IMG/VR virus record: IMGVR_UViG_3300025671_000040 | Reading direction: 5' to 3' (one strand) | Length of the DNA: 64,000 bases | Source: an uncultured virus (IMG/VR IMGVR_UViG_3300025671_000040) | Lineage: Duplodnaviria > Heunggongvirae > Uroviricota > Caudoviricetes | Program-made: the position numbers and the translations under genes | Notes under the pieces: generated by a model | The model's database searches: none | What the model was told of the DNA's origin: nothing | Seen by the model: only the letters and a program-made list of their open reading frames with translations | In this document: positions 1 through 64,000 of the stretch, one piece after another | How the letters are laid out: each line of letters begins with the position of its first letter | Position numbering within the stretch: the stretch's first letter is position 1

Positions 1-130
1 TGCGGGGCGAGGTGCGGGGCGAGGTGCGGGGCGAGGTGCGGGGCGAGGTGCGGGGTACCGGGTGCGGGGTACCGGGTGCGGGGTACCGGGTGCGGGGTAC
101 CGGGTGCGGGGTACCGGGTGCGGGGTGTGG
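1..130 (+). repeat. G-rich tandem repeats: TGCGGGGCGAGG x4 then TGCGGGGTACCGGG x5
   Basis: 12-mer units at 1-48 and 14-mer units at 49-118, read directly. Confidence 0.95.
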
Positions 131-139
131 TCCTGCCCC

Positions 140-180
140 GAAACGCCGAAAGGCCCCGGCCCGGTGGGGGACCGGGGCCG
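140..180 (-). terminator. Probable intrinsic terminator of the 203..550 gene
   Basis: Minus strand GGCCCCGG...CCGGGGCC hairpin followed by TTTCGGCGTTTC. Confidence 0.6.
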
Positions 181-202
181 GGGCCAGTGGGGGAGGAAGG
201 GG

Positions 203-550
203 TCAGTCCCGGAAGACTTCCCCCATGAGCGCCGTCAGCAGCGGGGTCGGGGACCCGGCATCGGCGGCGGCATCTTCAGCAGCGGCGACCCGCTGGGTGG
301 CAACGTCGATCAGTTCGCACGGGACCCATGCGTCACACCCGGCGGTGTGGTCGATCTGGTAGTAGCTGCCATTGAACGTCTCCGGGGCGGCGCACTCGGC
401 ACACGCCTTGCCGGTGGGGATCACGTCGCCCTTGTTGACCCGGCGCCCGCACTCGGGGCAGTTCCAGTGGGTCACCCGGATCCGGGCGCCGGGGTCGATG
501 GGCATGTACCCCACCTCGTTCAGCTTCTCGTTGCAGTCTGGACAGTTCAT
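203..550 (-). CDS. Small Cys-rich (zinc-ribbon) protein
   Basis: CPDC, CPEC and CAEC motifs; GGGAGG RBS before the ATG. Confidence 0.8.
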   Translation of the reverse strand: MNCPDCNEKLNEVGYMPIDPGARIRVTHWNCPECGRRVNKGDVIPTGKACAECAAPETFNGSYYQIDHTAGCDAWVPCELIDVATQRVAAAEDAAADAGSPTPLLTALMGEVFRD

Positions 551-661
551 TCGCTTTCCTCCCGGTAAGCTCGCCCCCCGCCTTGGGGGGCTACCGCCAC
601 CCTACCGGGTTTCGCACCGGTTGTACACCCCCAGTCGAAAGAAATTTCGATCAATCTTTCG

Positions 662-843
662 ATTCCACGATGCGGAACGGTTCCACGATGCGGAACGAAC
701 GAACGTTCGCACGAACGGATGTTCGCACGAACAGGTGTTCGCACGAACAGGTGTTCGCCCCGCACGGATGTTCGCCGGGACCCTCCGGGTCAGCATCTCC
801 CGCTCAAGACCCCTCACTCTAACAGAGTCAATGGTGTCCCTAC
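662..843. repeat. Intergenic operator cassette, copy 1 (2 palindromes, 5 SOS-like boxes, motifs C and D)
   Basis: 662-678 and 680-696 (G/A)TTCCACGATGCGGAAC; CGAAC-N4-GTTCG at 696, 712, 728 and 744, degenerate at 761; ATGGTGTCCC at 831. Confidence 0.9.
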
Positions 844-921
844 CATACGGCGGTCCGGATTGCAAGCCTCCCCGCTCCCCGCCCCGGAACGATCCGGGGC
901 GGGGCGGCAGGGGGAGGAATC

Positions 922-1119
922 CTAGGCGGTCAGTTCCATGACCTTGCGGTCCGCAGCGTAGCGGAGCATGACCTTCACGCCCATACGGTCGGCATCCGCC
1001 TTGTTGATGTACGGGCCGTCCACGGTGCGGAAGTCCAGATTGCCGTTCCAGTCCTTGCGGGCGTCGGTCTGGTTACGGTACTCCCGACCGTATGCTGCCC
1101 GAACGGTGATGTATTGCAT
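922..1119 (-). CDS. Small phage hypothetical protein (AYGREY motif)
   Basis: GGAGG RBS; own promoter TTGCAA-N16-TACACT upstream. Confidence 0.8.
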   Translation of the reverse strand: MQYITVRAAYGREYRNQTDARKDWNGNLDFRTVDGPYINKADADRMGVKVMLRYAADRKVMELTA

Positions 1120-1239
1120 GATGCCTCCCGGCGGTAGTTGCCGCCCCCGTTGGGCGACTGCTGTCAGTGTAGCGTGGCGGGCGATGCTTGCAACGTCATC
1201 CGCCGATATTTCTCAGGAATCTTTCCGGCCCCGGATCGG

Positions 1240-1322
1240 TGGGGTGCGGTCCGGGGTGTGGGGTGCGGGGTGTGGGCGAGGTGTGGGCGAGGTGTGGGCG
1301 AGGTGTGGGCGGGGTGTGGGGG
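1240..1322 (+). repeat. G-rich tandem repeat (GTGTGGGCGAG)n
   Basis: Direct repeats related to those at 1-48 and 2441-2489. Confidence 0.9.
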
Positions 1323-1342
1323 CACCCCGCCCCGGTGTCACC

Positions 1343-1483
1343 CTACGGGCAGGAAGTCCAGCAGACGCTAGGGTCCTGCACGTTCGCCCAGATTGCCAGG
1401 GCGCAGTAGGTGATGACTGCCAGCATTCCCACTAGGAACGCCACGTCCAGCCAACGGGACCATGCCCGCCGCTGCCCGCTCAC
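1343..1483 (-). CDS. Small membrane protein
   Basis: Hydrophobic segment WLDVAFLVGMLAVITYCALAIW; GTG start overlaps the upstream stop. Confidence 0.5.
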   Translation of the reverse strand: MSGQRRAWSRWLDVAFLVGMLAVITYCALAIWANVQDPSVCWTSCP

Positions 1484-1764
1484 GGTGCCAGCAGGATCGA
1501 AAGCTCCCGCGTGATCGGAACGCAATCCGCCACCCGGCAGGCGATCAGCCCGGAAGCGAGGCGGGGGATGACGTACTCGTCCGCCGTCCACCCCGCACGG
1601 TCCACCCCGGCGATGCGGACGACGGTAGGGGGTCCGATCTCCCTCAACGAGGGCGGGATCACCGCATAGTTGAGGGGAAGATAGGCGGCGATCCTGGCGG
1701 CGTGCTTGTCGTAGGACTCGCCCGCCGGGACCGTGGATTCTAGGATCAGGATTTCTCTCCACAT
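1480..1764 (-). CDS. Phage hypothetical protein (AGWTADEYVIPRLASG motif)
   Basis: GGGAGG RBS at ATG 1764; motif reminiscent of actinophage hypotheticals. Confidence 0.75.
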   Translation of the reverse strand: MWREILILESTVPAGESYDKHAARIAAYLPLNYAVIPPSLREIGPPTVVRIAGVDRAGWTADEYVIPRLASGLIACRVADCVPITRELSILLAP

Positions 1765-1875
1765 GGTGCACCTCCCGATGCGTTGCCTCCCCCCTGTGGG
1801 GAGGTCTGCGACTACCCTATCACCGTTCGCACGGGTTGCGGTGGATGTCGTGCCAGAAATCTGAGAGATTTCGCC

Positions 1876-2030
1876 GTTCCGCATTGTGGAACGATTCCGC
1901 ATTGTGGAACGAACAGGCGTTCGCACGAACGAGTGTTCGCCTCCGGCGGGGGGTAGGCGGAGGGCAGCGGGAGGGGTCGGGACCTCCCGGCGGCGGCTGC
2001 GCTCCCTAACAGAGCCGATGGTGTCCCTAC
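1876..2030. repeat. Operator cassette copy 2
   Basis: Palindromes 1876-1892 and 1894-1910; SOS-like boxes 1910-1923 and 1926-1939; ATGGTGTCCC at 2018. Confidence 0.9.
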
Positions 2031-2105
2031 CACACTTCGGGCCGGGACGCAAGTCCACCCGTCACCCCACCCCGACGGATGCCGGGGCGGGGTTTGGGGG
2101 AGGTC

Positions 2106-2384
2106 TTACTTGAACATCCAGGCAGCGCCTTCTAGCTCAGATGCGATCCCGTCGAGGTCATCCCCGAGAACATCGACCAGGGCGGCGGTGACGTTGGCAC
2201 GCATGACGGCGGGGCCACCAGTCTCGGGGCGCTCGCAGGGGCGGCGGTTGAACAGGGTTCCGCAGCCTGATCCGAAGAAGATCATGCGGGCGTCTTGGTA
2301 GTCCTCGGCGTTGCCCTCTTCCACGGCATCGTGGAGGGACTCAACGTCCCAGGGTTCTCCGCAGGTGGTGCAGTAAATATCCAT
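2106..2384 (-). CDS. Zinc-binding phage protein (MDIYCxxCGEPWD)
   Basis: CTTC plus two later Cys; GGAGG RBS. Confidence 0.8.
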   Translation of the reverse strand: MDIYCTTCGEPWDVESLHDAVEEGNAEDYQDARMIFFGSGCGTLFNRRPCERPETGGPAVMRANVTAALVDVLGDDLDGIASELEGAAWMFK

Positions 2385-2440
2385 TGTGTCTTTCCTCCCG
2401 CCGAGTTTCCTCGGCGTATTGCTTTGGGTCGGGTGTGCCC

Positions 2441-2489
2441 CGAGGTGTGGGGCGAGGTGTGGGGCGAGGTGTGGGGCGAGGTGTGGGGG
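2441..2489 (+). repeat. G-rich tandem repeat (CGAGGTGTGGGG)x4
   Basis: Four 12-mers read directly. Confidence 0.95.
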
Positions 2490-2566
2490 AACACCCTGCG
2501 CCGGATTGCAAGTCGCTCCCGTAGCCCCGACCCGGTGGGGGAACCGGGCCGGGGTCGGGGGAGGAA

Positions 2567-2884
2567 TCAGTCGGTAAAGCCGCCCAGGTTGTCCTCGGCG
2601 GACTGCTCGGCGGCACGCTCGATGGCCTCGGCCTCGGCGTCGTCGGCGTCGGCGTCGGTGGCCTCGGCCTCGATGCGCTGGCCGTGGAGGTCGTAGCCCG
2701 GAACCAGGCAACCCTCTAGGGCGGCGAGCATGTTGGCCCAGTAGCAGCGCTGGCGGTCACGCTCGACTCGTGCGGTTTCCTCGGCCTGCATGGCCTTCTT
2801 CTCGGCCTTGGTGAGGAAGCCGCCCGTGCGGTTGCGGCTGATGGGCCGACGCTGCATCGGGATGTGAACAATCTTGGTATCCAT
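2567..2884 (-). CDS. Hypothetical protein with basic N-terminus and acidic C-terminus
   Basis: GGGAGGG RBS; promoter ending TACACT; N-terminus similar to 5097..5264. Confidence 0.75.
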   Translation of the reverse strand: MDTKIVHIPMQRRPISRNRTGGFLTKAEKKAMQAEETARVERDRQRCYWANMLAALEGCLVPGYDLHGQRIEAEATDADADDAEAEAIERAAEQSAEDNLGGFTD

Positions 2885-3014
2885 GGTGAACCCTCCCGGT
2901 TCTGGATCCTGCCCCTATCTGCGGGGCACCGACTCGGTGTCGGTAGAACCGAGTGTACACCCATTCGGACGGGTTGCGGCACATTTCACCAAAGAAATTT
3001 CGACCAATGTTTCG

Positions 3015-3166
3015 GTTCCACGATGCGGAACTGTTCCACCATGCGGAACGAACGCCTGTTCGCCCCGGCGGACGCTCGGCGGACGCTCGGCGGCAGGCGG
3101 GCTGCGCCCGGGTGGGCACCTCCCGGCACGCACGCGCTTGTCTATCCCTACCTATGGTGTCCCTAG
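3015..3166. repeat. Operator cassette copy 3
   Basis: Palindromes 3015-3031 and 3033-3049; SOS-like box 3049-3062; ATGGTGTCCC at 3154. Confidence 0.9.
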
Positions 3167-3249
3167 CACAGGTCGGGCCAGAATGCAAGTCGGCCCCGGC
3201 CCCGGCGCCCCGGCCCGGAGTGAACCGGACCGGGGCGAGGGGGGAGGAT

Positions 3250-3714
3250 TCAGTAGCTGCCCTCCTGCACGTGAAGGGGAAGGGCGGCGATGTGGTCGTT
3301 GATGTCCCAACCTTCACGGTATGCCATTTCCTGCTCGGTGAGGATGCGGTGGCGACGGGCGAGCCAGTCGTTGTCGTCCGGCCCTTCGGCCCACTCGCAG
3401 GCTTCCAGCCAGCTGTTGACGGCGCGGCGGAAGTTGGCGTAGTTGTCGGCACCGAGCAGCGACTGGTCGCCGTTCAGGATGCGACCGGCGAGCGAGTCCA
3501 GATGGGCCGTATCACCCGAGGTGTTGGCAGCCTTGGCCGATGCGATCAGCATCAGCAGCTCGCTGCGACGGCTGATGTAGCGCTCAAACGCCGTCACCAT
3601 GTGCTCGGCAGCCTCGGTCGGCGTCGGATCAACGTCGCCCATCTCGCAGGCGTGGCACATCCAGTCGATGCCGCAGCCGCCGACGTAGACGCCGTGCTTG
3701 CAGTGGTCAATCAT
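3250..3714 (-). CDS. Phage protein with N-terminal CxH...CxxC zinc motif
   Basis: CKHGVYVGGCGIDWMCHACEMG; RBS and promoter upstream. Confidence 0.8.
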   Translation of the reverse strand: MIDHCKHGVYVGGCGIDWMCHACEMGDVDPTPTEAAEHMVTAFERYISRRSELLMLIASAKAANTSGDTAHLDSLAGRILNGDQSLLGADNYANFRRAVNSWLEACEWAEGPDDNDWLARRHRILTEQEMAYREGWDINDHIAALPLHVQEGSY

Positions 3715-3817
3715 GATTTCTCCCAGGCGGTGGAGGCGGACCGTCCGGCCCCAACGCCATTCACTAGAGTACCGGCTGCTGCACCGTTTTCCACCCTGTC
3801 AGGTGAGATATTTCAGC

Positions 3818-3958
3818 GTTCCGTATCGTGGAACGGGTCCACCATGTGGAACGGCGAGCGGAAGCGGACGGAGGCGGGCGGAGGCGGGCGCCGCCGGAGG
3901 CGGGTCAGCATCTCCCGCTCAAAGGTTGTGTGTCTATCCCTGCCGATGGTGTCCCCAG
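3818..3958. repeat. Operator cassette copy 4 (no SOS box)
   Basis: Palindromes 3818-3834 and 3836-3852; GGGTCAGCATCTCCCG at 3902; ATGGTGTCCC at 3946. Confidence 0.9.
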
Positions 3959-4002
3959 CGGGGGCGAGGGCCGTAGCCCCCACCCCCAGGGGGGAGGTGA
4001 TC

Positions 4003-4116
4003 CTAGTCCTTGTAGCTACCGATGCCGGGCGGCTTGCAGCGACCGGATGAGACGTCGCGGAGTTCGTAGCGCACAGTGCCGATCCTCAGTTCGTCGGGCG
4101 GGGTGTCAGCGGTCAT
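4003..4116 (-). CDS. Tiny hypothetical protein (MTADTPP...)
   Basis: Overlapping start/stop with the upstream gene; shared junction sequence. Confidence 0.45.
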   Translation of the reverse strand: MTADTPPDELRIGTVRYELRDVSSGRCKPPGIGSYKD

Positions 4117-4282
4117 CGGTCGGTTCCCACTTCACGCCATCGACCCACACATGAACCGATCGCCCCGTCGGGGATGTGGTGACCTCGACCTTGCGGCCAA
4201 CGTCGATCACGGTTTGGTGGTAGGTGCCGCCTCGGTGCGTGAACGAGAACAGCCGTACGTCGGGTGTCTGGTCAGCGGTCAT
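4106..4282 (-). CDS. Small hypothetical protein (MTADQTP...)
   Basis: Translationally coupled; shared junction motif. Confidence 0.6.
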   Translation of the reverse strand: MTADQTPDVRLFSFTHRGGTYHQTVIDVGRKVEVTTSPTGRSVHVWVDGVKWEPTDDR

Positions 4283-4553
4283 CGGACAGGGCCTCTCTCC
4301 ATCGGTCTTGGTTCGTCTGGATGAACTTCGGGGCGGGCCTGTCGAACGCTTCCAACATCCCCAACAGGTGCGGGATGTCTCCCGATCGAGCGAGGTTGAC
4401 CTCCGCCTGTAGCCGTTCGATCTCGGCGGCGGCCATCTGTCGCAACGACTTAGGTCGGTCTGCGGCATCCGTCCAAGAGCAGTCGCACCCCAGCGACGCC
4501 GTATCGGCAAGCAGCCACTTCACGATTTCGCCGGGTGTCGGGGTGTCAGTCAT
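4272..4553 (-). CDS. Hypothetical protein (MTDTPTP...AAEIERLQA)
   Basis: Shares modules with 4546..4770. Confidence 0.65.
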   Translation of the reverse strand: MTDTPTPGEIVKWLLADTASLGCDCSWTDAADRPKSLRQMAAAEIERLQAEVNLARSGDIPHLLGMLEAFDRPAPKFIQTNQDRWREALSDDR

Positions 4554-4770
4554 CGGTCGGCTCCTCGGTAGCGGCGGCGAGGTACTCAGCATTGCGCTCA
4601 CGTATCGACGACATCCCGGTCATCCGAAACGCTGCGTTCTCCCACCGCTTGCACCTCGCCTGTAGCCGTTCGATCTCGTCGGCGGCAGCGATTGCATCTG
4701 CGTCGGGATAACCGCCGTGGACCTTGACTCGCAACCGTTCCACGAGGTCGGGTGTCGGGGTGTCAGTCAT
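4546..4770 (-). CDS. Hypothetical protein (DLVERLR...AADEIERLQA)
   Basis: Common small-phage-protein motif; RBS upstream. Confidence 0.7.
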   Translation of the reverse strand: MTDTPTPDLVERLRVKVHGGYPDADAIAAADEIERLQARCKRWENAAFRMTGMSSIRERNAEYLAAATEEPTDD

Positions 4771-4773
4771 CGG

Positions 4774-4926
4774 TCACTCTCCCTCCTCAGGGGCATAGAA
4801 CTGCCCCCATTCCTTGTCGGTCTTGCGGTTCGCAAGAACCCTGCTGGCAGCGGGGCCGTAGACCCCACGGGCGCACTCCACCCTCTCCTGATGGCGACGT
4901 GCGTCGCTCCTGTCAAACTGAGCCAT
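4774..4926 (-). CDS. Small hypothetical protein (50 aa)
   Basis: AGGAGG RBS; promoter TTGGTT...TACACT upstream. Confidence 0.6.
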   Translation of the reverse strand: MAQFDRSDARRHQERVECARGVYGPAASRVLANRKTDKEWGQFYAPEEGE

Positions 4927-5096
4927 CTCGGCCCTCCTCTTCCTTACCACTTCCTAGTGTAGCAGGTTCTGTCAGGAAACCAACGTCCGGGCCGGATTTC
5001 TTGGCAGAAAGTTTCGGGGCGCCGATGCGGGGTCGGTGCCTCCCGGCCAGGGGCGGGCCGGGGTGCGGGGCGGGGTGTGACCCCCGCCCCTGGGCG

Positions 5097-5264
5097 CTAG
5101 CCCTGCGCCTGGTTCAGGCGCTCGCACCGGGCGTGATCCCGGGCGACCCGCTGGGCCTCTGCGGCCTCCAGGCGCTCCCGCATCTCACGGGTGAGGAACG
5201 CTCCGGGACCGAACGCCGCCCGACTGATCTTGCGGCGCTTGGTTGGCACGTAGATGATGGACAT
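5097..5264 (-). CDS. Small basic protein, paralogous to the N-terminus of 2567..2884
   Basis: GGGAGG RBS; promoter TTGTTG...TAGACT. Confidence 0.65.
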   Translation of the reverse strand: MSIIYVPTKRRKISRAAFGPGAFLTREMRERLEAAEAQRVARDHARCERLNQAQG

Positions 5265-5444
5265 TTGCAGACCTCCCAGTCTGTCGGTGGTGGCTCCTCC
5301 GGCCACCTGTAGAACAGTCTACAGGTCACGGGACGAACAACAACCTTTCACCCAAACTTTTCCAGAAACTTTTTGCCGGGGTCAGGGCCTCCCGGTGCAC
5401 GGCATCAGGGCCGGGGTGGACCATCCACCCCGACCCCCTGCCCG

Positions 5445-5735
5445 TCACCCGTAGAGGGCGGCGTAGGTGAGGACCGGCACCCGGTCGGGGCCATCGGTCG
5501 GCGTTTCCGACCAGCCCTGCAGGATGCGGGACACCCCGGCCTTGTCGGACTGCGATCCCCAACCCGGCGAGATCGCCGCTACGTCACGGTCATCGGACAC
5601 CGTGAACATCAGGGTCGAGTAGTGCCACACGTCGGTCTGTCCGGCGTGAGTGTGGGCCACCCAGGTGGACGCCTTCACGTCACGGTCGGGGTTGGCCCGA
5701 CTCACGTCAAGCAGTTTCGGCAGTGAAGTCTGCAC
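5445..5735 (-). CDS. Hypothetical protein
   Basis: AGGAGG RBS before GTG; promoter TTGTGA-N17-TACCGT. Confidence 0.7.
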   Translation of the reverse strand: MQTSLPKLLDVSRANPDRDVKASTWVAHTHAGQTDVWHYSTLMFTVSDDRDVAAISPGWGSQSDKAGVSRILQGWSETPTDGPDRVPVLTYAALYG

Positions 5736-5831
5736 GGTACCTCCTAGTGCCCTGAGGTCGATCCCCAGCGGCACCCCCTACGGTACCGGCCTGCACACCC
5801 TTTCACAACGTGCTAGCTGAGATTTTTTTAC

Positions 5832-5972
5832 GTTCCGCATTGTGGAACAGTTCCACCATACGGAACAGGCGACAAACAGGCGGACGACAGCGGCGAGGCG
5901 GGCGAGCAGCCCGAGGGTGAGACCCTCCCGCCCCCATACGCGCTTGTCTATCAGAGCCTATGGTATCCCTAC
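5832..5972. repeat. Operator cassette copy 5 (no SOS box)
   Basis: Palindromes 5832-5848 and 5850-5866; ATGGTATCCC at 5960. Confidence 0.9.
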
Positions 5973-5998
5973 GGGTACCGGGGGCCGGTCGTCGGCGC

Positions 5999-6220
5999 TC
6001 ACAGCTGGTACCCCTCGCTCACGATCAGCTCGGCCCAGTCCGAGACGAGGGCGTCGAGGCGCTCGGTCAGCGGGGCGGGCACGGCCTCGGTGACGAGGCG
6101 CAGCGCCACTGACAGCGGGGTGTCAGCGTTCCAGATCTCCTCCTCGACACGCTCGATGTCGTGCTCGATGGCGGCTCGCCTCTCGTACGGGGCTTCGAGT
6201 CGGGCGTCGTAGCTGCTCAT
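5999..6220 (-). CDS. Hypothetical protein
   Basis: ATGA overlap with the upstream gene. Confidence 0.65.
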   Translation of the reverse strand: MSSYDARLEAPYERRAAIEHDIERVEEEIWNADTPLSVALRLVTEAVPAPLTERLDALVSDWAELIVSEGYQL

Positions 6221-6417
6221 CGCCCACGCTCCGGCAGGACCGTCAGCTCGTCGTGCAGGAAGGGGACCGAGGTCGGCTCCCCGTCGATGCCGAGGGCGGC
6301 GTCCTTGAGGGACACGGGGGTCACCTGATAGTAGCCCGGGATCCGGGACAGGCCGGTCACGATGCCGGTCCACCCGGCGTCGGTGCGGACTCGGAGGTTG
6401 AGGAGAGATGTCTTCAC
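6217..6417 (-). CDS. Small SH3-like beta protein (inferred)
   Basis: AAAGGA RBS; promoter GTGGAA-N17-TACACT. Confidence 0.6.
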   Translation of the reverse strand: MKTSLLNLRVRTDAGWTGIVTGLSRIPGYYQVTPVSLKDAALGIDGEPTSVPFLHDELTVLPERGR

Positions 6418-6489
6418 GGTGGTGGTTCCTTTGGTATGGGTGATGGTATCTGTATCGGTCAGTGTATCGGGGAACTTGAGGACTTCCAC

Positions 6490-6505
6490 TGTGACGTGTG
6501 TCACA
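6490..6505. promoter_or_regulatory. CRP/GlxR-type site
   Basis: TGTGA-CGTGTG-TCACA, abutting the -35 of a minus-strand promoter. Confidence 0.65.
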
Positions 6506-6511
6506 GGGCTG

Positions 6512-6832
6512 TCAGTAGCACCGGTCGCACGAGCAGTGCGGGCGGCGGTGCGACTCGCACCGGTCGCTCGCCTCGTGAGCCGGACCGTGCGGGTCGGTGC
6601 CGTCCTTGCGTGCGTCGCACGACGGGCACCCGGCGACGAACACGTTGTACCGGGAGCGCTGGATCTCCAGGTCACCGACCGGCAGGTAGCGGTACTCCTT
6701 GCCGGACTTCGCCGTCGCCATGACGGCGCCGTCCTGGGCGTTGCGTGCCACGCACTTGATGACACGGTCAGCGTGCGGTGCGTCCGTCACCAGGACGTCG
6801 TTCACTTGCAGCTCGGTGGGATGGATCATCAT
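6512..6832 (-). CDS. Phage protein with C-terminal Cys/His zinc motif
   Basis: CPSC...H...CES...HCSCDRC; AAGGAG RBS. Confidence 0.8.
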   Translation of the reverse strand: MMIHPTELQVNDVLVTDAPHADRVIKCVARNAQDGAVMATAKSGKEYRYLPVGDLEIQRSRYNVFVAGCPSCDARKDGTDPHGPAHEASDRCESHRRPHCSCDRCY

Positions 6833-7142
6833 CGGTTGTTCTCCTTGGGGAAGGGCGACCGTGCGCCGTGGATGAGATGGATGGTGCGATTGAGGGTGGT
6901 CGGGTCCGGGCGCTCGGCGTAGATCGTCGAGCAGTGGGCGGGGTAGCCCGTGTTCTGGGCCTGGTTGGACTTCATTGACAACTCCTTGTCAGTAGAGGCG
7001 GGTCATCGCCGCCTTGATGATCTGTTCGGATGAGAACATGGGTACTCCCTGACGGTGAGAACGGACGGTCCGTCATCAGCGCCACCCTTTAGGGTAGGGC
7101 ATCGAGCACGGTTTACCAACGTGCTAGGTAAGATTTCTTTGC

Positions 7143-7274
7143 GTCCCACAATACGGAACTGTTCCACATAGTGGAACGAACAAATGTTCGCCTCGACCGA
7201 AGGGGCGCCGCCGGAGGCGGGCCAGCATCTCCCGCTCAAAGGTTGTGTGTCTATCACTACCTATGGTGCCCCAC
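7143..7274. repeat. Operator cassette copy 6
   Basis: Palindromes 7143-7159 and 7161-7177; CGAACAAATGTTCG at 7177-7190; ATGGTGCCCC at 7263. Confidence 0.9.
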
Positions 7275-7363
7275 GGCAGGGGTCGCCCCCTCCGAGACTC
7301 ACCGGGTGCGGTGAGTCTCGAAGAGGACGTACAGCCCGATACCGATGGCCCAGATGAAGATAC

Positions 7364-7540
7364 TCACTTCTTCGCCTTGCTCTTGGAGGGTCGGAACTCT
7401 CCGTTCGGCCAAAGGTACTTGCCGTCCCGCTTGCCGTGGTTCTCACCACGGTGCGGCTTGCAGAACAGGCACTGCCCGTCCTTGAGGCGGGCCTTGTTGC
7501 GAAGCCGCTTCGTTTCGGCGGCGTCATTTCCGGACCACAT
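7364..7540 (-). CDS. Small basic CxxC protein (CLFCKPHRGEN)
   Basis: 58-aa ORF translated by hand; GGAAGG RBS and promoter upstream. Confidence 0.65.
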   Translation of the reverse strand: MWSGNDAAETKRLRNKARLKDGQCLFCKPHRGENHGKRDGKYLWPNGEFRPSKSKAKK

Positions 7541-7816
7541 AGCTTGTTTCCTTCCCTTGTGTCCTATTACTTAGGGTAGCGGTTTCTGCGAAGAAACCAA
7601 CGCCTAGGTAACATTTTCTTTTGAGAGCCTTACTTGCCCTCAGCCTCAGGGATGATCCAGAACTCTCGTTCGTCGTCCATTAGAGAAGCCCCCATACGGC
7701 TCGGGTGGCGAGTGCAATCAGAATCCACAAGGGGATGCTGAACACGGTCGCCCAGAAGATTCCTACCAAGACGTTTCCGTCTTCGTCCATAGCTCTGTCC
7801 TTCATTGTGCTTCCTC

Positions 7817-8008
7817 TCAGTGGGCGCAGCCGGTTTGGCCGCACGACCCACAATAGTCGTCGTCCGGGATTGGGAGCAAGTCTTTCACGCTCACTCGGTG
7901 TCGGTAGTCATCGCCAACAGCAACCACAAGCACGTCACCGCTCATGTCTGCCAGGCAGGAATCGTCAGCGTCCCACCAGAACTCATCGTCCGGGTCAGGC
8001 TCTGCCAT
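7817..8008 (-). CDS. Small acidic protein with C-terminal CxxCGQxGCxH
   Basis: VGDD...YCGSCGQTGCAH motif; start uncertain. Confidence 0.65.
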   Translation of the reverse strand: MAEPDPDDEFWWDADDSCLADMSGDVLVVAVGDDYRHRVSVKDLLPIPDDDYCGSCGQTGCAH

Positions 8009-8076
8009 CGGGAACCCACGACCCTCAGGTACCCCCGGAGGGGGAGCCGAGGGCCGAAGCCCCCGACCCCGCCGGG

Positions 8077-8313
8077 TCAGTCTCGGCGTTGGGTTTCTTC
8101 CCAAGCCTCGAAGTACCGTTCGCCCCAGGCGCTGTCGATCCACTGTTCGAGCGTGTCGATGACATCAGGGGAGTGGTAGCTGACATCGTTGTTGTCGATG
8201 GCCCGCTCGTAGTCCCAGGCGGCGTGGTGCTTGAGCCAGTGCTCGTACGCCTTGTCCCAGTATTCCTGGGAGGTGTTGGTGGTGAGCCATGCGTCGTAGT
8301 TGGGGAGTGTCAT
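8077..8313 (-). CDS. Trp-rich acidic hypothetical protein
   Basis: GGAGG RBS and promoter upstream. Confidence 0.7.
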   Translation of the reverse strand: MTLPNYDAWLTTNTSQEYWDKAYEHWLKHHAAWDYERAIDNNDVSYHSPDVIDTLEQWIDSAWGERYFEAWEETQRRD

Positions 8314-8501
8314 ACTGTTAGGGCCTCCTACCCTGCGGGAGCGGTCGCTCCACTTCTTCTAAGCGTAGCGGGGCAGGAACCGTTTCCCACCCCGCTAGCT
8401 AAAGTTTTTCGGAAACTATCCGAGGTTCGGCACGACCCCGAGCAGAAACGCTAGCGTCCGCCGAAACTGACGGTCAGTGACTCCCGGAGGGAGGTAGCCC
8501 A

Positions 8502-8774
8502 TCAGAGCACCCCCGTCCAGTCGTTGCTGGCACGCTCCGGCACCCGGCTCCACTCGAAAGCGATACGGATCGCATCACCCATCGTGGAAAGCTCAGCCAC
8601 CGTCACCGGCTCACCGTCCTCGTTGGTCTTGGCCGTGTCCACGATCGTGTACTCCAACCACTGCCAGTCCTCGGGGGTCCAGTGGACCACCGGCTGGAAC
8701 CGGTTGGCCTTGCTCACCGTCATGGCGATGGCGTGAAGGTGGGCGTGGTACATGGTGGTCTTCGTGTCTTCCAT
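8502..8774 (-). CDS. Hypothetical protein
   Basis: GGAGAGG RBS. Confidence 0.7.
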   Translation of the reverse strand: MEDTKTTMYHAHLHAIAMTVSKANRFQPVVHWTPEDWQWLEYTIVDTAKTNEDGEPVTVAELSTMGDAIRIAFEWSRVPERASNDWTGVL

Positions 8775-8789
8775 GTTCCTCTCCTGTGC

Positions 8790-8969
8790 TCAGCGGCCCC
8801 AGTTGGCCGGGTTGTTGTAGTTGATCCCGGGCGGGTCCATCGTGACGCACTCACCGGTACGGTGGTAGGCGACGACTTCCTGCCGGGTCGGGTTCAACAG
8901 CGGCAGCGGACGCTTGTACGGGTCGGCGTTCACCGACTCAAACGTGCCGCAGGTCTTGCAGATGCTCAT
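8790..8969 (-). CDS. Small CxxC protein
   Basis: CKTC...H...C; promoter TTGGTG-N17-TACCTT. Confidence 0.65.
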   Translation of the reverse strand: MSICKTCGTFESVNADPYKRPLPLLNPTRQEVVAYHRTGECVTMDPPGINYNNPANWGR

Positions 8970-9058
8970 GGTTTCTTCTCCCTTGTTCGGGCTGGCTGCC
9001 CTGTGTAAACCAAGGTAGCGGGCTGGCATCGAAACACCAACCCGCTACCTAAAGTTTC

Positions 9059-9391
9059 TTAGCCCCAGCTACGGTGGACCTCTCGGACCGTTTCCCGCCC
9101 GTCGTGCTCCGAGATGTAAACCTCGGCGTCGTCGGGCACATCCACGACCCTGAGTCGGGAGTAGCTGCCGCTGGCCTCGTCGCACAGCAGTTCGACCACT
9201 TCGACCAGAGCGGGCAAGCTGCGGTACTCCAGCTCGTGGGACTCCATGCCCTGACTCCAGGGGTTAGTGTTCCAGTAGCCGAAGCCGTACTCGGTGTCGT
9301 CCGCTTCGACGTAGACCGAGCCGAGGCGGCGGTGCGCCGCATCGCTAAGGCTGAAGCCTCCCCAGCACGTGTTGATGACCATCTTGGGCAT
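9059..9391 (-). CDS. Conserved phage protein (VINxCWGGFSLS ... EHDGxE)
   Basis: Recognisable motif of a widespread phage hypothetical family; AAGGAGG RBS. Confidence 0.85.
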   Translation of the reverse strand: MPKMVINTCWGGFSLSDAAHRRLGSVYVEADDTEYGFGYWNTNPWSQGMESHELEYRSLPALVEVVELLCDEASGSYSRLRVVDVPDDAEVYISEHDGRETVREVHRSWG

Positions 9392-9481
9392 GGTCGGTGC
9401 CTCCTTCCGAGGGACGTTCCCTCGCCATTCGATAGTACCGGCTGAAACACGGTTTCCAACCTCTCAGCCAAGATTTTTTGT

Positions 9482-9613
9482 GTTCCGTATTGTGGAACAG
9501 TTCCGCATAGTGGAACGAACAAATGTTCGCCTCGGCGGGTGCCCGCCAGCGGGGGCGGGTCAGCGTCTCCCGCTCCTACTCTGTGTGTCTAACAGAGCCT
9601 ATGGTGTCCCTAC
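9482..9613. repeat. Operator cassette copy 7
   Basis: Palindromes 9482-9498 and 9500-9516; CGAACAAATGTTCG at 9516-9529; ATGGTGTCCC at 9601. Confidence 0.9.
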
Positions 9614-9695
9614 GGGCAAACCCCGTAGCCTACTGGCTCACTCCCGAACCCCCCGGACCCCGCATACGCAGGGCCGGGGGATAGGGGGAGGTAAG

Positions 9696-9807
9696 TGCCC
9701 CAGCAGAGAGTCGAACTCTGCCCTCTACTAGCGACATCCAGTCTCACGGGGACAACCGCCGAACCGGTGCCTGTCCACGCTAGTAGGTTCCCAGCCTTTG
9801 GTGGAGC
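9696..9807 (-). ncRNA. tRNA-like RNA with the anticodon loop replaced by a ~45-nt insert
   Basis: T-arm CAGAG-TTCGACT-CTCTG; acceptor GCTCCA(C)/(C)TGGGGC-A; D-like AGG-CTGGGAA-CCT; stem ACTAGCG/CGCTAGT. Confidence 0.6.
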
Positions 9808-9896
9808 ATGGTGAGCAGTTTATCCTCATGCTCAGGAGGATACCGTACTGTTGTATTACCAGGGCCGCACGCCCGCCCTGCTCTCTACGGCTTTAT

Positions 9897-10157
9897 CTAT
9901 GCCGATGTTGAGAACTCGTCCCGGCTCATGGGCCGACCGTCGAATGCGATGGCGTAGGGCGTGGGATCATAGTTGTCTAGCATCTCTGCGATCTTCATCC
10001 CGAGGTCGATCATAAGCTCTTCCCCGTCGGGGATCATCTGAGCTACGAAGTCGGTCAGGGTGTTGATGCTGTCAGAGACTTCCTTGGGGATGGAAACAGA
10101 GCCGGAGCTACCGCCGCCATGCCAGAGGTCACGTTCGATTCGTTTAGCGTTTTTCAC
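9897..10157 (-). CDS. Hypothetical protein
   Basis: AGGAGG RBS; promoter TTGGTG-N17-TAACAT. Confidence 0.75.
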   Translation of the reverse strand: MKNAKRIERDLWHGGGSSGSVSIPKEVSDSINTLTDFVAQMIPDGEELMIDLGMKIAEMLDNYDPTPYAIAFDGRPMSRDEFSTSA

Positions 10158-10237
10158 AGTTCCTCCTGTGTGTTGCTTGCAGTAACCCCCATGTTAGCGG
10201 GCCGGTGAGGGAACACCAACCCGCTACCGGGGATTTA

Positions 10238-10462
10238 TCAGAAGACCGGATCGAAGTCCCGAGGATCGCTAATCTCTCCCCGACCTTCGTAACGGTAACA
10301 ACCACCGCCGTCACCGCCACAGCCGTAAGCGTCGCAGATAGGGCAGGTGGGCGGCTCCATCAGGTACGCCTCGTACTGTTCATCGTACTCGGCTTCCTGA
10401 TCGGCTTCCATATCCGCCAGATCCTTACGGATCTCGTTGAGATCGTCTTCGTGAATATCCAC
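10238..10462 (-). CDS. Acidic protein with CxxC...C...C motif
   Basis: AGGAGG RBS before GTG; promoter upstream. Confidence 0.7.
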   Translation of the reverse strand: MDIHEDDLNEIRKDLADMEADQEAEYDEQYEAYLMEPPTCPICDAYGCGGDGGGCYRYEGRGEISDPRDFDPVF

Positions 10463-10549
10463 GCTTCCTCCTAGCTGGCTACTGTGCTTCACCAGCAATA
10501 CCTAGGGTAGCGGGCTGGGGACCAAACCCCAACCCGCCACCTAAGATTT

Positions 10550-10852
10550 TTAGAGTTCGTCCTCATCCTCGAACAGATGCGAGGTCAACACAACGAACAG
10601 TTGCATCAGATCCTTAGCGTCATCCTGATCGACAGCCATACCGTTGACCATGCTGAAGTACGCCATCTTCTCACGTCCCTCGAACATATCGAACGCTTCC
10701 ATCTCGTCCTCAACCTCACCAGACTCCAGAGCTTCCTCTCGGAGAGCCTGGATGCCTTGACCGATCATCCGGGCGCCCGTCAGCATCAACAGGCCCCGAT
10801 CGTTCAGATCAAGGTAGGTAGCGTCCTCTCGGACGATCGCACCCTCAGCCAT
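10550..10852 (-). CDS. Highly acidic hypothetical protein (possible DNA mimic)
   Basis: D/E-rich ORF coupled to the upstream gene. Confidence 0.65.
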   Translation of the reverse strand: MAEGAIVREDATYLDLNDRGLLMLTGARMIGQGIQALREEALESGEVEDEMEAFDMFEGREKMAYFSMVNGMAVDQDDAKDLMQLFVVLTSHLFEDEDEL

Positions 10853-11027
10853 GATCGGTCACCCGGCCTCGGCAAGCCTTACGGTCGGCCTGCTTCTTAC
10901 GGTCGGTGAACGTGGCAGCACGCTGGCGGCGACCGTCCCGAAGGGCGTCCACATACTCCTGACGGAGCAGGTCAGACATGATCTGCCCCTGCGTCCTCTG
11001 CTTCTTGTTCTTCTTAGTCTTAGCCAT
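10845..11027 (-). CDS. Small basic protein (DRKKQADRKACRG), probably leaderless
   Basis: TACAAT -10 lies 6 nt before the ATG. Confidence 0.65.
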   Translation of the reverse strand: MAKTKKNKKQRTQGQIMSDLLRQEYVDALRDGRRQRAATFTDRKKQADRKACRGRVTDHG

Positions 11028-11031
11028 AGTT

Positions 11032-11172
11032 TTATTGTACCTCGTTCTTACGGGGAGGGTTGGTACCTCCCGCTTCGCAGGGTTGCTGGGCGTGACGGCC
11101 ACCGGCCCTGCAATCGCAGAACCGGCAGCGCACATCACTCCCGTCGTAGCAGTAGTGGTGACCCATGTCCAT
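11032..11172 (-). CDS. Small Cys/His protein, probably leaderless
   Basis: TTGGGA...TACCCT promoter 7 nt before the ATG; CRFCDC motif. Confidence 0.5.
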   Translation of the reverse strand: MDMGHHYCYDGSDVRCRFCDCRAGGRHAQQPCEAGGTNPPRKNEVQ

Positions 11173-11225
11173 GACGACAAGGGTACAGGGGAGAGGCTGG
11201 TTTCCCAACCTCTCCCCTGAGATTC

Positions 11226-11627
11226 TCACCGCTTCGGCTGGGTCACCTTGAGGGCGACGACATCCTTCACGGTGATGGCCTCGGCCACCTCGTCGGCGGT
11301 CATGCGGCCAGCCGCAATCTCGCCGTCCACCAGCGCCATGTCGGCCACTCGGCGGCTGACCCGCTGGAACCTGCCCTTGGCGAGCAGACCCTTCAGGGTC
11401 ACCGTGTCGAGCGAACGACGCTGCTGCTTCACCAGCGCCACCTTGGTGCCGTCCTGCAGGAGGACGGACTCGGTGCCGGTGGCCTTGAACGCACGCTCGG
11501 CTGCTTCGACCGCTGCCTTGGCGTCAGCCAGAGCAGTACGAGCCTCCACGACCGTGATGGCGAGCCGTTCGGCCACCTTGTCGGCGTTGACGGTGATGTT
11601 GGTGGTTGGGATGTGGAGCTGTTCCAC
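11226..11627 (-). CDS. Hypothetical phage protein (coiled coil plus beta hairpin)
   Basis: AAGGAG RBS; promoter TTGGGA-N17-TACCCT. Confidence 0.75.
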   Translation of the reverse strand: MEQLHIPTTNITVNADKVAERLAITVVEARTALADAKAAVEAAERAFKATGTESVLLQDGTKVALVKQQRRSLDTVTLKGLLAKGRFQRVSRRVADMALVDGEIAAGRMTADEVAEAITVKDVVALKVTQPKR

Positions 11628-11707
11628 GTTGTGTCTCCTTCCGTTGACGACATAACCCAGGGTACAGGTGGGAGGTCAGTTTCCCAACCTCCCACCTAAA
11701 GTTTTTT

Positions 11708-12100
11708 CTAGACCGTGGCTACCCGGCGGATCTCCTCGGCCCATTCCAGGGCGTCGATCTCTTGTGCCCAGGGCTTCAGCATGCTGTACGGGTTCCACAT
11801 GGTGACGGTGGGCCTCTCGCCCCAGTCACCCCAGCGGATCGACGGCGAGTCATACTGCAGGTCGCCGGGGATGTTCTCGTCGCCTGCGATGATGCCGTAA
11901 CCGGTGGCGCCACCCTCACACCCGGTCAGGGTGTCGAAGATGATCCGGGCTGCGTAGAACTCGTCGTTCAGACGACCCTCCGCCGCAGCCTTGATGATTC
12001 CGTCAGCCAAGATTTCCTTGACTCGGTAGCCGCTCCAATGCGTGTAGTAGTGGACAACGTGTGACCGCTGTTCGATTCGGATAGTTGCTCGGTCCCCCAT
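11708..12100 (-). CDS. Conserved phage protein (MGDRA...YTHW.G)
   Basis: Motif typical of actinophage hypotheticals; AAGGAGG RBS. Confidence 0.8.
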   Translation of the reverse strand: MGDRATIRIEQRSHVVHYYTHWSGYRVKEILADGIIKAAAEGRLNDEFYAARIIFDTLTGCEGGATGYGIIAGDENIPGDLQYDSPSIRWGDWGERPTVTMWNPYSMLKPWAQEIDALEWAEEIRRVATV

Positions 12101-12323
12101 CGGGGTACCTCCTTGGTTGGTGAGCTTTCTAGAGTAGGGGGTGTCGCCCCCGAAACCAACCTCGTAGGTGAGATTTGTTTCGGGGGCTAGCCCCTCCCGG
12201 CTAGGCGATGCTGACCTGCTTGTGGTGCAGCATCGCCACCGGGGCCTCGGTGACCGGCTCCCCGTCGTCGGCCCGGACGGACGGCGGTGCGGGCCGGGGA
12301 GTCGGTCCCCCCGGCCCTAGCCG

Positions 12324-13220
12324 TCAGGCTGCGGCCAGCAGCATCTCCGAGGCTCGGAGCGTGAGGCCCTGGGCCTTCTCCGGGTCACTCACGACCCGGA
12401 CCTGCTTGATGGCCTGCTGCTTGCCCTTCGTGGCGGTGTGGTACTCGAAGGACTGCACCGCCTGGTAGAGCGAGTAGGCGTTCTCCCCGAAGGTGTCGGC
12501 CTCTTCGCCGTAGAAGTAGAGGATGCCGTCACGGCGACGCTCGGCGTGGTTCACAGCCTTGGGGCTGGCGTCCGGGTCGGTGATGAGCGGAGCAACCTCG
12601 TCCAGCACTCGGGCCTTGAGGCTCGGGGTCATTGCCAGACCCTTGAGCATCGTGGCGTTGCTGATGAACCGGTCGAATGCCTCGGCAGCCTGAGCCATGA
12701 TGCGGGCCTTGCTGAACAGCATCTCGTCGTGGTTCTTGGTCCGCTTCTGGGCAAGCTGGAGCGTGCCCTGGCTCTCCTGGTTGGTGCAGAAGGGACGGAA
12801 CGAGAACCCGATGGCACGGGTGCTGAACACGCTGTTCAGGCTGGCCGTGTACATGACGTTGCGGGTGAGCGTGTCGCCGTCACCGAAGGTGTACGGCTCC
12901 TCGATCTCCTGCGTCATGACCAGCACGGCACCGTGATCGTAGGTCTGGATGCCGGTGACGCTGTTCGGGAACATCGCCTCGGCGGTGTTGAGCAGCGACT
13001 CGTACGATCCAGCGTGGTAGCTGTTGCTGACGCCTGCGTTCAGGACGGCCTGGGAGCCATCGGCGTACTCTCGGTACACCGTGAACGTGCCCTCGTCCAC
13101 GCTCCCGTTGGGGAGAATGGTGCCGGTGACCTTCGGCTCAAACAGAGCCTCGCAGTCGAGCGCAGCGTCGATGGCGTTAGCGCCCTCGTACTGCTTGTTG
13201 TTGCTGAGCATGTAGCCCAT
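12324..13220 (-). CDS. DUF932/DUF945-family phage/plasmid protein
   Basis: RPFCTNQ...KRTKN resembles the family RxxCxN...RHT motif; NAYSLYQAVQSFEYH C-terminus; GAGGAGG RBS. Confidence 0.75.
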   Translation of the reverse strand: MGYMLSNNKQYEGANAIDAALDCEALFEPKVTGTILPNGSVDEGTFTVYREYADGSQAVLNAGVSNSYHAGSYESLLNTAEAMFPNSVTGIQTYDHGAVLVMTQEIEEPYTFGDGDTLTRNVMYTASLNSVFSTRAIGFSFRPFCTNQESQGTLQLAQKRTKNHDEMLFSKARIMAQAAEAFDRFISNATMLKGLAMTPSLKARVLDEVAPLITDPDASPKAVNHAERRRDGILYFYGEEADTFGENAYSLYQAVQSFEYHTATKGKQQAIKQVRVVSDPEKAQGLTLRASEMLLAAA

Positions 13221-13526
13221 AGTGGTGACCTCCTCGGGTCGGGTTGTTGACATTCACTACCGTATCGGCTCAGGCAAGGTTTCCCAACCTCGCCAGCCAA
13301 GTTTTTCCGAGAAAGTTTTTCCCGGCTGCTATCGGCAGCACTCAATACCGTACCTAGAGTTTCACCCTTTACCAACCTCGCCAGCCAAGTTTTTCCGACG
13401 GCCTGCCGGGAGGCCCCGACGGGGGTCCGGCCTACCGGCGAGAGCGTGCCCGCCCCCGAAGGGGTCGAGCCGCCCTGCCTGCCTCCGGTGGAGGAGAGGT
13501 GCTTTCTAACCTGACCTATGGTGTCC

Positions 13527-13826
13527 CTACCAGAAGATTCCTGTCTGGGGAGTTACCACCTGCCAGTCGTCAACGCAGTTCTGTGCGGCCCAGTCGCCAG
13601 CGTCTTCTGCCGTGATGAACGGACCGAACAGGGTGATGCCGTCGTGTGCGTTGCCGACAGAGACGATATGGATCGGTCCGTCCGTCGGGACAGCGTGCTT
13701 GTCCATAGCGTCTTGCAACTCCTCAAGATCGTCGGGATCGACTTTCTCTAGAGCATGGGCAGGAAGCCAAACGCACTCCCTGCTTGCCATGATGGTTCCC
13801 GTACCGGGATGAACAATGAAATCCAC
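13527..13826 (-). CDS. Hypothetical protein
   Basis: AAAGGAG RBS; part of an operon. Confidence 0.7.
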   Translation of the reverse strand: MDFIVHPGTGTIMASRECVWLPAHALEKVDPDDLEELQDAMDKHAVPTDGPIHIVSVGNAHDGITLFGPFITAEDAGDWAAQNCVDDWQVVTPQTGIFW

Positions 13827-13827
13827 G

Positions 13828-14181
13828 TTAGGCTCCTTTCGCCCAAACTTGTAGGTAGTTGAAGATCATCAGATCACGCATGGCGTCGGTGGGTTCATCG
13901 CCCCAGCTAAGACCACCAGAAAGAGCGTACAGGGTGTCGCCCTCTTGCCAGTAGCCCACATCTCGCCTGAAGTCATCGTAGGCCACCTCAATGGCTTCGC
14001 TGACACGCTCCGCAACGTCCTGAGCGGAGAAAGGATCTAAGGCATCTTCCCAGTCGAACATCTCATCGCTGTAGTCGATGAACGATTGCATCTGACCGTC
14101 GTCCATCTCTCCGAGATAGTTCTGCCAGTATTCTTTGGGTTGTGTGATGTCCGCTGTAGCGAACACAAATGTTGCTCCCAT
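13828..14181 (-). CDS. Acidic hypothetical protein (SGGLSWGDEPT)
   Basis: AAAGGAG RBS; part of an operon. Confidence 0.75.
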   Translation of the reverse strand: MGATFVFATADITQPKEYWQNYLGEMDDGQMQSFIDYSDEMFDWEDALDPFSAQDVAERVSEAIEVAYDDFRRDVGYWQEGDTLYALSGGLSWGDEPTDAMRDLMIFNYLQVWAKGA

Positions 14182-14182
14182 A

Positions 14183-14530
14183 TCAGTTCTCCTTTGTCTC
14201 AGGGTATTCCACTTCGTCCAAGATGATTGTGCCTAGAACTTCCCAACCCTCTTGACACATCCATTCTTCCATGTGCCTTTGCCAAGCACCGCCGTTCATA
14301 ACAGCAGCGACAGCCTCATCCATCCGTTCGTCGGTGTAAGGCTCCTTGTCGTCTGCCTCACGACGGTCTGCGATAGACTCTCGGATGTCGCCCTCGCTGA
14401 ACACGGTACCTGCCCATCCGAACTCTCGCTTCATAGCGTGGAGAATATGGAAGGCTTGTGCCTCATCCATGATGATGGTTTGGTTTCCCACTTCGATGGA
14501 CTTGTATTGGTTGTTGTCGTCGGTATTCAT
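14183..14530 (-). CDS. Acidic hypothetical protein
   Basis: AAGGAG RBS; part of an operon. Confidence 0.7.
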   Translation of the reverse strand: MNTDDNNQYKSIEVGNQTIIMDEAQAFHILHAMKREFGWAGTVFSEGDIRESIADRREADDKEPYTDERMDEAVAAVMNGGAWQRHMEEWMCQEGWEVLGTIILDEVEYPETKEN

Positions 14531-14534
14531 GTCA

Positions 14535-15167
14535 TCAGCTCTCCTTAGCCAAACTATCGACAGCCTCGTCCAAGGCGAACTCGGCAGCATACTTCAAGTC
14601 ACGATACTCCTGCGACTCCGAAAACACACACTGCCCGTTGAAGAAACTTGCAGCACCCTGGAAGCCCATTCCAGGCTCCTCGTAGTCCATCAGAATCTGA
14701 GCCGTGGGGAACTTCTCAGACAAAGTTTCAAAGAAGTAATCGCTCATCGGTCCCCAAGCCGTCGTGTACGATGCTTCGACAACCGAGGCATAGGCTTCAA
14801 TCTGAAGATCGTAGTCGCCCCACTTGGTACCCCAACAGCCGGTGGCCCAATCGTACCAGTTGTGGAAGGTCGTCTCAGCGAAAGCCTGCTTAGACTTTTC
14901 GACCAGCAGGTAGTGCTCAGCCTTCTCTTCCTCGTAGTGCTCGGGAGTCCAATACTCGTTGGCCGGGTCGTCCACGAACGCTTGGAAGCGTCCGTTGGGA
15001 TCGAACTCGCCCTCCGGCGTTGGAGAGCGTGTACCCTCCAACACCTCAGGCATCGGCATGAACGTACGGGCCAGACCGTCTCCGTTCTCAACGGTTACCA
15101 CGAAAGCCTCAGCTTCCTCTGGCGTCGGGAACCGCATCCACAAAATGTTACCGCAAAGATTAGGCAT
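14535..15167 (-). CDS. DUF1281/YubB ferredoxin-like domain protein
   Basis: MPNxCxN start, WYDW...WGTKW, TAWGP and YEEPGMGFQG motifs. Confidence 0.8.
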   Translation of the reverse strand: MPNLCGNILWMRFPTPEEAEAFVVTVENGDGLARTFMPMPEVLEGTRSPTPEGEFDPNGRFQAFVDDPANEYWTPEHYEEEKAEHYLLVEKSKQAFAETTFHNWYDWATGCWGTKWGDYDLQIEAYASVVEASYTTAWGPMSDYFFETLSEKFPTAQILMDYEEPGMGFQGAASFFNGQCVFSESQEYRDLKYAAEFALDEAVDSLAKES

Positions 15168-15363
15168 CTTCTTCCTCGTATCCTTCGTCGCCTTCTTCGA
15201 GTTCTTCCTCGTCAATGACCTCGGCCTCGGGCTGGAAATGCTCCAAAGCCATGTCCCACAACTCGTGCATGTCAGGCTCTTCGTATGCGATGACCTCTTT
15301 GGTGCCGTAGTCGCCACAGAAGTCGATACTGAACTTGACGGTGTATTTCTTCTTCGTAGCCAC
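15160..15363 (-). CDS. Small acidic protein
   Basis: GAGG RBS; E-rich tail; first gene of the operon. Confidence 0.65.
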   Translation of the reverse strand: MATKKKYTVKFSIDFCGDYGTKEVIAYEEPDMHELWDMALEHFQPEAEVIDEEELEEGDEGYEEEDA

Positions 15364-15440
15364 GGTTTGTCCTCTCTAGGTGGTTGTCGATGGCAGTACC
15401 CACCTTACCGTGCACCACACCCTTTCACACCCCCAACTTA

Positions 15441-15456
15441 TGTGACATATGTCACA
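15441..15456. promoter_or_regulatory. CRP/GlxR-type site between divergent promoters
   Basis: Perfect palindrome TGTGA-CATATG-TCACA. Confidence 0.65.
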
Positions 15457-15664
15457 CACTTGCAGGTTGTCGAACCGGCCCCCAACCCCTACCATCGAAC
15501 TCAGCGCTGAAGCCACCCCCCGCAGCAGACACATGTCTACCACTGCCAATGGTGTCCCCAGCCAACCAGCCACAAGAAAAACTTTCACAACGAGGTTGGT
15601 AAACCACCCAGCCCCCGCTACCTTAGAGGGGGAACCAACAAGTGCCAGAGGAGGCGCAACCACA

Positions 15665-16393
15665 ATGCACGACAACAATGACAACTGCTGGACGCTCTTT
15701 GAAGAGGTCATCCACGCAGGCGTAGATCGAGTCATCCTGTACGGACCCCCCGGGACCGGCAAGACGTTCACCGCTCTACACTGCAACAAGATGCACGCCC
15801 AAGAGTCGCACCGCATCACCTGCACCGACGACATGACCAACATGGACGTTACCGGCGGCTTCCTGCCGTCCGCAGACGGAGGCTTCGAATGGATCGAAGG
15901 TGCCGCCGTCAAGGCCATGACCAGTGGTGGCCGACTCGTCGTAGACGAGATCGACAAGGCCGGTGGCGATGTGTTCGCTACCCTGCTCAACATCACCGAC
16001 TCCGACGGCTCGTCCATCTGGGAACATCCCGTGACCGGTGAGAAGCACACCGCAGCCCACGGCTACCAAGTCATCATGACGACCAACGTCGAGCAGATCG
16101 AAGAACTGCCTCAGGCACTCATCGACCGCTTCCCGGTCCGCATCCGCATCGACCGTCCGCACCCGCTGGCTCTCGAAACCCTGCCGATGGCATGGCGAGA
16201 CTACGCCGACCGGATGGCCGACGCCGGATCGGAGCGCATGTCGCTTCGACTGTTCCAGTCGCTCAACAAGCTGTCCCAGCGCCTCGGCACTGAAAAGGCA
16301 GCCAAGGTTATCCTCGGTGACCGTGCCGACGCCTTCTTGCAGGCAGTCGCCATCGACACCATGCGGCCCATCGACAGCACACCAACCATCTAG
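15665..16393 (+). CDS. MoxR/CbbQ/CobS-like AAA+ ATPase
   Basis: Walker A GPPGTGKT, Walker B LVVDEID, ALIDRF arginine finger. Confidence 0.9.
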   Translation: MHDNNDNCWTLFEEVIHAGVDRVILYGPPGTGKTFTALHCNKMHAQESHRITCTDDMTNMDVTGGFLPSADGGFEWIEGAAVKAMTSGGRLVVDEIDKAGGDVFATLLNITDSDGSSIWEHPVTGEKHTAAHGYQVIMTTNVEQIEELPQALIDRFPVRIRIDRPHPLALETLPMAWRDYADRMADAGSERMSLRLFQSLNKLSQRLGTEKAAKVILGDRADAFLQAVAIDTMRPIDSTPTI

Positions 16394-16552
16394 ATCGTGC
16401 CTCCAAAGGTCAGTTAGGGTTCTGACCGGCACATCAATGGAAAGGTGTTGTGGTTGGCGCCTTTCCAAAAAAGTAGCGGCCCGGAGGTTGGAATACCACT
16501 CCGGGCCGCTACACTCTTTATTACACCACCTAGCCATCAGAGAGGACATACC

Positions 16553-18124
16553 ATGGCTAACATCGAAGAACAGATTCAGAACAAGAACAGGCCAATGCCT
16601 GAAGTGTTCCGACGCCAGGATCTCCGCAACAGCGGTGGTTGGGACGTTGGCAACGCCAAAGCCGTCCGAGGCGAACCGTTCATCACGGTCTCCGGACGCA
16701 TCATGCGAGTCCCGTTGGACGACTCCGAGCTTGCCCGTGCCATCCGTGGTCACGAGCAGGTTCATGTCAAGGTCTCACCCGCCGACATTACCCCCTATGT
16801 CAACGAGGCCGTCGGTGAAGACGCCATCCGTGCAGCCGAAGAAGCCAGGGTAAACTTTATCGCCCAGGAACTTGGGTTCCCGATGAAAGCCCTCATCACC
16901 GGCTCCGAACGGCACGAAGGTGAGATGATCGCAAAGCAGGGCGACTGGAACGCACTCGTCTGCGCAGTCGCAGCTTCGATCAACACCGGCAGCCTCACCC
17001 CGCTCATCTCCGGCATCCGCAAGGAGAACCCGGCATGGGCCGACTCGGCACGCACCATCGCATCGGAGCTTGTCAAGTACCAGAAAAACCAGATCAAGAA
17101 GATCAAGAAGGGCAAGTACGGCAGCTTCAAGTACGCTGACGAAGCAGGCACCCTCGGGTACTACGGCAGCACCACTCCGTTCTTCAGCTACGATCATGTC
17201 ACCGGACGCAACGTCCAAACCGACCGGATCGAAGGGATGAACTACAGCATCGAGATGGCACTCATGATCGAGTCCATCGCCTCGATGCCCCCCAAGCCGC
17301 CGCAGCAGGACGAGACCGAGGACGCTGAACCCACCGAAGGTGAAAGCGAACTTGATCCCGAAAACCTTAAGCGAACAACTGGCGACGCCGAAGCAGCCGA
17401 GCTTGCAGACCAAGACCAGCCGATCGACCGCAAGGAGATTCAGGAGAAAGCCAAGCGGCTCCTCGAAGGCAACGTCGGACTCTACGGCTCAGGCTCATGG
17501 ATCCCCGTCAGCCTCCGCAAGATGCCTCTCACCACCACGGTGCAGGGAGCCATCGGTTACAAGCGAGGACCGTCCCAGGTCGGACGCAACCCTCGCCGGA
17601 TGGTCCGCTACCTCACCGACCCCGAGAAGCGCATCTTCGACCGCAAGGTCAAGTCGCAGGGTGGCGTCGTTCTGATCGACGTGTCCGGCTCGATGAGCCT
17701 CAGCAAAGATCAGGTAAAGAACATCATGCTCGCCGCTCCCGGCTGCACCGTTCTTGCCCACTCGGCATCGTTCGCCGCCGACTCCAAGCACAACCTCTGG
17801 CTCCTGGCCGACAAGGGCAAAATCTGCGCTGAGCTTCCCCGCTTCCCCGGCGGCAACGGCAACGACCTGCCCGCCCTGGAGTACGCCCTGAGCCTCAAGC
17901 AGACCATCAAGGCCCCAGTCCTCTGGGTCACCGACGGCATGGTCTACAGAGGCTACGGAGGCGGCATCATGGACGAGATGGAATGTGCCAAGGTTGCACA
18001 CCGCAACAGCGTCCACATGGAATACAGCGTGGACGATGCCATCACCTACCTTCGAGGATTGCAGGCAGGCGAGAAGCCACAGCCCCGCATCCTAGAGCGT
18101 TGGCGAGAACACATCGCCAGCTAA
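16553..18124 (+). CDS. CobT-like VWA protein with N-terminal HExxH metallopeptidase-like motif
   Basis: HEQVH; MIDAS DVSGS; VTDG; follows a MoxR-type ATPase. Confidence 0.8.
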   Translation: MANIEEQIQNKNRPMPEVFRRQDLRNSGGWDVGNAKAVRGEPFITVSGRIMRVPLDDSELARAIRGHEQVHVKVSPADITPYVNEAVGEDAIRAAEEARVNFIAQELGFPMKALITGSERHEGEMIAKQGDWNALVCAVAASINTGSLTPLISGIRKENPAWADSARTIASELVKYQKNQIKKIKKGKYGSFKYADEAGTLGYYGSTTPFFSYDHVTGRNVQTDRIEGMNYSIEMALMIESIASMPPKPPQQDETEDAEPTEGESELDPENLKRTTGDAEAAELADQDQPIDRKEIQEKAKRLLEGNVGLYGSGSWIPVSLRKMPLTTTVQGAIGYKRGPSQVGRNPRRMVRYLTDPEKRIFDRKVKSQGGVVLIDVSGSMSLSKDQVKNIMLAAPGCTVLAHSASFAADSKHNLWLLADKGKICAELPRFPGGNGNDLPALEYALSLKQTIKAPVLWVTDGMVYRGYGGGIMDEMECAKVAHRNSVHMEYSVDDAITYLRGLQAGEKPQPRILERWREHIAS

Positions 18125-18129
18125 AACAG

Positions 18130-18170
18130 GAGACCCCCGCAGCGCACCTCTCTCGCTGCGGGGGTCTTTC
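18130..18170 (+). terminator. Intrinsic terminator
   Basis: GACCCCCGCAGCG...CGCTGCGGGGGTC then TTT. Confidence 0.8.
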
Positions 18171-18300
18171 CCGTTCTCTTACAGCCCGTACGCCCGACCC
18201 GCAGTAGCTGTAGATATGCAACGAACAGTGACTAACCCCTAGCAACCATTCACTAACTACACTACACTAAAAAGAAATGACACACGGGAGCTTTTCAAAA

Positions 18301-18654
18301 ATGACAGATGAACTTTTCCCCCAGCAAGAATGGAACGGCGCACCCCTCGAAGACGTACAAGCCCTGTTCGACTTCTGGAAGACCACCTTCAACAAGCGAA
18401 CCTCCACCGTCCTAGACGACAAGCGCAAGGACAAGCTGGCTACAGCCCTCCGCCACTACGGCATGGACACCTGCAAGCACGCCATCCTCGGCTGCTCGAT
18501 GTCAGACTTCCACATGGGCAACAATAATCGAAACAAGATTTACAACGACCTCACATTGATCTTCCGCAACGCCGAAAAAGTCGAAGCGTTCGTAGAGCTT
18601 TACGAACAGCAGACCACCTCCGCCCACGACCTCGACCAATGGCTCAACAGCTAA
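18301..18654 (+). CDS. Protein resembling the C-terminal domain of phage replication initiators
   Basis: FDFWK...AILGCSMSDFHMGNN...YNDLTLIFRNAEKVE pattern. Confidence 0.55.
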   Translation: MTDELFPQQEWNGAPLEDVQALFDFWKTTFNKRTSTVLDDKRKDKLATALRHYGMDTCKHAILGCSMSDFHMGNNNRNKIYNDLTLIFRNAEKVEAFVELYEQQTTSAHDLDQWLNS

Positions 18655-18665
18655 GGAAACCCAAC

Positions 18666-19103
18666 ATGGCAGGATCCACCATCACCATCACTCAAGATTG
18701 GCCCAGCAGTGAAGCCCCCGAAGGCTACCGCATCAGCATGGAACTAAAAAGAGCGCCCATGACTGAGATCTATGAGTTTGCCGACTGGCTCGAAGACCAT
18801 AACTGGCTCGATCAGGCAGCCGGTATCCGGGAACACGACCCATTCGGGCTGGGTGGCCACCCCCAGTCACCAAGCAACCCGCTCGACCGTCTAAGTAAAA
18901 TCCAAAAGACAGAAGGCATAAAAATCAGCTACCGTTACCCCAACATGAAATTCATGTACGAACCCGAAACCAACGACTTCGTATGCACCATGCAAGTACT
19001 AGGAGCGACCTACAAGGACCTACAAGACCTTGCAGACTGGCTCGACACCCGTGACTGGAGCGAAGAGGCGACCACCGTCCGAGAACACCCCCTCCCAGCC
19101 TGA
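18666..19103 (+). CDS. Hypothetical protein with an internal duplication
   Basis: ADWLEDHNW...IREH and ADWLDTRDW...VREH; AAGGA RBS. Confidence 0.7.
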   Translation: MAGSTITITQDWPSSEAPEGYRISMELKRAPMTEIYEFADWLEDHNWLDQAAGIREHDPFGLGGHPQSPSNPLDRLSKIQKTEGIKISYRYPNMKFMYEPETNDFVCTMQVLGATYKDLQDLADWLDTRDWSEEATTVREHPLPA

Positions 19104-19370
19104 TGCTCCACCACTACTACATCGGCATCCGGATCCTCGCAGACCGCATCGGCCTCGACCCCTGGGACGTAAACGCCCAACAAGTCAGCCGATACCTGCG
19201 CATCCACGAGAAGCCAGCCACCAGCCGCTACTGGTTCGGCAGCCCCTGCCGGTACCTACGCACCCTCGACGCCGTAGTACACGTCTGGCTACCCGCAGCC
19301 ACCGAAGAACGACACCCCCGGCTAGCCGCCTACCTCAGACGCACCAGCCCCAGATGGAAACCGCCCCGAA

Positions 19371-19715
19371 TCAACCTACGCACACATCACAAAAATGACA
19401 GAACCGAAACTCACCCAACACAAACTCCTGCTCAGGATCATAACTACAAGGCCACGGATCACCGCAAGGCCCAATCAACCTATCGCCCTCGCCAGCAACG
19501 TACCCTCTCAACACGTCAACTACGGTAGGGACCGGAGCAGCCGGATCCGGCCTCTTCGGAAGCTCAATGGTGTCCCTAGCGCCCGCATCTAAAACGAAGC
19601 AACACAACTGAGACACACTCATGCCCTTCTCATCCGCCGCCTCCTGCAAAACATTTTTCAACCAAACAGGAACAGAAATGTGGAGCTTCGTCAAAGCATT
19701 ACTATCATCCATCAT
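19371..19715 (-). CDS. Ribbon-helix-helix DNA-binding protein
   Basis: LHISVPVWLKNVLQEAADEKGMSVSQL; C-terminal Cys motifs. Confidence 0.7.
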   Translation of the reverse strand: MMDDSNALTKLHISVPVWLKNVLQEAADEKGMSVSQLCCFVLDAGARDTIELPKRPDPAAPVPTVVDVLRGYVAGEGDRLIGPCGDPWPCSYDPEQEFVLGEFRFCHFCDVCVG

Positions 19716-19933
19716 TCATCCAAATTTTCCTCAAACTGATCAAGAGACTCCAACCCAGCCTCCTTCAACGCCATCAAACGAAGAAGCTCAGTCATCGACA
19801 TGTCATACCCATCAGCAATATCCAACAACAAATTCTTCAACCGGGCATCCACACGAAACGACAAACCCGCAAACCCATCAACCGCACGCTTCGCCGGACG
19901 ACCCGGCCCCCTCGGAAAACTCATATCAGACAC
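19712..19933 (-). CDS. Ribbon-helix-helix protein with AT-hook-like GRP
   Basis: RGPGRP; LSFRVDARLKNLLLDIADGYDMSMTELLR. Confidence 0.7.
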   Translation of the reverse strand: MSDMSFPRGPGRPAKRAVDGFAGLSFRVDARLKNLLLDIADGYDMSMTELLRLMALKEAGLESLDQFEENLDE

Positions 19934-19973
19934 AACAAACCTCCAAAATATATAAATAGTCTACCACAAACCC

Positions 19974-20050
19974 GGGGCAGAAGCATAACGGGTAAATGCA
20001 CCGTCCTTATACGGCGGAGAAAGTGAGTTCAAGCCTCACCTGCCCCACCA
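19974..20050 (+). tRNA. tRNA-Ile (anticodon UAU)
   Basis: GGGGCAG/CTGCCCC acceptor, CCGTC-CTTATAC-GGCGG anticodon arm, GTGAG-TTCAAGC-CTCAC T-arm, encoded CCA. Confidence 0.9.
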
Positions 20051-20236
20051 CAAGCCACTACAACACCCAATGGTATCCCCACTGTGACCACAACCACCCC
20101 CACACACCAAAACCAGCAAACCCCACCACGGTATACCAAAAGTTAGATAACCCCTAAAGGAGCAGACTCTGAACCGACGACCTCGAACGAGAACTCACCA
20201 AAACACGCAGCCGCTGGATGTAACAAACAACAACGC

Positions 20237-20272
20237 AAAAAGGGGGACCCCCACACGAGGGTCCCCCCTTTT
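20237..20272. terminator. Bidirectional intrinsic terminator
   Basis: AAAAAGGGGGACCC-loop-GGGTCCCCCTTTTT between convergent units. Confidence 0.85.
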
Positions 20273-20283
20273 ACGTACCCAAA

Positions 20284-20616
20284 CTATCGCAAACGAGACC
20301 CACAATCCAAACAAAACTCAGACCACGGATACGACTTCCGCTTCTCCAACGGATGCATACACGTAAACACCTCACGCCACCGAGCATCCGCCATCTGACG
20401 CAACCACTCAGAAACCGACAAACCATCAGCCTCCGCACACTCCTGCCACTGATCCCGCTGCGACTCAGAAACACGAATAAGCACCTGCTTATCACGCACC
20501 TCATCCACAGGCTCCGCCACAGACTCAACCAAAGCAGCCTCAACAGCACCAACCGCCTCAGCCCGAGCAACCTCATCAGCCAACAACGTCTTCTTCAAAT
20601 AATCACTAGACATCAC
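20284..20616 (-). CDS. Ribbon-helix-helix protein with C-terminal zinc motif
   Basis: VLIRVSESQRDQWQECAEADGLSVSEWLR; CMH...CLDC. Confidence 0.75.
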   Translation of the reverse strand: MMSSDYLKKTLLADEVARAEAVGAVEAALVESVAEPVDEVRDKQVLIRVSESQRDQWQECAEADGLSVSEWLRQMADARWREVFTCMHPLEKRKSYPWSEFCLDCGSRLR

Positions 20617-21278
20617 AAATCCTCACTTTCATCAACAATCTCAGCATCAACAACATCCAAATCATCCAACTCAACCCTATCCTCCTCCAAACCACCACGC
20701 TCCTCAACACTAGACAAAATATCCCCAACAACACCCTCATCCAAAACCCCAGACGAAGCCATCAACTCCAACAACTGCAACGACTCCGCCTTCGCAGCCT
20801 CCCCCGTCTCCAACACCTCACCACCAGCAGCACCAGCCAAACTACTCCGAACATCAATGGTATCCCCACCACCCCCATCCATCTGCAACTCAACCACAGC
20901 ACGCTCCACATTCATACCCAAAAGCTTCGCACGACGATCCATAATACCCAACACCGTACGAACAGCGTTCTGATCCGGCTCCAACATCACCTCAGAACCA
21001 TCATCTAACACTTCCCGACGGAACTGAGTCAACGGCCACAGGCCCTTCTGAAGCTCATCTAACCTCTCCAGCTCCAACCTAAGCACCTCAGGATACGAAA
21101 GAAAAGCCTCACTATTAAGCCGACCCAACTGCCGCCGAGTAGCAGCAGCAACAGAAGCCGCCGTCATATCAAAACGACGAGCAATCTCCTGATTCGACAA
21201 ACCCGACTTCTTCAAACCAAAAATCCGGGCATCCCGCTCAGCCAAAAACTCTCTCGACAGCCTATTAGAATCAACCAT
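20613..21278 (-). CDS. HTH protein, possible terminase small subunit
   Basis: N-terminal HTH (GLSNQEIARRF), LELERLD...W, IMDRRAKLLG pattern seen in actinophage TerS-like proteins. Confidence 0.6.
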   Translation of the reverse strand: MVDSNRLSREFLAERDARIFGLKKSGLSNQEIARRFDMTAASVAAATRRQLGRLNSEAFLSYPEVLRLELERLDELQKGLWPLTQFRREVLDDGSEVMLEPDQNAVRTVLGIMDRRAKLLGMNVERAVVELQMDGGGGDTIDVRSSLAGAAGGEVLETGEAAKAESLQLLELMASSGVLDEGVVGDILSSVEERGGLEEDRVELDDLDVVDAEIVDESEDL

Positions 21279-21317
21279 AACAATACTGTATATCCCCCAG
21301 CTATACAACCACAGCAA

Positions 21318-21701
21318 CTATTGCCGATACAAACGAGACCAAACCTGAGCCAACGTAAACCGCTCCGCACGAACCCCACGCCTCTGACCCTCCGCAGCCA
21401 ACTGCCTAGGAGTCAACCCAGCCCACACACCATGCTGATCCGAAACCGGAAACTCCAACGCATACTCCAAACACTCCCTACGGACCGGACACGCCCTGCA
21501 TAAACGTCGTGCCTCACTAATGTAGGAGAGGTCTTTGTGTTCTTTGGGGAACATGAGATGTGTTTTGTTTCGGCAGTTTGCTTGGTTGGTCCAGTGGGGT
21601 TTTGGGGTGTTTTTGGGGGGTGTTTGTGTGTCTGGTTGGGGGTGGTGTGGTTGTGTATCGGTTGTGTGGGTTTTGGTTAGGTGGTGGAGGGGGTTTCGCA
21701 T
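21318..21701 (-). CDS. whiB: WhiB-family Fe-S transcription factor
   Basis: ANC...CRACPVRREC...GVWAG; start uncertain. Confidence 0.9.
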   Translation of the reverse strand: MRNPLHHLTKTHTTDTQPHHPQPDTQTPPKNTPKPHWTNQANCRNKTHLMFPKEHKDLSYISEARRLCRACPVRRECLEYALEFPVSDQHGVWAGLTPRQLAAEGQRRGVRAERFTLAQVWSRLYRQ

Positions 21702-21965
21702 TTTGGCCTTTCTTATACTGTTGGTGGGTAGTATTAGTAGGCTCTTTGGTTGTTAGTTTAGTTTGGGTTTGGGGGGTGTGTCAAGTGGTTACCGGTCTCG
21801 TAGGGTTAGGTCTATCAGCATCATGAGGACGATTGCACCGAATACGAGTGTGTATGCTTTTACTACAGGGTCCATATCGAGTGTTTCTGTATAGTGTAAA
21901 TGGGTGCTTTGGTGGGTTTTTGTATCGTGGAGGTGTTTAGCGGTCGTTTATTCGGGGTGGGTTGT

Positions 21966-22274
21966 TTACTTTCTTGAGGATAGGTGGGCTTGGACGTAGG
22001 CTTCGTAGAGTCCGCAGAGGAGGTCGTCTAAGTCGCTTAGTCCTTGTGTGAGGAGGGTCCATATCTCTTCTTGTACGAGTTTTTCGATCTTTTCTCGGTC
22101 TTCGGGGGTGGCTTCGGTGAGTAGCCAGCGGTAGGTGGCGGAGTCTGGACTGTTCCTTTTGAGTTCGGTTTTAGCAAACTTTTCCATCTGTTCCCGGCTA
22201 AGGCTGATGGTTACGATGGCGTTGTCGGGTTCGTATTCGAGGGGTAGTTCGTGTGGTTCATGAATGCTTAGCAT
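21966..22274 (-). CDS. Hypothetical protein
   Basis: AAGGAG RBS. Confidence 0.6.
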   Translation of the reverse strand: MLSIHEPHELPLEYEPDNAIVTISLSREQMEKFAKTELKRNSPDSATYRWLLTEATPEDREKIEKLVQEEIWTLLTQGLSDLDDLLCGLYEAYVQAHLSSRK

Positions 22275-22644
22275 GGTTATGCTCCTTTGCTGTCCAGGCG
22301 AGAGCTTGTCTGCCGGAGGCGTTGACGAATGTGAGCTGGGTTCCTGTGGTTTCATCGACTGCAGGGACGATAAGTTCGTGTTTTTCACGTAGGGTTCGGA
22401 CTTGCCTTCGTGCTGTCTCGGTGCGGGGCATGAGACCTGCGTCTACTGCTGCGAGTGCGATCTCGTCGTCGGTGGCTGGGCCGTGATCCGTAAGCCAGTT
22501 GAGAATCCAACGGTGGCTGTCTTTTAGTTCTAGCGAAATGGACTGAGCCGCAGCCTTTGACGTTTCTGGGTCGGTGGAGCGGGCTAGTTTGTGAGCGTCG
22601 TAGTCTAGGGTAAGCTGGTGCTGTTCGTGCGAGTAACTACTCAT
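22258..22644 (-). CDS. Winged-HTH phage protein (ARSTDPETS)
   Basis: ARxTDPETSxxAA motif and GPATDDEI helix. Confidence 0.75.
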   Translation of the reverse strand: MSSYSHEQHQLTLDYDAHKLARSTDPETSKAAAQSISLELKDSHRWILNWLTDHGPATDDEIALAAVDAGLMPRTETARRQVRTLREKHELIVPAVDETTGTQLTFVNASGRQALAWTAKEHNHAKHS

Positions 22645-22910
22645 GTGTTTGCTTTCTCGGGTTCTTGCCAAATGATACGAGTATGGCAGTCTTCTATGAA
22701 GAAATGGTTATCTACGATGGGGGCCGAGATACCGATCAGGCCGTATGTGCCCTCATATGCAGCTATTCTAGCGCCCTCAATTTGGGCTAGCAACCCTAAC
22801 TGGTCGGTTTCTTTGATGATCGTTCCGTCGGTTTTGTCTGTAATTTTGACGTATTTGCGGTCGGTATCTATGTACCAGTAGTTGTCTCCGGCAGTGAATT
22901 CGTAAATCAT
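22641..22910 (-). CDS. Hypothetical protein
   Basis: Coupled ORF. Confidence 0.6.
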   Translation of the reverse strand: MIYEFTAGDNYWYIDTDRKYVKITDKTDGTIIKETDQLGLLAQIEGARIAAYEGTYGLIGISAPIVDNHFFIEDCHTRIIWQEPEKANT

Positions 22911-23258
22911 CGGGGGGTGTTACCTACTGTTCTGATGAAATTTCTGGTTTCGGTCATATGGTAGTAGCCGCTCCGTAGAGCTTTATACGTGGGTTTGATG
23001 CTTAAAATCATGAATACTGCCGCCGCCGTACCCCACAGGGTACGCTCTTTCCACACCGGACGAGACGGTCTTGTTTCTAACTTAATTGTCTTCATGTTGG
23101 TTTTTTGGTACCCGGGGGAAGATGGCATCCGCACGGACATAGGGGCCTCGCTTTTCTCTTCTCTTTGTCGTAAAGTTTACCTCCCACACACTCTGTTCCG
23201 GGCGGAACTTTACAAACATGGTTAGTATTTTTACGACGTTTAGCCACTAGTTAAATCC

Positions 23259-23441
23259 TCAAATTTGGTCCATTGAGTAGGTCTTTTCTTCGATCTGTTC
23301 CCATGTTTCATCCAGCCGAGCAAGCCTCTCTTGGAAGGTTCTATTCCATTCTGAGAGGTCTTTTTCTAGCTGCCGAACCAGCCAAACGTTAGCAATGATG
23401 GCGGATGCGATCAACGATAGCATGACGGTGACTAGAATCAT
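23259..23441 (-). CDS. Small membrane protein
   Basis: N-terminal TM helix followed by a coiled coil. Confidence 0.55.
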   Translation of the reverse strand: MILVTVMLSLIASAIIANVWLVRQLEKDLSEWNRTFQERLARLDETWEQIEEKTYSMDQI

Positions 23442-23734
23442 GTCTTTTTTCGTCTTTCGATAGGGAATTTACGGGTAAATTTAAACCGCTTAGCCTTGTT
23501 CCGCATGGAAGTTCTGAGCGTATAGGGGATGAAATCGTCGCCTCGGCGGGCTTTCATGAACCCTGAATTGCTCTGCTGCCTCATACTTTTACGGGAAAAA
23601 TAGTCCAATAACGACACCAAAAGGTTAGCTAACGCTACCTTCATCAGTATGTTGCCAGGGTAAACAGCAATAAACAACAGCAGCACAGGTGTGGATAGCT
23701 GCCATCGTAAGAAGTAACGTAAGAATTGCCTCAT
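23438..23734 (-). CDS. Membrane protein
   Basis: RWQLSTP plus hydrophobic helices; GAGG RBS. Confidence 0.55.
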   Translation of the reverse strand: MRQFLRYFLRWQLSTPVLLLFIAVYPGNILMKVALANLLVSLLDYFSRKSMRQQSNSGFMKARRGDDFIPYTLRTSMRNKAKRFKFTRKFPIERRKKT

Positions 23735-24061
23735 AAATTACAGTTCCTCATCCGACGATAGGGTCAGCGAACGGGCCGACTGCATCAAATCGAGCAGCCC
23801 GTTCTGCATATCGGCGGCTGAAACCACAGTGTGGCCCGCAACCTGCTTCAACATATCCTCAATTTGAGAGATAAAGTCGGTGACATCCATAGTTGAATCA
23901 GTCATTTCTATCCTTTGGTAGTGGCTTGACGTACTCGCCGGGAGGCTGAGTAATCAAACCGATGAACGGTTGCGAGAATGTATATCCCTCAAACGGGTCT
24001 TCGCCGTAACGTAGCTTACGTAGCCACTTCTTAAACTTCTTCATGTATATACTGATTCTAC

Positions 24062-24154
24062 TTACGAGATCTCGATCTCAATCGGCTGCTGCTCTTCCGG
24101 AATAACCTTCTCTACATTGATACTCAGCAAGCCGTCAGCCATCGACGCAGACAT
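24062..24154 (-). pseudogene. C-terminal remnant of a small heat-shock protein (Hsp20)
   Basis: ASMADGLLSINVEKVIPEEQQPIEIEI matches the Hsp20 beta8-beta9 and IxI tail; N-terminal part absent. Confidence 0.65.
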
Positions 24155-24338
24155 GTTACGAAGTGTAACGGAGATAGGTGCTAGTTGGGGGGCGACCCCT
24201 TCACACTTGCCGTGGGACTAGCTGCTCCACGTCCACTACACTTGTACGCATGTAGTGGTCATAATGCTAAGCCGTACAGCCTCCAGAGAAAAGACTGGCA
24301 AAGTCTTACGGTGTGAACTGCCATCCACCCGCCTCAAC

Positions 24339-24404
24339 GCCACCTCCCCACCGAAGTGGGGAACGCTCTGAGCCTAAAGCCTATTTAACGTCGCTCAGAC
24401 GACG
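24339..24404 (-). ncRNA. Pistol self-cleaving ribozyme
   Basis: CGUCG-UCUGAG-CGACG UUAAAUAG GCU UUAGG CUCAGA GCG UUCCCCAC-UUCG-GUGGGGAG GU GGC: P1, pseudoknot, AAAUA linker, GCG, P3 and GU site in pistol order. Confidence 0.85.
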
Positions 24405-24410
24405 GTACGA

Positions 24411-24698
24411 TCATCGGGTGGTACCGACAACCTCGCCCCACGCCATGCCCTTGTTGGCACGGCTGTTCGCCTCACGGACCCAAGCGGTAGCTGCCGGGTT
24501 CAGGAAACGATCGTACTTACGGTTGCCCTGCAGAGAACGAATCTCACGGGGCGACATACCGGCAGCGTGCAGCGCATTACCGATAAGGCCACGAGGATGA
24601 CGATACGTCACCATCTTCGAGGAACGGTTACGGGCCGTCGGGGCACGCTCCGCAACCTCAGTAGCCGCCTGAATAATTGCCTTCTTCGTAATCAACAT
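24411..24698 (-). CDS. Basic hypothetical protein
   Basis: AAAGGAG RBS; promoter TTGACA...TATAAT upstream. Confidence 0.75.
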   Translation of the reverse strand: MLITKKAIIQAATEVAERAPTARNRSSKMVTYRHPRGLIGNALHAAGMSPREIRSLQGNRKYDRFLNPAATAWVREANSRANKGMAWGEVVGTTR

Positions 24699-24753
24699 AA
24701 TCTCCTTTGTTTATCGTTGACTGTGGGTATTATACCAGCCTCGGCGCAGTGTG

Positions 24754-25140
24754 TCAAGGCCAGACTCTAAAGAACGTCCACTCACCATTCTCATCAGTGT
24801 AGTAAACCCTCTTGATTCCATGCTCCCTAATCGCTTCCATGCAACGAGAACAAGGCTTAGCAAGCGCCAAATTGCCGCTCCGAGTAACACGAGCAACAAA
24901 CAACCTAGCACCCCGAGTATCACCAGCATTCCGCAAAGCATCCGCTTCAGCATGAATAGAACAATGGAAATGCTTAGAGTCCTCCACAACGGAAGGATCG
25001 TTCTTCACACGATTAAAACCCGTGGAAAGCACAGAACCGCCTCTCCATACAACAGAGCCTAGACGCCACTTATCATGATCAGACTTTTCGGCAGTGGCGA
25101 CAGCAATTGTCCTCGCCGTATTACTCACTGTAATGCTCAA
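24754..25140 (-). CDS. Zinc-dependent cytidine/dCMP deaminase-family protein
   Basis: HAE and PCSRC motifs. Confidence 0.85.
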   Translation of the reverse strand: MSITVSNTARTIAVATAEKSDHDKWRLGSVVWRGGSVLSTGFNRVKNDPSVVEDSKHFHCSIHAEADALRNAGDTRGARLFVARVTRSGNLALAKPCSRCMEAIREHGIKRVYYTDENGEWTFFRVWP

Positions 25141-25372
25141 TAAGATTCTCTAAAGCATCCGTAATGAAACGGGTAACACTTTGCTTAATAATTGCATCAG
25201 CAAGATCGCCGTCAATTACAGCAATTTCTTTACCTGAACCGTCTGTAATGCAGATAGCGTTAGCATCAGAAATGATCTTGATTGCTTCACATATTGCATC
25301 AGCGTGAACTCCAGACACTACCTGAGCATAACGAATCTCATTTAAAAGTTTAACTACAGTGTTATCGTCCAT
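25121..25372 (-). CDS. Hypothetical protein
   Basis: AAGGAG RBS. Confidence 0.6.
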   Translation of the reverse strand: MDDNTVVKLLNEIRYAQVVSGVHADAICEAIKIISDANAICITDGSGKEIAVIDGDLADAIIKQSVTRFITDALENLIEHYSE

Positions 25373-25511
25373 GATGCTCCTTCATTCCCAGTCCCCGTCA
25401 GTGTTGAGCAGCCACGTCATCAGAATAATGATTCCGATAGCGCAACCGATTCCAAAAGCGTGCCAGTGATTCATACCGTCATTTTAGCACACGCACATAG
25501 GCACGTCAAGA

Positions 25512-25718
25512 CTAGTGCTTGTTCAACACCTCGTTAGCGTACTCGGCAAACTCTGACGCATCATTCTTAAACCAGAACGGGAACACGGCGTGGATAAGCA
25601 GCATAAAGCCAATCACAATAAACTCTACAGCAAAACCTGCGGCGAACAAGAAATGATCGCCGTATGTCATTTTATTTGACTTCGGGTGATCCGTAAACTT
25701 TTGAGAAAAAGCCTTCAT
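25512..25718 (-). CDS. Small membrane protein (DUF6356-like)
   Basis: HP...MTYGDHFLFA...IHAVFPFWF...AS pattern. Confidence 0.65.
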   Translation of the reverse strand: MKAFSQKFTDHPKSNKMTYGDHFLFAAGFAVEFIVIGFMLLIHAVFPFWFKNDASEFAEYANEVLNKH

Positions 25719-25840
25719 CTTTGCGTCCTGATTCTTTTACCTCAACTTCTTTTGGGGTTTCGACTTGTTTAGAAACCAGCTTAATAGCGGGACGTTCACC
25801 CAGCATTTCTTCAGGTAAACTATCCCACCAGTCAGGCATG

Positions 25841-26227
25841 TTACATCTCTTTCGTTTCCGTGTTCAAGAACGAACCCAAATCTTTCTGAAGCTGCTCTAA
25901 CGGCCTAGCGCCTTCGAGCTTCTCTACTATTTTACCATCAACAAATACAGCTAGTGTAGGAATGCTGGTAATATCAAATCTTTCCATCAAGAGAGGAGCG
26001 TAGTCTACTTCTACTTTTACGACCTGCATTTCGTCAGCGTACTTGGCTGCGAATTCGTCAAGCACCGGAGACTGCATAGCACACGGGCCGCACCAGTCTG
26101 CCCAAAAGTCAACGAGCACCGGCTTAGCAGATGTTGAAATAATGTTTTCAAACTGTTTCTCGTCTACAGGTACAGCGTACCCTTCAGCCAGTACTACTCT
26201 TTTTGATGGTTCTTCATTTCTTCGCAT
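25841..26227 (-). CDS. trxA: Thioredoxin
   Basis: VLVDFWADWCGPC and SIPT. Confidence 0.9.
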   Translation of the reverse strand: MRRNEEPSKRVVLAEGYAVPVDEKQFENIISTSAKPVLVDFWADWCGPCAMQSPVLDEFAAKYADEMQVVKVEVDYAPLLMERFDITSIPTLAVFVDGKIVEKLEGARPLEQLQKDLGSFLNTETKEM

Positions 26228-26263
26228 GTTTATATCCTACCATTTATATACTTACTCAGCAAG

Positions 26264-26815
26264 TCAAGACTTACCTACTTTGGGCCACTCTTTCCAACGG
26301 CTTAATGAATGCGAATCAAAATACTTCTTAGTTGTATCATGTACCGGCATAACTTCATCCCTATCATACAGAATCAAATCAATGCTAGACGCAACAAACA
26401 CTTCCTCGACCTTAGAAAGCGCCGGACGGTTTTCCCGAATACCATACACAATCCTGACGCCGCTGTTCGCAATAAGCTTAGCGCACTCAAGGCAAGGCTC
26501 TCCATTCACATACATCGCAACACCGCCCATGCGGGCACGGGCGTTAAAGTCGCTGTGGAGCAACGCATTAGCTTCAGCGTGAACAGCGATGCAGTCACTG
26601 TAGTCAGATGACTTATGATCGCTTCCTGCAAGAGCACGAGGACATGCGCCTTGATTGCAATGAGCAGCGCCCCGAGGAGAACCGTTGTAGCCTACGCCAA
26701 GAACAAAACCTTCAGAGTCAACAATGATAGCCATGTACTGGCTTTTAGAACAGGTAGAGAAAAGCTTGGCTCCCTGATCTGCCCATTGTAGAAACTTAAA
26801 ATCTTTTTCACTCAT
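26264..26815 (-). CDS. dCMP deaminase
   Basis: STC, GYNGSPRG, HAEANA and PCLECAK motifs. Confidence 0.9.
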   Translation of the reverse strand: MSEKDFKFLQWADQGAKLFSTCSKSQYMAIIVDSEGFVLGVGYNGSPRGAAHCNQGACPRALAGSDHKSSDYSDCIAVHAEANALLHSDFNARARMGGVAMYVNGEPCLECAKLIANSGVRIVYGIRENRPALSKVEEVFVASSIDLILYDRDEVMPVHDTTKKYFDSHSLSRWKEWPKVGKS

Positions 26816-27551
26816 GCTCGTGATCGTGATGGTGGCCGGGGCCGTGGTAGTTAGGAAGGTCCTCTTCATTGAAGTGATCGTGGAAATGCTCTTGCATCTC
26901 ATCAGGACGATGAACCAAATGATTCATGTCTTCCTGCATGATAAACGTGGTGACTATGTACTTGTCTTTATCAAACGAAATCTCACCACGGTGGGGGTAC
27001 AGCCAGTGACACGGAAAAATAAGCACCCTCCCTGCTACGGGCTTAACGGAAAGCTCCTGACGGGTGAAGGTAGTTTCTCCACCTTCGTCAACGTCGTTAA
27101 GGTAAACAATGACAGCCAGCATTCTGTCAAATGAACTGCCGAACGGCCCACCGTCGATATGTTCGTCGTACTTGCCGTGGCCAACATCGTATTTTTGAAA
27201 CTGGTAACCCATGTCTTGTAATGGGAAGCACTGCTGGCTTAGCCCTGGGTACTGGTTGACGTAATGGTTAACGCACTTTACCAGTCCGGCGTGAATGTCT
27301 TGTTCAGACCAGCCTCCTCCCATGGAGTACAGTTCGTCTCCCATTGCGGCAGAGATGTTCATGTCAGTTGAGTTTTTGATAGATTGATCCACCCCACCGA
27401 CCATTTTACCGGGGTTCAGAACTTGCATTTCTTCTAGTCGGTTCCAATGACGTTCGACTAGATCAATAATGTTCTGACATGCGGCCTTGTCTACAACATC
27501 GTCGTAAATTCCGATGCCTGACCACCGCCCTAGCGGAAACTCTATATTCAC
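26808..27551 (-). CDS. 2OG-Fe(II) oxygenase (prolyl-hydroxylase-like) with His-rich tail
   Basis: HID...YLNDVDEGGETTF...HRG...KY. Confidence 0.9.
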   Translation of the reverse strand: MNIEFPLGRWSGIGIYDDVVDKAACQNIIDLVERHWNRLEEMQVLNPGKMVGGVDQSIKNSTDMNISAAMGDELYSMGGGWSEQDIHAGLVKCVNHYVNQYPGLSQQCFPLQDMGYQFQKYDVGHGKYDEHIDGGPFGSSFDRMLAVIVYLNDVDEGGETTFTRQELSVKPVAGRVLIFPCHWLYPHRGEISFDKDKYIVTTFIMQEDMNHLVHRPDEMQEHFHDHFNEEDLPNYHGPGHHHDHEHE

Positions 27552-28303
27552 GATCCGTTTCCCGTTGGCATGAAGCCAATGTTGGGTGATTCAATAATTA
27601 GTGGAACAAGCCAATCTTCTACAATCGTTCCTGTAATGTCCGGCGGGGCGTCTGCTACCTGGGCATTCGCATCGCCTTGCAAATACTTCTGGACTTTGTT
27701 CGGAGGCACGTTCGTCCAAATCCAATCTCGCACGTCATCTGGCATCTCTAGCTCTGCAAGCATTCTAGTAGCAGTACTAGCCATGGGTTCGGTTGAGCCG
27801 AAATGTTGGCGCACGATCTCCCATTCTAGCATCAAGCGAAGAATTTCTTGTAGCGTCCGTGCTGATACAGAATGACGGTCGGCTACAGTATTGCTTTCGG
27901 CAGTAGCGTTTGACGACTCAAGATACACAACCTGTCCACCGGCTACAGGGGAACCAAACACTGAACTAATATGCGTAAGTTCATAAAACAGAAGATGGTG
28001 ACTGCCTGTTAAGGGATCAGCCGCAGTGGATGCTCCGCAGTTACATTGTTCAGTAATTTCGTTCCAAACATGCAACCCCTTCGGGCCATACTGATTGGTG
28101 CCAGCATCACAACGCTGATGAGTATTACCATCAGCATCAACAACTTCTTCTAGCTCCACATCAGCAATCAAAGATGTGAAAGAAAACAATCCCTTGGTGT
28201 TGTCAATGGTCCACGTTGACCCATCTTGTGTAATGGTTCTAGCAGGCAACTTGTTGTAGTAACCTACTCCACCAAGGTGCTCGGAATGTTCTGAAAATGA
28301 CAC
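27548..28303 (-). CDS. Hypothetical protein
   Basis: Long ORF in the operon. Confidence 0.7.
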   Translation of the reverse strand: MSFSEHSEHLGGVGYYNKLPARTITQDGSTWTIDNTKGLFSFTSLIADVELEEVVDADGNTHQRCDAGTNQYGPKGLHVWNEITEQCNCGASTAADPLTGSHHLLFYELTHISSVFGSPVAGGQVVYLESSNATAESNTVADRHSVSARTLQEILRLMLEWEIVRQHFGSTEPMASTATRMLAELEMPDDVRDWIWTNVPPNKVQKYLQGDANAQVADAPPDITGTIVEDWLVPLIIESPNIGFMPTGNGS

Positions 28304-28315
28304 GATAAATCCCTT

Positions 28316-29272
28316 TTAGGTCTTGATAATAAACAGGAACGGTTCTACGTTTATCGTAGTCGAAACTGTTGCAGATGTCAATGCGTGATTGTGGTTAGCA
28401 GACTGGTTACCGGCATTTGACGTAATCGTATGATTGTGATTAGCAGACTGGTTACCTGCATTCGACGTAATCGTATGGCTATGATCAGCAGACTGATCAC
28501 CTGCGTTAGCATTATGGGCGTGACCAGCGTTCGCATAGTTCGTGTTCACAGTGCCAGAGTTGAAGTTATGAGAGTGCGACGCATTCTGGTTATTCGTGTT
28601 AGCGTTTGTGTTGCTGCCGTTCGACTTCGCATAACCGTGCGTGTGAGAAGCGTTCTGGTTCGTTGTGTTAAAGGTCTTAGACCACGAATGGCGGTGGTTA
28701 GCGTTAGCGTTAGCAACCGTAATCGTATGCGAATGATCCGCAGACTGGTTGCCAGCGTTAGACGTAATCGTATGGCTATGATCAGCAGACTGATTACCTG
28801 CGTTAGACGTAATCGTATGCGCATGATCCGCAGACTGATCCCCCAAAGCCAACGCATTCAACGCAGAAGAACCACTAACCGTAGTACCATCAGCGTTACC
28901 GCTCGCAGCAATACCAACAGGAACAAGCGCCGAAGTTCCAGGCAGATTAAACGTGGTAGAACCATCACCCGTACCATAACGGGTACTGATCGCCGTAAAC
29001 AAGCTAGAATAGGTTGTGCGAGAAACCGCCGACCCGTCACACACCAGCCAACCCGAAGGTGCCGTACCGCCACCATACATGACTACAGTACCCGCAGGAA
29101 TAGTTGTGCCGCCAGACTGATCCTGCCACGTAACCGTACCAGAACCATTCGTTACCAAAACCTGATCTAAAGAACCGTCAGCAGTAGGAAGCGTAAACTC
29201 ACCGGTAACTTCTAAAGAAGTTGCTGAAACGGTACCGTCAGCAGTAAGACCAGTCTTAAAACTTTTAGCCAC
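28316..29272 (-). CDS. Tail fibre with tail-collar domain and HxH repeats
   Basis: PSGWLVCDGSAVSRTTYSSLFTAI...GDGSTTFNLP collar; repeated HTITSNAGNQSADH; FIIKT end. Confidence 0.9.
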   Translation of the reverse strand: MAKSFKTGLTADGTVSATSLEVTGEFTLPTADGSLDQVLVTNGSGTVTWQDQSGGTTIPAGTVVMYGGGTAPSGWLVCDGSAVSRTTYSSLFTAISTRYGTGDGSTTFNLPGTSALVPVGIAASGNADGTTVSGSSALNALALGDQSADHAHTITSNAGNQSADHSHTITSNAGNQSADHSHTITVANANANHRHSWSKTFNTTNQNASHTHGYAKSNGSNTNANTNNQNASHSHNFNSGTVNTNYANAGHAHNANAGDQSADHSHTITSNAGNQSANHNHTITSNAGNQSANHNHALTSATVSTTINVEPFLFIIKT

Positions 29273-29462
29273 GGCACCAACCGCCCTTCCACAGCACAGC
29301 CATAAAGCTCACAACTCTATTATAACACAAGAGGCGGAACCAGTTCTACAACCAGTTCCACCCCCTGTCGGGTATTTCCCGCCTGCACGGCGGAGTAACT
29401 ACTGATCCCAACTGTCGTCTGGACCCGCAGTAGCGCCACGAGTATTTCCCCGTGACATCTTA

Positions 29463-31253
29463 TCAGCCAATGACAACAACTCGGAGAGAGTCGGTAGCTG
29501 GGGCTGTAGAGAACGTCAACGTGACCGCATTCGTGCTTGTTCGATCAACGTCACAGATGACGGTTTCTTTTGTGGTAGCATCGTAGACTTCTACGACAAC
29601 ATCATCGGTCCCGAAGTTATGTGTGACAGCGATAGACGTAGCGGCGTTATCGCCAATCGTCTCAGCATGACGAGTCATGAACCCAAGGTTGGTCTTGGCA
29701 CCGGCAGCGGTCGAAGCGCCTGTACCACCGTGGGCAACAGCAACATCCGTCGCAGCCCACACGCCCGTAGCAATCGTACCAAGAGCGGTAAGCGACGAGG
29801 TGACAACCGAAGAGTTCAGCTCAGTACCAGTCAGGGTGCCAGCAGCAGCCGTTACCGTGATGTTAGCTGTACCGTCGAACGACGTGCCGTTGATCGTCCG
29901 TGCAGTCTCAAGGGCGGTAGCTGTCGCAGCGTTACCGCTCGTGTCCTGCGTACCGGCGGTGTTAACACCCGGCAGATCAATGTTTGCGGTACCGTCGAAC
30001 GAGACGCCGCCGATCGTGCGAGCCGTTTCAAGAGCCGTAGCAGTATCGGCGTTACCGGTAACATCACCAGTAACGTTACCAGTGACGGCACCTTCCAGGG
30101 TGCCCACGACCAGCGTAGCCGCCGTGTAACCCGCACCGCCTGTATCAACGGTAGTGGTAGGCTCAGCCTGAAGATCAGCGAACAGCTTGAACTTGCCGCT
30201 GTCGTTAGCGTCACGGAACAGGCCAGCGTAAAGGTCCTGCGAACCAGAAGTGTCGTACAGGCCGTAGAAACCGATGTCTACCGAGTCGGTAGCGTTGTTT
30301 CCGTTAGCAAGAACAATCAGCGGGTCTTCAACAGAAAGCGTAGCAGTGTTTACCGTGGTAGTATCGCCGTTTACCGTAAGGTTGCCCGAGATAGTAACGT
30401 TGTCCGGCAGCCCAATTGTGACATCGCCAGTACCTGCACTTACCTCAACCTCGCCAGCGGTACCAGTAAGGCTAGTAACACCGATAGCACCAATCAAATC
30501 GTTGATCGCTGCTGCAGTCATCAACGACGTATCGTTGTCAGCAAAAGACTCGCCGCTTGTCTGAACCGTGGTCAACGCCACGCTATCAAACGTAAACGTG
30601 TCCGTGGCTTGAATCGTTAGGCCACCGTTAGCGGTAATAAGACCTGAAACAGTCAAACCCGTAAGGGTGCCAACACTTGTCAAAGAAGAAGCGGTAACGC
30701 CAGAGTTAAGAGTATTTCCTGTCAGGTTATTTGCGTCAATGTCGATATTTGCGGTTCCGTCAAAAGAGGTGCCAGCAATAGTCCGAGCGGTTGCCAGAGC
30801 GGTAGCCGTAGCAGCGTTGCCGCTCGTGTCCTGAGTGCCTGAAGTGTTTACGCCCGGAAGGTCAATGTTTGCAGAACCATCAAACGAAACGCCACCAATC
30901 GTGCGGGCAGTCTCAAGAGCAGTAGCCGTATCCGCATTACCAGTAAGAGCACCAGTAAAGCCAGTTGACGTTACAGAAGTAAGACCGGTAATAGTCGTAT
31001 CTAGGTTGACAGTTACGGCACCTGTCGTCCCGCCACCGTTAAGGTTCGTACCGGCAGTAACAGCAGTAATGTCACCCTGCTCCTGCAAACCAACCCACGC
31101 AGAACCGTCATAAACGTAAAGCTCACTATCTACCGTATCAAAATAGATCTGACCCGCAACAGGGGACGAAGGAGCAGTAGCTAGGTTCTGAACCTTAGCA
31201 TTCTGCAACTCATTTTTATTCAAATCCAGATTAGTTAAGAATTTTTGGGCCAC
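29463..31253 (-). CDS. Tail fibre / structural protein with GNAATATAL-ETARTI repeats
   Basis: Repeated modules; THNFGTDDVVVEVYD C-terminus. Confidence 0.8.
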   Translation of the reverse strand: MAQKFLTNLDLNKNELQNAKVQNLATAPSSPVAGQIYFDTVDSELYVYDGSAWVGLQEQGDITAVTAGTNLNGGGTTGAVTVNLDTTITGLTSVTSTGFTGALTGNADTATALETARTIGGVSFDGSANIDLPGVNTSGTQDTSGNAATATALATARTIAGTSFDGTANIDIDANNLTGNTLNSGVTASSLTSVGTLTGLTVSGLITANGGLTIQATDTFTFDSVALTTVQTSGESFADNDTSLMTAAAINDLIGAIGVTSLTGTAGEVEVSAGTGDVTIGLPDNVTISGNLTVNGDTTTVNTATLSVEDPLIVLANGNNATDSVDIGFYGLYDTSGSQDLYAGLFRDANDSGKFKLFADLQAEPTTTVDTGGAGYTAATLVVGTLEGAVTGNVTGDVTGNADTATALETARTIGGVSFDGTANIDLPGVNTAGTQDTSGNAATATALETARTINGTSFDGTANITVTAAAGTLTGTELNSSVVTSSLTALGTIATGVWAATDVAVAHGGTGASTAAGAKTNLGFMTRHAETIGDNAATSIAVTHNFGTDDVVVEVYDATTKETVICDVDRTSTNAVTLTFSTAPATDSLRVVVIG

Positions 31254-31263
31254 TTTTCCTCCA

Positions 31264-31740
31264 TCAAGTTAAATAAGCCAAACCAGTAAACGCACCTTGA
31301 AAGTCAACCGTAACACTACTGGTACTATTATATGTTACCTTACCGATCACAACTGTCCCTGCAGAATCAACAACAGTTACCGACGGATAACCATCCAACG
31401 TATGAGAAATAGTCCAACTACTAGAAGCAACCGATTGAGTATGCGTATACCTCTTCGGAATCAACGGTAAAGCATCAGATTCCCACGAACTAGCCCCCTT
31501 GGGACCATACAACTTACCGTTAGAAACATCAACGTAAAAATCGCCCTCCGCTCCAGTTGAATCAGAAGGCGACCCGTTGGAATAAAACAGACTAGAAGCA
31601 GCACCAGCATCGTTAACAAACGTGGCCGCAACAACAGTAACCGAATTACCGTCCGTCTCAGAAACACTAACCGAATTAATAACGTCTGTTACAGAAACGG
31701 TATTTGTTGCCTCTTCAATTGATACCGTATAATCAGACAT
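31264..31740 (-). CDS. Structural (tail-associated) protein
   Basis: GDFYVD...LYGPK and WTISHTLDGYPSVTVVD motifs. Confidence 0.7.
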   Translation of the reverse strand: MSDYTVSIEEATNTVSVTDVINSVSVSETDGNSVTVVAATFVNDAGAASSLFYSNGSPSDSTGAEGDFYVDVSNGKLYGPKGASSWESDALPLIPKRYTHTQSVASSSWTISHTLDGYPSVTVVDSAGTVVIGKVTYNSTSSVTVDFQGAFTGLAYLT

Positions 31741-31741
31741 T

Positions 31742-32086
31742 TTAGGACCCTACTATAAAGTTACCTTTAACTAATCGCAAGACCCCAGCTTTGGCACCAG
31801 TACTAACCAACTCCAAATCGTAGACGTAGGTGTCGGCAGCAATTGACCCGGTTTCTTCACTGGAAAGACTTAATGTTATTGTACCAGTACTAGAGTCGTG
31901 GCTAAGCCTACCATTGGAAGTAGTTAGCTCAATTACGGTGTCGTCAGATGCAACAGTCCTACGGACATGCATTCGGGAGTCCCAGTAGGCTAAATCCGAC
32001 ATCGTTTCATCGGGGTTTTTCACTAACAGGTCTACACTTAACGCCGCCCCCCTAGTACAATTGATCGTCAAGTTTCCTGCTGTCAT
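31742..32086 (-). CDS. Beta-sandwich tail/baseplate accessory protein
   Basis: RMHVRR...LTTSNG...YVYDLE; paralog of 39926..40270. Confidence 0.75.
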   Translation of the reverse strand: MTAGNLTINCTRGAALSVDLLVKNPDETMSDLAYWDSRMHVRRTVASDDTVIELTTSNGRLSHDSSTGTITLSLSSEETGSIAADTYVYDLELVSTGAKAGVLRLVKGNFIVGS

Positions 32087-32412
32087 TCTCCCATAAACCC
32101 CATGTCGCCAATAGCCAAGTAGTCGTCGGCTGTCATAATCATGCCACGGCTAACCCACTCGGGCAGATTGTCGGACGTTACGACCATAAGCTGTGCTTCA
32201 CCGTCAGCGTTAATAATCTCACCGATAAACACGAAGTGTCCTAGGACACCGCCGCCGTCGCCACGCTCCTCAAAAACTTTAGATACAAGATTGTGGACAA
32301 TTTCTTGAGACGAACACTCCTCCGTGTCCTGCATCGCAGAAGCCACCATGTCGAGAATATCATCAATCGAATCCTCGTCGTCACGATCTCTAAACGGTAC
32401 GTCTTCTGCCAT
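32083..32412 (-). CDS. Acidic hypothetical protein
   Basis: GAGGG RBS. Confidence 0.65.
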   Translation of the reverse strand: MAEDVPFRDRDDEDSIDDILDMVASAMQDTEECSSQEIVHNLVSKVFEERGDGGGVLGHFVFIGEIINADGEAQLMVVTSDNLPEWVSRGMIMTADDYLAIGDMGFMGE

Positions 32413-32436
32413 TATGCCCTCGTATCTCTCAGGAAC

Positions 32437-32721
32437 TCACTCTGGATCTCCAGAAGTAAGCTCGTTGTTTTTCCGTTCCAAATTAACAATTTCTTCCTGC
32501 AGATGATGAATAATGTACCGAAGTCTATTATTTTCTTTCCGCTGTAAAGCATATTCTATACGACTTTGCTTAACTAAATCTAGCCATACAAAGTCCTGTG
32601 CAGCGTCTACTTCCATGTTGAGTTTTTTGTTTTTGACTCTGCTTGAAAGAACGATACCGGTAAACGTTACCCCTGAACCGACAAGGGCAGGGATAGTCAT
32701 GCTCATGAATTCAGACCACAC
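32437..32721 (-). CDS. Membrane protein with coiled coil (possible lysis accessory)
   Basis: N-terminal TM helix, C-terminal heptads. Confidence 0.55.
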   Translation of the reverse strand: MWSEFMSMTIPALVGSGVTFTGIVLSSRVKNKKLNMEVDAAQDFVWLDLVKQSRIEYALQRKENNRLRYIIHHLQEEIVNLERKNNELTSGDPE

Positions 32722-32747
32722 GCCTGCCCCCCTTTGGTTAGGTTAAA

Positions 32748-34337
32748 TTAAGCTTCGAGTGCTGCAATTCGAGTACGAAGGTCTTTTACAACAAGAACAA
32801 GCAGCGACAAGTACGAAGTCTTGTTGATGCCGGTCAGGAAGGTCGTACCGTCCTCGTTGAAGCCATGAGCAGCAAGGTGCGGCGAAATGGCGTCCATGTC
32901 TTCAGCGATCGGACCGATCTCAGGAATACCAGGGCTGTGGATACGGTTCCACAGCTTCGGCTCTACTTGGTCGATCATATCTGCCGTAAGTTCATCACCA
33001 GGGTCTTGGATGTTTTCCTTTTCGGCCCGCAGCGACGAGTTCCGCTTCAGGATGTAGTTACCGAAGCCGGTAGCTACCCACTCGGCGTCGTTACCTGTAC
33101 CAGTGTCAGGAAAAGCAGCGAAAGCGACGCCAACGTCCAGAGCAAACCCGCCTGAAGTAATTACAGCCGAACCGTTACCGCCCGCCACAAGCTCCATTGT
33201 GTCTGCAGCACTGCGGTAGATGCCTGTGTCAGTATCGCCGCTAAAGTGAAAAGCTGGAGTGCTCTCTGAACCGTTACCAGCGCTTACGCTAAGACCAGCC
33301 TGAACGAAGTTGGAAACAGAAAGAGAAGCTCCCGTAAACAGAGTAGATCCACCGCCTAACACATTAGTCGAAGGATTATATGTTAAGGTAGTATCTATGC
33401 GGGCACGGTCAGTACCAGAAGTACTATCCGCAAATGTGACGTAATGATTAGCATTAGTGCTAACTGAAAGTACCGAAACCTCAGTAGCGCTAGAAGCGTT
33501 TCCGCTCAAAGCCCCAGCAAACGTGGTAGTAGTCAGAGTGTTCGAGCTAGCGTTGTAAGAAAGGCCAGTGTCTCTTCGTGCTCGTGTGTTGCCAGTACCA
33601 GTAGCAAACAGAGGGTATGTCGTAGTGCTAGTATTGTCTGCGTAGACATCAACGTTCGTAGCGTTCGTAGCGTTCGTAGCGCTTGTAGCACTTGTAGCAC
33701 TTGTAGCGGTGGCAGCGTTGCCCGACGTGTCCTGATTACCAGCCGTGTTCACACCCGGCAGATCAATGTTTGCTGTACCATTAAACGACACACCGCCGAT
33801 TGTCCGGGCAGTCTCCAACCGAGTCGCAGTAGCAGCATTACCGCTCGTGCTCACAGACACAGAACCAACAATCTTAGAAGCATCTAAAGAAACAATTTTC
33901 TCATCCGTAATAGTTCCCGCAGCAATACGATCAACACTCAAAGTACCAGTCAGCTTACCAGCATCCAAAGAAACAATATTGCCATTAGTAATAGCATTAG
34001 CAGCAATACTATGCTTATGCTCCGCATAAGCCAAACCAGACGCAGACGTACCAGCAGACGCCGTACCATCAATCTCACCAATATTACCATCCGTAGCATT
34101 CTCTACCGCAATATCATCCCACGCCACACCATTACAATACGACAGCTGACCCGTAGTCGAATAATGGAAAAAGCCCTTATACGCTGCAGCCGCAGCAGGA
34201 CGAGCAGCCGCCTGACTATAACCAGCCACACGATCCTCCAGCTCCTCATGAGAAGCATCCATTTGCGCACGAGTAAACGCATCCGTACCCGCACTCCAGC
34301 GATAAATTTCTAAACGAGTTGTCTGTGAAACAGCCAT
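32748..34337 (-). CDS. Tail fibre with C-terminal intramolecular chaperone (peptidase S74-like)
   Basis: SSLRAEKENI...GPIAED...LRTRIAALEA; shares the ETARTIGGVSF module. Confidence 0.8.
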   Translation of the reverse strand: MAVSQTTRLEIYRWSAGTDAFTRAQMDASHEELEDRVAGYSQAAARPAAAAAYKGFFHYSTTGQLSYCNGVAWDDIAVENATDGNIGEIDGTASAGTSASGLAYAEHKHSIAANAITNGNIVSLDAGKLTGTLSVDRIAAGTITDEKIVSLDASKIVGSVSVSTSGNAATATRLETARTIGGVSFNGTANIDLPGVNTAGNQDTSGNAATATSATSATSATNATNATNVDVYADNTSTTTYPLFATGTGNTRARRDTGLSYNASSNTLTTTTFAGALSGNASSATEVSVLSVSTNANHYVTFADSTSGTDRARIDTTLTYNPSTNVLGGGSTLFTGASLSVSNFVQAGLSVSAGNGSESTPAFHFSGDTDTGIYRSAADTMELVAGGNGSAVITSGGFALDVGVAFAAFPDTGTGNDAEWVATGFGNYILKRNSSLRAEKENIQDPGDELTADMIDQVEPKLWNRIHSPGIPEIGPIAEDMDAISPHLAAHGFNEDGTTFLTGINKTSYLSLLVLVVKDLRTRIAALEA

Positions 34338-34364
34338 AATACAGCCTCCTGTAACAATATTTTA

Positions 34365-37300
34365 CTAGGAAATTTCGGTTCCCAATAGTGTAATCTCAAT
34401 ATCAGACAAACGTCTGTCGAAAAATGCGAATTCAGCCAAACCAAACCGAGCGTTAAACTCGCTAGCCGCTCCCTGCCCAAACGTGGCAGAGTTAGTAGCT
34501 GTTGTAAACGTAGTGGCAACCGCTGCTGTTGCTGTTGACTCCGAAGTACCATCTACGATTAGTTCTAGGCCGTTAGCGGGGTCTCTACGAACGACTAACC
34601 AATGCCAGTCCCCAAACGATGGGGTTTCGGTCCACGTGACGGTTTCGGTGTTGGTGTTGTCCGTAAACGTTGCTTTGATATCTCCGTCGTCGTAGAAGAC
34701 ACGCAAACCTTGGTTGGTGGCGTTTTCGAGACGGAAAATGTCGTATGTTCCGCTGGTCCAGAAACGCCGCACCTGTAACAGTACCGAGAACGGGTGGTAG
34801 CTTTCGAGAGACGGAGGGTTGTGCATGCTTGGTGAGCCTTCGTAGACATGCAGAATGTCACGATCGACTACTTGGCTAGGTGCGTATGCTGTGCTGGAAG
34901 ACCCAGGGTAGCTTCTGGTTAATGTCCACGTGTTAGCGGGCGTAACAGAGTCGGCACCTGTGGTCGCTGTTGATGCGATCGTATCGGGAAGGAATGTCGC
35001 TACGCTTGACCCGCCACCACTTGGCTGAACGTCAATTTGTGTTACAGTTATTCCCTGGTAGAGCGCTGAAGCACCGTCATAGTCGTCCTGCGCCGCAATA
35101 GTGAGAACGCCTGAACCGTCTGTCGTAAAATCAGTAAAAGCAGCAGTCGAAGTAGAACCATCTGAAGGATCAACAACTGTCGGAATAACTCTGTACGCTG
35201 TAGATGCCGAAAGTCCATCAATGGCAAGCGAATCGCCTCCAGAAGCAGCAGCCCCAAAATACCAAACGTCCGCACCCGACAACTGGCGCATAGCCAAAAC
35301 ATCCAAATCATTAGACGACGCCTGATTAACCGTCAACGTAACCGAAGCACCCCCGCTGGCATCTACCGTAAACGAATCAGCATAAACATCGACAGAAGAC
35401 AAATCAATATCAAGCGTAGGCGAATAAACATACATGCCGAAATCATCAACATCGTCACCGCCCACATATGCGTGAGCAGAAGACGAAGTATCAGACGAAC
35501 CCGTAAACGAAATCGGTGCGTCAAACACAAGCACACGTTTCACGCCGCAAGAAACTGGTGTAGCGTCAGCCCAATCATCTGTAGCGTTAAGCTGGCCTAA
35601 AATTTGGATTCCAGCGCCTGCTCCTGCCGAAGCAGAACCCGGCGTGAACGTAGAACTACCAACAGCGTTAGACTCCCAATCGTCATACAGCGAACCTTGA
35701 GCATAGAACGACACAGTAGCGTCACTAGCCGACAGTGCTGATCTGGAAACACGCAACACGTACTGGCCTGTAGCGCCGATGCTGTTGAAATCAATCGGGT
35801 CAGACACGGCATAGTTCGATGCCCCGACAGCCTCGTAACCGTCAACAAGCAAAAGCCGAACGTCCGTGTCAGGACCAGAAGTGTGACCTGAAACTAAGTA
35901 CACAGCCCAGTCATTGTCCGAACTGCTTGAGTCAGTACCACACGCTAAAAGATATTTTTCACGGTACAACCAGTCAGCAGGAGTGTTGCCGCCATCGCCA
36001 GCAGTATCAACCGCCGCAGAAGGCAACGTAATATCTGTTAAAACAAAAACGAGATCGTATCCTGCAGACGAGCCACCTAAATCTAACGTAGCTGTATCGC
36101 TGCTCGTAATCGACCCGTAAGTTGAACCGGACATATCGCCGTAGAAGTATTGTGAATCGGCGCTGTAATGCGAGTCGCCCACGCCGCCACCAATCTCAAC
36201 AACAGTATTTGAAGACGTTTCGTTAAGTCGAATGTGTCTAGCAAAGTTACGTTCGTCCGAAACAAAAGATTTGCCGTAAATGTCTACACCGCCAGCAGCA
36301 GAATTAGAATGCGTGGCAGGGTAAAGCAGGCTTGTCATGTCGTAAGACACATCACCTGAGTTGGTTGCTTCAGAAACTTTGGTTGCAAACGCCCCGGCAG
36401 ACAAGCTACTGTTTAGAGCGTCAGTAATAAAATTACCTGCTGAGTCAGGATCGACTGTGGGGTCAACAAGGACACTCAGTTGGAAAGGATTTTCCATAGC
36501 GTTTTTGTTTACAACAACAGCAGCATTGTCTGGTGTTGTTGTGTCGAGCAGGGTACGGATGTAGCTTACGATAGTATCTGCACGGCCTGCGTTGATGCCC
36601 GAAAACCCTGTACGAATCTGGTCACGGAAACCTTGAATTGTGTCGAAAAATTCTGGGTCTAAACTTTGAAGTGCAAGCCAGTCCGCTAACGTTTCAATAT
36701 CTTCCCATTCGCCAGGATTAGTGTCCGCATCACCATCATATTCTTCTAAAGCTGTCCAAGGAGTGAAACCCGAAGAAGCAGAAAGCAATGTCGTGGCGGT
36801 AATTGATGCTAGCCAGAATAGATACGCTGCATCAGCGGTGTCCGGGTCGGTCAGCTTAGATTTACTTTCTGTGCCCTCCGTAGCACGGGTGTACTGGAAG
36901 CTAATGGCTGTGTCTGCAATATTGTCTGCGGGGTATGCCAATGATTCAACAAACCGTTTTAAGGGAACCGGTACCTGTGGAGATTTTACGAGGCTTGCAA
37001 TGTTCTCGTCATCCAGACGCATAAACTCAGGCAGGTCTGTGTAAAACAAGTACGAAATTCTACCATAACCGGTGTAGTGATCTTCACAAACAACGGGATC
37101 ATACAAGGTAATAATATCGTCTGAAGCTAAGCTCCCAGCGCTTGGCCCAGTAAAAGTAATTTTTACTTTCATCAGAGTAGCGTCGGGGTCAGCCGCAAAA
37201 CCTAAGTAAAGTCTAGCGTATCTATACGCTTCTATAGAAATTGTTTTTGACTCTGAACTTGCAGTCGGGGAAGAATCCGACTCGGAGCTGTAATAATCTA

Positions 37301-37619
37301 CAGACAAGGTTGCTTCAGAGTTGACATTAGAAGCAACCGCTACACTAATCAAATAAATTCGAGAGCCTACTGAATCTACAAACGGCGATTCGATAACCAC
37401 AGAAGACTGCGAAGTTGTCGATTTAACTTGCAACGAGTTGCCCATATACGTGGACTCATACTCATCGCCAGGAACATATTTGTTGTAGTAGCCACGGTTA
37501 GCAATAAATTTTAACGTAGCCGTGCCCGAATTGAGCGCCCACCCACCGTAATCGTTTGATTGCCTAGTACCAAAGTTAGCTTCAGTCGATGATAGGCTGT
37601 TAATAATCCTATGAGACAT
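34365..37619 (-). CDS. Large baseplate/tail protein with C-terminal LamG-like domain
   Basis: Follows baseplate J; LPEF...DPDTADAAYLFWLA wedge-like motif; WHWLVVRR...LIVDG...FFDRRLS. Confidence 0.7.
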   Translation of the reverse strand: MSHRIINSLSSTEANFGTRQSNDYGGWALNSGTATLKFIANRGYYNKYVPGDEYESTYMGNSLQVKSTTSQSSVVIESPFVDSVGSRIYLISVAVASNVNSEATLSVDYYSSESDSSPTASSESKTISIEAYRYARLYLGFAADPDATLMKVKITFTGPSAGSLASDDIITLYDPVVCEDHYTGYGRISYLFYTDLPEFMRLDDENIASLVKSPQVPVPLKRFVESLAYPADNIADTAISFQYTRATEGTESKSKLTDPDTADAAYLFWLASITATTLLSASSGFTPWTALEEYDGDADTNPGEWEDIETLADWLALQSLDPEFFDTIQGFRDQIRTGFSGINAGRADTIVSYIRTLLDTTTPDNAAVVVNKNAMENPFQLSVLVDPTVDPDSAGNFITDALNSSLSAGAFATKVSEATNSGDVSYDMTSLLYPATHSNSAAGGVDIYGKSFVSDERNFARHIRLNETSSNTVVEIGGGVGDSHYSADSQYFYGDMSGSTYGSITSSDTATLDLGGSSAGYDLVFVLTDITLPSAAVDTAGDGGNTPADWLYREKYLLACGTDSSSSDNDWAVYLVSGHTSGPDTDVRLLLVDGYEAVGASNYAVSDPIDFNSIGATGQYVLRVSRSALSASDATVSFYAQGSLYDDWESNAVGSSTFTPGSASAGAGAGIQILGQLNATDDWADATPVSCGVKRVLVFDAPISFTGSSDTSSSAHAYVGGDDVDDFGMYVYSPTLDIDLSSVDVYADSFTVDASGGASVTLTVNQASSNDLDVLAMRQLSGADVWYFGAAASGGDSLAIDGLSASTAYRVIPTVVDPSDGSTSTAAFTDFTTDGSGVLTIAAQDDYDGASALYQGITVTQIDVQPSGGGSSVATFLPDTIASTATTGADSVTPANTWTLTRSYPGSSSTAYAPSQVVDRDILHVYEGSPSMHNPPSLESYHPFSVLLQVRRFWTSGTYDIFRLENATNQGLRVFYDDGDIKATFTDNTNTETVTWTETPSFGDWHWLVVRRDPANGLELIVDGTSESTATAAVATTFTTATNSATFGQGAASEFNARFGLAEFAFFDRRLSDIEITLLGTEIS

Positions 37620-37632
37620 ACCTGAACTCCAA

Positions 37633-39207
37633 CTATGAAACTGTAATATTCAACGTGCCGTAAGTTAGCAAAGTACCAAGGTTGCGAACTGTCAGGTCAC
37701 TATCAACTGCTCCTGTACCGTTTAGTACCGTAAACGTGTTACTGTCGTTACTGCCACCGGTTATGGCCCCAGAAGATACCGTGGCGGTTCCAAGAGCCGC
37801 AGCAACTGTTCCTGTACCTTGGTAGGTTGCACCGGCATCTACGTTACCGCTATTTGAAGTGTCGTTGTACCCTAGCCCGTTTGCTTTGGCTACAAAGACA
37901 CCGGTACCAGCCCCGCCTGAAACCACGATTGACTCAGCATTTTCAAATTCATACACAACTGGAGTAGCAACGTCAGCGTCTACATAATAGAAGCCAAGTT
38001 CACCAACCGCATAAGTTGCGTCGGTTACACCTGAAGTCACCAAAGTCGCAGACGCTGCTGTACCGCCAGAAGCAGTGTAGTAACCAATGTTATCCGTACC
38101 AATAAGCGTCTGACCATCAAGCGTCAAAGCAGAAACATAATCCACGCCAGAAATGCCATCAATCAACGAAATTAACTCGTTCTGACGAACCGTGTTCGCA
38201 GACCAATCCCACTGGTTCGGATCAAAATGCGCTTTAATCGCATTCTCTACAGCAGTCTTCACAGTCGAAGCAACCGCACCTGAAGTCTTAACTACAGTAG
38301 CCGTAACACTAACCGAAGCAAGCTCAGCGCTCATCACATCAATCGTCACACCAGAAGCAACTCGGGCCGTAAGAGAGTCATACAAATCTAACAAGTTGCT
38401 AGCCGAAACAGGGACCTGCGCCGTCGCAGAAGCTGCCGTACTCACATTACCGCCAACAGCCACAAGAGCATAACCATCATGGGTACCGTAGCCCGTAGCA
38501 GTAGTATCACGGTCACGGTAACGTCTCCGATTGAAAACTTCTACCCGATTAGCGTACGTCTTATTTGCCGACACATAATATTTGATCTGCGAAGCTGTAG
38601 TAGAAGCGGAAGTGTAGCTTGCCAGTAACGTGGCACCTCTCGTAAAATACTCGCTGTCTGTCTCAGCATCAGCACCGTCAGACGGGTTAGTAGCAAATGT
38701 TGCTGAAGAAAAATTGTCGTTAGCTGTCAACAATACTAAAGACTCACCTACTAAGGTGGAAGAGTTATACGCAGCACCGATAGCTTCTGCAGTTACAGCC
38801 AAACCTGATCCCGAGGTGCCAGTAAAGTCAGCATCAAGTCTGAAAATGTAAGACCGTGCTGTGTTCCGGTCGTAGTACATGAATAGCGTACCGGCATACA
38901 ACGTATCGCTAGCAAACATGGTTACGTCAATAGTAGCAGTAGCTTTTGTACCGTCACTTCGGGTTAGGCCAAATAGTTGAAGCAAAACTTCAGTGGTCGC
39001 TGAAGGGAGCCGGTTGATCGTCGCAGCAAGCTGAGCCGTACGATTAGCGAACGCCTCCGAAAGCACAACCTCAATCTGACCCGCCTCGGGATACCAACCC
39101 GGCAGTAGCCCACGGGCACTTGAAAGAATGTCATTCAGAATGGCTACAGGATCTTCATCGTTAATAGTTAAATCAACGTAGCTACTTACATCAGGTGAAG
39201 AAGACAT
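37633..39207 (-). CDS. Baseplate J-like wedge protein
   Basis: GADAETDSEY; ELISLIDGISGVDYV. Confidence 0.85.
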   Translation of the reverse strand: MSSSPDVSSYVDLTINDEDPVAILNDILSSARGLLPGWYPEAGQIEVVLSEAFANRTAQLAATINRLPSATTEVLLQLFGLTRSDGTKATATIDVTMFASDTLYAGTLFMYYDRNTARSYIFRLDADFTGTSGSGLAVTAEAIGAAYNSSTLVGESLVLLTANDNFSSATFATNPSDGADAETDSEYFTRGATLLASYTSASTTASQIKYYVSANKTYANRVEVFNRRRYRDRDTTATGYGTHDGYALVAVGGNVSTAASATAQVPVSASNLLDLYDSLTARVASGVTIDVMSAELASVSVTATVVKTSGAVASTVKTAVENAIKAHFDPNQWDWSANTVRQNELISLIDGISGVDYVSALTLDGQTLIGTDNIGYYTASGGTAASATLVTSGVTDATYAVGELGFYYVDADVATPVVYEFENAESIVVSGGAGTGVFVAKANGLGYNDTSNSGNVDAGATYQGTGTVAAALGTATVSSGAITGGSNDSNTFTVLNGTGAVDSDLTVRNLGTLLTYGTLNITVS

Positions 39208-39219
39208 GGCTGAACCTCA

Positions 39220-39519
39220 CTAACCAAACTCAATTCGGGCATCAGTAACAACTCCACCCTTTTTCAACAAACTAACTTCTTTCAAGGTTATAGACTTTGG
39301 GTAGAAATCGTAAAAATCTGAAGTAAACGCAGCGGCATCAAATTTATGAAAAGCCGGATCAGTAATCCCAAACTCAGGCATAAGCGTTCGTTCGTTTTTT
39401 CTTGACTTCAGAAAAGCAGAAATCTGTTGACCCTTGTACGTGTCAGTATCCGTACTTACCGTACTGAAGCGACCGTTAACCGCATCCATACTAAATGGGT
39501 AAGACATAACAAAAGCCAT
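39220..39519 (-). CDS. Baseplate wedge gp25/W-like protein
   Basis: ERTLMPEFG motif; upstream of J. Confidence 0.75.
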   Translation of the reverse strand: MAFVMSYPFSMDAVNGRFSTVSTDTDTYKGQQISAFLKSRKNERTLMPEFGITDPAFHKFDAAAFTSDFYDFYPKSITLKEVSLLKKGGVVTDARIEFG

Positions 39520-39579
39520 CATTACCTCCAAAAAGCCCTCATATACATTCTACCGAAAAAATAAACAGGCTAACAACTA

Positions 39580-39915
39580 CTAGTCTGAAGAAACTTCACT
39601 AAACCAATCAACAAAATACGGATCAGTCACAGGAATGACACACAAATCAACCAAGTCAATCTCCCACTTGTTATCCTCAACCGTCGCCCACGCTATCTCA
39701 AGACTTGACTCAGCAGGAACCGTACCAATATTGCACTCTAAACCAAACACGTTAATAAAATAGTTGACCATACAACCAGAAATGCCCTCGTGGTAACAAG
39801 GAGCATCTTCGCTGTTACCATGAGGGCAAATACTGGGAGCAATATCAATATTTGTCTTGTTAATGTTTAGTAGAATGCGGTGACCATCAACATGCCATTC
39901 TACTTCGTTAATCAT
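39580..39915 (-). CDS. Hypothetical protein
   Basis: Open ORF with AAGG RBS. Confidence 0.6.
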   Translation of the reverse strand: MINEVEWHVDGHRILLNINKTNIDIAPSICPHGNSEDAPCYHEGISGCMVNYFINVFGLECNIGTVPAESSLEIAWATVEDNKWEIDLVDLCVIPVTDPYFVDWFSEVSSD

Positions 39916-39925
39916 AAAATTTACC

Positions 39926-40270
39926 TTACCGTGTAACCTCTAAGTCAAGCGTAAAGATGCCTTCAACAACCCGCTCCACGTTGCCTTCGCTATCCTCAAT
40001 CTCCAAGTCGTAAACACCCCCGTCAGTTAAAGCGGCGGTGTCAGTAGCTGAGATAGACAACACGATCTCACCAGAACTATTCGTTGAAATTCTACCGTTA
40101 GCGGTAGTTAACTCGATAATCGTGGTAGAAGAACCTGTAGTGCGGCGAACATGCATTCGGCCAGTATACGAACTAAGGTCACGTGCGTCCCCGTTACTAT
40201 CTTTTACAGTTAGAGTGCGAGAAAACGTAGAACCCTGCTCACACACCATGTCATAAGCTCCAGCAGCCAT
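39926..40270 (-). CDS. Beta-sandwich tail/baseplate accessory protein
   Basis: EQGSTF...DLSSYTGRMHVRR...VYDLE. Confidence 0.8.
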   Translation of the reverse strand: MAAGAYDMVCEQGSTFSRTLTVKDSNGDARDLSSYTGRMHVRRTTGSSTTIIELTTANGRISTNSSGEIVLSISATDTAALTDGGVYDLEIEDSEGNVERVVEGIFTLDLEVTR

Positions 40271-40326
40271 AGAAATCTCCTTTACAAGACTTATCTCTAG
40301 TATACCGAAGCTGCAGGGTACTTATC

Positions 40327-40518
40327 TCACGACTTGGCAGTCTTACCTGACTCCTTCGGAGTTTCTTCTTCAACTGAAGCAGCCTGCGCCTGAAGTTCAG
40401 CAATAGCACGCTGAGCGGTGTTCAGGTTCACACGCAACACCGTGTTAGCAGCCGTTAGCTGCTTAATCTGCTCAAGCAGGTCTTCTACAATTGCATTAGG
40501 ATCAATATTTGTTTCCAT
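40327..40518 (-). CDS. Small coiled-coil protein
   Basis: AAAGG RBS; heptad pattern. Confidence 0.6.
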   Translation of the reverse strand: METNIDPNAIVEDLLEQIKQLTAANTVLRVNLNTAQRAIAELQAQAASVEEETPKESGKTAKS

Positions 40519-40537
40519 TTCCAACCTTTCAGGAAGT

Positions 40538-41056
40538 TTACCACCAAGCCGGTGCTGGGCGTCCTTTTGACCATACGGCAAAAGATTCTTTGTCTATTAT
40601 ATAAAACTCACGATAAATGTCAACGGCTTCCTCAATCGGAGCGTGCTTAAAACCAAGACGTTCGTGGAATGCACCACCAACAGCCAACGCAATATCAGTC
40701 AACTCGCCGTCAGGGAGAAGATGGGACGAATCAACAATCTTGTCCAACTGCTTCAAACAAGCATGCTCCTTGTTGAACCGGAAACTGAACTCTTCACACA
40801 ACGCATAGGCGTGCTCAAAAAGCCAGTTAAAGTTACTGATCGACTCGCCCACCCAACGGGTACTCGGATGATTCGCATACCCGCCACGATGCGGCGTACC
40901 CTTAGCAGTCAAAGGCACATCGTCGTCCGTAGCACCATGTCTACGAAGAGCAGACACCAACATCTGAACGCTCTCAACAGTCATCTTCGGCACATGCTTA
41001 TCACACAGAGCCTGCGCTGCTTCTACCGGATCAGTTTCAACAACAAATATGTTCAT
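40538..41056 (-). CDS. Pyrimidine-dimer DNA glycosylase (DenV-like family)
   Basis: MNIF...CDKHVPKMTVESVQML...HPSTRW...YREFY...K...W...R.P.W. Confidence 0.8.
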   Translation of the reverse strand: MNIFVVETDPVEAAQALCDKHVPKMTVESVQMLVSALRRHGATDDDVPLTAKGTPHRGGYANHPSTRWVGESISNFNWLFEHAYALCEEFSFRFNKEHACLKQLDKIVDSSHLLPDGELTDIALAVGGAFHERLGFKHAPIEEAVDIYREFYIIDKESFAVWSKGRPAPAWW

Positions 41057-41058
41057 AG

Positions 41059-41132
41059 TACCCCCGGTGGGACTCGAACCCACACTGTAGGCGTTTTAAG
41101 CGCCCTTTCTCTGCCAATTGGAATACGGGGGC
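41059..41132 (-). tRNA. tRNA-Leu (anticodon UAA), short variable arm, no encoded CCA
   Basis: GCCCCCG/CGGGGGT acceptor; GGGCG-CTTAAAA-CGCCT; GTGGG-TTCGAGT-CCCAC. Confidence 0.88.
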
Positions 41133-41205
41133 GAGAGTTGCGGCTAATGTGTTTGCCGTTTGCTAGAGTATAACATAGGTCCCCAAACAAAGTCAAGGAG
41201 AAACG

Positions 41206-41682
41206 GTGCCAAAAATTAGAACTTGGACAGAACAACAATTACGGGATGCTTGCGAATGTAGCATGTCTATCCGTAATGTGCTTAAAGAACTCAACCTGCA
41301 ACCTACTGGCGGCAACTACAAAAGCATCAAGAGCCATATCAAGTCGTTTGGTATTGATATTGAGCATTTCACAGGGCAAGGGCACCTTAAAGGTAAAACC
41401 CACACATGGGCACCAAAAAGACCACTGGAAGAAATTCTAGTCAAACACTCCAGTTACACCAACACTAATCATCTCAAGAATCGCCTTTTCGCTGAAGAAG
41501 TTTTCCAGCAGAAGTGCTATCAGTGTGAGCGGGCAGAATGGAACGGGCAACCAATCCCTACCGAATTAGAACACATCAACGGTGTCAACACGGACAACCG
41601 GCTAGAAAACCTAACTATCCTGTGCCCAAACTGCCACGCTCAAACTGATACCTACCGGGGCAAGAACAAAGGTAAGTGTTAG
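41206..41682 (+). CDS. HNH endonuclease
   Basis: CYQC...EHINGVNTDNRLENLTILCPNCH. Confidence 0.9.
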   Translation: MPKIRTWTEQQLRDACECSMSIRNVLKELNLQPTGGNYKSIKSHIKSFGIDIEHFTGQGHLKGKTHTWAPKRPLEEILVKHSSYTNTNHLKNRLFAEEVFQQKCYQCERAEWNGQPIPTELEHINGVNTDNRLENLTILCPNCHAQTDTYRGKNKGKC

Positions 41683-41697
41683 TTATCTTCAGGAACC

Positions 41698-42621
41698 TCA
41701 GTCGTCGTTTTCTTGACTAAACGCCCAAGCAATCCCAGAAGAAGGATGCCGCAACCGGGCAATAGCCTTAGCCTCTAGCTGCCGGACACGCTCACGAGTC
41801 AAACCCATCGACTCGCCAATCTCCTGCAACGTCTTCGGAGCACCCTGACCCGCAAGACCATGATGCTTAATCAACACATCATACTCCCGGTCAGGCAGAA
41901 TCGACAAAGCCTGCATGATATCGTCAGCGAAACTGCCCTCAATACCTGCGTCCTCTACCGCAATCTGATCCGAATTCACCAACGTGTCAGCATGCGAAAC
42001 CATGCTCTCCTCGCTCAACGGAACATCCAAAGACTCCAACTTCGTGTTCTCCATATGACCCCAAATCTCATCCAAATAATCGTCTTCCCAATCCAGATAA
42101 TCGGCAATCTCATACATCGAGAAACTGCTACGGCTCGACTCAAACTCCTCAACCACAGCAGCAAGCTTACGCACATCAGCCTCCACATGCATAGGCAGAC
42201 GTATAGCACGGCCCTGGTTCGCTATGGCACGCTGGCAAGCCTGTCGGCACCACCACGTAGCATATGTAGAGAACTTGAACCCACGCTCAGGATCGAACTT
42301 ATCTGCCGCACGCATAAGGCCAATCGTGGCCTCCTGAATGAGATCTTCGTACTCCATGCGGGACTGTGAACGTGCGTACTTGGCTGCAGTGTCCATCGCT
42401 AGCCGCAAGTTGTGTGAAACGAACGTGTCCTTGGAGCGCTTACCTTCCCGAACGGCTGCGTTGAGTCGTCGCCTCTCCATGGGATCAATGCTGATGCCTT
42501 CGATGTGGGATTCGTTGAGAATCCGGTCGGCTTCTAGTCCTTCTTGAATTGCCCGCCCCAACACAATTTCTTCTTCACGGGTAAGAATCTTGTGCTTTGA
42601 ACTGAGAGTGTATCCAGCCAT
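41698..42621 (-). CDS. Sigma-70 factor, RpoD/SigA-like
   Basis: DLIQE...KFDPERGFKFSTYATWW; RAIRLP; TLQEIG...TRERVRQLE. Confidence 0.95.
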   Translation of the reverse strand: MAGYTLSSKHKILTREEEIVLGRAIQEGLEADRILNESHIEGISIDPMERRRLNAAVREGKRSKDTFVSHNLRLAMDTAAKYARSQSRMEYEDLIQEATIGLMRAADKFDPERGFKFSTYATWWCRQACQRAIANQGRAIRLPMHVEADVRKLAAVVEEFESSRSSFSMYEIADYLDWEDDYLDEIWGHMENTKLESLDVPLSEESMVSHADTLVNSDQIAVEDAGIEGSFADDIMQALSILPDREYDVLIKHHGLAGQGAPKTLQEIGESMGLTRERVRQLEAKAIARLRHPSSGIAWAFSQENDD

Positions 42622-42783
42622 ATAGCTGCCTTTCATCTGGGATATACGGTATCTTCTGCGCTTTGCGGAAGATGTCGGAGACTTTAGCACCGATCAAACG
42701 GGGACACAACCCCACATCGCCAAGTTTTGCGAATAATTTTGAAGAAATGCTAGTAAGTCGCCGGTTTTGTAAGTAATACGAGC

Positions 42784-44718
42784 CTAAAACTCGTAAGTCG
42801 GTGACTCAAAAAGTGCCTTCCGTAAAGTCTCGTCACCATACTTCTTGCGGTCGTCGTCAGTCAACTCAATCACTTCATGTTCGCCTTCTGTATATAGTGT
42901 GCCCCATGACTCTCCTCCAAGATCAGGCTCAGTAGAAATGTGTACATCTTTGAGGATCATCTCCATAATTACACCAGCTTCCCTGCACATCTCCACAGCT
43001 GTTTCCTCAGGGAAACTAAACAAGATCTCATCGTGGATAGGAAGCAAAGCATAGTCCCAATAACCGGCCTCGTACAGCTTCACCATGGCTCTACCAAGAA
43101 CATCTCGGGCCGTGGACTGAATGCAGTAGTTGAGGGCAGCGTAGGGCCTCTCAGCGTCTACAGGAAGCTTCCTGCCCGTGTGTGTAATAACATAGTTGCG
43201 TTTGCCGGTTTTAACAGGATGAGCTAGCTGGTGTGCATAGCGGGTCACGCCCTGATAGGTACTGTCGAACAAGTCGCACACTTTCTGGGCTTCTTCAACT
43301 GAAAGCCCTGATTGTCTAGAAAGTGTCTGGGGACCTGCCCCGTAAACCTTACCGAAGTTAACTGTTTTAGCGATCTTTCTGGTAACTCCCGTGTTGTCAG
43401 CGGTGGTTTGGTGCAGATCGCCACCTTCTTTGAACACCTGCAACATAACAGGGTCTTGGGAAAGCGCAGCTAAAACTCTTAGCTCAACTCCAGAGAAGTC
43501 GATAGAAGCCATCCGGCATCCTTCTTCTGCGAGGAACATTCGACGTATAACATCACCGCTAGACGGTAGCTGCTGCAACGGAGGGTCAGTCAAAGACATT
43601 CTGCCTGTCCGTGCCTGCAAGCTGTTCATTTTTGGATGGACTCTCAAATTGCTGTCCATACTGGCAAGAGAAGCGATTACGTAACTATCTCGCCATTTAG
43701 CACTGTTCTTAGCAGCCATAACTGCACGGGCAAGCTCTCCAGCCATACCAGAGTCCTCATCGTCAATAACAGACTGCAAAACCATCTTATCGACCTTCAG
43801 CCCGCCCGAAGCAGTAGTTTCGGTAAGCCGCACCCCCAGCTTAGTCAAAGCCTCAGCTACATCTTTCGTAGCGTTATGGTTTTCGACCCCAAACGAACGA
43901 ACGACATCAATATGGGCCTGCTCTTCAGCATTCATTTGCTCAACAAGCTGCTCGGCATAGCCGACGTCAATACGCAGGCCCCGACGCTCCATGTCGGCCA
44001 CAAGCTTCAGAATCTGATGCTCATACCTGACCAAATGGTCCATAGTTTGACGTTTGATCTCCTTACGCAAATGAGGAAACAAACGAGCCGTCAAAATAAC
44101 GTCCGTGCCCGCATAGTGAACCAGCGTCGGATGTGCTGCAGGAATGTTTCGCCAACCTTCCTTAACAGACCACTTCTGCTGCTTAAACAAATCCTTAAGA
44201 GCCTGATCCGAATCAGGAGCACTCTTGTCAACATGATGCGCTGCAAGGTTCTTCAAACCGTGACCTACCCCGCCCTCAACTCGGCTACGAGGATCAGCCA
44301 AATGCGACAAAATCTTTGTATCGTAAGTTCTATCTAAAAGTTCGATAGCGTCAACGTGATCGTGGCGATCCAGTCCCAACGCATCGAAAACGGCGTTATG
44401 GGCCAGAAGCCTACAATCGGTCTCGTTCATCACGATATCAATAGATCGCTGAAACCACGGCTCTTTCCAAATAAACACAAACGCTTCATCCTGATCTCCC
44501 CACTGAATACTCTTAATCTCCCAAGTTGTGGAGAAAATATCAAGGCCCGTGGCCTCAATGTCGTATGCAAGAGGACGCTGCTTACTGAACAGCCAGTCTC
44601 TGAAATTAGCGAAATCGTCGTCAGACCTTACCAGCGTGACGTTACCGATAGATGTATCAGCTACATACGTCTCATGCAGCCAGTCATCAAACAAAGTAAG
44701 GGAGGTGTCTTCACTCAT
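42784..44718 (-). CDS. polA: DNA polymerase family A with 3'-5' exonuclease
   Basis: DIEATG exonuclease; DFSGVELR, KTVNFGKVYG and IHDE motifs. Confidence 0.95.
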   Translation of the reverse strand: MSEDTSLTLFDDWLHETYVADTSIGNVTLVRSDDDFANFRDWLFSKQRPLAYDIEATGLDIFSTTWEIKSIQWGDQDEAFVFIWKEPWFQRSIDIVMNETDCRLLAHNAVFDALGLDRHDHVDAIELLDRTYDTKILSHLADPRSRVEGGVGHGLKNLAAHHVDKSAPDSDQALKDLFKQQKWSVKEGWRNIPAAHPTLVHYAGTDVILTARLFPHLRKEIKRQTMDHLVRYEHQILKLVADMERRGLRIDVGYAEQLVEQMNAEEQAHIDVVRSFGVENHNATKDVAEALTKLGVRLTETTASGGLKVDKMVLQSVIDDEDSGMAGELARAVMAAKNSAKWRDSYVIASLASMDSNLRVHPKMNSLQARTGRMSLTDPPLQQLPSSGDVIRRMFLAEEGCRMASIDFSGVELRVLAALSQDPVMLQVFKEGGDLHQTTADNTGVTRKIAKTVNFGKVYGAGPQTLSRQSGLSVEEAQKVCDLFDSTYQGVTRYAHQLAHPVKTGKRNYVITHTGRKLPVDAERPYAALNYCIQSTARDVLGRAMVKLYEAGYWDYALLPIHDEILFSFPEETAVEMCREAGVIMEMILKDVHISTEPDLGGESWGTLYTEGEHEVIELTDDDRKKYGDETLRKALFESPTYEF

Positions 44719-45728
44719 GCCACAATCATATCGTGCGGAGCGGACTCACGCAAGGAGGCGTTGGAAACTTTCATAAACGTAGCGTTGTTATGAAGCTCAA
44801 GAATGTTCTTCGCTCCCACATAGCTGCAAGTAGACTTAATGCCTCGCTCCAACCCTTCAACGATGGATTCAACGCTGCCCTTGTAGTCAACGTAGCCTGA
44901 CACGCCCTCGGGGTAGTCAGAGCCTGCGGCTGTTGAAGCCATACCACGGTAAGCCTTTACCTTCTTGCCGTCAACTTCCATGATCTCGCCTGGGGCCTCG
45001 TCGGTGCCTGCAAACATGTTGCCAATCATGACGGCATCCGCTCCAGCACCGAGCGCCTTAGCAGCGTCGCCTGGAGTCTTAATACCGCCATCAGCAATAA
45101 TCTGCACATCATAGGCGTCGGCGGCTTCAGCACAATCAGCAATAGCAGTTAGCTGCGGAACGCCAACACCTGTTACAACCCTGGTCGAGCAAGCACCGCC
45201 CGGACCGATACCGACCTTAACGACATTAGCACCAGCTTCAGCAAAGTCAGCAACACCCTGACCGGTAGCAACATTACCACCGACAATCGTCACTTCGTGA
45301 TCAAACTGATCCTTAATGTAGTGGATAGCGTCCAATGCGTGAGCGCTGTGGCCGTGGGCAATATCTAGGACAACGATCTTAGTTCGCCAATTGTTGACCT
45401 CTCTAATTACCGTATCAAGGTCGTCGTTGACGCCAAACGCTACAGCAGTGCGGTTAGTTCTACCTGCCACACAACCAAATCGGGACGCTAGCGGATCCAT
45501 AGTCTTCAGAGGGATGTTGCGGTGAATTACACCGAAACCTCCCAAACGATCCAAAGCTCCAGCCATTTCATGCCCGCAAACAGTATCCATGTTGGCAGCG
45601 ATTATAGGAATCCGCATATCAACATGGCCTAAACGAGTAGACAAATCTACGTCTGACCGGCTACGAACTTCCGAATACCGAGGAACAATAAGGACATCTT
45701 CGAAAGAAAGTCCTTCAGTTTCAGTCAT
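44715..45728 (-). CDS. IMP dehydrogenase/GMP reductase-family protein without CBS domains
   Basis: [36 protein letters not shown]. Confidence 0.9.
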
Positions 45729-45954
45729 CTTCAACATATGTTTGCTTCACCTGCTTAAGGTCGTATTCTTCTACAATTGTCCTCCGCACGTCTCTGTACT
45801 CGCTCTTAGACGAATAGCAGAACGATTCTAAAGTACCCGTACTGTTTGTCAGTACACACAGGTCACTGTCGTAGCAGGCGTACCATGTCGTGTAGCTACG
45901 ATCATAATACAGCCTATCGGGCACGGACTCGTAAAGATCTTCTTCAAGTGTCAT
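45721..45954 (-). CDS. Hypothetical protein
   Basis: Fills the operon gap. Confidence 0.5.
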   Translation of the reverse strand: MTLEEDLYESVPDRLYYDRSYTTWYACYDSDLCVLTNSTGTLESFCYSSKSEYRDVRRTIVEEYDLKQVKQTYVEDD

Positions 45955-45958
45955 ATTA

Positions 45959-46717
45959 TTACGGGACGATTGAGGGACGTTCGACCTGTTCAGAAACTCG
46001 GGTTCTACTGTACGACTTGCAGTCGTTGCACTGCCACTGCTGATACGTAGCGACCTGGGTGTAACGTACACCTCGCTTTTGTAGCTTGCTAGAGCCACAA
46101 GTCGGGCAGTTATGTCCACCATCATACACGTTAAGGTTCGGGTGGTTCGTCATCCAAGGACGCAACTTCATGTAAACTTTGCGGAGCAAATCAACATCCT
46201 GCTTAGCGTACTTAATCATCAACTTCCAATACTTCATGTCGCCACGCATACAGCCTGCCCAAGTTTCAAACCCTCCCGTAGAAACCTTACGACCAACACC
46301 TAGATGATCGCCCAGATGATCCAGCTTGTTACTGTTGAACATAAAGTACCTACGAGCGGCCTTCAAAGTATCTACAGACTTAACAGGAGAAGCCGGACCT
46401 AAGCCGTGGGCAACAAAACGAGCGTTAGCCTTACGCATATCGAACCTATCGCCGTTGTGTGCGATCACAATATCAGCTTCGTCAAACAGTTCCCACAGCT
46501 TCTTAACGACAGGGAAATCGTTTTCTGGATCCTTCTTGTAGAAGGAAGGGAAGTCAACAAGAGAAGTCACATGTGTCTTGTTCTCATGCTCCCAACGGTA
46601 CGAAACACAAAGCATATACCATTCCCGCTCGTGCGCAATCACGTTCTGCTCGTACTGTCCCCACACCATACTGAGGTTCGGTGCGGTCTCGATATCGTAG
46701 TATAAGATTTTTGCCAT
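45959..46717 (-). CDS. RNase H-like (DnaQ-type) exonuclease with C-terminal zinc ribbon
   Basis: YDIET, HNGDRFD, YAKQDV; CPTC...CNDC. Confidence 0.9.
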   Translation of the reverse strand: MAKILYYDIETAPNLSMVWGQYEQNVIAHEREWYMLCVSYRWEHENKTHVTSLVDFPSFYKKDPENDFPVVKKLWELFDEADIVIAHNGDRFDMRKANARFVAHGLGPASPVKSVDTLKAARRYFMFNSNKLDHLGDHLGVGRKVSTGGFETWAGCMRGDMKYWKLMIKYAKQDVDLLRKVYMKLRPWMTNHPNLNVYDGGHNCPTCGSSKLQKRGVRYTQVATYQQWQCNDCKSYSRTRVSEQVERPSIVP

Positions 46718-46731
46718 TTGAATCACTGCTT

Positions 46732-46992
46732 TCAGTTTAACGCATCTACTTGTGAAAGGCAAGCTCTCAGTCGTTTAATGTCGTCTAGTTCGTAAAATTT
46801 GCTTCCCGCAGAAAAAAACGTTCTCCGGTTCTTTCTTTCTTTTTCCAATATGCCTTCTTGAACAAGTCGATCTAGTGCCCGCCAAACATGCTGATATCTA
46901 ATTCCTACTTTGTCAGCAATCTGTTGCTGTGTAAGATTAGGGTTCTCTAGCACGGTAACAAGCACTCTCGCATTAACTGTCAGAATCCTCAT
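46732..46992 (-). CDS. Winged-HTH (MarR-like) DNA-binding protein
   Basis: LTQQQIADKVGIRYQHVWRALDRLVQEGIL. Confidence 0.8.
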   Translation of the reverse strand: MRILTVNARVLVTVLENPNLTQQQIADKVGIRYQHVWRALDRLVQEGILEKERKNRRTFFSAGSKFYELDDIKRLRACLSQVDALN

Positions 46993-47488
46993 CGAAAGTC
47001 ACAGACTCCATAACGGACAAAGAAATGTCCATCTCGGCCAACTTACCCTCAAGAAACGCTGTCTTCTCCAAAGCAACATCAAGCTTAGCAAACGTGTCAG
47101 CAAGAACACTAGTCAGGTAGATAATCTTCTCATCAGTGGTCGGGATAGCACTCATCTTCTCAAGCACCGTAAACTCGGTCACATCATATTCTTCAACCTT
47201 TGAAGCAACAAACCTGCGGTACCCGCTGAGTAGCTTAGAGGTTCCCAGATCTGCGTCAGCAAGGCTAATCAGGAGACTCTCAAAGTCTCTACCGATCGTA
47301 AGTGTTGCGCCATCACGATTAACGTAGCCACGATCAATAAGCGGACGCAAAGCAGTATGGACCCATTTCTCATCGGTCCTGAACACGCCGTTCTTATTAA
47401 TCAGCAAATCTAAAGCACGGGTAACATCATCAGATCCTTGCTTACGGATCTGGTTGCTAACCGCTTCAGTTACTGTCTTCTTATCCAT
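46973..47488 (-). CDS. Hypothetical protein, probably leaderless
   Basis: TAGAAT 6 nt before the ATG. Confidence 0.65.
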   Translation of the reverse strand: MDKKTVTEAVSNQIRKQGSDDVTRALDLLINKNGVFRTDEKWVHTALRPLIDRGYVNRDGATLTIGRDFESLLISLADADLGTSKLLSGYRRFVASKVEEYDVTEFTVLEKMSAIPTTDEKIIYLTSVLADTFAKLDVALEKTAFLEGKLAEMDISLSVMESVTFDEDSDS

Positions 47489-47525
47489 GTCGCTATTCTA
47501 TAGTGGTTATAATCGACTGTCAAGG

Positions 47526-47885
47526 CTACCGTTTGCCGCCAAAATATTCGACGCCGTGGCCATTTGAAATGATGTCAGCATTCAGACAACTAGTCATATC
47601 TTCGTCGTTGTAAATATACCCTAAAATGCGACCATACTTTCCGCTACCGTCTTTCATCGTGCGGATATAGATTTCGTCGCTTTCGCTCAGCCAGTTCGAC
47701 ACATAGTCTTTAGCTGCTAGTCCTAGCGCTTTTTCTTCTAGATCTCTGGTTCTAGATTCGGGAGCGTTGACCCCGTGCAGCCGAACTCTTACTTTGTGGA
47801 AAACGTCAAAACCCAAGTCAATAATTAGATCAACGGTATCACCGTCAACTACTCTGTCAAGCTCGGCTTTGTAAAAGAATCGCAC
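47526..47885 (-). CDS. Thermonuclease (SNase-like)
   Basis: VVDGDT...RVRLHGVNAPE...GKYGR. Confidence 0.9.
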   Translation of the reverse strand: MRFFYKAELDRVVDGDTVDLIIDLGFDVFHKVRVRLHGVNAPESRTRDLEEKALGLAAKDYVSNWLSESDEIYIRTMKDGSGKYGRILGYIYNDEDMTSCLNADIISNGHGVEYFGGKR

Positions 47886-47910
47886 TATTCGTTTATTCCC
47901 TAGTAGCTGT

Positions 47911-48159
47911 TCAGCGGAACAAGGTGTCCCAAGTAATCTTGTCTACAATACCCGTACACTGAAGGCCGCTCTTTGACTGAAAAGCAGCGACAGCCTCCAG
48001 AGTCCTTCGACCATACCAGCCGTCCGCCTTAATACCCAAAACGTTCTGAACAGGACGCACAACATCCGATCTCAGGTTCTCATGCAAAGCACGGCCTGGA
48101 AAAGCCGGGGGCGCCGGTTTAGCAGGCGCAGTTTTTTTAACAGCTTTCTTTCTAGCCAT
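47911..48159 (-). CDS. Stand-alone peptidoglycan-binding domain protein
   Basis: DGWYGRRTLEAVAAFQ...GIVDKITW. Confidence 0.8.
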   Translation of the reverse strand: MARKKAVKKTAPAKPAPPAFPGRALHENLRSDVVRPVQNVLGIKADGWYGRRTLEAVAAFQSKSGLQCTGIVDKITWDTLFR

Positions 48160-48198
48160 GACACACTCCAAAATAGACTACACAAGTATTATAACACA

Positions 48199-48927
48199 TT
48201 ACCCGCACCAGCTGCCACTCATATGCCAAGGTTGCCACTTGCAGCCAGCCCAACTAGCAGCCGAATCAGCAATGTACTTGGCTTGCACCAGATTAGTGTA
48301 TGGGTCAAGCAAATCTTCACGAGTGATACCAAGACCAGTCAACCGGCTTCCGTGTGCGGCCCAGTTGATCTGAGTCAAACCATAATCTCTCGTAGGGCTA
48401 ATAGCCCCTGGCCGACAAGTAGACTCCTTGTACATGATCCGCCCGAGTTTCGGCAGGTCTTCTTCAGCCCAACCTGCAGAACGGGCCACATCCCACCATT
48501 CAGTGCACTGCGGAGTAGGGTTTGCGTTTGAAGATGCTCCTGAACTTACAGCCGGAGCGTCAGGAACGTTATCGGTACTCCAACCCATACCCTCTAACAG
48601 TTCAATATGGACGGATTGAGTTTGAGGACCGTACTGACCGTCTGCCGTGACCCCCAAGATGTCCTGTAGGGCTTCTACGTTATCTCCGCTTCCCCACGCA
48701 TATTCATCTAGCACAACTTCAATAACTGGCTGTAAAGCGGTCAAATCGACGGGCGCTACAGACGAATAGTCTTCAACTCGGCGTGGTGTAGGTGAAGGCT
48801 CTTCAGCTTCTTCAACCATGACAACAGACAGTGCCTGCGGCTCAGGATCATTAATATCTAACGGGTCATCGGCAGCACACCCTGAAAGCAGTAGCGCTGC
48901 GACAAGGGTAAGTGTTTTGGGAAACAT
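48199..48927 (-). CDS. Lipoprotein lytic transglycosylase (SLT-like) with PG-binding motif
   Basis: Lipobox LSGC; DGQYGPQT; KES...DYGLTQIN...DPYTN. Confidence 0.8.
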   Translation of the reverse strand: MFPKTLTLVAALLLSGCAADDPLDINDPEPQALSVVMVEEAEEPSPTPRRVEDYSSVAPVDLTALQPVIEVVLDEYAWGSGDNVEALQDILGVTADGQYGPQTQSVHIELLEGMGWSTDNVPDAPAVSSGASSNANPTPQCTEWWDVARSAGWAEEDLPKLGRIMYKESTCRPGAISPTRDYGLTQINWAAHGSRLTGLGITREDLLDPYTNLVQAKYIADSAASWAGCKWQPWHMSGSWCG

Positions 48928-49004
48928 ATGTAGCTCCTTTGATTGCTTCCAATATTGTATTGCATATTGGTTACGGAAGCAACCCTGTTTCCATAAACGT
49001 GGCG

Positions 49005-51764
49005 TTACTGTGCCTCTAGCGCAGCAATACGAGCCTCAAGCGCCGCAATCTTTTCCTCATGGGCCTGGAAGCCACGGTGCAGCAACGGAACAAACACCGA
49101 CGACTTCACCGACAGAATGCCTCGCTCAGCATCTAGCTTCACAAACCCAGGCTTGACGGTCTGGACCTGCTGGGCATCCCAACCCGTCATCGTTGTTGCT
49201 TCGTCCCGATCCACGATGATCGGGTCGCCGTTGTCGTCAATGCCAGTTGAGGTTTTGGACAGGTCGTACTTGATGACGTTGATCGCCATGAGATCGTCGG
49301 TCGGGTCTTTGTACGCAACGATGTTCGTCTTCAGACGGTTGTCGGAGATGCTGCCGTACACGCCCGTGTCGGAGGCGGTGTCACCGTCGCCGTACACAAG
49401 CCATTGCAGGTCGGCAGTTGAACCGTTGTCAGAGTAGAGAGCAAGGATGCCGTCTGTAGCGCTAGTAGACGTGCGGTACATTTCGTGCGCTCCGCTGGCC
49501 TTCACCGAGAAGGCACGGGTGCTGTTGCCGCTCAAACCCGTCGAACTGTTCTGGATATACATGCGGGCTGCGCCACCCGTGGTAAACCCAAGACGGTCAG
49601 CGCCAACACGATACACGCCGCTGTTCGTGTCGTTAGCAAACGAAAACACTGGCACACTTGCACTACCGTTACTTCCCCTGAAGTAATCAGAATACGTTTG
49701 CGCCCACCGAACTGACGACGTTCCCAAGTCATACGTTGAGTCGGCATACGGAATGAAGTCGCCGCCGCTCGTAAAGTACGCACGGTACGCACCGTTGACG
49801 TAGAAGAAAATCTGGTTGCTGGACTCTTGGAACAAGATGCGTTCGTTTGAGTCGTTGCCAACAAAGAAGTTCGTGTTTGACGTGCCAGTCAGGTCGCCGT
49901 CCAACGTCAAGTTCCCCGTAAACCTGCCTGTGCCATTTACGTCCAGCGTGTAAGACGGCGAACCTGTGCCGATGCCAACATTGCCCTCAAAGTGATTGTT
50001 TCCGAACCCGCTCCCCGTCCAATAGCCCCACCTTACTGAGTTCGTAGACGCATCAGGGGCAATGAATCCATACTCTGAAAGCGTGCCGCCTGTAGACGAA
50101 ATCCTAAGCTGATCGACTGTATCGCCACCTGCAAAAAGATGCAGAGCTGTAGCAGGCGTCGTGGTGCCGATACCGACACGATCAGTTGAAGCATCCACAA
50201 ACAACGTGTCCGTATCAACCACAAGATCACCAGTAACCGTCAACTCATCAGCAGCCCGAGAACCATCAACCAACAAATACTGCGTATGATCATCATCACC
50301 CAAACCAGTCAAATTACCATGATCCACCACAGCCGCAGCCGTGCTCGTAGCAGACGACAACGCCCTACGATAATCATCAACCTCAACAAAATAAGCGCCC
50401 GGAGTGTTCGAACCAAACTGTCGATAAATAACCTTATACAACACCCGCAACTCAACCACCGGCAAATCAGTCAAGTCCATAGAATCCCAAGTCACCGCCT
50501 CAGCATCACCCACATTTGTGTAATAATCCTGACCCATAATCGCAATCACAGGATAATTCAACTGATTAGTTGCCACGATCCAACTAATACCATAATTATT
50601 TGAAGTGATCTCAGGAGTGCTCCATGTACCGCCAGAGTTCAAATTATAAGTCGGCCTTGGAGTGCCGCCATACTTCAAAGGAAAGTTAGTCGGAGCGTCA
50701 TAAGTCCACCCAGTAGTACCACTCTGATAAAACACAGGAATCTGAGCAGGCCCCTGCAAATCTTGCTCCCACGTATTCGCCGTGGGCGTATCAGAATGAA
50801 CAATATCTACCTGCAAGTCCTCATCAAAGAACGTGCCATTAGCAATATCAATGTACGCCTGATCGTCAGTGCTTCCATCTTTCGTAGAAACATCAAAATT
50901 GGACGCGTCGAAGCCATTAGCAATCGCCGCTCCACGGGTTCGATGCAGATATTCGTGCGTCTGCCAATCCAAAACAATACCGTGCCGCTCATCAAACAGC
51001 ATGTACTTAGCAGGCTCACCAGAGTTGTAGTGAATGTAGGCAGTGGGGGTTTCTGAATCCCACTGGTAAAATGTCGTAGTAGCCTGCAACACGCCGTCAG
51101 CGTCAAACGAAATGTAGTACAAATCTGAAGAACTGCCAATAACTACGCTCTCAGGAGCAGTCTTAACAAACTTCTGACCGGCACACCAAACCACATAACT
51201 ATCACCTACGGGAGCAATAGTGAAAGTTCTCGTGGAATAATCAAAAGAGATAACGCTCTCAGATTTATCTTCATGGCCGATAGGTTCGCCGCCGTCACCA
51301 TTCGCAGTTGTGATCACTTCAGAGATAGGGACAAGTTTGGGTTCGCCGCTGTCGCTATCATCACTGATGACTACTTTGTCGTCGTACGCTAATGTTACGG
51401 TTGTGAGTTCGCTTGGTTCAAAATCTACGGTAACGTCCCCAGAAGTCCCACCGCCGCTAATACCTATACCGGCAGTAACCGAAGTAATGTCTCCTGCAGG
51501 GTCACCAGTATTTCCTGAATCGGCCACGCCCGTAAACGCAACAAACGAACCAGACTTGCCCTCCAAAAACCCAACAAACACAAGATCCCCGGCAGCAGGC
51601 GTAGGACCCGCATACGGAACACCCTCGTACACGTTATTCAAACCAAGCTTAGGGATCTTCACCCTTAGCAAGTCATCATCACCAACCGAAACAACCGTGG
51701 CACGAAAAATACCGTTACGGGGGACACTTGAACTTGCAGATGTGTTAAAACTTGTTCTTCTCAC
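49005..51764 (-). CDS. Baseplate spike (OB-fold N-terminus) fused to a fibre and S74-like chaperone
   Basis: GIFRATVV...RVKIP...PAAGDLVFVGFLEG; VGIGTTTP repeats; SDNRLKTNI...IAALEARIAALE. Confidence 0.8.
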   Translation of the reverse strand: MRRTSFNTSASSSVPRNGIFRATVVSVGDDDLLRVKIPKLGLNNVYEGVPYAGPTPAAGDLVFVGFLEGKSGSFVAFTGVADSGNTGDPAGDITSVTAGIGISGGGTSGDVTVDFEPSELTTVTLAYDDKVVISDDSDSGEPKLVPISEVITTANGDGGEPIGHEDKSESVISFDYSTRTFTIAPVGDSYVVWCAGQKFVKTAPESVVIGSSSDLYYISFDADGVLQATTTFYQWDSETPTAYIHYNSGEPAKYMLFDERHGIVLDWQTHEYLHRTRGAAIANGFDASNFDVSTKDGSTDDQAYIDIANGTFFDEDLQVDIVHSDTPTANTWEQDLQGPAQIPVFYQSGTTGWTYDAPTNFPLKYGGTPRPTYNLNSGGTWSTPEITSNNYGISWIVATNQLNYPVIAIMGQDYYTNVGDAEAVTWDSMDLTDLPVVELRVLYKVIYRQFGSNTPGAYFVEVDDYRRALSSATSTAAAVVDHGNLTGLGDDDHTQYLLVDGSRAADELTVTGDLVVDTDTLFVDASTDRVGIGTTTPATALHLFAGGDTVDQLRISSTGGTLSEYGFIAPDASTNSVRWGYWTGSGFGNNHFEGNVGIGTGSPSYTLDVNGTGRFTGNLTLDGDLTGTSNTNFFVGNDSNERILFQESSNQIFFYVNGAYRAYFTSGGDFIPYADSTYDLGTSSVRWAQTYSDYFRGSNGSASVPVFSFANDTNSGVYRVGADRLGFTTGGAARMYIQNSSTGLSGNSTRAFSVKASGAHEMYRTSTSATDGILALYSDNGSTADLQWLVYGDGDTASDTGVYGSISDNRLKTNIVAYKDPTDDLMAINVIKYDLSKTSTGIDDNGDPIIVDRDEATTMTGWDAQQVQTVKPGFVKLDAERGILSVKSSVFVPLLHRGFQAHEEKIAALEARIAALEAQ

Positions 51765-52984
51765 AATGCCGCCTTAATCATTGCCCAGTCGTCAGCGTCA
51801 ATCACACCGGTAACCGGCAATCCGTTTAGTTCTTGATATTTTCGTACAGCTCTTGCTGTCTGTGGTCCAAAAACGCCGTCAATCGCTAAACGATAGTTCA
51901 CTGTCTTAACATAAGATGTGTTGATCAAGTTAACGCCGATGCTTGTTAACCCTTCGATTTCTTGAGCAGTCAGCTGGACTGTTACCTGCTTCCGACCATT
52001 ATACGAAGCAGCTACTGCCTGCTGAATACGCTTAACACACTCACCACGAGAACCCTCAGCAAACGTCTGAATCTCACACTGCATATCGTCAGAATCTTCA
52101 GGACACGTACCAGAAATACTAACAAACCCTGATTTTGTTGTATCGTAACTTACTCGATCAACCATAAACTTTTTATCAAAGTTATTTAAACCTTTAATTG
52201 TCACACCCAAACCCGGAAACACAGTGATTGATGACGTAGACTTTAACAAATTGACATTGCAGGTCGCTGCCGAATTGGTACTGTCAGCAGATCTACGAAC
52301 AGTCAGATTTGCTGCAAAAAACGGGTCATCTTCGTTAGATGGAACATTGATTTCGATAGAAGGCTGCCGGTCTAGAATGAATTCTTCAGAAGCAAAAAAC
52401 AGTACACCATTAGCTTCAAAAAACATGAACTCTGCATCTCGGGCTAAACGAGTAAGAACGTCGTATGTTGACTCTTCTTTCTGCTCATTTTGTTCTCGAA
52501 CGATATTACCATCAACCGGTGTATCTTCGCCAAAAAACTCTAAACCAAACTTAGCAGCCGTTGCCGCTGCAAAGGCTGTAGGAGAAATTCGCCCAAACGA
52601 CTCTTGCCCCTTTTCTCTACGCATTTGCTGCAGCCTGCGAGTACGAGCAGTAATTCTTACCGTGTCATTAGCTCCGTGCTCCGCCGATACAGCAGCAATT
52701 TCAAAATCAACCGTCTTGACTGAAATAGTAACATCATCGCCATCCCTGTCTTCGATCTCTAAAGTAGCAGGCAAAACAAACGCAACACGTCTACCAATCA
52801 TGAAGTAATTACTATTAAGCATTTTAAAGCCGGGATCATAAACATGAAGCTTTAGCTCGCTAACCATTCGAGCAGACATATCAAACTGAGCAGACAATAC
52901 CGATTCCCGAACAAGAACGGTTTCATCACCAATTTCACCAATATACAGATACTCATTGTCTGTGAAAGCTGCAGAAATAGTCAT
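51761..52984 (-). CDS. Baseplate hub (gpD/gp27-like) with C-terminal PG-binding domain
   Basis: ESTYDVLTRLARDAEF motif; DGVFGPQTARAVRKYQ. Confidence 0.75.
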   Translation of the reverse strand: MTISAAFTDNEYLYIGEIGDETVLVRESVLSAQFDMSARMVSELKLHVYDPGFKMLNSNYFMIGRRVAFVLPATLEIEDRDGDDVTISVKTVDFEIAAVSAEHGANDTVRITARTRRLQQMRREKGQESFGRISPTAFAAATAAKFGLEFFGEDTPVDGNIVREQNEQKEESTYDVLTRLARDAEFMFFEANGVLFFASEEFILDRQPSIEINVPSNEDDPFFAANLTVRRSADSTNSAATCNVNLLKSTSSITVFPGLGVTIKGLNNFDKKFMVDRVSYDTTKSGFVSISGTCPEDSDDMQCEIQTFAEGSRGECVKRIQQAVAASYNGRKQVTVQLTAQEIEGLTSIGVNLINTSYVKTVNYRLAIDGVFGPQTARAVRKYQELNGLPVTGVIDADDWAMIKAAL

Positions 52985-53022
52985 GATAGTATTCTACCTA
53001 CTTAAAAACAAGCAATCCAGTA

Positions 53023-53787
53023 TTATTCGTCGGGTTCGATAATATCGGCATCTGGAACAAGACGGTCAAGAATCACCGACGCTTGGCTGTCCACAATAAT
53101 CGTAATTCCTTCGCCACCTTCTCCCGGAGGAGGAAGAGCAGAACCAATAGGGGTAGGGGCGTTAGGAGTAAACGTGATTGCCGCTAACTCGACAATCCTC
53201 TGGTCATACAGCGGCGTTTCTGTCAACTGCAAATCTACAGAAACCTGCGTAGGATTACCATCAAGGTCTCTACGATTCGTGGTGAACGAAAACTTGGTGA
53301 TTGTTACACTATATGGAACCGCCGAAACTCCATACACAAACTTGCATGGGATCGAGTTGGCGGCAATAAGCTCAATCTTATCTAAGATCTCAATAACAGG
53401 AAACGGATCACAACCACCGGTTACTTTATCTGCAATGAGGGCCGAAAACGTAACCGTCTTCAACGACGGGTTCTCAAAAACAAGCAAAGGAGCTTTTCCG
53501 GGCCTCGGAACCTTTTTCGTAACACCAGCGTACTCATCAAACTGTATATTCTGAGGACCATACGGAAACTCTACCTGAAAGTCTTCCCACGTTGTGCCGT
53601 CCGGAAGACTATAATTAAAAGGACCAACATTTACCGTAGTAGTCGCACCTTCATCGTCTGTTTGCGTTTTAGTAGGCTGAAACGGTTTGAGTACGGCACG
53701 GCCAGGATTCACCGAGTGGTAATCCATCGTGTCAAAAATATCTATTTGATTTGTTATGTCAACTACTTTTTGTTGCAAAATAGACAT
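53023..53787 (-). CDS. Tail tube initiator-like protein
   Basis: Position after the tape measure gene; RPGKAP and VDLQLTE. Confidence 0.6.
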   Translation of the reverse strand: MSILQQKVVDITNQIDIFDTMDYHSVNPGRAVLKPFQPTKTQTDDEGATTTVNVGPFNYSLPDGTTWEDFQVEFPYGPQNIQFDEYAGVTKKVPRPGKAPLLVFENPSLKTVTFSALIADKVTGGCDPFPVIEILDKIELIAANSIPCKFVYGVSAVPYSVTITKFSFTTNRRDLDGNPTQVSVDLQLTETPLYDQRIVELAAITFTPNAPTPIGSALPPPGEGGEGITIIVDSQASVILDRLVPDADIIEPDE

Positions 53788-53798
53788 AAGTCACCTCT

Positions 53799-56700
53799 TT
53801 ATGTAGCGCCAGTTATAGCCGAAAGCGCAACTCCACCACGCTCAAGGGTAAACGTGCCATCAGTAACAGTAATTCCCTCTGTTCTAAGATAATTAATATC
53901 TGCAGCGATCGCTGCAAGCGAAATATTTCTCTCATTATCCAACGTCTCATCCATATCGAAGAAACCTGACTCTGCTAGAGACCTAAGAAGAATAGCACTA
54001 GTGTCGGCACCTGCGTTGGCGGTCTCTACTTGGGTAAACAAGTCTGCTGTACTGAACCGCACGGCGTCGTAGCCGCTCATCCCCAATTCAGCGAGCAAAG
54101 CTTTCCTGATAGCGTAATTAGACTTACCAGTCGGAGCAACCCCTGCATCTTCAAGACTCGCAAATCTTTCAGAACCAGTCAAACCACTACTAAGATTAAG
54201 TGCCCCACGAATCGCAGACCGTTCAGCAAGAAACGTCTCAATACCACGAAGCTCGCCAGTGCCCGGTGTCCCAATAATTCGGTCATCTCCAGCAAACTGC
54301 ATAATTCGCTCTAACGGAATAGCGTAAGCCTGACTCATAGCGGTAGCTGATTCAAGCGTACCAGACGCCAGCATCGCCATAAGCGTCTCCTGATTATCTG
54401 TAGACAAGTGACCCATAACTTGTTCCATAAGCTCAAAGTTTGAAGAAAAGCCTGCAACGTCAGGAGACACACCCATGACTACTTCATACGCCGCAAACGC
54501 TTCAAATGCGTCACGAACCAAGTCAACAGTTAACTTATCAGCATTAGCTAACGTAGTAAACGCTGCGTTCGCCGTGGCTCTAGCTTCCGCCTGCCCCAAC
54601 GGTGAAGTAGAAAAACTAGGGAAAAACGCACGGTTTCTGTCAATCAAAGGAAGCATCTGCGCTGCAAAAACGGCAGTAGCGCCTGCAGCGTTCATCAAAC
54701 CATCAGCTAAATCAATCCCCAACGAGTCCGCAACAGACTCAATTTCCTCACTTGTCATCTGTGTCGTACGTTTCAGCATCTGCAGGTTCGACTCAAAGTT
54801 AAGGCTTTCTTCTTCCCACATCTCAAACGTACGTTTAAGTTCTTGGCCCAGAGGACCCACTCCGGTCAAGGCATCATAAAATTCTTGATCGTTAAGTACT
54901 GATAAATCTTTGCCTTGTGATTGGAAAAATGCGGTCAGGTCTTTCGCTGCTTGAGACTCTCTATCAAAGAAGAAACGCTCTTCACCGTAAAATGAATTAC
55001 CAAAGCTTACAGTATCGTTCACAAAGTAATTGAGCTTTTCAAAAAAGCCGCCGCCTCCGTTACCTCTAGTCTCACCAAACAAGATATCATTATAAACAAT
55101 GTCCCTCTCCGTCGTATCTATCAAATCTCTGTAACTTTGCCGAAGGGCACGACCCTCTTCCCGCCTAGCCCTAAAATCTGCGAAAGACCCGCCACCCAAA
55201 GACATATCTCGTAAAGAAAGTACCGCACCAGAAACAGCATCTTCAGCACGAGCTGCCCGAGCGTTCTCACCCAAAATGCCAGTTATGGAAGCAGCCAGCA
55301 AACCAGCCGCAGCACCAACAGCCATACCCGGCAGTCCAAACGAAGAACCCATCATAACGCCGCCACCAATCATGGCTGCTGTGTTACCGCCACTTGGTCC
55401 CGACTGAAGAGTGTTTAACCCTCCCATCAGACCAATCGACCCACCCATAAGCATCGTGCCGTTTCTCGTACCAGTCAAAAAGTTAACCCCACTCCGGGCA
55501 CCCTCAGCAATCTCAACACGGTTCTTAATCAACTTGCCAACAGCCATAGGGTTCTTCAAGCCCAGGAACAACCCCAACAGGCCCAAACCGCCAGCAGCAC
55601 CACCAATCTTACCAATACCCATAAGAGCACCAATAACCCTAGCAAGATGACCAACAACAGGAGCAACAATATCGTTCAAAACAGCAGCTAAACCAGACAC
55701 CGCATTAGGAAGCTGCTCTAAAATAGGCATCAACGCCTCTAAAAACTTACCAATCGCCGGAATAAAATCAGAAGCAACCCGATTCATAATATCTGAAAAC
55801 AAATCTAACTTACCAAAGAACCCTGACTGACCCGCTTTCAACAAATCAAAAATAGCGCCAAACACGTTACCAATAGACGCACCAAACGTCTGGAAAGCCT
55901 CAGCGTTCTTAACAACCAAATCACTAAACGACCTAAACAAACCACGACCGCCACCCGTAGCGCCCATGGCCCTAAACATCTCAATAACCACATCAGCAGC
56001 AGGCTCAAACTGAACCAAGAACGCTCCAATACCACGGAAGAAATCACGCACACTCCGGAAGAATCCTACGAAGCTTTCACCCATCTGCTCAATGTTTTCA
56101 AGATGATCAAAGATGTTACTCCGAATGAAGTCAATCGTTTTCTCAACAAGAGTGACCAACGTGGGGGCGAACGAATCCGCACCAAAACGTTGAATAAGTA
56201 GCGACATGCCCACGAAGTTTTCACGAATAATCCTGGCCATGTCCATCATTGCGTCACGGAACGGGTTCAGAAGCGGCTGACCCATATCCGCAAACATGTT
56301 CTTCATGCCTGAAAATTCTGTTTTAGCCGTACCGATAAACGTACCGGCAAGTCCAGCGCCTACGCCCCGATAATTTTCAGATACGATAGATCCGCTGGAA
56401 AGTGCAGCCAGTAGCTGATTTGTTGAAAGACCCTCTTGTAAAGACCCTGACCGGAACCCGGCAGCACCACTGAGTGCTGAACGTAATTCTGCAGAGTCTT
56501 TAGAACCGATTGCTTTTGCAATTGCTTGAACGGCTGCAGCGTCTCCGCCGGTCAGGTTAACGAGCTGACGTGCGATACCACCCGAGGCTGTCGGTGAAAC
56601 TCCTGCTTTTGCGAGACCTGCCAACAGGGCGGTTGTGGCTTCACCACCAAGAAGACCTGTTGTTCTAGAACCAAGGCTACGGCTAAGCAAAGCTGAGTTT

Positions 56701-57242
56701 TGAGCACCACGACGAGTCATGCCGCCCCCAACAGACGGGATAAGCATCGCTTCATTAAACTGACGTAAAGCTGCCGCAGCAACAGACACTGCTGTTGCTA
56801 CACCGGCTGCCGCAACCGACAAACCTTTCAAAGCTACCTGATAAACTTGAACAGCAGCTCTACCAGTTATCAAGGCCAGTTTAGCAGCCAACAAACCTAC
56901 CGTGAACAAACCGATCTGACCAATTAAAGCAACGAAAGACAGCTTAGATAAAGTCATCATAAACTTTTTAAGAGGAGCAGTTACTCTATTCAACGTCCTT
57001 GCAAAACGGCGATGCGAATGATTAACACGATTCATTCGCTTATCGTGAGCATCTAAATTCTTATTGGTTCTATCAAGAGAGTCACTAGTCTCGTTAATTT
57101 TCTTAGTAGACTCAGATATCCGCTTAGAAAATTTCTTACTTTTTTTCTCTAAGCGATCAAAGCGTTCTTCTAGGACGGTAAGTTCGCCCATCCCATCAAC
57201 ATCAACATCGACCTTAATAACTACACTATCTTGAACAGGCAT
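53799..57242 (-). CDS. Tape measure protein
   Basis: 1147 aa, helical and Ala/Gly-rich; follows the tail chaperones. Confidence 0.85.
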   Translation of the reverse strand: MPVQDSVVIKVDVDVDGMGELTVLEERFDRLEKKSKKFSKRISESTKKINETSDSLDRTNKNLDAHDKRMNRVNHSHRRFARTLNRVTAPLKKFMMTLSKLSFVALIGQIGLFTVGLLAAKLALITGRAAVQVYQVALKGLSVAAAGVATAVSVAAAALRQFNEAMLIPSVGGGMTRRGAQNSALLSRSLGSRTTGLLGGEATTALLAGLAKAGVSPTASGGIARQLVNLTGGDAAAVQAIAKAIGSKDSAELRSALSGAAGFRSGSLQEGLSTNQLLAALSSGSIVSENYRGVGAGLAGTFIGTAKTEFSGMKNMFADMGQPLLNPFRDAMMDMARIIRENFVGMSLLIQRFGADSFAPTLVTLVEKTIDFIRSNIFDHLENIEQMGESFVGFFRSVRDFFRGIGAFLVQFEPAADVVIEMFRAMGATGGGRGLFRSFSDLVVKNAEAFQTFGASIGNVFGAIFDLLKAGQSGFFGKLDLFSDIMNRVASDFIPAIGKFLEALMPILEQLPNAVSGLAAVLNDIVAPVVGHLARVIGALMGIGKIGGAAGGLGLLGLFLGLKNPMAVGKLIKNRVEIAEGARSGVNFLTGTRNGTMLMGGSIGLMGGLNTLQSGPSGGNTAAMIGGGVMMGSSFGLPGMAVGAAAGLLAASITGILGENARAARAEDAVSGAVLSLRDMSLGGGSFADFRARREEGRALRQSYRDLIDTTERDIVYNDILFGETRGNGGGGFFEKLNYFVNDTVSFGNSFYGEERFFFDRESQAAKDLTAFFQSQGKDLSVLNDQEFYDALTGVGPLGQELKRTFEMWEEESLNFESNLQMLKRTTQMTSEEIESVADSLGIDLADGLMNAAGATAVFAAQMLPLIDRNRAFFPSFSTSPLGQAEARATANAAFTTLANADKLTVDLVRDAFEAFAAYEVVMGVSPDVAGFSSNFELMEQVMGHLSTDNQETLMAMLASGTLESATAMSQAYAIPLERIMQFAGDDRIIGTPGTGELRGIETFLAERSAIRGALNLSSGLTGSERFASLEDAGVAPTGKSNYAIRKALLAELGMSGYDAVRFSTADLFTQVETANAGADTSAILLRSLAESGFFDMDETLDNERNISLAAIAADINYLRTEGITVTDGTFTLERGGVALSAITGAT

Positions 57243-57305
57243 AAAGCACCTCCCCCAAAAAGAGAAAGCCAGGAACTTCTATTATTCTATAGAAATTCCC
57301 GGCTG

Positions 57306-57500
57306 TCAGTAGCCACCAGTGCTACCTCTTCTCTTTTTTTCTCTAGCTTCATGATCTGCTGACAACGCCTGCGCAGCAGCCATCCTAATCAACCACTCAT
57401 CCAAATCCGAATCCAAAATCTGAATCGGATCACAATGAAAAGCCTCAGCTAACCTAGCCGAAGATTTAATACGTGGATCGTCGGCTAGTCTATCAACTAG
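57306..57500 (-). CDS. Tail assembly chaperone extension (probable -1 frameshift product)
   Basis: Open -1 frame (LVDRLADDPRIKSSARLAEAFHCDP...) overlapping the upstream stop, with no ATG near its 5' end. Confidence 0.6.
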   Translation of the reverse strand, partial: LVDRLADDPRIKSSARLAEAFHCDPIQILDSDLDEWLIRMAAAQALSADHEAREKKRRGSTGGY

Positions 57501-58015
57501 CCCTGCGTAGGGTCCTCCGCATCAACGTCATCCCCATACCCAGCAAAATCCAGAATCTTCAAAGCAACATTCTCAAGATGTGGATCAACACCATAGAACG
57601 CACGGATAGCGTCAGGCAACGGACGATCAGTACCAGTCATCTCCATCACTACTGGAGAAGCAAACGTGATAGCGTTACCCTCATCATCCAAAACAAGCTC
57701 ATCATCAAAATAGATTCCTGACACAGTGTTACCAATCACGTAGCAAGAAAACTTGATTGAATCCAGCTCGTCAGTCTTGCGGTTCGTGGAGTTACGACGC
57801 CACGCCTTCAACTGCTCATTCGTAATGTTAGGAGAGAAACGTACCGACACGCCCTTACGCTCCGGAACGTCCATCTCAACCTCAGGACGAGTCACTTCAC
57901 GAGAAATCTCGTCCTTAAGCATGTCAAGAACAGACACTCGCTTGCTTGACTTGCCTGACGTTGGCTCCGCCTTAGCAGGAGTAGCGCCAGCTACCTCAAT
58001 CACTTCATCAGCCAT
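57497..58015 (-). CDS. Tail assembly chaperone
   Basis: Position before the tape measure gene; ends DPTQG. Confidence 0.7.
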   Translation of the reverse strand: MADEVIEVAGATPAKAEPTSGKSSKRVSVLDMLKDEISREVTRPEVEMDVPERKGVSVRFSPNITNEQLKAWRRNSTNRKTDELDSIKFSCYVIGNTVSGIYFDDELVLDDEGNAITFASPVVMEMTGTDRPLPDAIRAFYGVDPHLENVALKILDFAGYGDDVDAEDPTQG

Positions 58016-58041
58016 TATTAGCCTTTCTTTATTTAATCTAC

Positions 58042-58779
58042 TCAGTCAGCCAGCGCTGCCCAAGTCTTCGGACCAACAACGCCATCAGCAGCAAGACCCT
58101 CATCACGCTGGAACTGCTTCACAGCACGCACAGTCTTCGGACCAAAGTCACCGTCAACGCCAGAGTTCTTACGAGGACGAGAAGTCAACTTGTAACCATT
58201 CTTGTCAAGCAGCTTCTGAAGGAACTCAACAACTGGACCCTTGTCGCCCTTACGCACCACAGTCTGCAAACAAGCAACGATAAACTCAAAAGCCTTAGCC
58301 AGCTCAGACTTAACAGAAGCCTCCTTAGGAACCTTGATTTCACCCTTAACAGGGAACCACTCCATCTTAGAACCGCTAACACGGCACGGCTGATGATGCC
58401 ACCACTCCGAAGCCACGGTCTTACGAATACCGTACTCTTCAGCAATCTTGTTTACCTGTGAGGTAGAGATAGCGCCCTTCTTGATAATACGGAAGTCAAC
58501 CGCATAACCGTAACCATCAAACTTTGGCTGGCTCATATGATATGAACCCTGGAAGCCTGCACGGTTGATGCGGTCAGGGTTAGCTGCCAGATTGAAACCG
58601 GGCCTACGGCGCTTATAGCCATCATACAGGTACTTCTGCTGCTGATAGGTGCGGACACCAGACACAACAGCAACCTTGCCCGCAATACGCTGATCAGCGA
58701 AGAACGCTTCCAGACGGGCCTTAAACTTCGGGTGAAGATCCTTCACGTTCACCCTGCTACTTGTAACAGGAATAGTCAT
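58042..58779 (-). CDS. Endolysin: M15-family peptidase plus PG-binding domain
   Basis: SGVRT, SYH...AVD, EWWH; DGDFGPKTVRAVKQFQ. Confidence 0.85.
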   Translation of the reverse strand: MTIPVTSSRVNVKDLHPKFKARLEAFFADQRIAGKVAVVSGVRTYQQQKYLYDGYKRRRPGFNLAANPDRINRAGFQGSYHMSQPKFDGYGYAVDFRIIKKGAISTSQVNKIAEEYGIRKTVASEWWHHQPCRVSGSKMEWFPVKGEIKVPKEASVKSELAKAFEFIVACLQTVVRKGDKGPVVEFLQKLLDKNGYKLTSRPRKNSGVDGDFGPKTVRAVKQFQRDEGLAADGVVGPKTWAALAD

Positions 58780-58854
58780 TCGATAATCCTTTGCTAGAGA
58801 ATAACTTGCCTACCTACACTACCAAAACCTACACACTCAGTCAAGCAAAATAAA

Positions 58855-58890
58855 AAAGAAAAAGCGCCACCCGAAGGTGACGCTCTTTCT
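58855..58890 (-). terminator. Intrinsic terminator after the tail tube gene
   Basis: AGCGTCACC-TTCG-GGTGGCGCT then a T-run. Confidence 0.8.
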
Positions 58891-58928
58891 CAAGTGTCTA
58901 GTTTAAGTTGAACTAGATAACGTATTTA

Positions 58929-59378
58929 TCAGGTGCCCTGACCCACAGATGAAACTGAGAAAGTCATAGAAAGAGTAGCGGGAGCGCCAGAAGAAGCGTC
59001 ACCGTCAGGCTCAGTCAGACCCACCAGCAGACACTTCGCATAGCTACGCTCAGAACCCGGAACCTGAAGGTCACAATCCAGTGTGAAAACGCTAATGTCG
59101 TAGTACGCACGACCAACAAGCTGTCTTAATGCCTGAAGGTCAGAGTAGTCTTCGATATCATCTGTAGCAAACCGGCTAACAGTAATGTCACCGATTTCAG
59201 ATGGGGCACAAAGGACCTCTGGATGAATCTTACCGCCGTCATAAACCTTTTCAACAGCAGCGCTAATCTCACCACCGCTTACGGTAGTGAAATACTGCCC
59301 GTTGTTAAAGTTGGGAGCAGTACTGCCGTCACTAGGCTCAATCGTAGCGACAATTTGCCGTTGTGTTGCTTTAGCCAT
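58929..59378 (-). CDS. Tail tube protein
   Basis: 149 aa directly after the sheath; AAGGAG RBS. Confidence 0.8.
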   Translation of the reverse strand: MAKATQRQIVATIEPSDGSTAPNFNNGQYFTTVSGGEISAAVEKVYDGGKIHPEVLCAPSEIGDITVSRFATDDIEDYSDLQALRQLVGRAYYDISVFTLDCDLQVPGSERSYAKCLLVGLTEPDGDASSGAPATLSMTFSVSSVGQGT

Positions 59379-59391
59379 TAATCATATCTCC

Positions 59392-60939
59392 TTAAACTAG
59401 AGGATCACTCAGATTGCTCTTCGTGACCACAATGTCAATCAAATCAGCCACGCCAGAAACACGCACACCAACAGTAGCTTTAACTAGACCAGTCGCAAGC
59501 TGCGAGTTGGGGTTGTTGGTGGCATTAACCGAAACCGTGTAACCCGGATCAATTTGTGCACCTTCAATATCAAACGCAGCATACAGACCATCCTGAAGAG
59601 CGATCGGCTGAAGGAAGTTCTTGATTGAAGAACGAATGTTTGCAAAGAGGTTGCCTCGTGCATCAATCGTGGAGAAAACAAACCGTTCCATACGATCCTC
59701 AATACCGATCACAATGTAGTTCATTGTGTCCTGCTGAGTGATGTAACGCCAGTTGGTCTCATCGTTAGAAGCCGACCGGGCACCATACACACGGATTGAG
59801 TTATTTACCTTGCGGATAGCGTTGATTCTGGCCTTATCGAGAGTTTCAGCAGTGGTAGGAGTAACGTCCTGATAAAGATCAGAAATGCCTACCGCTGAAG
59901 AAATCACACCGGCACCGGCACGCCACGGACCGCCCGCCGCATCAACCGCTTTAGCTCTAGCAGCCGCAGCGTAACTTTCCGGAGAAATGTTGATCGTGGA
60001 AGTCGTAACAGTTGACTCACCCGTCGCAAGCTCAGCAGAGTTAGGTGAAGTAACCTTAATGTGTGGCCAGTAGAAAGCCATGCACTTAGCGTTTGCGTCA
60101 GAGTAGTACGATGAAACGCTGGTCTTAGCCGTAGCTGACGAATCACCCAGGGTGAAAGCACAAAGGGCAATACGGTTGTTGTTAGCAGCGTGGGTACGCA
60201 AAGCGTCCCAAACCGCAGTACCAGTGTAACCCGGAGCTGCAACAGCGCCACTCTTAAGGTTCACGCTGAAGCACGTTGACACATCCGGATCGGAATCGAA
60301 TGTACCATCAAGCGCATCCACGATGTGATCCGCTGTGACTGCCGTACCATCTGACCCTCCAGAAAGGTTCGTGTCAGCAAGCGAATCTGGGTCATTCGAT
60401 GAAGTTGCGTCGTCAGCAGCAACGATCAGATGACTGACCGTTGAAGAGTTGACGAACGAAACAGCATCATCAACATCCACAAGATCACGACTAGACAGAA
60501 GAAGTGTGCTATCTAGCGAAATCTTAAGCCGGAAATAACCGGAAAGAATGTTGCTGTCATCGCTGTTGTTCTCAACAGCGACAGAAAGGTTGTTGCCCCA
60601 AGCGCCCTTGTTCTTTGACGTAAGCGTCATAGTAGCAGAACCGCTTGAATCGTTCAACGTAATCGAAGAAGTCGCCGCATCGTCCGCATCATAGTTGATC
60701 GCACGGAACACATAGCAACGAGAACCGCCCTCATCAAAGAAGGTCTTCACGTGGGAATACATATTCCCTGACTGGTAGTTACCATAGTAGGTCGTGTAGT
60801 CGCTGAAGCTGCGAAGGAGCGTAGGCTCAGTCGTTGATCCACGCTCAGCAGTGCCAACCATAAACACCTGTCCAGCCACATTGTTAGTAGTGCCCACAGG
60901 ACCAGTACGCACTGCAGTGGTGACATTAACTCCCGGCAT
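59392..60939 (-). CDS. Tail sheath protein
   Basis: MPGV start, FFDEGG, GAWGN, INAIR...VYGARS...WRYI. Confidence 0.92.
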   Translation of the reverse strand: MPGVNVTTAVRTGPVGTTNNVAGQVFMVGTAERGSTTEPTLLRSFSDYTTYYGNYQSGNMYSHVKTFFDEGGSRCYVFRAINYDADDAATSSITLNDSSGSATMTLTSKNKGAWGNNLSVAVENNSDDSNILSGYFRLKISLDSTLLLSSRDLVDVDDAVSFVNSSTVSHLIVAADDATSSNDPDSLADTNLSGGSDGTAVTADHIVDALDGTFDSDPDVSTCFSVNLKSGAVAAPGYTGTAVWDALRTHAANNNRIALCAFTLGDSSATAKTSVSSYYSDANAKCMAFYWPHIKVTSPNSAELATGESTVTTSTINISPESYAAAARAKAVDAAGGPWRAGAGVISSAVGISDLYQDVTPTTAETLDKARINAIRKVNNSIRVYGARSASNDETNWRYITQQDTMNYIVIGIEDRMERFVFSTIDARGNLFANIRSSIKNFLQPIALQDGLYAAFDIEGAQIDPGYTVSVNATNNPNSQLATGLVKATVGVRVSGVADLIDIVVTKSNLSDPLV

Positions 60940-61072
60940 AATTGCCTCCATATTATTGTAGTTACAATACTAGTATTGAACATGCCCTGCGGGGATACGC
61001 AAAGCGTACGCTCTATCAAATTTTATTTTACCATGCGAGAAGTAAAGTCGAGTGTAACTAACGTGACTACGG

Positions 61073-61288
61073 TCAAGAATCAGATTGTTTGTTTAACTTT
61101 TCACGTTCTTCTTCGATAACAGCATCCCAATCAACAGTTCCCTTGTCGTTTAAGGGAAGACTTGTGCGTTTCACAACCTCCGCATAACGGCTCAAAACCT
61201 GTTTCCGGTACTCAAGCACATCTTCACGAGTAGGGGCTACTGTGAGAGAATAGTCTCTTAGTTCTTCAAGTTCTTCTTCTGTACTCAT
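61073..61288 (-). CDS. Small hypothetical protein
   Basis: Open ORF. Confidence 0.5.
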   Translation of the reverse strand: MSTEEELEELRDYSLTVAPTREDVLEYRKQVLSRYAEVVKRTSLPLNDKGTVDWDAVIEEEREKLNKQSDS

Positions 61289-61490
61289 ATCGTTAGTCTA
61301 ACTCATCTAAGGTCGCAGCGGGGTCGCTGAGTAAAGAATTCTTTTTGCGAGACTTACCGTCGTCCCAAAAATCTTGACCAGTGCGTGCTTTACGGGTGTG
61401 CCGCAACCAATAATCACTTTGTTCCCTTATCTTAGGGTCTCTTAACAGCTCTCGCCACGTTTTAGCTGATGATCTCATCTTTTATTCCTT

Positions 61491-63983
61491 TCAAGAAAAT
61501 CTAGGCCACAAGCCCGTACTTAAATAAGCAAACACTGCTGCTTCCTTAATGTTGAAATTATAGCCGCCTTCAGGACGCTCCGATCTCCACGGCTTCAAAA
61601 GATCATTTGATAACCAGTTAACAGGTCTAGAGCTACCTAACACAACAATCTCAGATTCTTCACCCTGACCTAAAGAACCAGTAGTAATACGAGGATTATC
61701 AAGATATCCGATACCCATAATAAGTTGAGCAGGAACCACATCATGCTGAAGAACGTGGGTAGGCTCACCCAGTTCACCAACCTCTGCCATCTGTTCTATC
61801 CTATCGTCAGCAGTACCATACTTATTGCCAGCAAACCCCAAAGCAATCCCTATGTCGGTACTCCACGACTCCAAACCGCGAGTCACAGATGGTTCACGTC
61901 CACTAGGAAGCCCGTCGTCATCCCCAACAACATTCGGGATGTAAGTACCTCTAAACACACTAAGTTCAGTAATACCCGCATCTTCCAAGTATTTCTGTGT
62001 TGTGGAATACTGACCTCTAACCCAAGCATCAATAAACGGTGTCAGAAGTTCTTGAATTTCAAAAATTTCTTCTATACCGGCATCAATCTCTGAGGGTTCA
62101 TGAGAAACATCAATATCAAACTCTTCTCCCAAAACTGTTTTAACACGTTCAGATAAGAAGTCCCAATGGAACACTTCACTTCGCGCTTCACCCCAATGGA
62201 TTTGAATAGCTTTAGCAATCCGACTCCCCACCCATGCTTCATTCTCAGTCACTTCTTTTTCATACTCTCTCATTTGTGAAGGAGTAAAACCAGTAGTATC
62301 TCGTTGACGTGAAGTAATTAAATCATTTATTGCAGCAAAAATTTCATACGTTGCATCAGTACGTTGTTTACCAGAAAGAGAACCACCAAGCTCAAACGCT
62401 TCCTCTAGCTTTTTCTGCAACGGCAACAAATCATCCTCAGTAGACAATTCCGCCACCACCGTTTTTAATGCTTTCTGATCTTCCCTTAAATGCACACCAT
62501 CCACAACATCAGCCACAGGACGAGGCTTTCCTTCATGAATATCTGGAACAGAAGAGCCAGTCAAACGATCTTTATCCCAACCCGTCAGTTTTTCAGGCCC
62601 TGGAGGAAGCCCAAAATCTGGCGCAGACGAACGAACCGTATCCAACTCATCAAGCGTGGCAGTCATATCATCCACAATCGTGGGACGAGCTTCGCTTTGA
62701 ACAATTTCTACAGCTTCAGGAATAGTACGCCACTCGCCCATTCCCGAAACCTGCCAACCGCGTGCCCCGTCAACTGACGGATTCACCGTAACGACACCAA
62801 CTTCATTAGGGTCAAGATCAGCGTACGCCTGATAATTAGGAGTCCAAAACAGAGGGTCGGGACGGTTCGGAACATTGTACTGCCGCCAATACGAATATTC
62901 TCTATAGAAATCTCCACGCTCTTCCATCGTAGACGGCGTAGCTGATAAAAGTCTCTTTCTCTCATTTTCTGGCATGCTCTTAGTCCAGGCAGCGATCTCC
63001 GACTTCATTCGCTCCACGGCAGCTGGCCCCGTATCGTCACGGACAGCTTCACGCATTTCATGAATACCACGAACGATCGAATCCGCAACCAACGGGTCAG
63101 TCGTAAAGCTAATAGCGTCGGATACGCCGCCGCCCAACCCTGCAGGAACTTCACCTGATTCGTCTCTTAACTGGGCACGAGTTTTAAACCCTCCATCTTG
63201 CAAACCACTCAAACCTGTAGTTACATGTAACAATCCTTGTGGAAGGTTTTCCCACATGCCTCTCTCAGCCCTAGCGGAATAACCATACCGCTGCCACGCC
63301 TCCGACCTCTCATCATTTTCAGTACCCCAAACCTCTCTAGGGTTACCTATGTCAATCTTATTTAGTACGATAGCCCGAGTGATTTCAGCTTGCCAAGCCT
63401 TTTCGATTTCACGCCTAACTGTCATAGCCGCATCAGCGTCATCCGATGGCAGGGCATCGTAAACTGATCCAATATCAGCAAGGCCGGGTCGCTCATCTCT
63501 AGGCACGGGTAAACCATCATCAGCAATAACTTGCGTCTTAAACAACTCAGGACGCTCTCTCAATAATTCAACACCACGCTCCCATGTTACCTTCCCCTCT
63601 TCAGTATAGCCGACAGGAGGAGGCCCAGGCACCCAAAAACCGCCATCATCAGTTTCGACAACACCTCCCCCAGGAATCTCCGTAGACTCTGGAACGATAT
63701 CATCAACCGACCGGGCCATAACCGAAGCCACTTCATCCTCAGCATCATCCAAATCATCAATCATTTCAGAAACAGCATCATCCCGATCAGAACGCAACTG
63801 ATCAGACAAACCACGCAACTCAGCCAAACGCTCCTTCTGCCGCAAAAACTCAGGAATCTTACCCTCATACTCGGCAAACTCTTCACGCTGACGCTCCAAC
63901 CCCGCAACAGGATCAAGACCATCCAACGGCACATCATTCTCATCCATATAATCCAACAAACGCCACAACACCTGACCCGTCAT
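61491..63983 (-). CDS. Large acidic protein with probable ADP-ribosyltransferase domains (may continue beyond the window)
   Basis: VFRG...ESWST...EESEIVV (R-S-ExE); also LHVTT...GFKT...ISFTTD...GEW. Confidence 0.65.
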   Translation of the reverse strand: MTGQVLWRLLDYMDENDVPLDGLDPVAGLERQREEFAEYEGKIPEFLRQKERLAELRGLSDQLRSDRDDAVSEMIDDLDDAEDEVASVMARSVDDIVPESTEIPGGGVVETDDGGFWVPGPPPVGYTEEGKVTWERGVELLRERPELFKTQVIADDGLPVPRDERPGLADIGSVYDALPSDDADAAMTVRREIEKAWQAEITRAIVLNKIDIGNPREVWGTENDERSEAWQRYGYSARAERGMWENLPQGLLHVTTGLSGLQDGGFKTRAQLRDESGEVPAGLGGGVSDAISFTTDPLVADSIVRGIHEMREAVRDDTGPAAVERMKSEIAAWTKSMPENERKRLLSATPSTMEERGDFYREYSYWRQYNVPNRPDPLFWTPNYQAYADLDPNEVGVVTVNPSVDGARGWQVSGMGEWRTIPEAVEIVQSEARPTIVDDMTATLDELDTVRSSAPDFGLPPGPEKLTGWDKDRLTGSSVPDIHEGKPRPVADVVDGVHLREDQKALKTVVAELSTEDDLLPLQKKLEEAFELGGSLSGKQRTDATYEIFAAINDLITSRQRDTTGFTPSQMREYEKEVTENEAWVGSRIAKAIQIHWGEARSEVFHWDFLSERVKTVLGEEFDIDVSHEPSEIDAGIEEIFEIQELLTPFIDAWVRGQYSTTQKYLEDAGITELSVFRGTYIPNVVGDDDGLPSGREPSVTRGLESWSTDIGIALGFAGNKYGTADDRIEQMAEVGELGEPTHVLQHDVVPAQLIMGIGYLDNPRITTGSLGQGEESEIVVLGSSRPVNWLSNDLLKPWRSERPEGGYNFNIKEAAVFAYLSTGLWPRFS

Positions 63984-64000
63984 CTCCGAATCAGCATCAG

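What the first reader, a model, noticed from the sequence alone, without database searches (positions are those of the whole stretch)
9696..9807. tRNA-mimic RNA with a structured insert in place of the anticodon loop
Seen on the minus strand: acceptor-like stem, short D-arm with GG, a 7-9 bp stem enclosing about 45 nt that contains GGACA/TGTCC, and a canonical T-arm with a TTCGACT loop. There is no anticodon loop, no CCA, and it is too short for tmRNA. Inference: a decoy for anticodon nucleases or tRNA-binding defence proteins, a Y-RNA-like molecule, or an RNase P/Z processing element in the early region.
Basis: partly seen in the sequence, partly recalled or inferred. Interest (0 to 1): 0.7.

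Follow-up and report, generated by a model that had tools for sequence, protein, structure and literature searches.

The report
Anticodon-less tRNA look-alike behind phage pseudoknot
A freshwater phage carries a 112-base RNA gene shaped like the top half of a tRNA, with a folded 44-base insert where the anticodon should be, placed five bases after a small widespread RNA knot in a slot that other phages fill with a real tRNA, so it most likely serves as a cutting handle for tRNA-processing enzymes.

Summary
On the minus strand, 9807-9696 has an acceptor stem (6 of 7 pairs), a 14-nt GGG loop instead of a D arm, a perfect 9-bp stem enclosing 44 nt, a canonical T arm (CAGAG-UUCGACU-CUCUG), discriminator A and no CCA. 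This combination appeared in 0 of 300 composition-matched shuffles. It is not a tRNA, tmRNA or Y RNA by ARAGORN or Rfam.

Five bases upstream lies a covarying H-type pseudoknot that Rfam lacks and that occurs in at least 124 metagenome stretches. In 24 of 31 IMG/VR loci selected for a T loop behind this knot, a genuine tRNA starts 3-5 nt after it. In seven other contigs the slot holds a tRNA look-alike or odd tRNA instead.

One of these (L304, an unrelated 43% GC phage) has the same insert topology with compensatory changes in every helix.

Best reading: a non-decoding tRNA chassis cut by RNase P, which defines RNA ends beside the knot and may display a conserved insert. No cleavage has been shown, and expression is only partly supported. 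I rate it a new variant of tRNA-like processing elements (mascRNA, t-elements). Relatives also carry tag-less mini-tmRNAs, a different and known kind.

The parts
9812..9839 (-). Upstream H-type pseudoknot motif, ccU-CCUGAGCA-U-GAGG-AU-AAACUGCUC-A. S1 is CCUC:GAGG. S2 is UGAGCA:UGCUCA. The A-rich linker is AUAAAC.
   Evidence: The exact pattern occurs in at least 124 metagenome stretches. In 127 distinct instances the middle S1 pair is G:C 69, A:U 28, U:A 15, C:G 12, wobble 2, mismatch 1. S2 variants UGGGUA/UACCCA, UGGGCA/UGCCCR and UGAACA/UGUUCA keep pairing. No Rfam match.
9808..9812 (-). 5-nt spacer ACCAU between the knot and the element, with U at position -1. 9812 (A) may also close S2.
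   Evidence: Read from sequence. Genuine tRNAs start 3-5 nt after the same motif in 24 of 31 IMG/VR loci and at 3, 4 and 5 nt in 3 metagenome loci.
9801..9807 (-). Acceptor 5' strand GCUCCAC.
   Evidence: Pairs with 9703-9697 at 6 of 7 positions.
9787..9800 (-). D-replacement loop CAAAGGCUGGGAAC (GGG, no stable D stem).
9725..9786 (-). Long stem P (9786-9778 with 9733-9725, 9 perfect pairs) enclosing the 44-nt insert 9777-9734. The insert comprises a 7-nt bulge UGGACAG (9777-9771), helix H2 (9770-9762 with 9743-9734), an internal loop CG/GA, and apical hairpin GCGG-UUGUCC-CCGU (9759-9746). An alternative pairing joins bulge GGACA with loop UGUCC.
   Evidence: MFE fold. The same topology appears in L304 by an independent fold. 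Pairs changed on both sides and still paired: P 5 of 7, H2 6 of 8, H3 1 of 4, bulge:loop 4 of 5.
9721..9724 (-). Variable stretch AGGG.
9704..9720 (-). T arm CAGAG-UUCGACU-CUCUG.
   Evidence: Together with the 3' acceptor strand, 22 of 23 bases equal a tRNA-Arg(CCG) of an Anaerolineaceae MAG.
9696..9703 (-). Acceptor 3' strand CUGGGGC plus discriminator A (9696). The next bases are CUU, so no CCA is encoded.
9648..9682 (-). Strong GC hairpin directly after the element, a candidate U-tract-less terminator or 3' stabiliser.
   Evidence: Folding 9700-9630 gives -44.4 kcal/mol, z = -3.9, with 0 of 200 shuffles as stable. L190's look-alike is also followed by a hairpin.
9843..9891 (-). Hairpin between the upstream ORF (9897-10157, minus strand) and the knot. 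RNA-library contigs stop at its 3' foot.
   Evidence: Fold. Metatranscriptome contigs span 9845-10154, 9848-10085 and 9845-10068, all ending at 9845-9848.

Best explanation
The element is a non-decoding tRNA chassis. It keeps the acceptor stem, the T arm and an elbow-forming GGG loop, which are the parts read by RNase P, 3'-end trimming enzymes and the CCA-adding enzyme. A rigid 9-bp helix carrying a folded 44-nt domain replaces the D and anticodon arms.

It occupies a conserved module, [H-type pseudoknot]-3 to 5 nt-[tRNA], that many phages have.

Inferred mechanism:
1. The region is transcribed through the knot into the element, ending at the GC hairpin 9682-9648.
2. RNase P cuts between U9808 and G9807.
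3. This leaves an upstream RNA ending in the knot plus a 5-nt tail, too short a single strand for 3' exonucleases to load on, so the end would be capped.
4. It also releases a tRNA-shaped RNA of about 112 nt that is trimmed and CCA-tailed like a tRNA.

Shown here: the structure, its non-random nature, the module and its spacing, and the covariation of the knot and of the insert. Inferred: transcription of the whole unit, the RNase P cut, capping of the upstream end, and stability of the released RNA.
For: 1. The composite fold occurs 0 times in 300 shuffles.
2. The pseudoknot 5 nt upstream is a real, covarying, widespread RNA.
3. In 31 IMG/VR loci picked only for a T loop 36-66 nt behind the knot, 28 have a real tRNA within 11 nt and 24 have one at 3-5 nt. 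These are Asp x19, Trp x4, Arg x2, Cys, Asn and Gly. Three more occur in 126 metagenome instances.
4. In the same slot other contigs hold a look-alike or odd tRNA: L190, L212, L283, L295, L303, L304 and L307. So the slot tolerates loss of decoding but not loss of the top half.
5. A model built from the window element alone scores those look-alikes at 25.3, 20.8 and 12.7 bits, against 11.4-13.5 bits for true tRNAs in the same loci.
6. L304, in a phage sharing no protein with this one apart from one 28-residue stretch, has the same helices with compensatory changes.
7. The base at -1 is U and +1 is G. The best weak Rfam hit for this element and for L283 is mascRNA, the RNase P/Z-released tRNA-like RNA (18.3 and 19.9 bits).
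8. Here and in L190 a strong hairpin follows and nothing else, so the cut has no downstream gene to free.
9. RNase P is known to cut tRNA-like structures in non-tRNA transcripts (PMC4919922, passages read).
Against: - No cleavage or mature end has been seen.
- Only one RNA-library contig (9743-9950) touches the element, and none covers its T arm. The tool warns that such libraries can hold DNA.
- Three RNA contigs stop at 9845-9848, upstream of the knot. This fits an mRNA end at the hairpin 9891-9843 rather than at the knot.
- Here the knot is 58 nt from the nearest stop codon, not the usual 10-18 nt.
- A mere handle would not need a conserved 44-45-nt insert with two alternative pairings, so the insert probably does something more.
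- The acceptor has a C.C mismatch next to the T stem.
- The insert family rests on two sequences.
- The capping role of the knot is inference. The exonuclease tail-length argument is recalled, not tested.
Confidence: 0.45

Rival explanations
1. Natural 'tRNA scaffold'. The functional part is the 44-nt insert, a conserved two-state fold. The tRNA chassis only secures processing, stability and perhaps modification, as in engineered tRNA-scaffold RNA expression. The target (protein, RNA or small molecule) is unknown.
For: - Window and L304 share insert topology: a 7-nt bulge, H2, an internal loop flanked by UCGGCG and CGUGA, and H3 beginning G.U, C-G, G-C.
- In both, the bulge is complementary to the apical loop (GGACA:UGUCC versus UUAGGA:UCCUAA), and in each the alternative hairpin encloses 17 nt.
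- The two phages are unrelated.
Against: - Other occupants of the slot have only 9-13-nt loops (L190, L283, L295) or no stem (L212), and L307 has a different insert.
- No complementary target of 11 nt or more exists in the window.
- No Rfam family matches the insert.
- The comparison rests on two sequences.
Confidence: 0.3
2. Decoy for a protein that binds the tRNA top half or elbow. One candidate is SmpB, as with tag-less mini-tmRNAs. Another is a host defence or toxin that acts on acceptor ends.
For: - The architecture equals a tmRNA tRNA-like domain: acceptor, D-like loop, long helix, 3-4 nt, T arm.
- Related phages carry true tag-less mini-tmRNAs. L005 scores 38.3 bits and L215 scores 53.4 bits on Rfam tmRNA.
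- The window-only model scores L215 at 21.2 bits.
- The DS6A phage form is reported to inhibit host tmRNA (PMC11915505, passages read).
Against: - Position 70 is G, giving U3.G70, so the alanine identity pair G3.U70 is impossible.
- The Rfam tmRNA model gives no match at E <= 10.
- The D-like loop lacks the GG-UUCGAC-type sequence seen in L215 and in the tmRNA consensus.
- This reading does not explain the coupling to the knot.
Confidence: 0.1
3. A decaying tRNA gene: a former first tRNA of the knot-tRNA module that lost its D arm and took an insertion in the anticodon loop, with no present function.
For: - The slot normally holds a tRNA.
- T arm plus 3' strand is 22 of 23 identical to a real tRNA-Arg.
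- Related phages at about 70% protein identity lack the element.
Against: - Decay should hit all parts alike. Here the T arm is perfect, the 9-bp stem is perfect and the acceptor pairs 6 of 7.
- Several independent look-alikes show the same pattern of intact top half and non-canonical bottom.
- L304 keeps the insert's helices through compensatory changes.
Confidence: 0.1
4. A recombination relic (attP-like 3' tRNA fragment) or a chance fold in GC-rich DNA.
For: - The T arm plus 3' acceptor alone resemble an integration core.
- The window's left 14 kb has foreign-looking GC content.
- A T arm alone is expected 0.83 times per window by chance.
Against: - No integrase was found among the 64 ORFs scanned.
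- A 5' acceptor strand and a long stem are present.
- The composite fold occurs 0 times in 300 shuffles.
- The same design recurs behind the same knot elsewhere.
Confidence: 0.03

Closest known systems
MALAT1 / MEN-beta 3'-end module (triple helix followed by tRNA-like mascRNA, cut by RNase P and RNase Z)
   Same: A compact A-rich tertiary fold lies immediately upstream of a non-decoding tRNA-like structure. The RNase P cut would leave the fold at the 3' end and release a small tRNA-shaped RNA. Rfam mascRNA-menRNA is the best, though weak, hit for this element (18.3 bits) and for L283 (19.9 bits). Background comes from PMC4919922 (passages).
   Different: The host is a phage, not a mammal. The upstream fold is an H-type pseudoknot, not a U-rich triple helix. 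The scores are far below the gathering score of 42.5. The element is twice the length of mascRNA and carries a 44-nt insert. No cleavage has been shown.
t-elements of plant mitochondria (tRNA-like processing signals)
   Same: An acceptor plus T-arm mimic without decoding ability, placed in a non-tRNA transcript to mark ends made by RNase P/Z (PMC4919922, passages).
   Different: A different kingdom and a different enzyme type (protein-only RNase P there). There is no coupled pseudoknot and no conserved insert.
Tag-less (TLD-only) mini-tmRNA of mycobacteriophage DS6A and relatives
   Same: A phage-borne tRNA-like RNA with acceptor, D-like loop, long helix and T arm, and no anticodon. The host is probably actinobacterial in both cases (WhiB gene here). 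Relatives of this phage carry such genes (L005, L215). The literature source is PMC11915505 (passages read), which cites Mao et al. 2009 (not read).
   Different: This element lacks G3.U70, the GGGG start and the tmRNA-type D-loop sequence. The tmRNA model does not match it. It is tied to the upstream knot, which L005 is not.
Engineered tRNA scaffold for recombinant RNA expression (Ponchon and Dardel; recalled; only the search-listing abstract of a later paper from that approach, PMC3753655, was seen)
   Same: The anticodon arm is replaced by an extended stem carrying a foreign structured RNA, while the chassis gives processing and stability.
   Different: That is a laboratory design that keeps a full D arm. 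Here the D arm is reduced to a loop and the construct is natural.

Membership tests
tRNA (Rfam RF00005; ARAGORN) | Cloverleaf with 7-nt anticodon loop, D stem, and a score at or above 29 bits | tested here: not met
   No RF00005 match, even at E <= 10, over 9400-10100. ARAGORN gives only an aberrant 'tRNA-???' with a 2-base anticodon and a poor acceptor. The two real tRNAs in the window score 61.2 and 52.8 bits.
tmRNA / tag-less mini-tmRNA (Rfam RF00023) | G3.U70 alanine identity pair in the acceptor stem | tested here: not met
   The 3' strand is CUGGGGC, so position 70 is G. The pair is U3.G70 with the 9807 start, and none of the five candidate 5' strands can give G3.U70.
tmRNA / tag-less mini-tmRNA (Rfam RF00023) | Match to the tmRNA covariance model across the tRNA-like domain | tested here: not met
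   No match at E <= 10. Positive controls found here: L005 38.3 bits and L215 53.4 bits, above the cut-off of 47.
tmRNA / tag-less mini-tmRNA (Rfam RF00023) | Architecture: acceptor, D-like loop, long helix in place of the anticodon arm, short linker, T arm | tested here: met
   Segment table. The window-only model hits L215 at 21.2 bits and L005 at 14.3 bits.
mascRNA-menRNA (Rfam RF01684) | Score at or above 42.5 bits; small cloverleaf released by RNase P/Z | tested here: not met
   18.3 bits, E = 0.65, covering only 9697-9753. Cleavage cannot be tested with these tools.
Y RNA-like (YrlA, Rfam RF02553) | Match to the model: Ro-binding stem plus tRNA-like module | tested here: not met
   No match at E <= 10.
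tRNA-like RNase P processing signal (t-element type) | Stacked acceptor and T-stem helix with a canonical T loop; cut by RNase P at +1 | tested here: inconclusive
   The structural half is met: 6 of 7 plus 5 of 5 pairs, UUCGACU loop, U at -1, G at +1. Cleavage cannot be tested here. RNA contigs neither show nor exclude an end at 9807.
Knot-tRNA module of phages (defined here) | Pseudoknot xxU-CCUGAGCA-N-GANG-NN-AAACUGCUC followed within 3-11 nt by a tRNA-shaped RNA | tested here: met
   The motif is exact at 9836-9813 with a 5-nt spacer. The same layout appears in 28 of 31 IMG/VR loci with real tRNAs, and in L190, L212, L283, L295, L303, L304 and L307 with look-alikes or odd tRNAs.
attP / tRNA 3' fragment of an integrative element | Integrase gene nearby; only the 3' part of a tRNA present | tested here: not met
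   No integrase among the 64 ORFs scanned. A 5' acceptor strand and a long stem are present.

The most novel reading that the evidence does not exclude
Phages, many of them WhiB-encoding and so probably actinophages, possess an undescribed two-part RNA system. The first part is a roughly 30-nt H-type pseudoknot that caps RNA ends. The second is a tRNA chassis that recruits RNase P. In this phage and in L304 the chassis has become a natural 'tRNA scaffold' displaying a conserved 44-45-nt two-state domain, that is, a new class of stable phage small RNA whose payload acts on an unknown host or phage target.
Probability: 0.3. Interest if true: 0.85.

Novelty: new variant of a known kind. Interest (0 to 1): 0.7.

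Why it matters
If correct, this shows that phages re-use the host's tRNA-processing machinery to punctuate and protect ordinary transcripts, as mammalian MALAT1 and plant mitochondria do. It would also show that a tRNA body can evolve into a carrier for another folded RNA.

The finding gives a concrete, testable substrate (the cut between 9808 and 9807). It ties this substrate to a widespread, uncatalogued pseudoknot with clear covariation. That combination could explain why some 'odd tRNAs' and unassigned T-arm hits turn up in phage genomes.

It also separates this class from the alanine-type mini-tmRNAs that related phages carry.

Tried and rejected
- **Named phages.** Window 8500-11000 (blastn) and the DUF932 protein (tblastn) found no match in the INPHARED collection.
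- **Nearest record.** The window's own assembly is not held. G001 equals window 23094-63093 only and lacks the region.
- **Exact 26-nt T-arm/acceptor pattern in IMG/VR.** 0 matches.
- **Flanking protein 9059-9391.** One unrelated AT-rich locus with no element.
- **Seven DUF932 relatives (L002-L008) and five of their full contigs (G002-G006).** No element by blastn, nhmmer or the covariance model. The tmRNA-family search of five contigs (those of L002-L004, L007 and L008) found only ordinary tRNAs.
- **Box TAGGGACACCATNGG in IMG/VR.** At least 120 hits, mostly single and probably chance. The model found nothing in the 80 loci fetched.
- **Knot plus T loop at other spacings.** At 66-96 nt, one chance hit inside a gene. 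At 6-35 nt, none.
- **TnpB omega-RNA idea for the knot.** Dropped, because only 3 of 89 upstream ORFs use the motif's UGA as their stop.
- **Knot as a sigma-70 promoter.** Dropped. There is no conserved -35 element, both stems covary, and separate promoter-like sites lie downstream of it in L004, L211, L175 and L182.
- **Twister.** The 13.6-bit Twister-P5 hit at 9842-9889 is noise.
- **Intron or hidden anticodon.** No excision of the insert leaves a U33-containing 7-nt loop (reasoned). ARAGORN's intron mode gives an implausible 77-nt 'intron'.
- **Origin from tRNA-Asp.** No special similarity was seen, but sequence parsing in that script was unreliable.
- **H-type pseudoknot inside the insert (GGACA:UGUCC plus CACCGG:CCGUG).** Sterically impossible, because the connecting loop would have zero length.
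- **Antisense target.** No complement of 11 nt or more in the window.
- **MAFFT alignment of the window element with L304.** Out of structural register, so helices were compared by coordinates instead.
- **RNA-library contigs.** Parts of 9200-10400 without cover are not evidence of silence.
- **Literature.** Searches for the knot's sequence and for phage tRNA-adjacent pseudoknots returned nothing relevant. This covers only the held library. The supplements of PMC10690425 were not opened, and one of its candidate RNAs (DNAVirus_1850, sometimes overlapping tRNA-Asp) could be related.

Full report
**The thing itself**

Read on the minus strand, 9807-9696 is a 112-nt tRNA-shaped element. In order it has:
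- an acceptor 5' strand GCUCCAC;
- a 14-nt loop CAAAGGCUGGGAAC;
- a perfect 9-bp stem CUACUAGCG/CGCUAGUAG around 44 nt;
- a 4-nt variable stretch AGGG;
- a T arm CAGAG-UUCGACU-CUCUG;
- an acceptor 3' strand CUGGGGC and discriminator A, followed by CUU.

The acceptor pairs at 6 of 7 positions, with one G-U and a C.C mismatch next to the T stem. There is no 7-nt anticodon loop anywhere, and no CCA.

ARAGORN reports only an aberrant 'tRNA-???' at 9697-9785, with a two-base anticodon and a poor acceptor. At gathering thresholds Rfam finds nothing here. At E <= 10 the only overlapping hit is mascRNA-menRNA, at 18.3 bits over the T arm and acceptor. There is no hit for tRNA, tmRNA or YrlA.

**Is it more than chance?**

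The free energy of the whole fold is unremarkable (z = -1.2). A T arm alone is expected 0.83 times per window. Relatives' genomes also show chance T arms, 4 in G005 and 5 in G006.

The combination is what is rare. A T arm with a perfect stem of at least 7 bp ending 3-6 nt upstream is expected 0.0067 times per window. Adding an acceptor gave 0 hits in 300 shuffles.

The 5' boundary is ambiguous from pairing alone, because five upstream stretches can pair with the G-rich 3' strand. Context, described below, selects 9807.

**Where it sits**

- The window is a myovirus-type phage, with a tail sheath, fibres, DNA polymerase and a sigma factor.
- It encodes a WhiB gene, so the host is probably an actinobacterium.
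- Fourteen DNA runs labelled freshwater metagenome hold the region. They may include the source samples.
- The left 14 kb is 60-67% GC, against about 48% for the rest.
- That left part carries small orphan genes on the minus strand and repeated regulatory-looking modules.
- Relatives at about 70% identity in a DUF932 protein lack the element.
- No integrase was found among the 64 ORFs scanned.
- Directly after the element lies a very stable GC hairpin at 9682-9648 (-44.4 kcal/mol, z = -3.9). The next promoter-like box follows at 9612.

**The upstream knot**

A 21-nt stretch just 5' of the element also occurs behind the DUF932 gene of relatives.

- In 127 distinct instances the base before the pattern is U in 126.
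- The next pair inward covaries through all four Watson-Crick types: G:C 69, A:U 28, U:A 15, C:G 12, two wobbles and one mismatch.
- The hairpin loop UGAGCA is complementary to the downstream UGCUCA.
- Natural variants change both sides together: UGGGUA/UACCCA, UGGGCA/UGCCCR and UGAACA/UGUUCA.

It is therefore a compact H-type pseudoknot with an A-rich third loop. Rfam has no match for it, and my literature searches found none.

Its usual setting:
- It usually starts 10-18 nt after a stop codon, in 57 of 89 upstream ORFs of at least 60 aa.
- It is followed by the next gene's ribosome site, a separate promoter-like site, a terminator, or a tRNA.

**The slot**

Among 126 metagenome instances of the knot, three have a genuine tRNA starting 3, 4 or 5 nt after it.

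An IMG/VR scan that only required a T loop 36-66 nt behind the knot gave 31 loci:
- 28 carry a real tRNA within 11 nt of the knot;
- 24 of those start at 3-5 nt;
- by type they are Asp(GUC) x19, Trp x4, Arg x2, Cys, Asn and Gly.

In the window the spacer is ACCAU (5 nt), with U at -1. This fixes 9807 as the 5' end.

**Other look-alikes in the same slot**

| Locus | Description |
|---|---|
| L190 | 75 nt; 9-bp perfect stem with a 10-nt loop; followed by a hairpin |
| L212 | 48 nt; no stem |
| L283 | About 9-bp stem with a 9-nt loop; followed by tRNA-Tyr |
| L295 | 7-9-bp stem with a 13-nt loop; followed by tRNA-Thr |
| L303 | Near-canonical; tRNA model 28 bits against a cut-off of 29 |
| L304 | 116 nt |
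| L307 | 141 nt; perfect acceptor; large different insert; followed by tRNA-Leu |

A covariance model built from the window element alone scores L295 at 25.3, L190 at 20.8 and L283 at 12.7 bits. True tRNAs in the same loci score 11.4-13.5 bits.

Three of five IMG/VR contigs with such elements encode WhiB.

**A structural homolog of the insert**

L304 lies in a 43% GC phage that shares no protein with the window at E < 1e-5, apart from one 28-residue stretch.

Folded on its own, it has the same topology as the window element:
- a long stem;
- a 7-nt 5' bulge;
- an 8-9-bp helix;
- an internal loop flanked by UCGGCG and CGUGA;
- an apical hairpin beginning G.U, C-G, G-C.

Compared by coordinates, pairs changed on both sides and still paired number:

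| Helix | Both sides changed, still paired |
|---|---|
| Long stem (P) | 5 of 7 |
| H2 | 6 of 8 |
| H3 | 1 of 4 |
| Acceptor | 3 of 7 |
| T stem | 2 of 5 |
| Bulge:apical loop | 4 of 5 |

In both RNAs the bulge is complementary to the apical loop (GGACA:UGUCC here, UUAGGA:UCCUAA there). This alternative hairpin encloses 17 nt in each. It cannot coexist with H2 for steric reasons. The pair of folds therefore looks like a conserved two-state element. The sample is two sequences, so this is suggestive and not proof.

**A different class next door**

The relative G005, a complete 117.9-kb genome, has at L005 7012-7090 a 79-nt RNA with GGGGCAG...CUGCUCCA and G3.U70. It matches Rfam tmRNA end to end with the middle deleted (38.3 bits).

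L215 481-587 does the same at 53.4 bits, above the cut-off.

These are tag-less mini-tmRNAs, a kind already reported for phage DS6A and said to inhibit host tmRNA (PMC11915505, passages read, citing Mao et al. 2009, which I did not read).

The window element shares their architecture. It cannot have G3.U70, because position 70 is G, and it does not match the tmRNA model. I therefore do not file it with them.

**Expression**

Six metatranscriptome runs hold parts of 9300-10300. I laid four of them, all as contigs:
- three identical-sequence contigs cover 9845-10154, 9848-10085 and 9845-10068;
- one covers 9405-9569;
- one covers 9743-9950, which crosses the knot and the first 65 nt of the element.

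None covers the T arm. Three contigs stop at 9845-9848, the 3' foot of a hairpin at 9891-9843. This could be a true mRNA end upstream of the knot, or a limit set by structure on cDNA priming. Contigs cannot tell the two apart, and DNA carry-over is possible. Expression of the element is thus only partly supported.

**Mechanism**

The common denominator of everything found in the slot (Asp, Trp, Arg and other tRNAs, and anticodon-less look-alikes) is the tRNA top half. RNase P, 3' trimming enzymes and the CCA-adding enzyme recognise that half. RNase P is known to cut tRNA-like structures in mRNAs, tmRNA, phage regulatory RNAs, MALAT1 and plant mitochondrial transcripts (PMC4919922, passages).

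I infer that RNase P cuts between U9808 and G9807. This would leave the knot plus a 3-5-nt tail at the end of the upstream RNA and release the tRNA-shaped RNA.

The short, tightly conserved spacer fits a protective cap, because 3' exonucleases need a longer single-stranded tail. That point is recalled knowledge and was not tested here.

Here and in L190 only a hairpin follows the element. The cut therefore has no downstream gene to free, which points either to the upstream end or to the released RNA itself as the purpose.

The conserved insert suggests that in this lineage the released RNA has a job of its own, like a natural version of the engineered tRNA scaffold.

**Against this reading**

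- No cleavage has been shown.
- The RNA contigs end before the knot.
- The knot here is unusually far from a stop codon.
- The number of homologs is small.

**Earlier notes of this scan**

I read these after forming this reading. They describe covarying pseudoknots 3-4 nt before phage tRNAs and after stop codons, and a large phage family of mini-tmRNAs. They agree with what I found, but they are unchecked AI notes. They may or may not concern the same motif, and I do not count them as evidence.

**Verdict**

This is a real, non-random, non-decoding tRNA chassis in a conserved knot-tRNA module. It is most likely an RNase P-processed element, and it may carry a functional insert. I class it as a new variant of tRNA-like processing elements, and as distinct from tmRNA-type mimics.

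Noticed in passing
window 9812-9839 (-); loci L149-L271 and L273-L307: A roughly 30-nt H-type pseudoknot, xxU-CCUGAGCA-N-GANG-NN-AAACUGCUC(A). It occurs in at least 124 metagenome stretches, covaries in both stems, has no Rfam family, and usually starts 10-18 nt after a stop codon. There are up to 5 copies per contig (L154) and 3 in tandem in L307.
   Followed up: partly
window, minus strand, 11 sites from 842-828 to 20081-20067 (for example 9612-9598): A box TAGGGACACCATAGG-N5-GWTAGACA occurs on one strand only. In the high-GC region (sites from 842 to 9612) it is followed by a GC hairpin, one to five CGAAC-N4-GUUCG palindromes and two GUUCCAC-N3-GCGGAAC palindromes. This looks like a repeated promoter/operator cassette. 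The same box follows the knot in an unrelated contig (L169).
   Followed up: partly
window 24338-24404 (-): Pistol self-cleaving ribozyme, Rfam 73.1 bits against a cut-off of 34.5.
   Followed up: no
window 1-14000 versus 14001-64000: A sharp composition change: 60-67% GC on the left and about 48% on the right. The DUF932 gene (12324-13253) has third-position GC of 0.88, although its homologs (about 70% identical in protein) lie in phages with 42-48% GC.
   Followed up: partly
window 3-140, 1237-1326, 2420-2513, 5044-5107: Tandem G-rich repeats of 11-14 nt, of the type GGUGCGGGGCGA or GGUGCGGGGUACCG, in several blocks.
   Followed up: no
L005 7012-7090 (G005); L215 481-587: Tag-less mini-tmRNAs (G3.U70, tRNA-like domain only) in a relative of this phage and in another contig. 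Rfam tmRNA scores are 38.3 and 53.4 bits. L215's has a 9-10-bp helix enclosing 37-39 nt and sits in a tRNA cluster.
   Followed up: partly
window 21318-21701 (-): A WhiB-family transcription factor gene (Pfam E = 3e-16), pointing to an actinobacterial host. WhiB is also present in 3 of 5 other contigs that carry tRNA look-alikes.
   Followed up: partly
window 8364-8407, 9014-9057, 10193-10236, 10506-10549, 11661-11704: A repeated hairpin GGUAGCGGG...CCCGCUACC next to an AAACUU/AAAUCUU stretch at gene starts. At 9029 the predicted AUG lies in the hairpin loop.
   Followed up: no
window 9843-9891 (-): Metatranscriptome contigs from three runs of at least two studies all stop at 9845-9848, the foot of this hairpin. 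A weak Twister-P5 hit (13.6 bits, E = 4.6) overlaps it and is probably noise.
   Followed up: partly
L305/L306 (positions 325-394 after the knot): An 8-bp stem GCGACAUG/CAUGUCGC enclosing about 46 nt lies between the knot and a tRNA-Asn. This is another unassigned folded spacer.
   Followed up: no

Follow-up and report, generated by a model that had tools for sequence, protein, structure and literature searches.

The window, as the whole stretch of 64,000 nucleotides analysed here is called, comes from an uncultured virus and carries on its minus strand a compact unit in which a promoter-like site, a gene for a 95-aa protein, a short spacer, a predicted pistol self-cleaving ribozyme and a conserved structured RNA follow one another (Table 1). 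The neighbouring ORFs all lie on the same strand and encode two cytidine/dCMP deaminases, a thioredoxin, a 2OG-Fe(II) oxygenase, a DUF6356 protein and a WhiB-type regulator. The upstream cytidine-deaminase-like ORF ends within the promoter-like site, its stop codon overlapping the −35 box. The WhiB-type gene, which we take to be an actinobacterial sign from where such genes occur, and the Gordonia-phage relatives of the ribozyme described below together suggest an actinobacterial host, and the phage that carries the window's pistol, which is present in freshwater samples, is an uncultured and probably actinobacterial one.

An initial annotation, made from the sequence alone, had proposed a strong TTGACA/TATAAT promoter before the 95-aa gene. 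The site is far beyond chance, since the 64 kb hold two exact copies of the pattern where 100 shuffles lead one to expect 0.01, and the same 12/12 site is kept before the gene in two related loci (L315 and L318). A second perfect promoter-like site, TTGACA-16-TATAAT, lies at 40596-40623 on the minus strand, some 440 nt downstream (on that strand) of a tRNA at 41132..41059.

The 95-aa protein matches phrog_572, a family of unknown function (E 6.7e-7), and has no match in Pfam. Its own family comprises 13 metagenomic protein clusters, none of them named, and tblastn found no match to it among 50,697 cultured-phage records. Beyond the structured RNA stands a 30-codon ORF that resembles the C-terminal end of Hsp20 and nothing more of it, covering positions 73-102 of 102 in the Pfam model (20.9 bits against a cut-off of 20.8) and positions 120-147 of 148 in the PHROG (E 3.4e-5). 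No upstream continuation of Hsp20 was found in any frame, and the ORF probably remains from an hsp20 gene that was cut short at the place where the pistol module stands today. A scan for GC-rich stems followed by T-runs gave no terminator-like site between 23200 and 24800. Further along the window, at 20616-21317 on the minus strand, a 234-aa acidic protein matches phrog_645, labelled 'Rnase E' (E 5.7e-14); it also weakly matches the sigma-70 region 4 helix-turn-helix, and the 'Rnase E' label looks doubtful.

Table 1. Features of the locus, in the order of transcription (positions are those of the window)
Feature	Position	Strand	Basis or detail
Promoter-like site (predicted), TTGACA-17 nt-TATAAT, TG before the −10 box	24729..24757	-	12/12 consensus match
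95-aa ORF	24411..24698	-	ORF list; AAGGAG 7 nt before ATG; TGA at 24413-24411
6-nt spacer, stop codon to P1	24405..24410	-	Sequence; kept in relatives
Pistol self-cleaving ribozyme (predicted), 67 nt	24338..24404	-	RF02679 full-model match
P1 hairpin, 5 bp CGUCG/CGACG, 6-nt loop	24389..24404	-	Sequence and covariation
Catalytic core UUAGG-CUCAGA-GCG	24364..24377	-	16/16 invariant columns of core alignment matched
P3, 8 bp UUCCCCAC/GUGGGGAG, UUCG loop	24344..24363	-	cmscan alignment and script
G-U junction, predicted scissile bond G24343/U24342	24342..24343	-	Model positions 63/64
P2 3' strand GGCG, pairs with GGCU 24381-24378	24338..24341	-	cmscan
Conserved structured trailing RNA, no known family	24168..24342	-	Models R1 and R2; starts at cut-site U
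Trailing-RNA hairpin 1, GUGGA-UGGCAG-UUCAC	24313..24328	-	Covariation, table of copies
Trailing-RNA hairpin 2, AAGAC-UUUGCCA-GUCUU	24291..24307	-	Loop complementary to hairpin-1 loop
Trailing-RNA 3' domain	24180..24222	-	Outer stem 24222-24217 with 24185-24180; inner hairpin
30-codon ORF, Hsp20 C-terminal end only	24062..24154	-	Pfam PF00011 and PHROG 432

Identity and architecture of the ribozyme

The pistol self-cleaving ribozyme class reportedly goes back to Weinberg et al. in 2015. When the whole window was scanned with cmscan against the 4,227 families of Rfam 15, three matches scored above gathering, namely two tRNAs and one Pistol (RF02679), the latter at 24338-24404 on the minus strand with 73.1 bits and an E-value of 2e-11, where the gathering score is 34.5. 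The alignment covers model positions 1-68 of 68, the 73.1 bits were repeated in a local scan, and the nearest of the virus records searched (G001) carries an identical copy. The initial annotation had called a pistol-class ribozyme here and named the Rfam model as a check, and this full-length match bears it out; its span of 24339-24404 located the element correctly but omitted the last base on the 3' side and left the strand unstated. Every element that it had listed (P1, pseudoknot, linker, GCG, P3 with its UUCG loop and the G-U site) was found on the minus strand, and its distance of 6 nt from a stop codon is exact, with the TGA ending at 24411 and bases 24410-24405 standing before P1.

In P1, residues 24404-24400 pair with 24393-24389, and the loop UCUGAG (24399-24394) is the 5' strand of a pseudoknot whose 3' strand, CUCAGA (24372-24367), complements it with 6/6 Watson-Crick pairs. 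The linker reads UUAAAUA + G (also given as UUAAAUAG), and GCG (24366-24364) directly follows the 3' strand of the pseudoknot. According to the available text of PMC6154101, the pistol pseudoknot consists of six base pairs between the P1 loop and the P2-P3 junction, and the critical residues are a purine at position 32, the G33-C41 pair, G40 and G42. Residues 24374-24364 of the window read G, G, CUCAGA, G, C, G, in which 24374/24373 would be the equivalents of purine 32 and G33; if the published numbering is mapped onto the window in this way, 24366-24364 would correspond to G40, C41 and G42. Three of the four model pairs in P2 are standard (G-C, C-G, U-G) and the outer G-G is flagged by cmscan, with so short a P2 still within the range of other pistol members. 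No reading frame is open through the ribozyme, as UGA in the P1 loop and UAA and UAG in the linker between them close all three.

The window copy has in common with the class P1, P2, P3, the 6-bp pseudoknot, the 2-nt G-U junction and the core, and by its sequence is an ordinary member in which nothing is structurally different. As far as the available text of the literature goes, published pistols are prevalent in Firmicutes and environmental DNA, whereas the window copy resides in a WhiB-encoding, actinophage-like genome. An association of the class with phages is already on record (Harris 2015, PMC4604425, available text).

A pattern scan supplied 91 other distinct phage loci, whose 41-nt cores were aligned with that of the window; one of the 92 rows duplicates another, leaving 91 distinct rows to be counted, and a few rows without P1 were kept. 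The window matches 16/16 invariant columns of the 92 aligned cores. Across these cores P1 and the pseudoknot together are 93.4% paired and reach a covariation score of 0.474, as compared with 0.140 in shuffles, with 0/500 shuffles attaining the score and slid registers giving at most 0.088. P1 on its own is 94.7% paired and all 5/5 of its pairs covary, while the pseudoknot is 92.3% paired with 3/6 pairs altered on both sides; in L113 it reads UCAUGG/CCAUGA. P1 and the pseudoknot of the window fit this family-wide pattern; the initial annotation had seen compensatory changes relative to a canonical example.

Covariance model, secondary structure, pseudoknot and conserved core all agree, and they confirm, far beyond chance, the predicted membership of the element in the pistol class. 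There is virtually no likelihood left that the likeness is accidental and that no ribozyme is present at all: the E-value holds for the whole window against every family searched, the match is full-length with an unbroken pseudoknot, and the element is kept in relatives with covariation. The cmscan match and the covariation have effectively refuted that reading.

Between L113/L320 and the window the upstream proteins are 88% identical, yet three pseudoknot pairs have both of their bases changed and the stems of the RNA behind the pistol are nearly all rewritten. This divergence indicates either fast compensatory evolution or an exchange of the module at the stop codon of the gene.

In pistols the scissile bond lies within the two-nucleotide junction after P3, which is usually G-U, and cleavage leaves a 2',3'-cyclic phosphate and a 5'-OH (Harris 2015, PMC4604425, available text). 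Divalent ions support the self-cleavage of the class. The predicted cut in the window would fall 68 nt past the stop codon of the 95-aa gene and downstream of the promoter-like site, just where the initial annotation had placed it, and the P2 3' strand (24338-24341) falls in the predicted 3' cleavage product. That the RNA is cut in vivo, that its ends have the chemistry known for the class and that stability or expression is affected are inferences on our part. Public RNA-library contigs identical to the window cover 24516-24679 (X18), 24395-24546 (X19) and 24040-24180 (X21); all of these are assembled contigs, and none covers 24181-24394. Two of the further RNA-library pieces are pistol cores of other organisms, and one is the gene of a relative.

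The conserved RNA behind the predicted cut

A conserved structured sequence, here called the trailing RNA, begins at the cut-site U in every copy and extends over 175-220 nt, and the GCGUU directly past the predicted cut is invariant among the copies. The initial annotation was right about the pistol half of the locus but missed this RNA, even though it starts exactly at the predicted cut site. In the window, stop codons close every frame of the roughly 190 nt past the predicted cut. Searches with Rfam 15 over 23800-24800 of the window (E<=5) returned only Pistol and one 16-bit noise match elsewhere, and those over 15 other member loci (E<=1) only Pistol, tRNAs and noise. Among cultured phages, blastn found no record covering at least 80% of the query; the matches there are limited to the first 42-48 nt, which is the pistol core, and come from Bacillus, Curtobacterium, Gordonia, Microbacterium and a few other phages.

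Pistol-anchored patterns and protein-gathered loci together placed the trailing RNA in about nine phage lineages, namely the window type, L322/L325, L113/L320, L052, L284, L029/L291/L302, L296/L297/L301, L292/L305/L298 and L294/L304/L303. The members were drawn from viral contigs, from one metagenome scan (17 real loci among 20, the other 3 being chance matches) and from 16 loci gathered through the 95-aa protein. Most copies were found with pistol-anchored patterns, which biases any statement that the RNA always follows a pistol; among the 16 protein-gathered loci it is present in nine, each of which has a pistol, and the remaining seven lack it. A pistol-independent loop pattern gave at least 117 loci, nearly all of them chance matches in coding DNA, with L164 and L182 real. 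A junction pattern gave 45 loci, five of which are real pistols and one of which (L284) is new, and a 3'-domain pattern found only two contigs, both already known. A single match in a genome-collection scan (L310) was set aside as a chance one with no P1.

Two covariance models were built, R1 for the 3' domain and R2 for the 5' domain, which both realign all copies and give the window 49.9 and 47.4 bits, respectively. In the R2 alignment, which like that of R1 was fitted to its model and so favours the structure, 89.1% of the cells of the 5' domain are paired and 9/11 pairs are altered on both sides. The covariation score is 0.497, where shuffles give 0.205 (0/500) and slid registers at most 0.178; the helix of hairpin 1 is 96.5% paired with 5/7 pairs covarying. 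In the R1 alignment, favourable to its structure in the same way, the 3' domain is 88.4% paired with a score of 0.373 against 0.174 (0/500) and at most 0.096 in slid registers. Its outer stem is 98.8% paired with 5/6 pairs covarying, and its inner hairpin, GGGG-UCGC-CCCC at 24199-24188 in the window, finds support in the pairing of GGU/ACC in L303 and of GGGG/CCCC in the window. An independent full-length run of MAFFT and RNAalifold recovered the same three helices, with double changes at 14/18 pairs, and gave only these three because the middle part is poorly aligned. Middle helices, such as a GUAC-loop hairpin after CUGAAG, are proposed by reading the sequences only.

The hexaloop of hairpin 1 is CGGCAA, or UGGCAG or UGGCAU in the window/L322 lineage, and the loop of hairpin 2 holds the complement UUGCCG (UUGCCA) on a stem that differs in nearly every lineage. 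This loop-loop complement is present in 17/17 copies, with 6/6 pairs in 15 and 5/6 in two. Since a single evolutionary double change, from C-G to U-A in the window/L322 lineage, supports the contact, a kiss of hairpins 1 and 2 through their complementary loops is suggested, not proven.

The models are specific. Over 216 kb with some 95 other pistol loci, plus GTE7 and Amore2, only known members scored and noise reached at most 13 bits; on 100 decoy loci with chance loop motifs, drawn from the matches of the pistol-independent loop pattern, only the two true loci exceeded 12 bits. The trailing RNA is real as a conserved element and, with good covariation support, is a candidate for a new family of structured RNA. 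Most of the roughly 95 other pistol loci searched do not have it, and the pairing of pistol and trailing RNA is therefore lineage-specific.

In L320 a tRNA begins 4 nt past the closing stem of the trailing RNA, so that RNase P could define the 3' end of the RNA there; no comparable 3'-end-maker is evident in the window. Six loci (L296, L297, L298, L301, L302 and L052) have a second conserved element 10-120 nt past the trailing RNA, a long imperfect hairpin that starts with the anti-Shine-Dalgarno-like CACCUCCC and is followed by no T-run; it is absent from the window.

Several candidate relationships were tried and rejected. The 72-aa ORF upstream of the L296-type copies is no homologue of the 95-aa protein by BLASTP (E 19), and diverged copies of the trailing RNA in GTE7, L072, L059, L071 and L045 are unsupported by R1 and R2. 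The RNA was also considered as a thermometer-type leader of Hsp20, given the Hsp20-like ORF behind it, but translations read by eye showed no Hsp20-like sequence after it in other lineages, and the window itself has only the C-terminal fragment. A tRNA-like T-arm in the 3' hairpin was dismissed as well, the loop sequences not fitting the motif.

Sister loci and the surroundings of phage pistols

Sixteen sister loci were gathered through the 95-aa protein alone (86-100% identical), independently of the ribozyme. A pistol above gathering stands 6 nt past the stop codon in 11/16, with this 6-nt spacing in 11/11 of them, and there is none in 5/16. Nine of these loci (L311-313, which are identical to the window, L320 and L322-326) have the trailing RNA behind the pistol, and two (L319 and L321, the same contigs as L039 and L008) have a dCMP-deaminase gene there. 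The pistol-free loci have either a GC-rich hairpin with a T-run (three loci: L315, L317 and L318) or hairpins and then a tRNA (two loci: L314 and L316). The GC-rich hairpins lie, by eye, about 50 nt past the stop codon of the gene, and a terminator scanner applied to L315 and L318 returned stems of 19 and 18 pairs, each followed by nine T's. As 5/16 of the sister loci are without it, the pistol is dispensable for the upstream gene.

The conserved unit of promoter and gene ends in either a predicted terminator or a predicted pistol. The intrinsic terminators predicted in L315, L317 and L318 occupy the same slot, behind the same gene and promoter, as the pistol of the window, and with either kind of element the message would end in a stable structure. 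Terminators stop the polymerase, whereas the ribozyme would cut the RNA with transcription continuing into the downstream cargo. A pistol in place of a terminator means that transcription can go on while the RNA is still severed.

In L319 and L321 (around 1857-1862) the AUG of the dCMP-deaminase gene lies 4 nt past the predicted pistol cut, and a Shine-Dalgarno-like GGAGG that forms part of P3 would be parted from this AUG by the cut. With the GGAGG severed from the AUG, the processed message would be almost leaderless.

A position close behind a stop codon is not peculiar to this locus. Out of 100 distinct pistol-core loci in viral contigs, 89 pass a structural filter (P1 of at least 4 bp, at least 5/6 pairs in the pseudoknot, P3 and P2 found). 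By a hand count of rows, in phage genomes that are gene-dense, 69/89 of these abut the end of an ORF, defined as a same-strand ORF of at least 50 aa ending between 24 nt inside and 15 nt before P1. The location 6 nt past a stop codon is the usual pistol layout and nothing special, and pistols are typically intercistronic.

Other arrangements were seen among these loci. L062 (801, 1364) and L100 (300, 811) each carry two same-strand pistols some 510-560 nt apart with a small gene between them, and in L100 an ATG stands about 25 nt behind each pistol; the pairs look like a repeated ribozyme punctuation of a polycistronic transcript. In L072 and L059 the pistol is followed by about 190-220 nt of structured non-coding sequence and then a tRNA. 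Neither intervening RNA is matched by the trailing-RNA models, and that of L072 ends in a terminator-like hairpin.

Possible roles and known systems

The initial annotation had remarked that the biological roles of pistol ribozymes are poorly known. Their chemistry is understood, but no biological role is assigned in the available text of PMC4604425 or of the 2019 review PMC6765202. The literature found on pistols and phages likewise gave no role and no similar RNA, with the proviso that the supplement of the 2015 discovery paper may list ribozyme-associated motifs. The interest of the present ribozyme lies in its comparative context and in the unclassified RNA that it heads.

We consider it probable, though well short of certain, that the pistol acts as a functional RNA punctuation, closing off the upstream message and releasing the downstream RNA with a 5'-OH. 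RNA polymerase would start at the promoter-like site (24757..24729), transcribe the 95-aa gene and run on, and the ribozyme would fold co-transcriptionally and cut between G24343 and U24342. The upstream message would then end in a compact ribozyme fold with a 2',3'-cyclic phosphate, replacing the terminator hairpin of the sisters, and the downstream product would begin with a 5'-OH at U24342, the first base of the structured RNA. One promoter could in this manner drive an mRNA and a separate structured RNA that are physically uncoupled, or, in other sister phages, an mRNA and a nearly leaderless dCMP-deaminase message.

A simpler role would be for the ribozyme to do no more than make the 5' end of a stand-alone non-coding trailing RNA, with nothing gained by the upstream message. 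Such a role would fit with the pistol preceding the RNA in about nine lineages though the upstream ORFs differ (the one pair compared by BLASTP being unrelated, E 19), with the tRNA 4 nt behind the RNA in L320, which would give a 3' end through RNase P, and with the tight packing of phage genes, in which 69/89 pistols abut an ORF end anyway. It is nevertheless unlikely, as L319 and L321 keep the gene, the spacer and the pistol with a dCMP-deaminase gene instead of the RNA, and the pistol occupies the terminator position of other sisters, which ties its role to the upstream unit too. Conversely, the ribozyme may serve only the upstream message, through 3'-end formation or protection, with the trailing RNA an independent 5' leader. 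The conservation of the RNA, which starts exactly at the cut-site U in all copies with an invariant GCGUU, and the protein-gathered loci, which never show the RNA without a pistol (nine with it, 0/7 without), make this distinctly improbable, despite the alternation of terminator and pistol in one slot, the spacer kept in 11/11 pistol-bearing sister loci and the lack of a terminator behind the trailing RNA of the window, which leaves it contiguous with the downstream small ORFs.

It is very unlikely that the pistol is a mere passenger of mosaic phage modules without a selected role, be it a cassette boundary prone to recombination or a selfish or relic element, and possibly inactive in vivo. 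The slot behind the 95-aa gene is a mosaic hot spot, with at least five downstream arrangements, the Hsp20 C-terminal remnant adjoins the module, and the similarity between the window and Gordonia phages is confined to the 50-nt pistol core. Against this, the core positions and helices are all intact and show compensatory changes among close relatives, as with the three pseudoknot pairs altered on both sides in L113/L320 beside a protein that is 88% identical, and this indicates purifying selection on the pistol fold.

Beyond punctuation as such, we tentatively propose, as quite possible if short of probable, that pistol and trailing RNA form a two-part module and represent a new class of self-liberating phage non-coding RNA. 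Such an RNA would have kissing hairpins, a closed 3' domain, a 5'-OH end made by the ribozyme and, in some phages, a 3' end that RNase P produces where a tRNA adjoins; the module would be plugged in behind a strong promoter in place of a terminator, with one promoter giving both a message and a structured RNA. If this were true, pistols would gain a natural job as 5'-end makers for structured RNAs and near-leaderless messages. The related phages amount to a natural experiment, in which promoter and gene are kept and are then followed by a terminator, by a pistol and a near gene, or by a pistol and a structured RNA. The purpose of the pistol thereby becomes a set of testable predictions on RNA ends, stability and downstream expression.

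Two known arrangements offer a comparison. RiboJ is a synthetic insulator in which a hammerhead-type ribozyme is followed by a simple hairpin, and the downstream RNA obtains a defined 5'-OH end. As in the window, a self-cleaving ribozyme stands between promoter-proximal and downstream parts and a structured 5'-OH end would result, but the window arrangement is natural, of the pistol type and followed by a conserved complex RNA. Theta (HDV-like) ribozymes lie beside phage tRNAs and, in the available text of PMC10879173, have been proposed to act in the maturation of these. They resemble the window pistol as small self-cleaving phage ribozymes directly beside a structured RNA gene, and differ from it, so far as that text describes them, in their ribozyme class and in having a tRNA as partner, in contrast to the unclassified RNA of 175-220 nt in the window, where the ribozyme is on the 5' side.

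In the Gordonia phages GTE7, Amore2, HayZem and Austin (Getseptimavirus), a 50-nt pistol core is 90-92% identical to that of the window and is unannotated there, and the similarity to the window is limited to this core. The pistol of GTE7 (NC_016166; L002, 3010-3094) scores 48.1 bits with Rfam, with P3 misaligned by cmscan, and that of Amore2 is L003. Like the window, GTE7 and Amore2 have a CDS stop, 6 nt and the pistol, and then about 300 nt without an annotated gene. They differ from it in an unrelated upstream protein (no tblastn match) and a much longer P3 of 38 nt, and the trailing-RNA models reach at most 12.7 bits in their downstream stretch. P2 in GTE7 is GCCG/CGGU, compensatory relative to the window. 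Cultured phages with this layout of stop codon, 6 nt and pistol provide a tractable bench system. In both GTE7 and Amore2, a long perfect hairpin lies within the gene-free stretch of about 300 nt behind the pistol.
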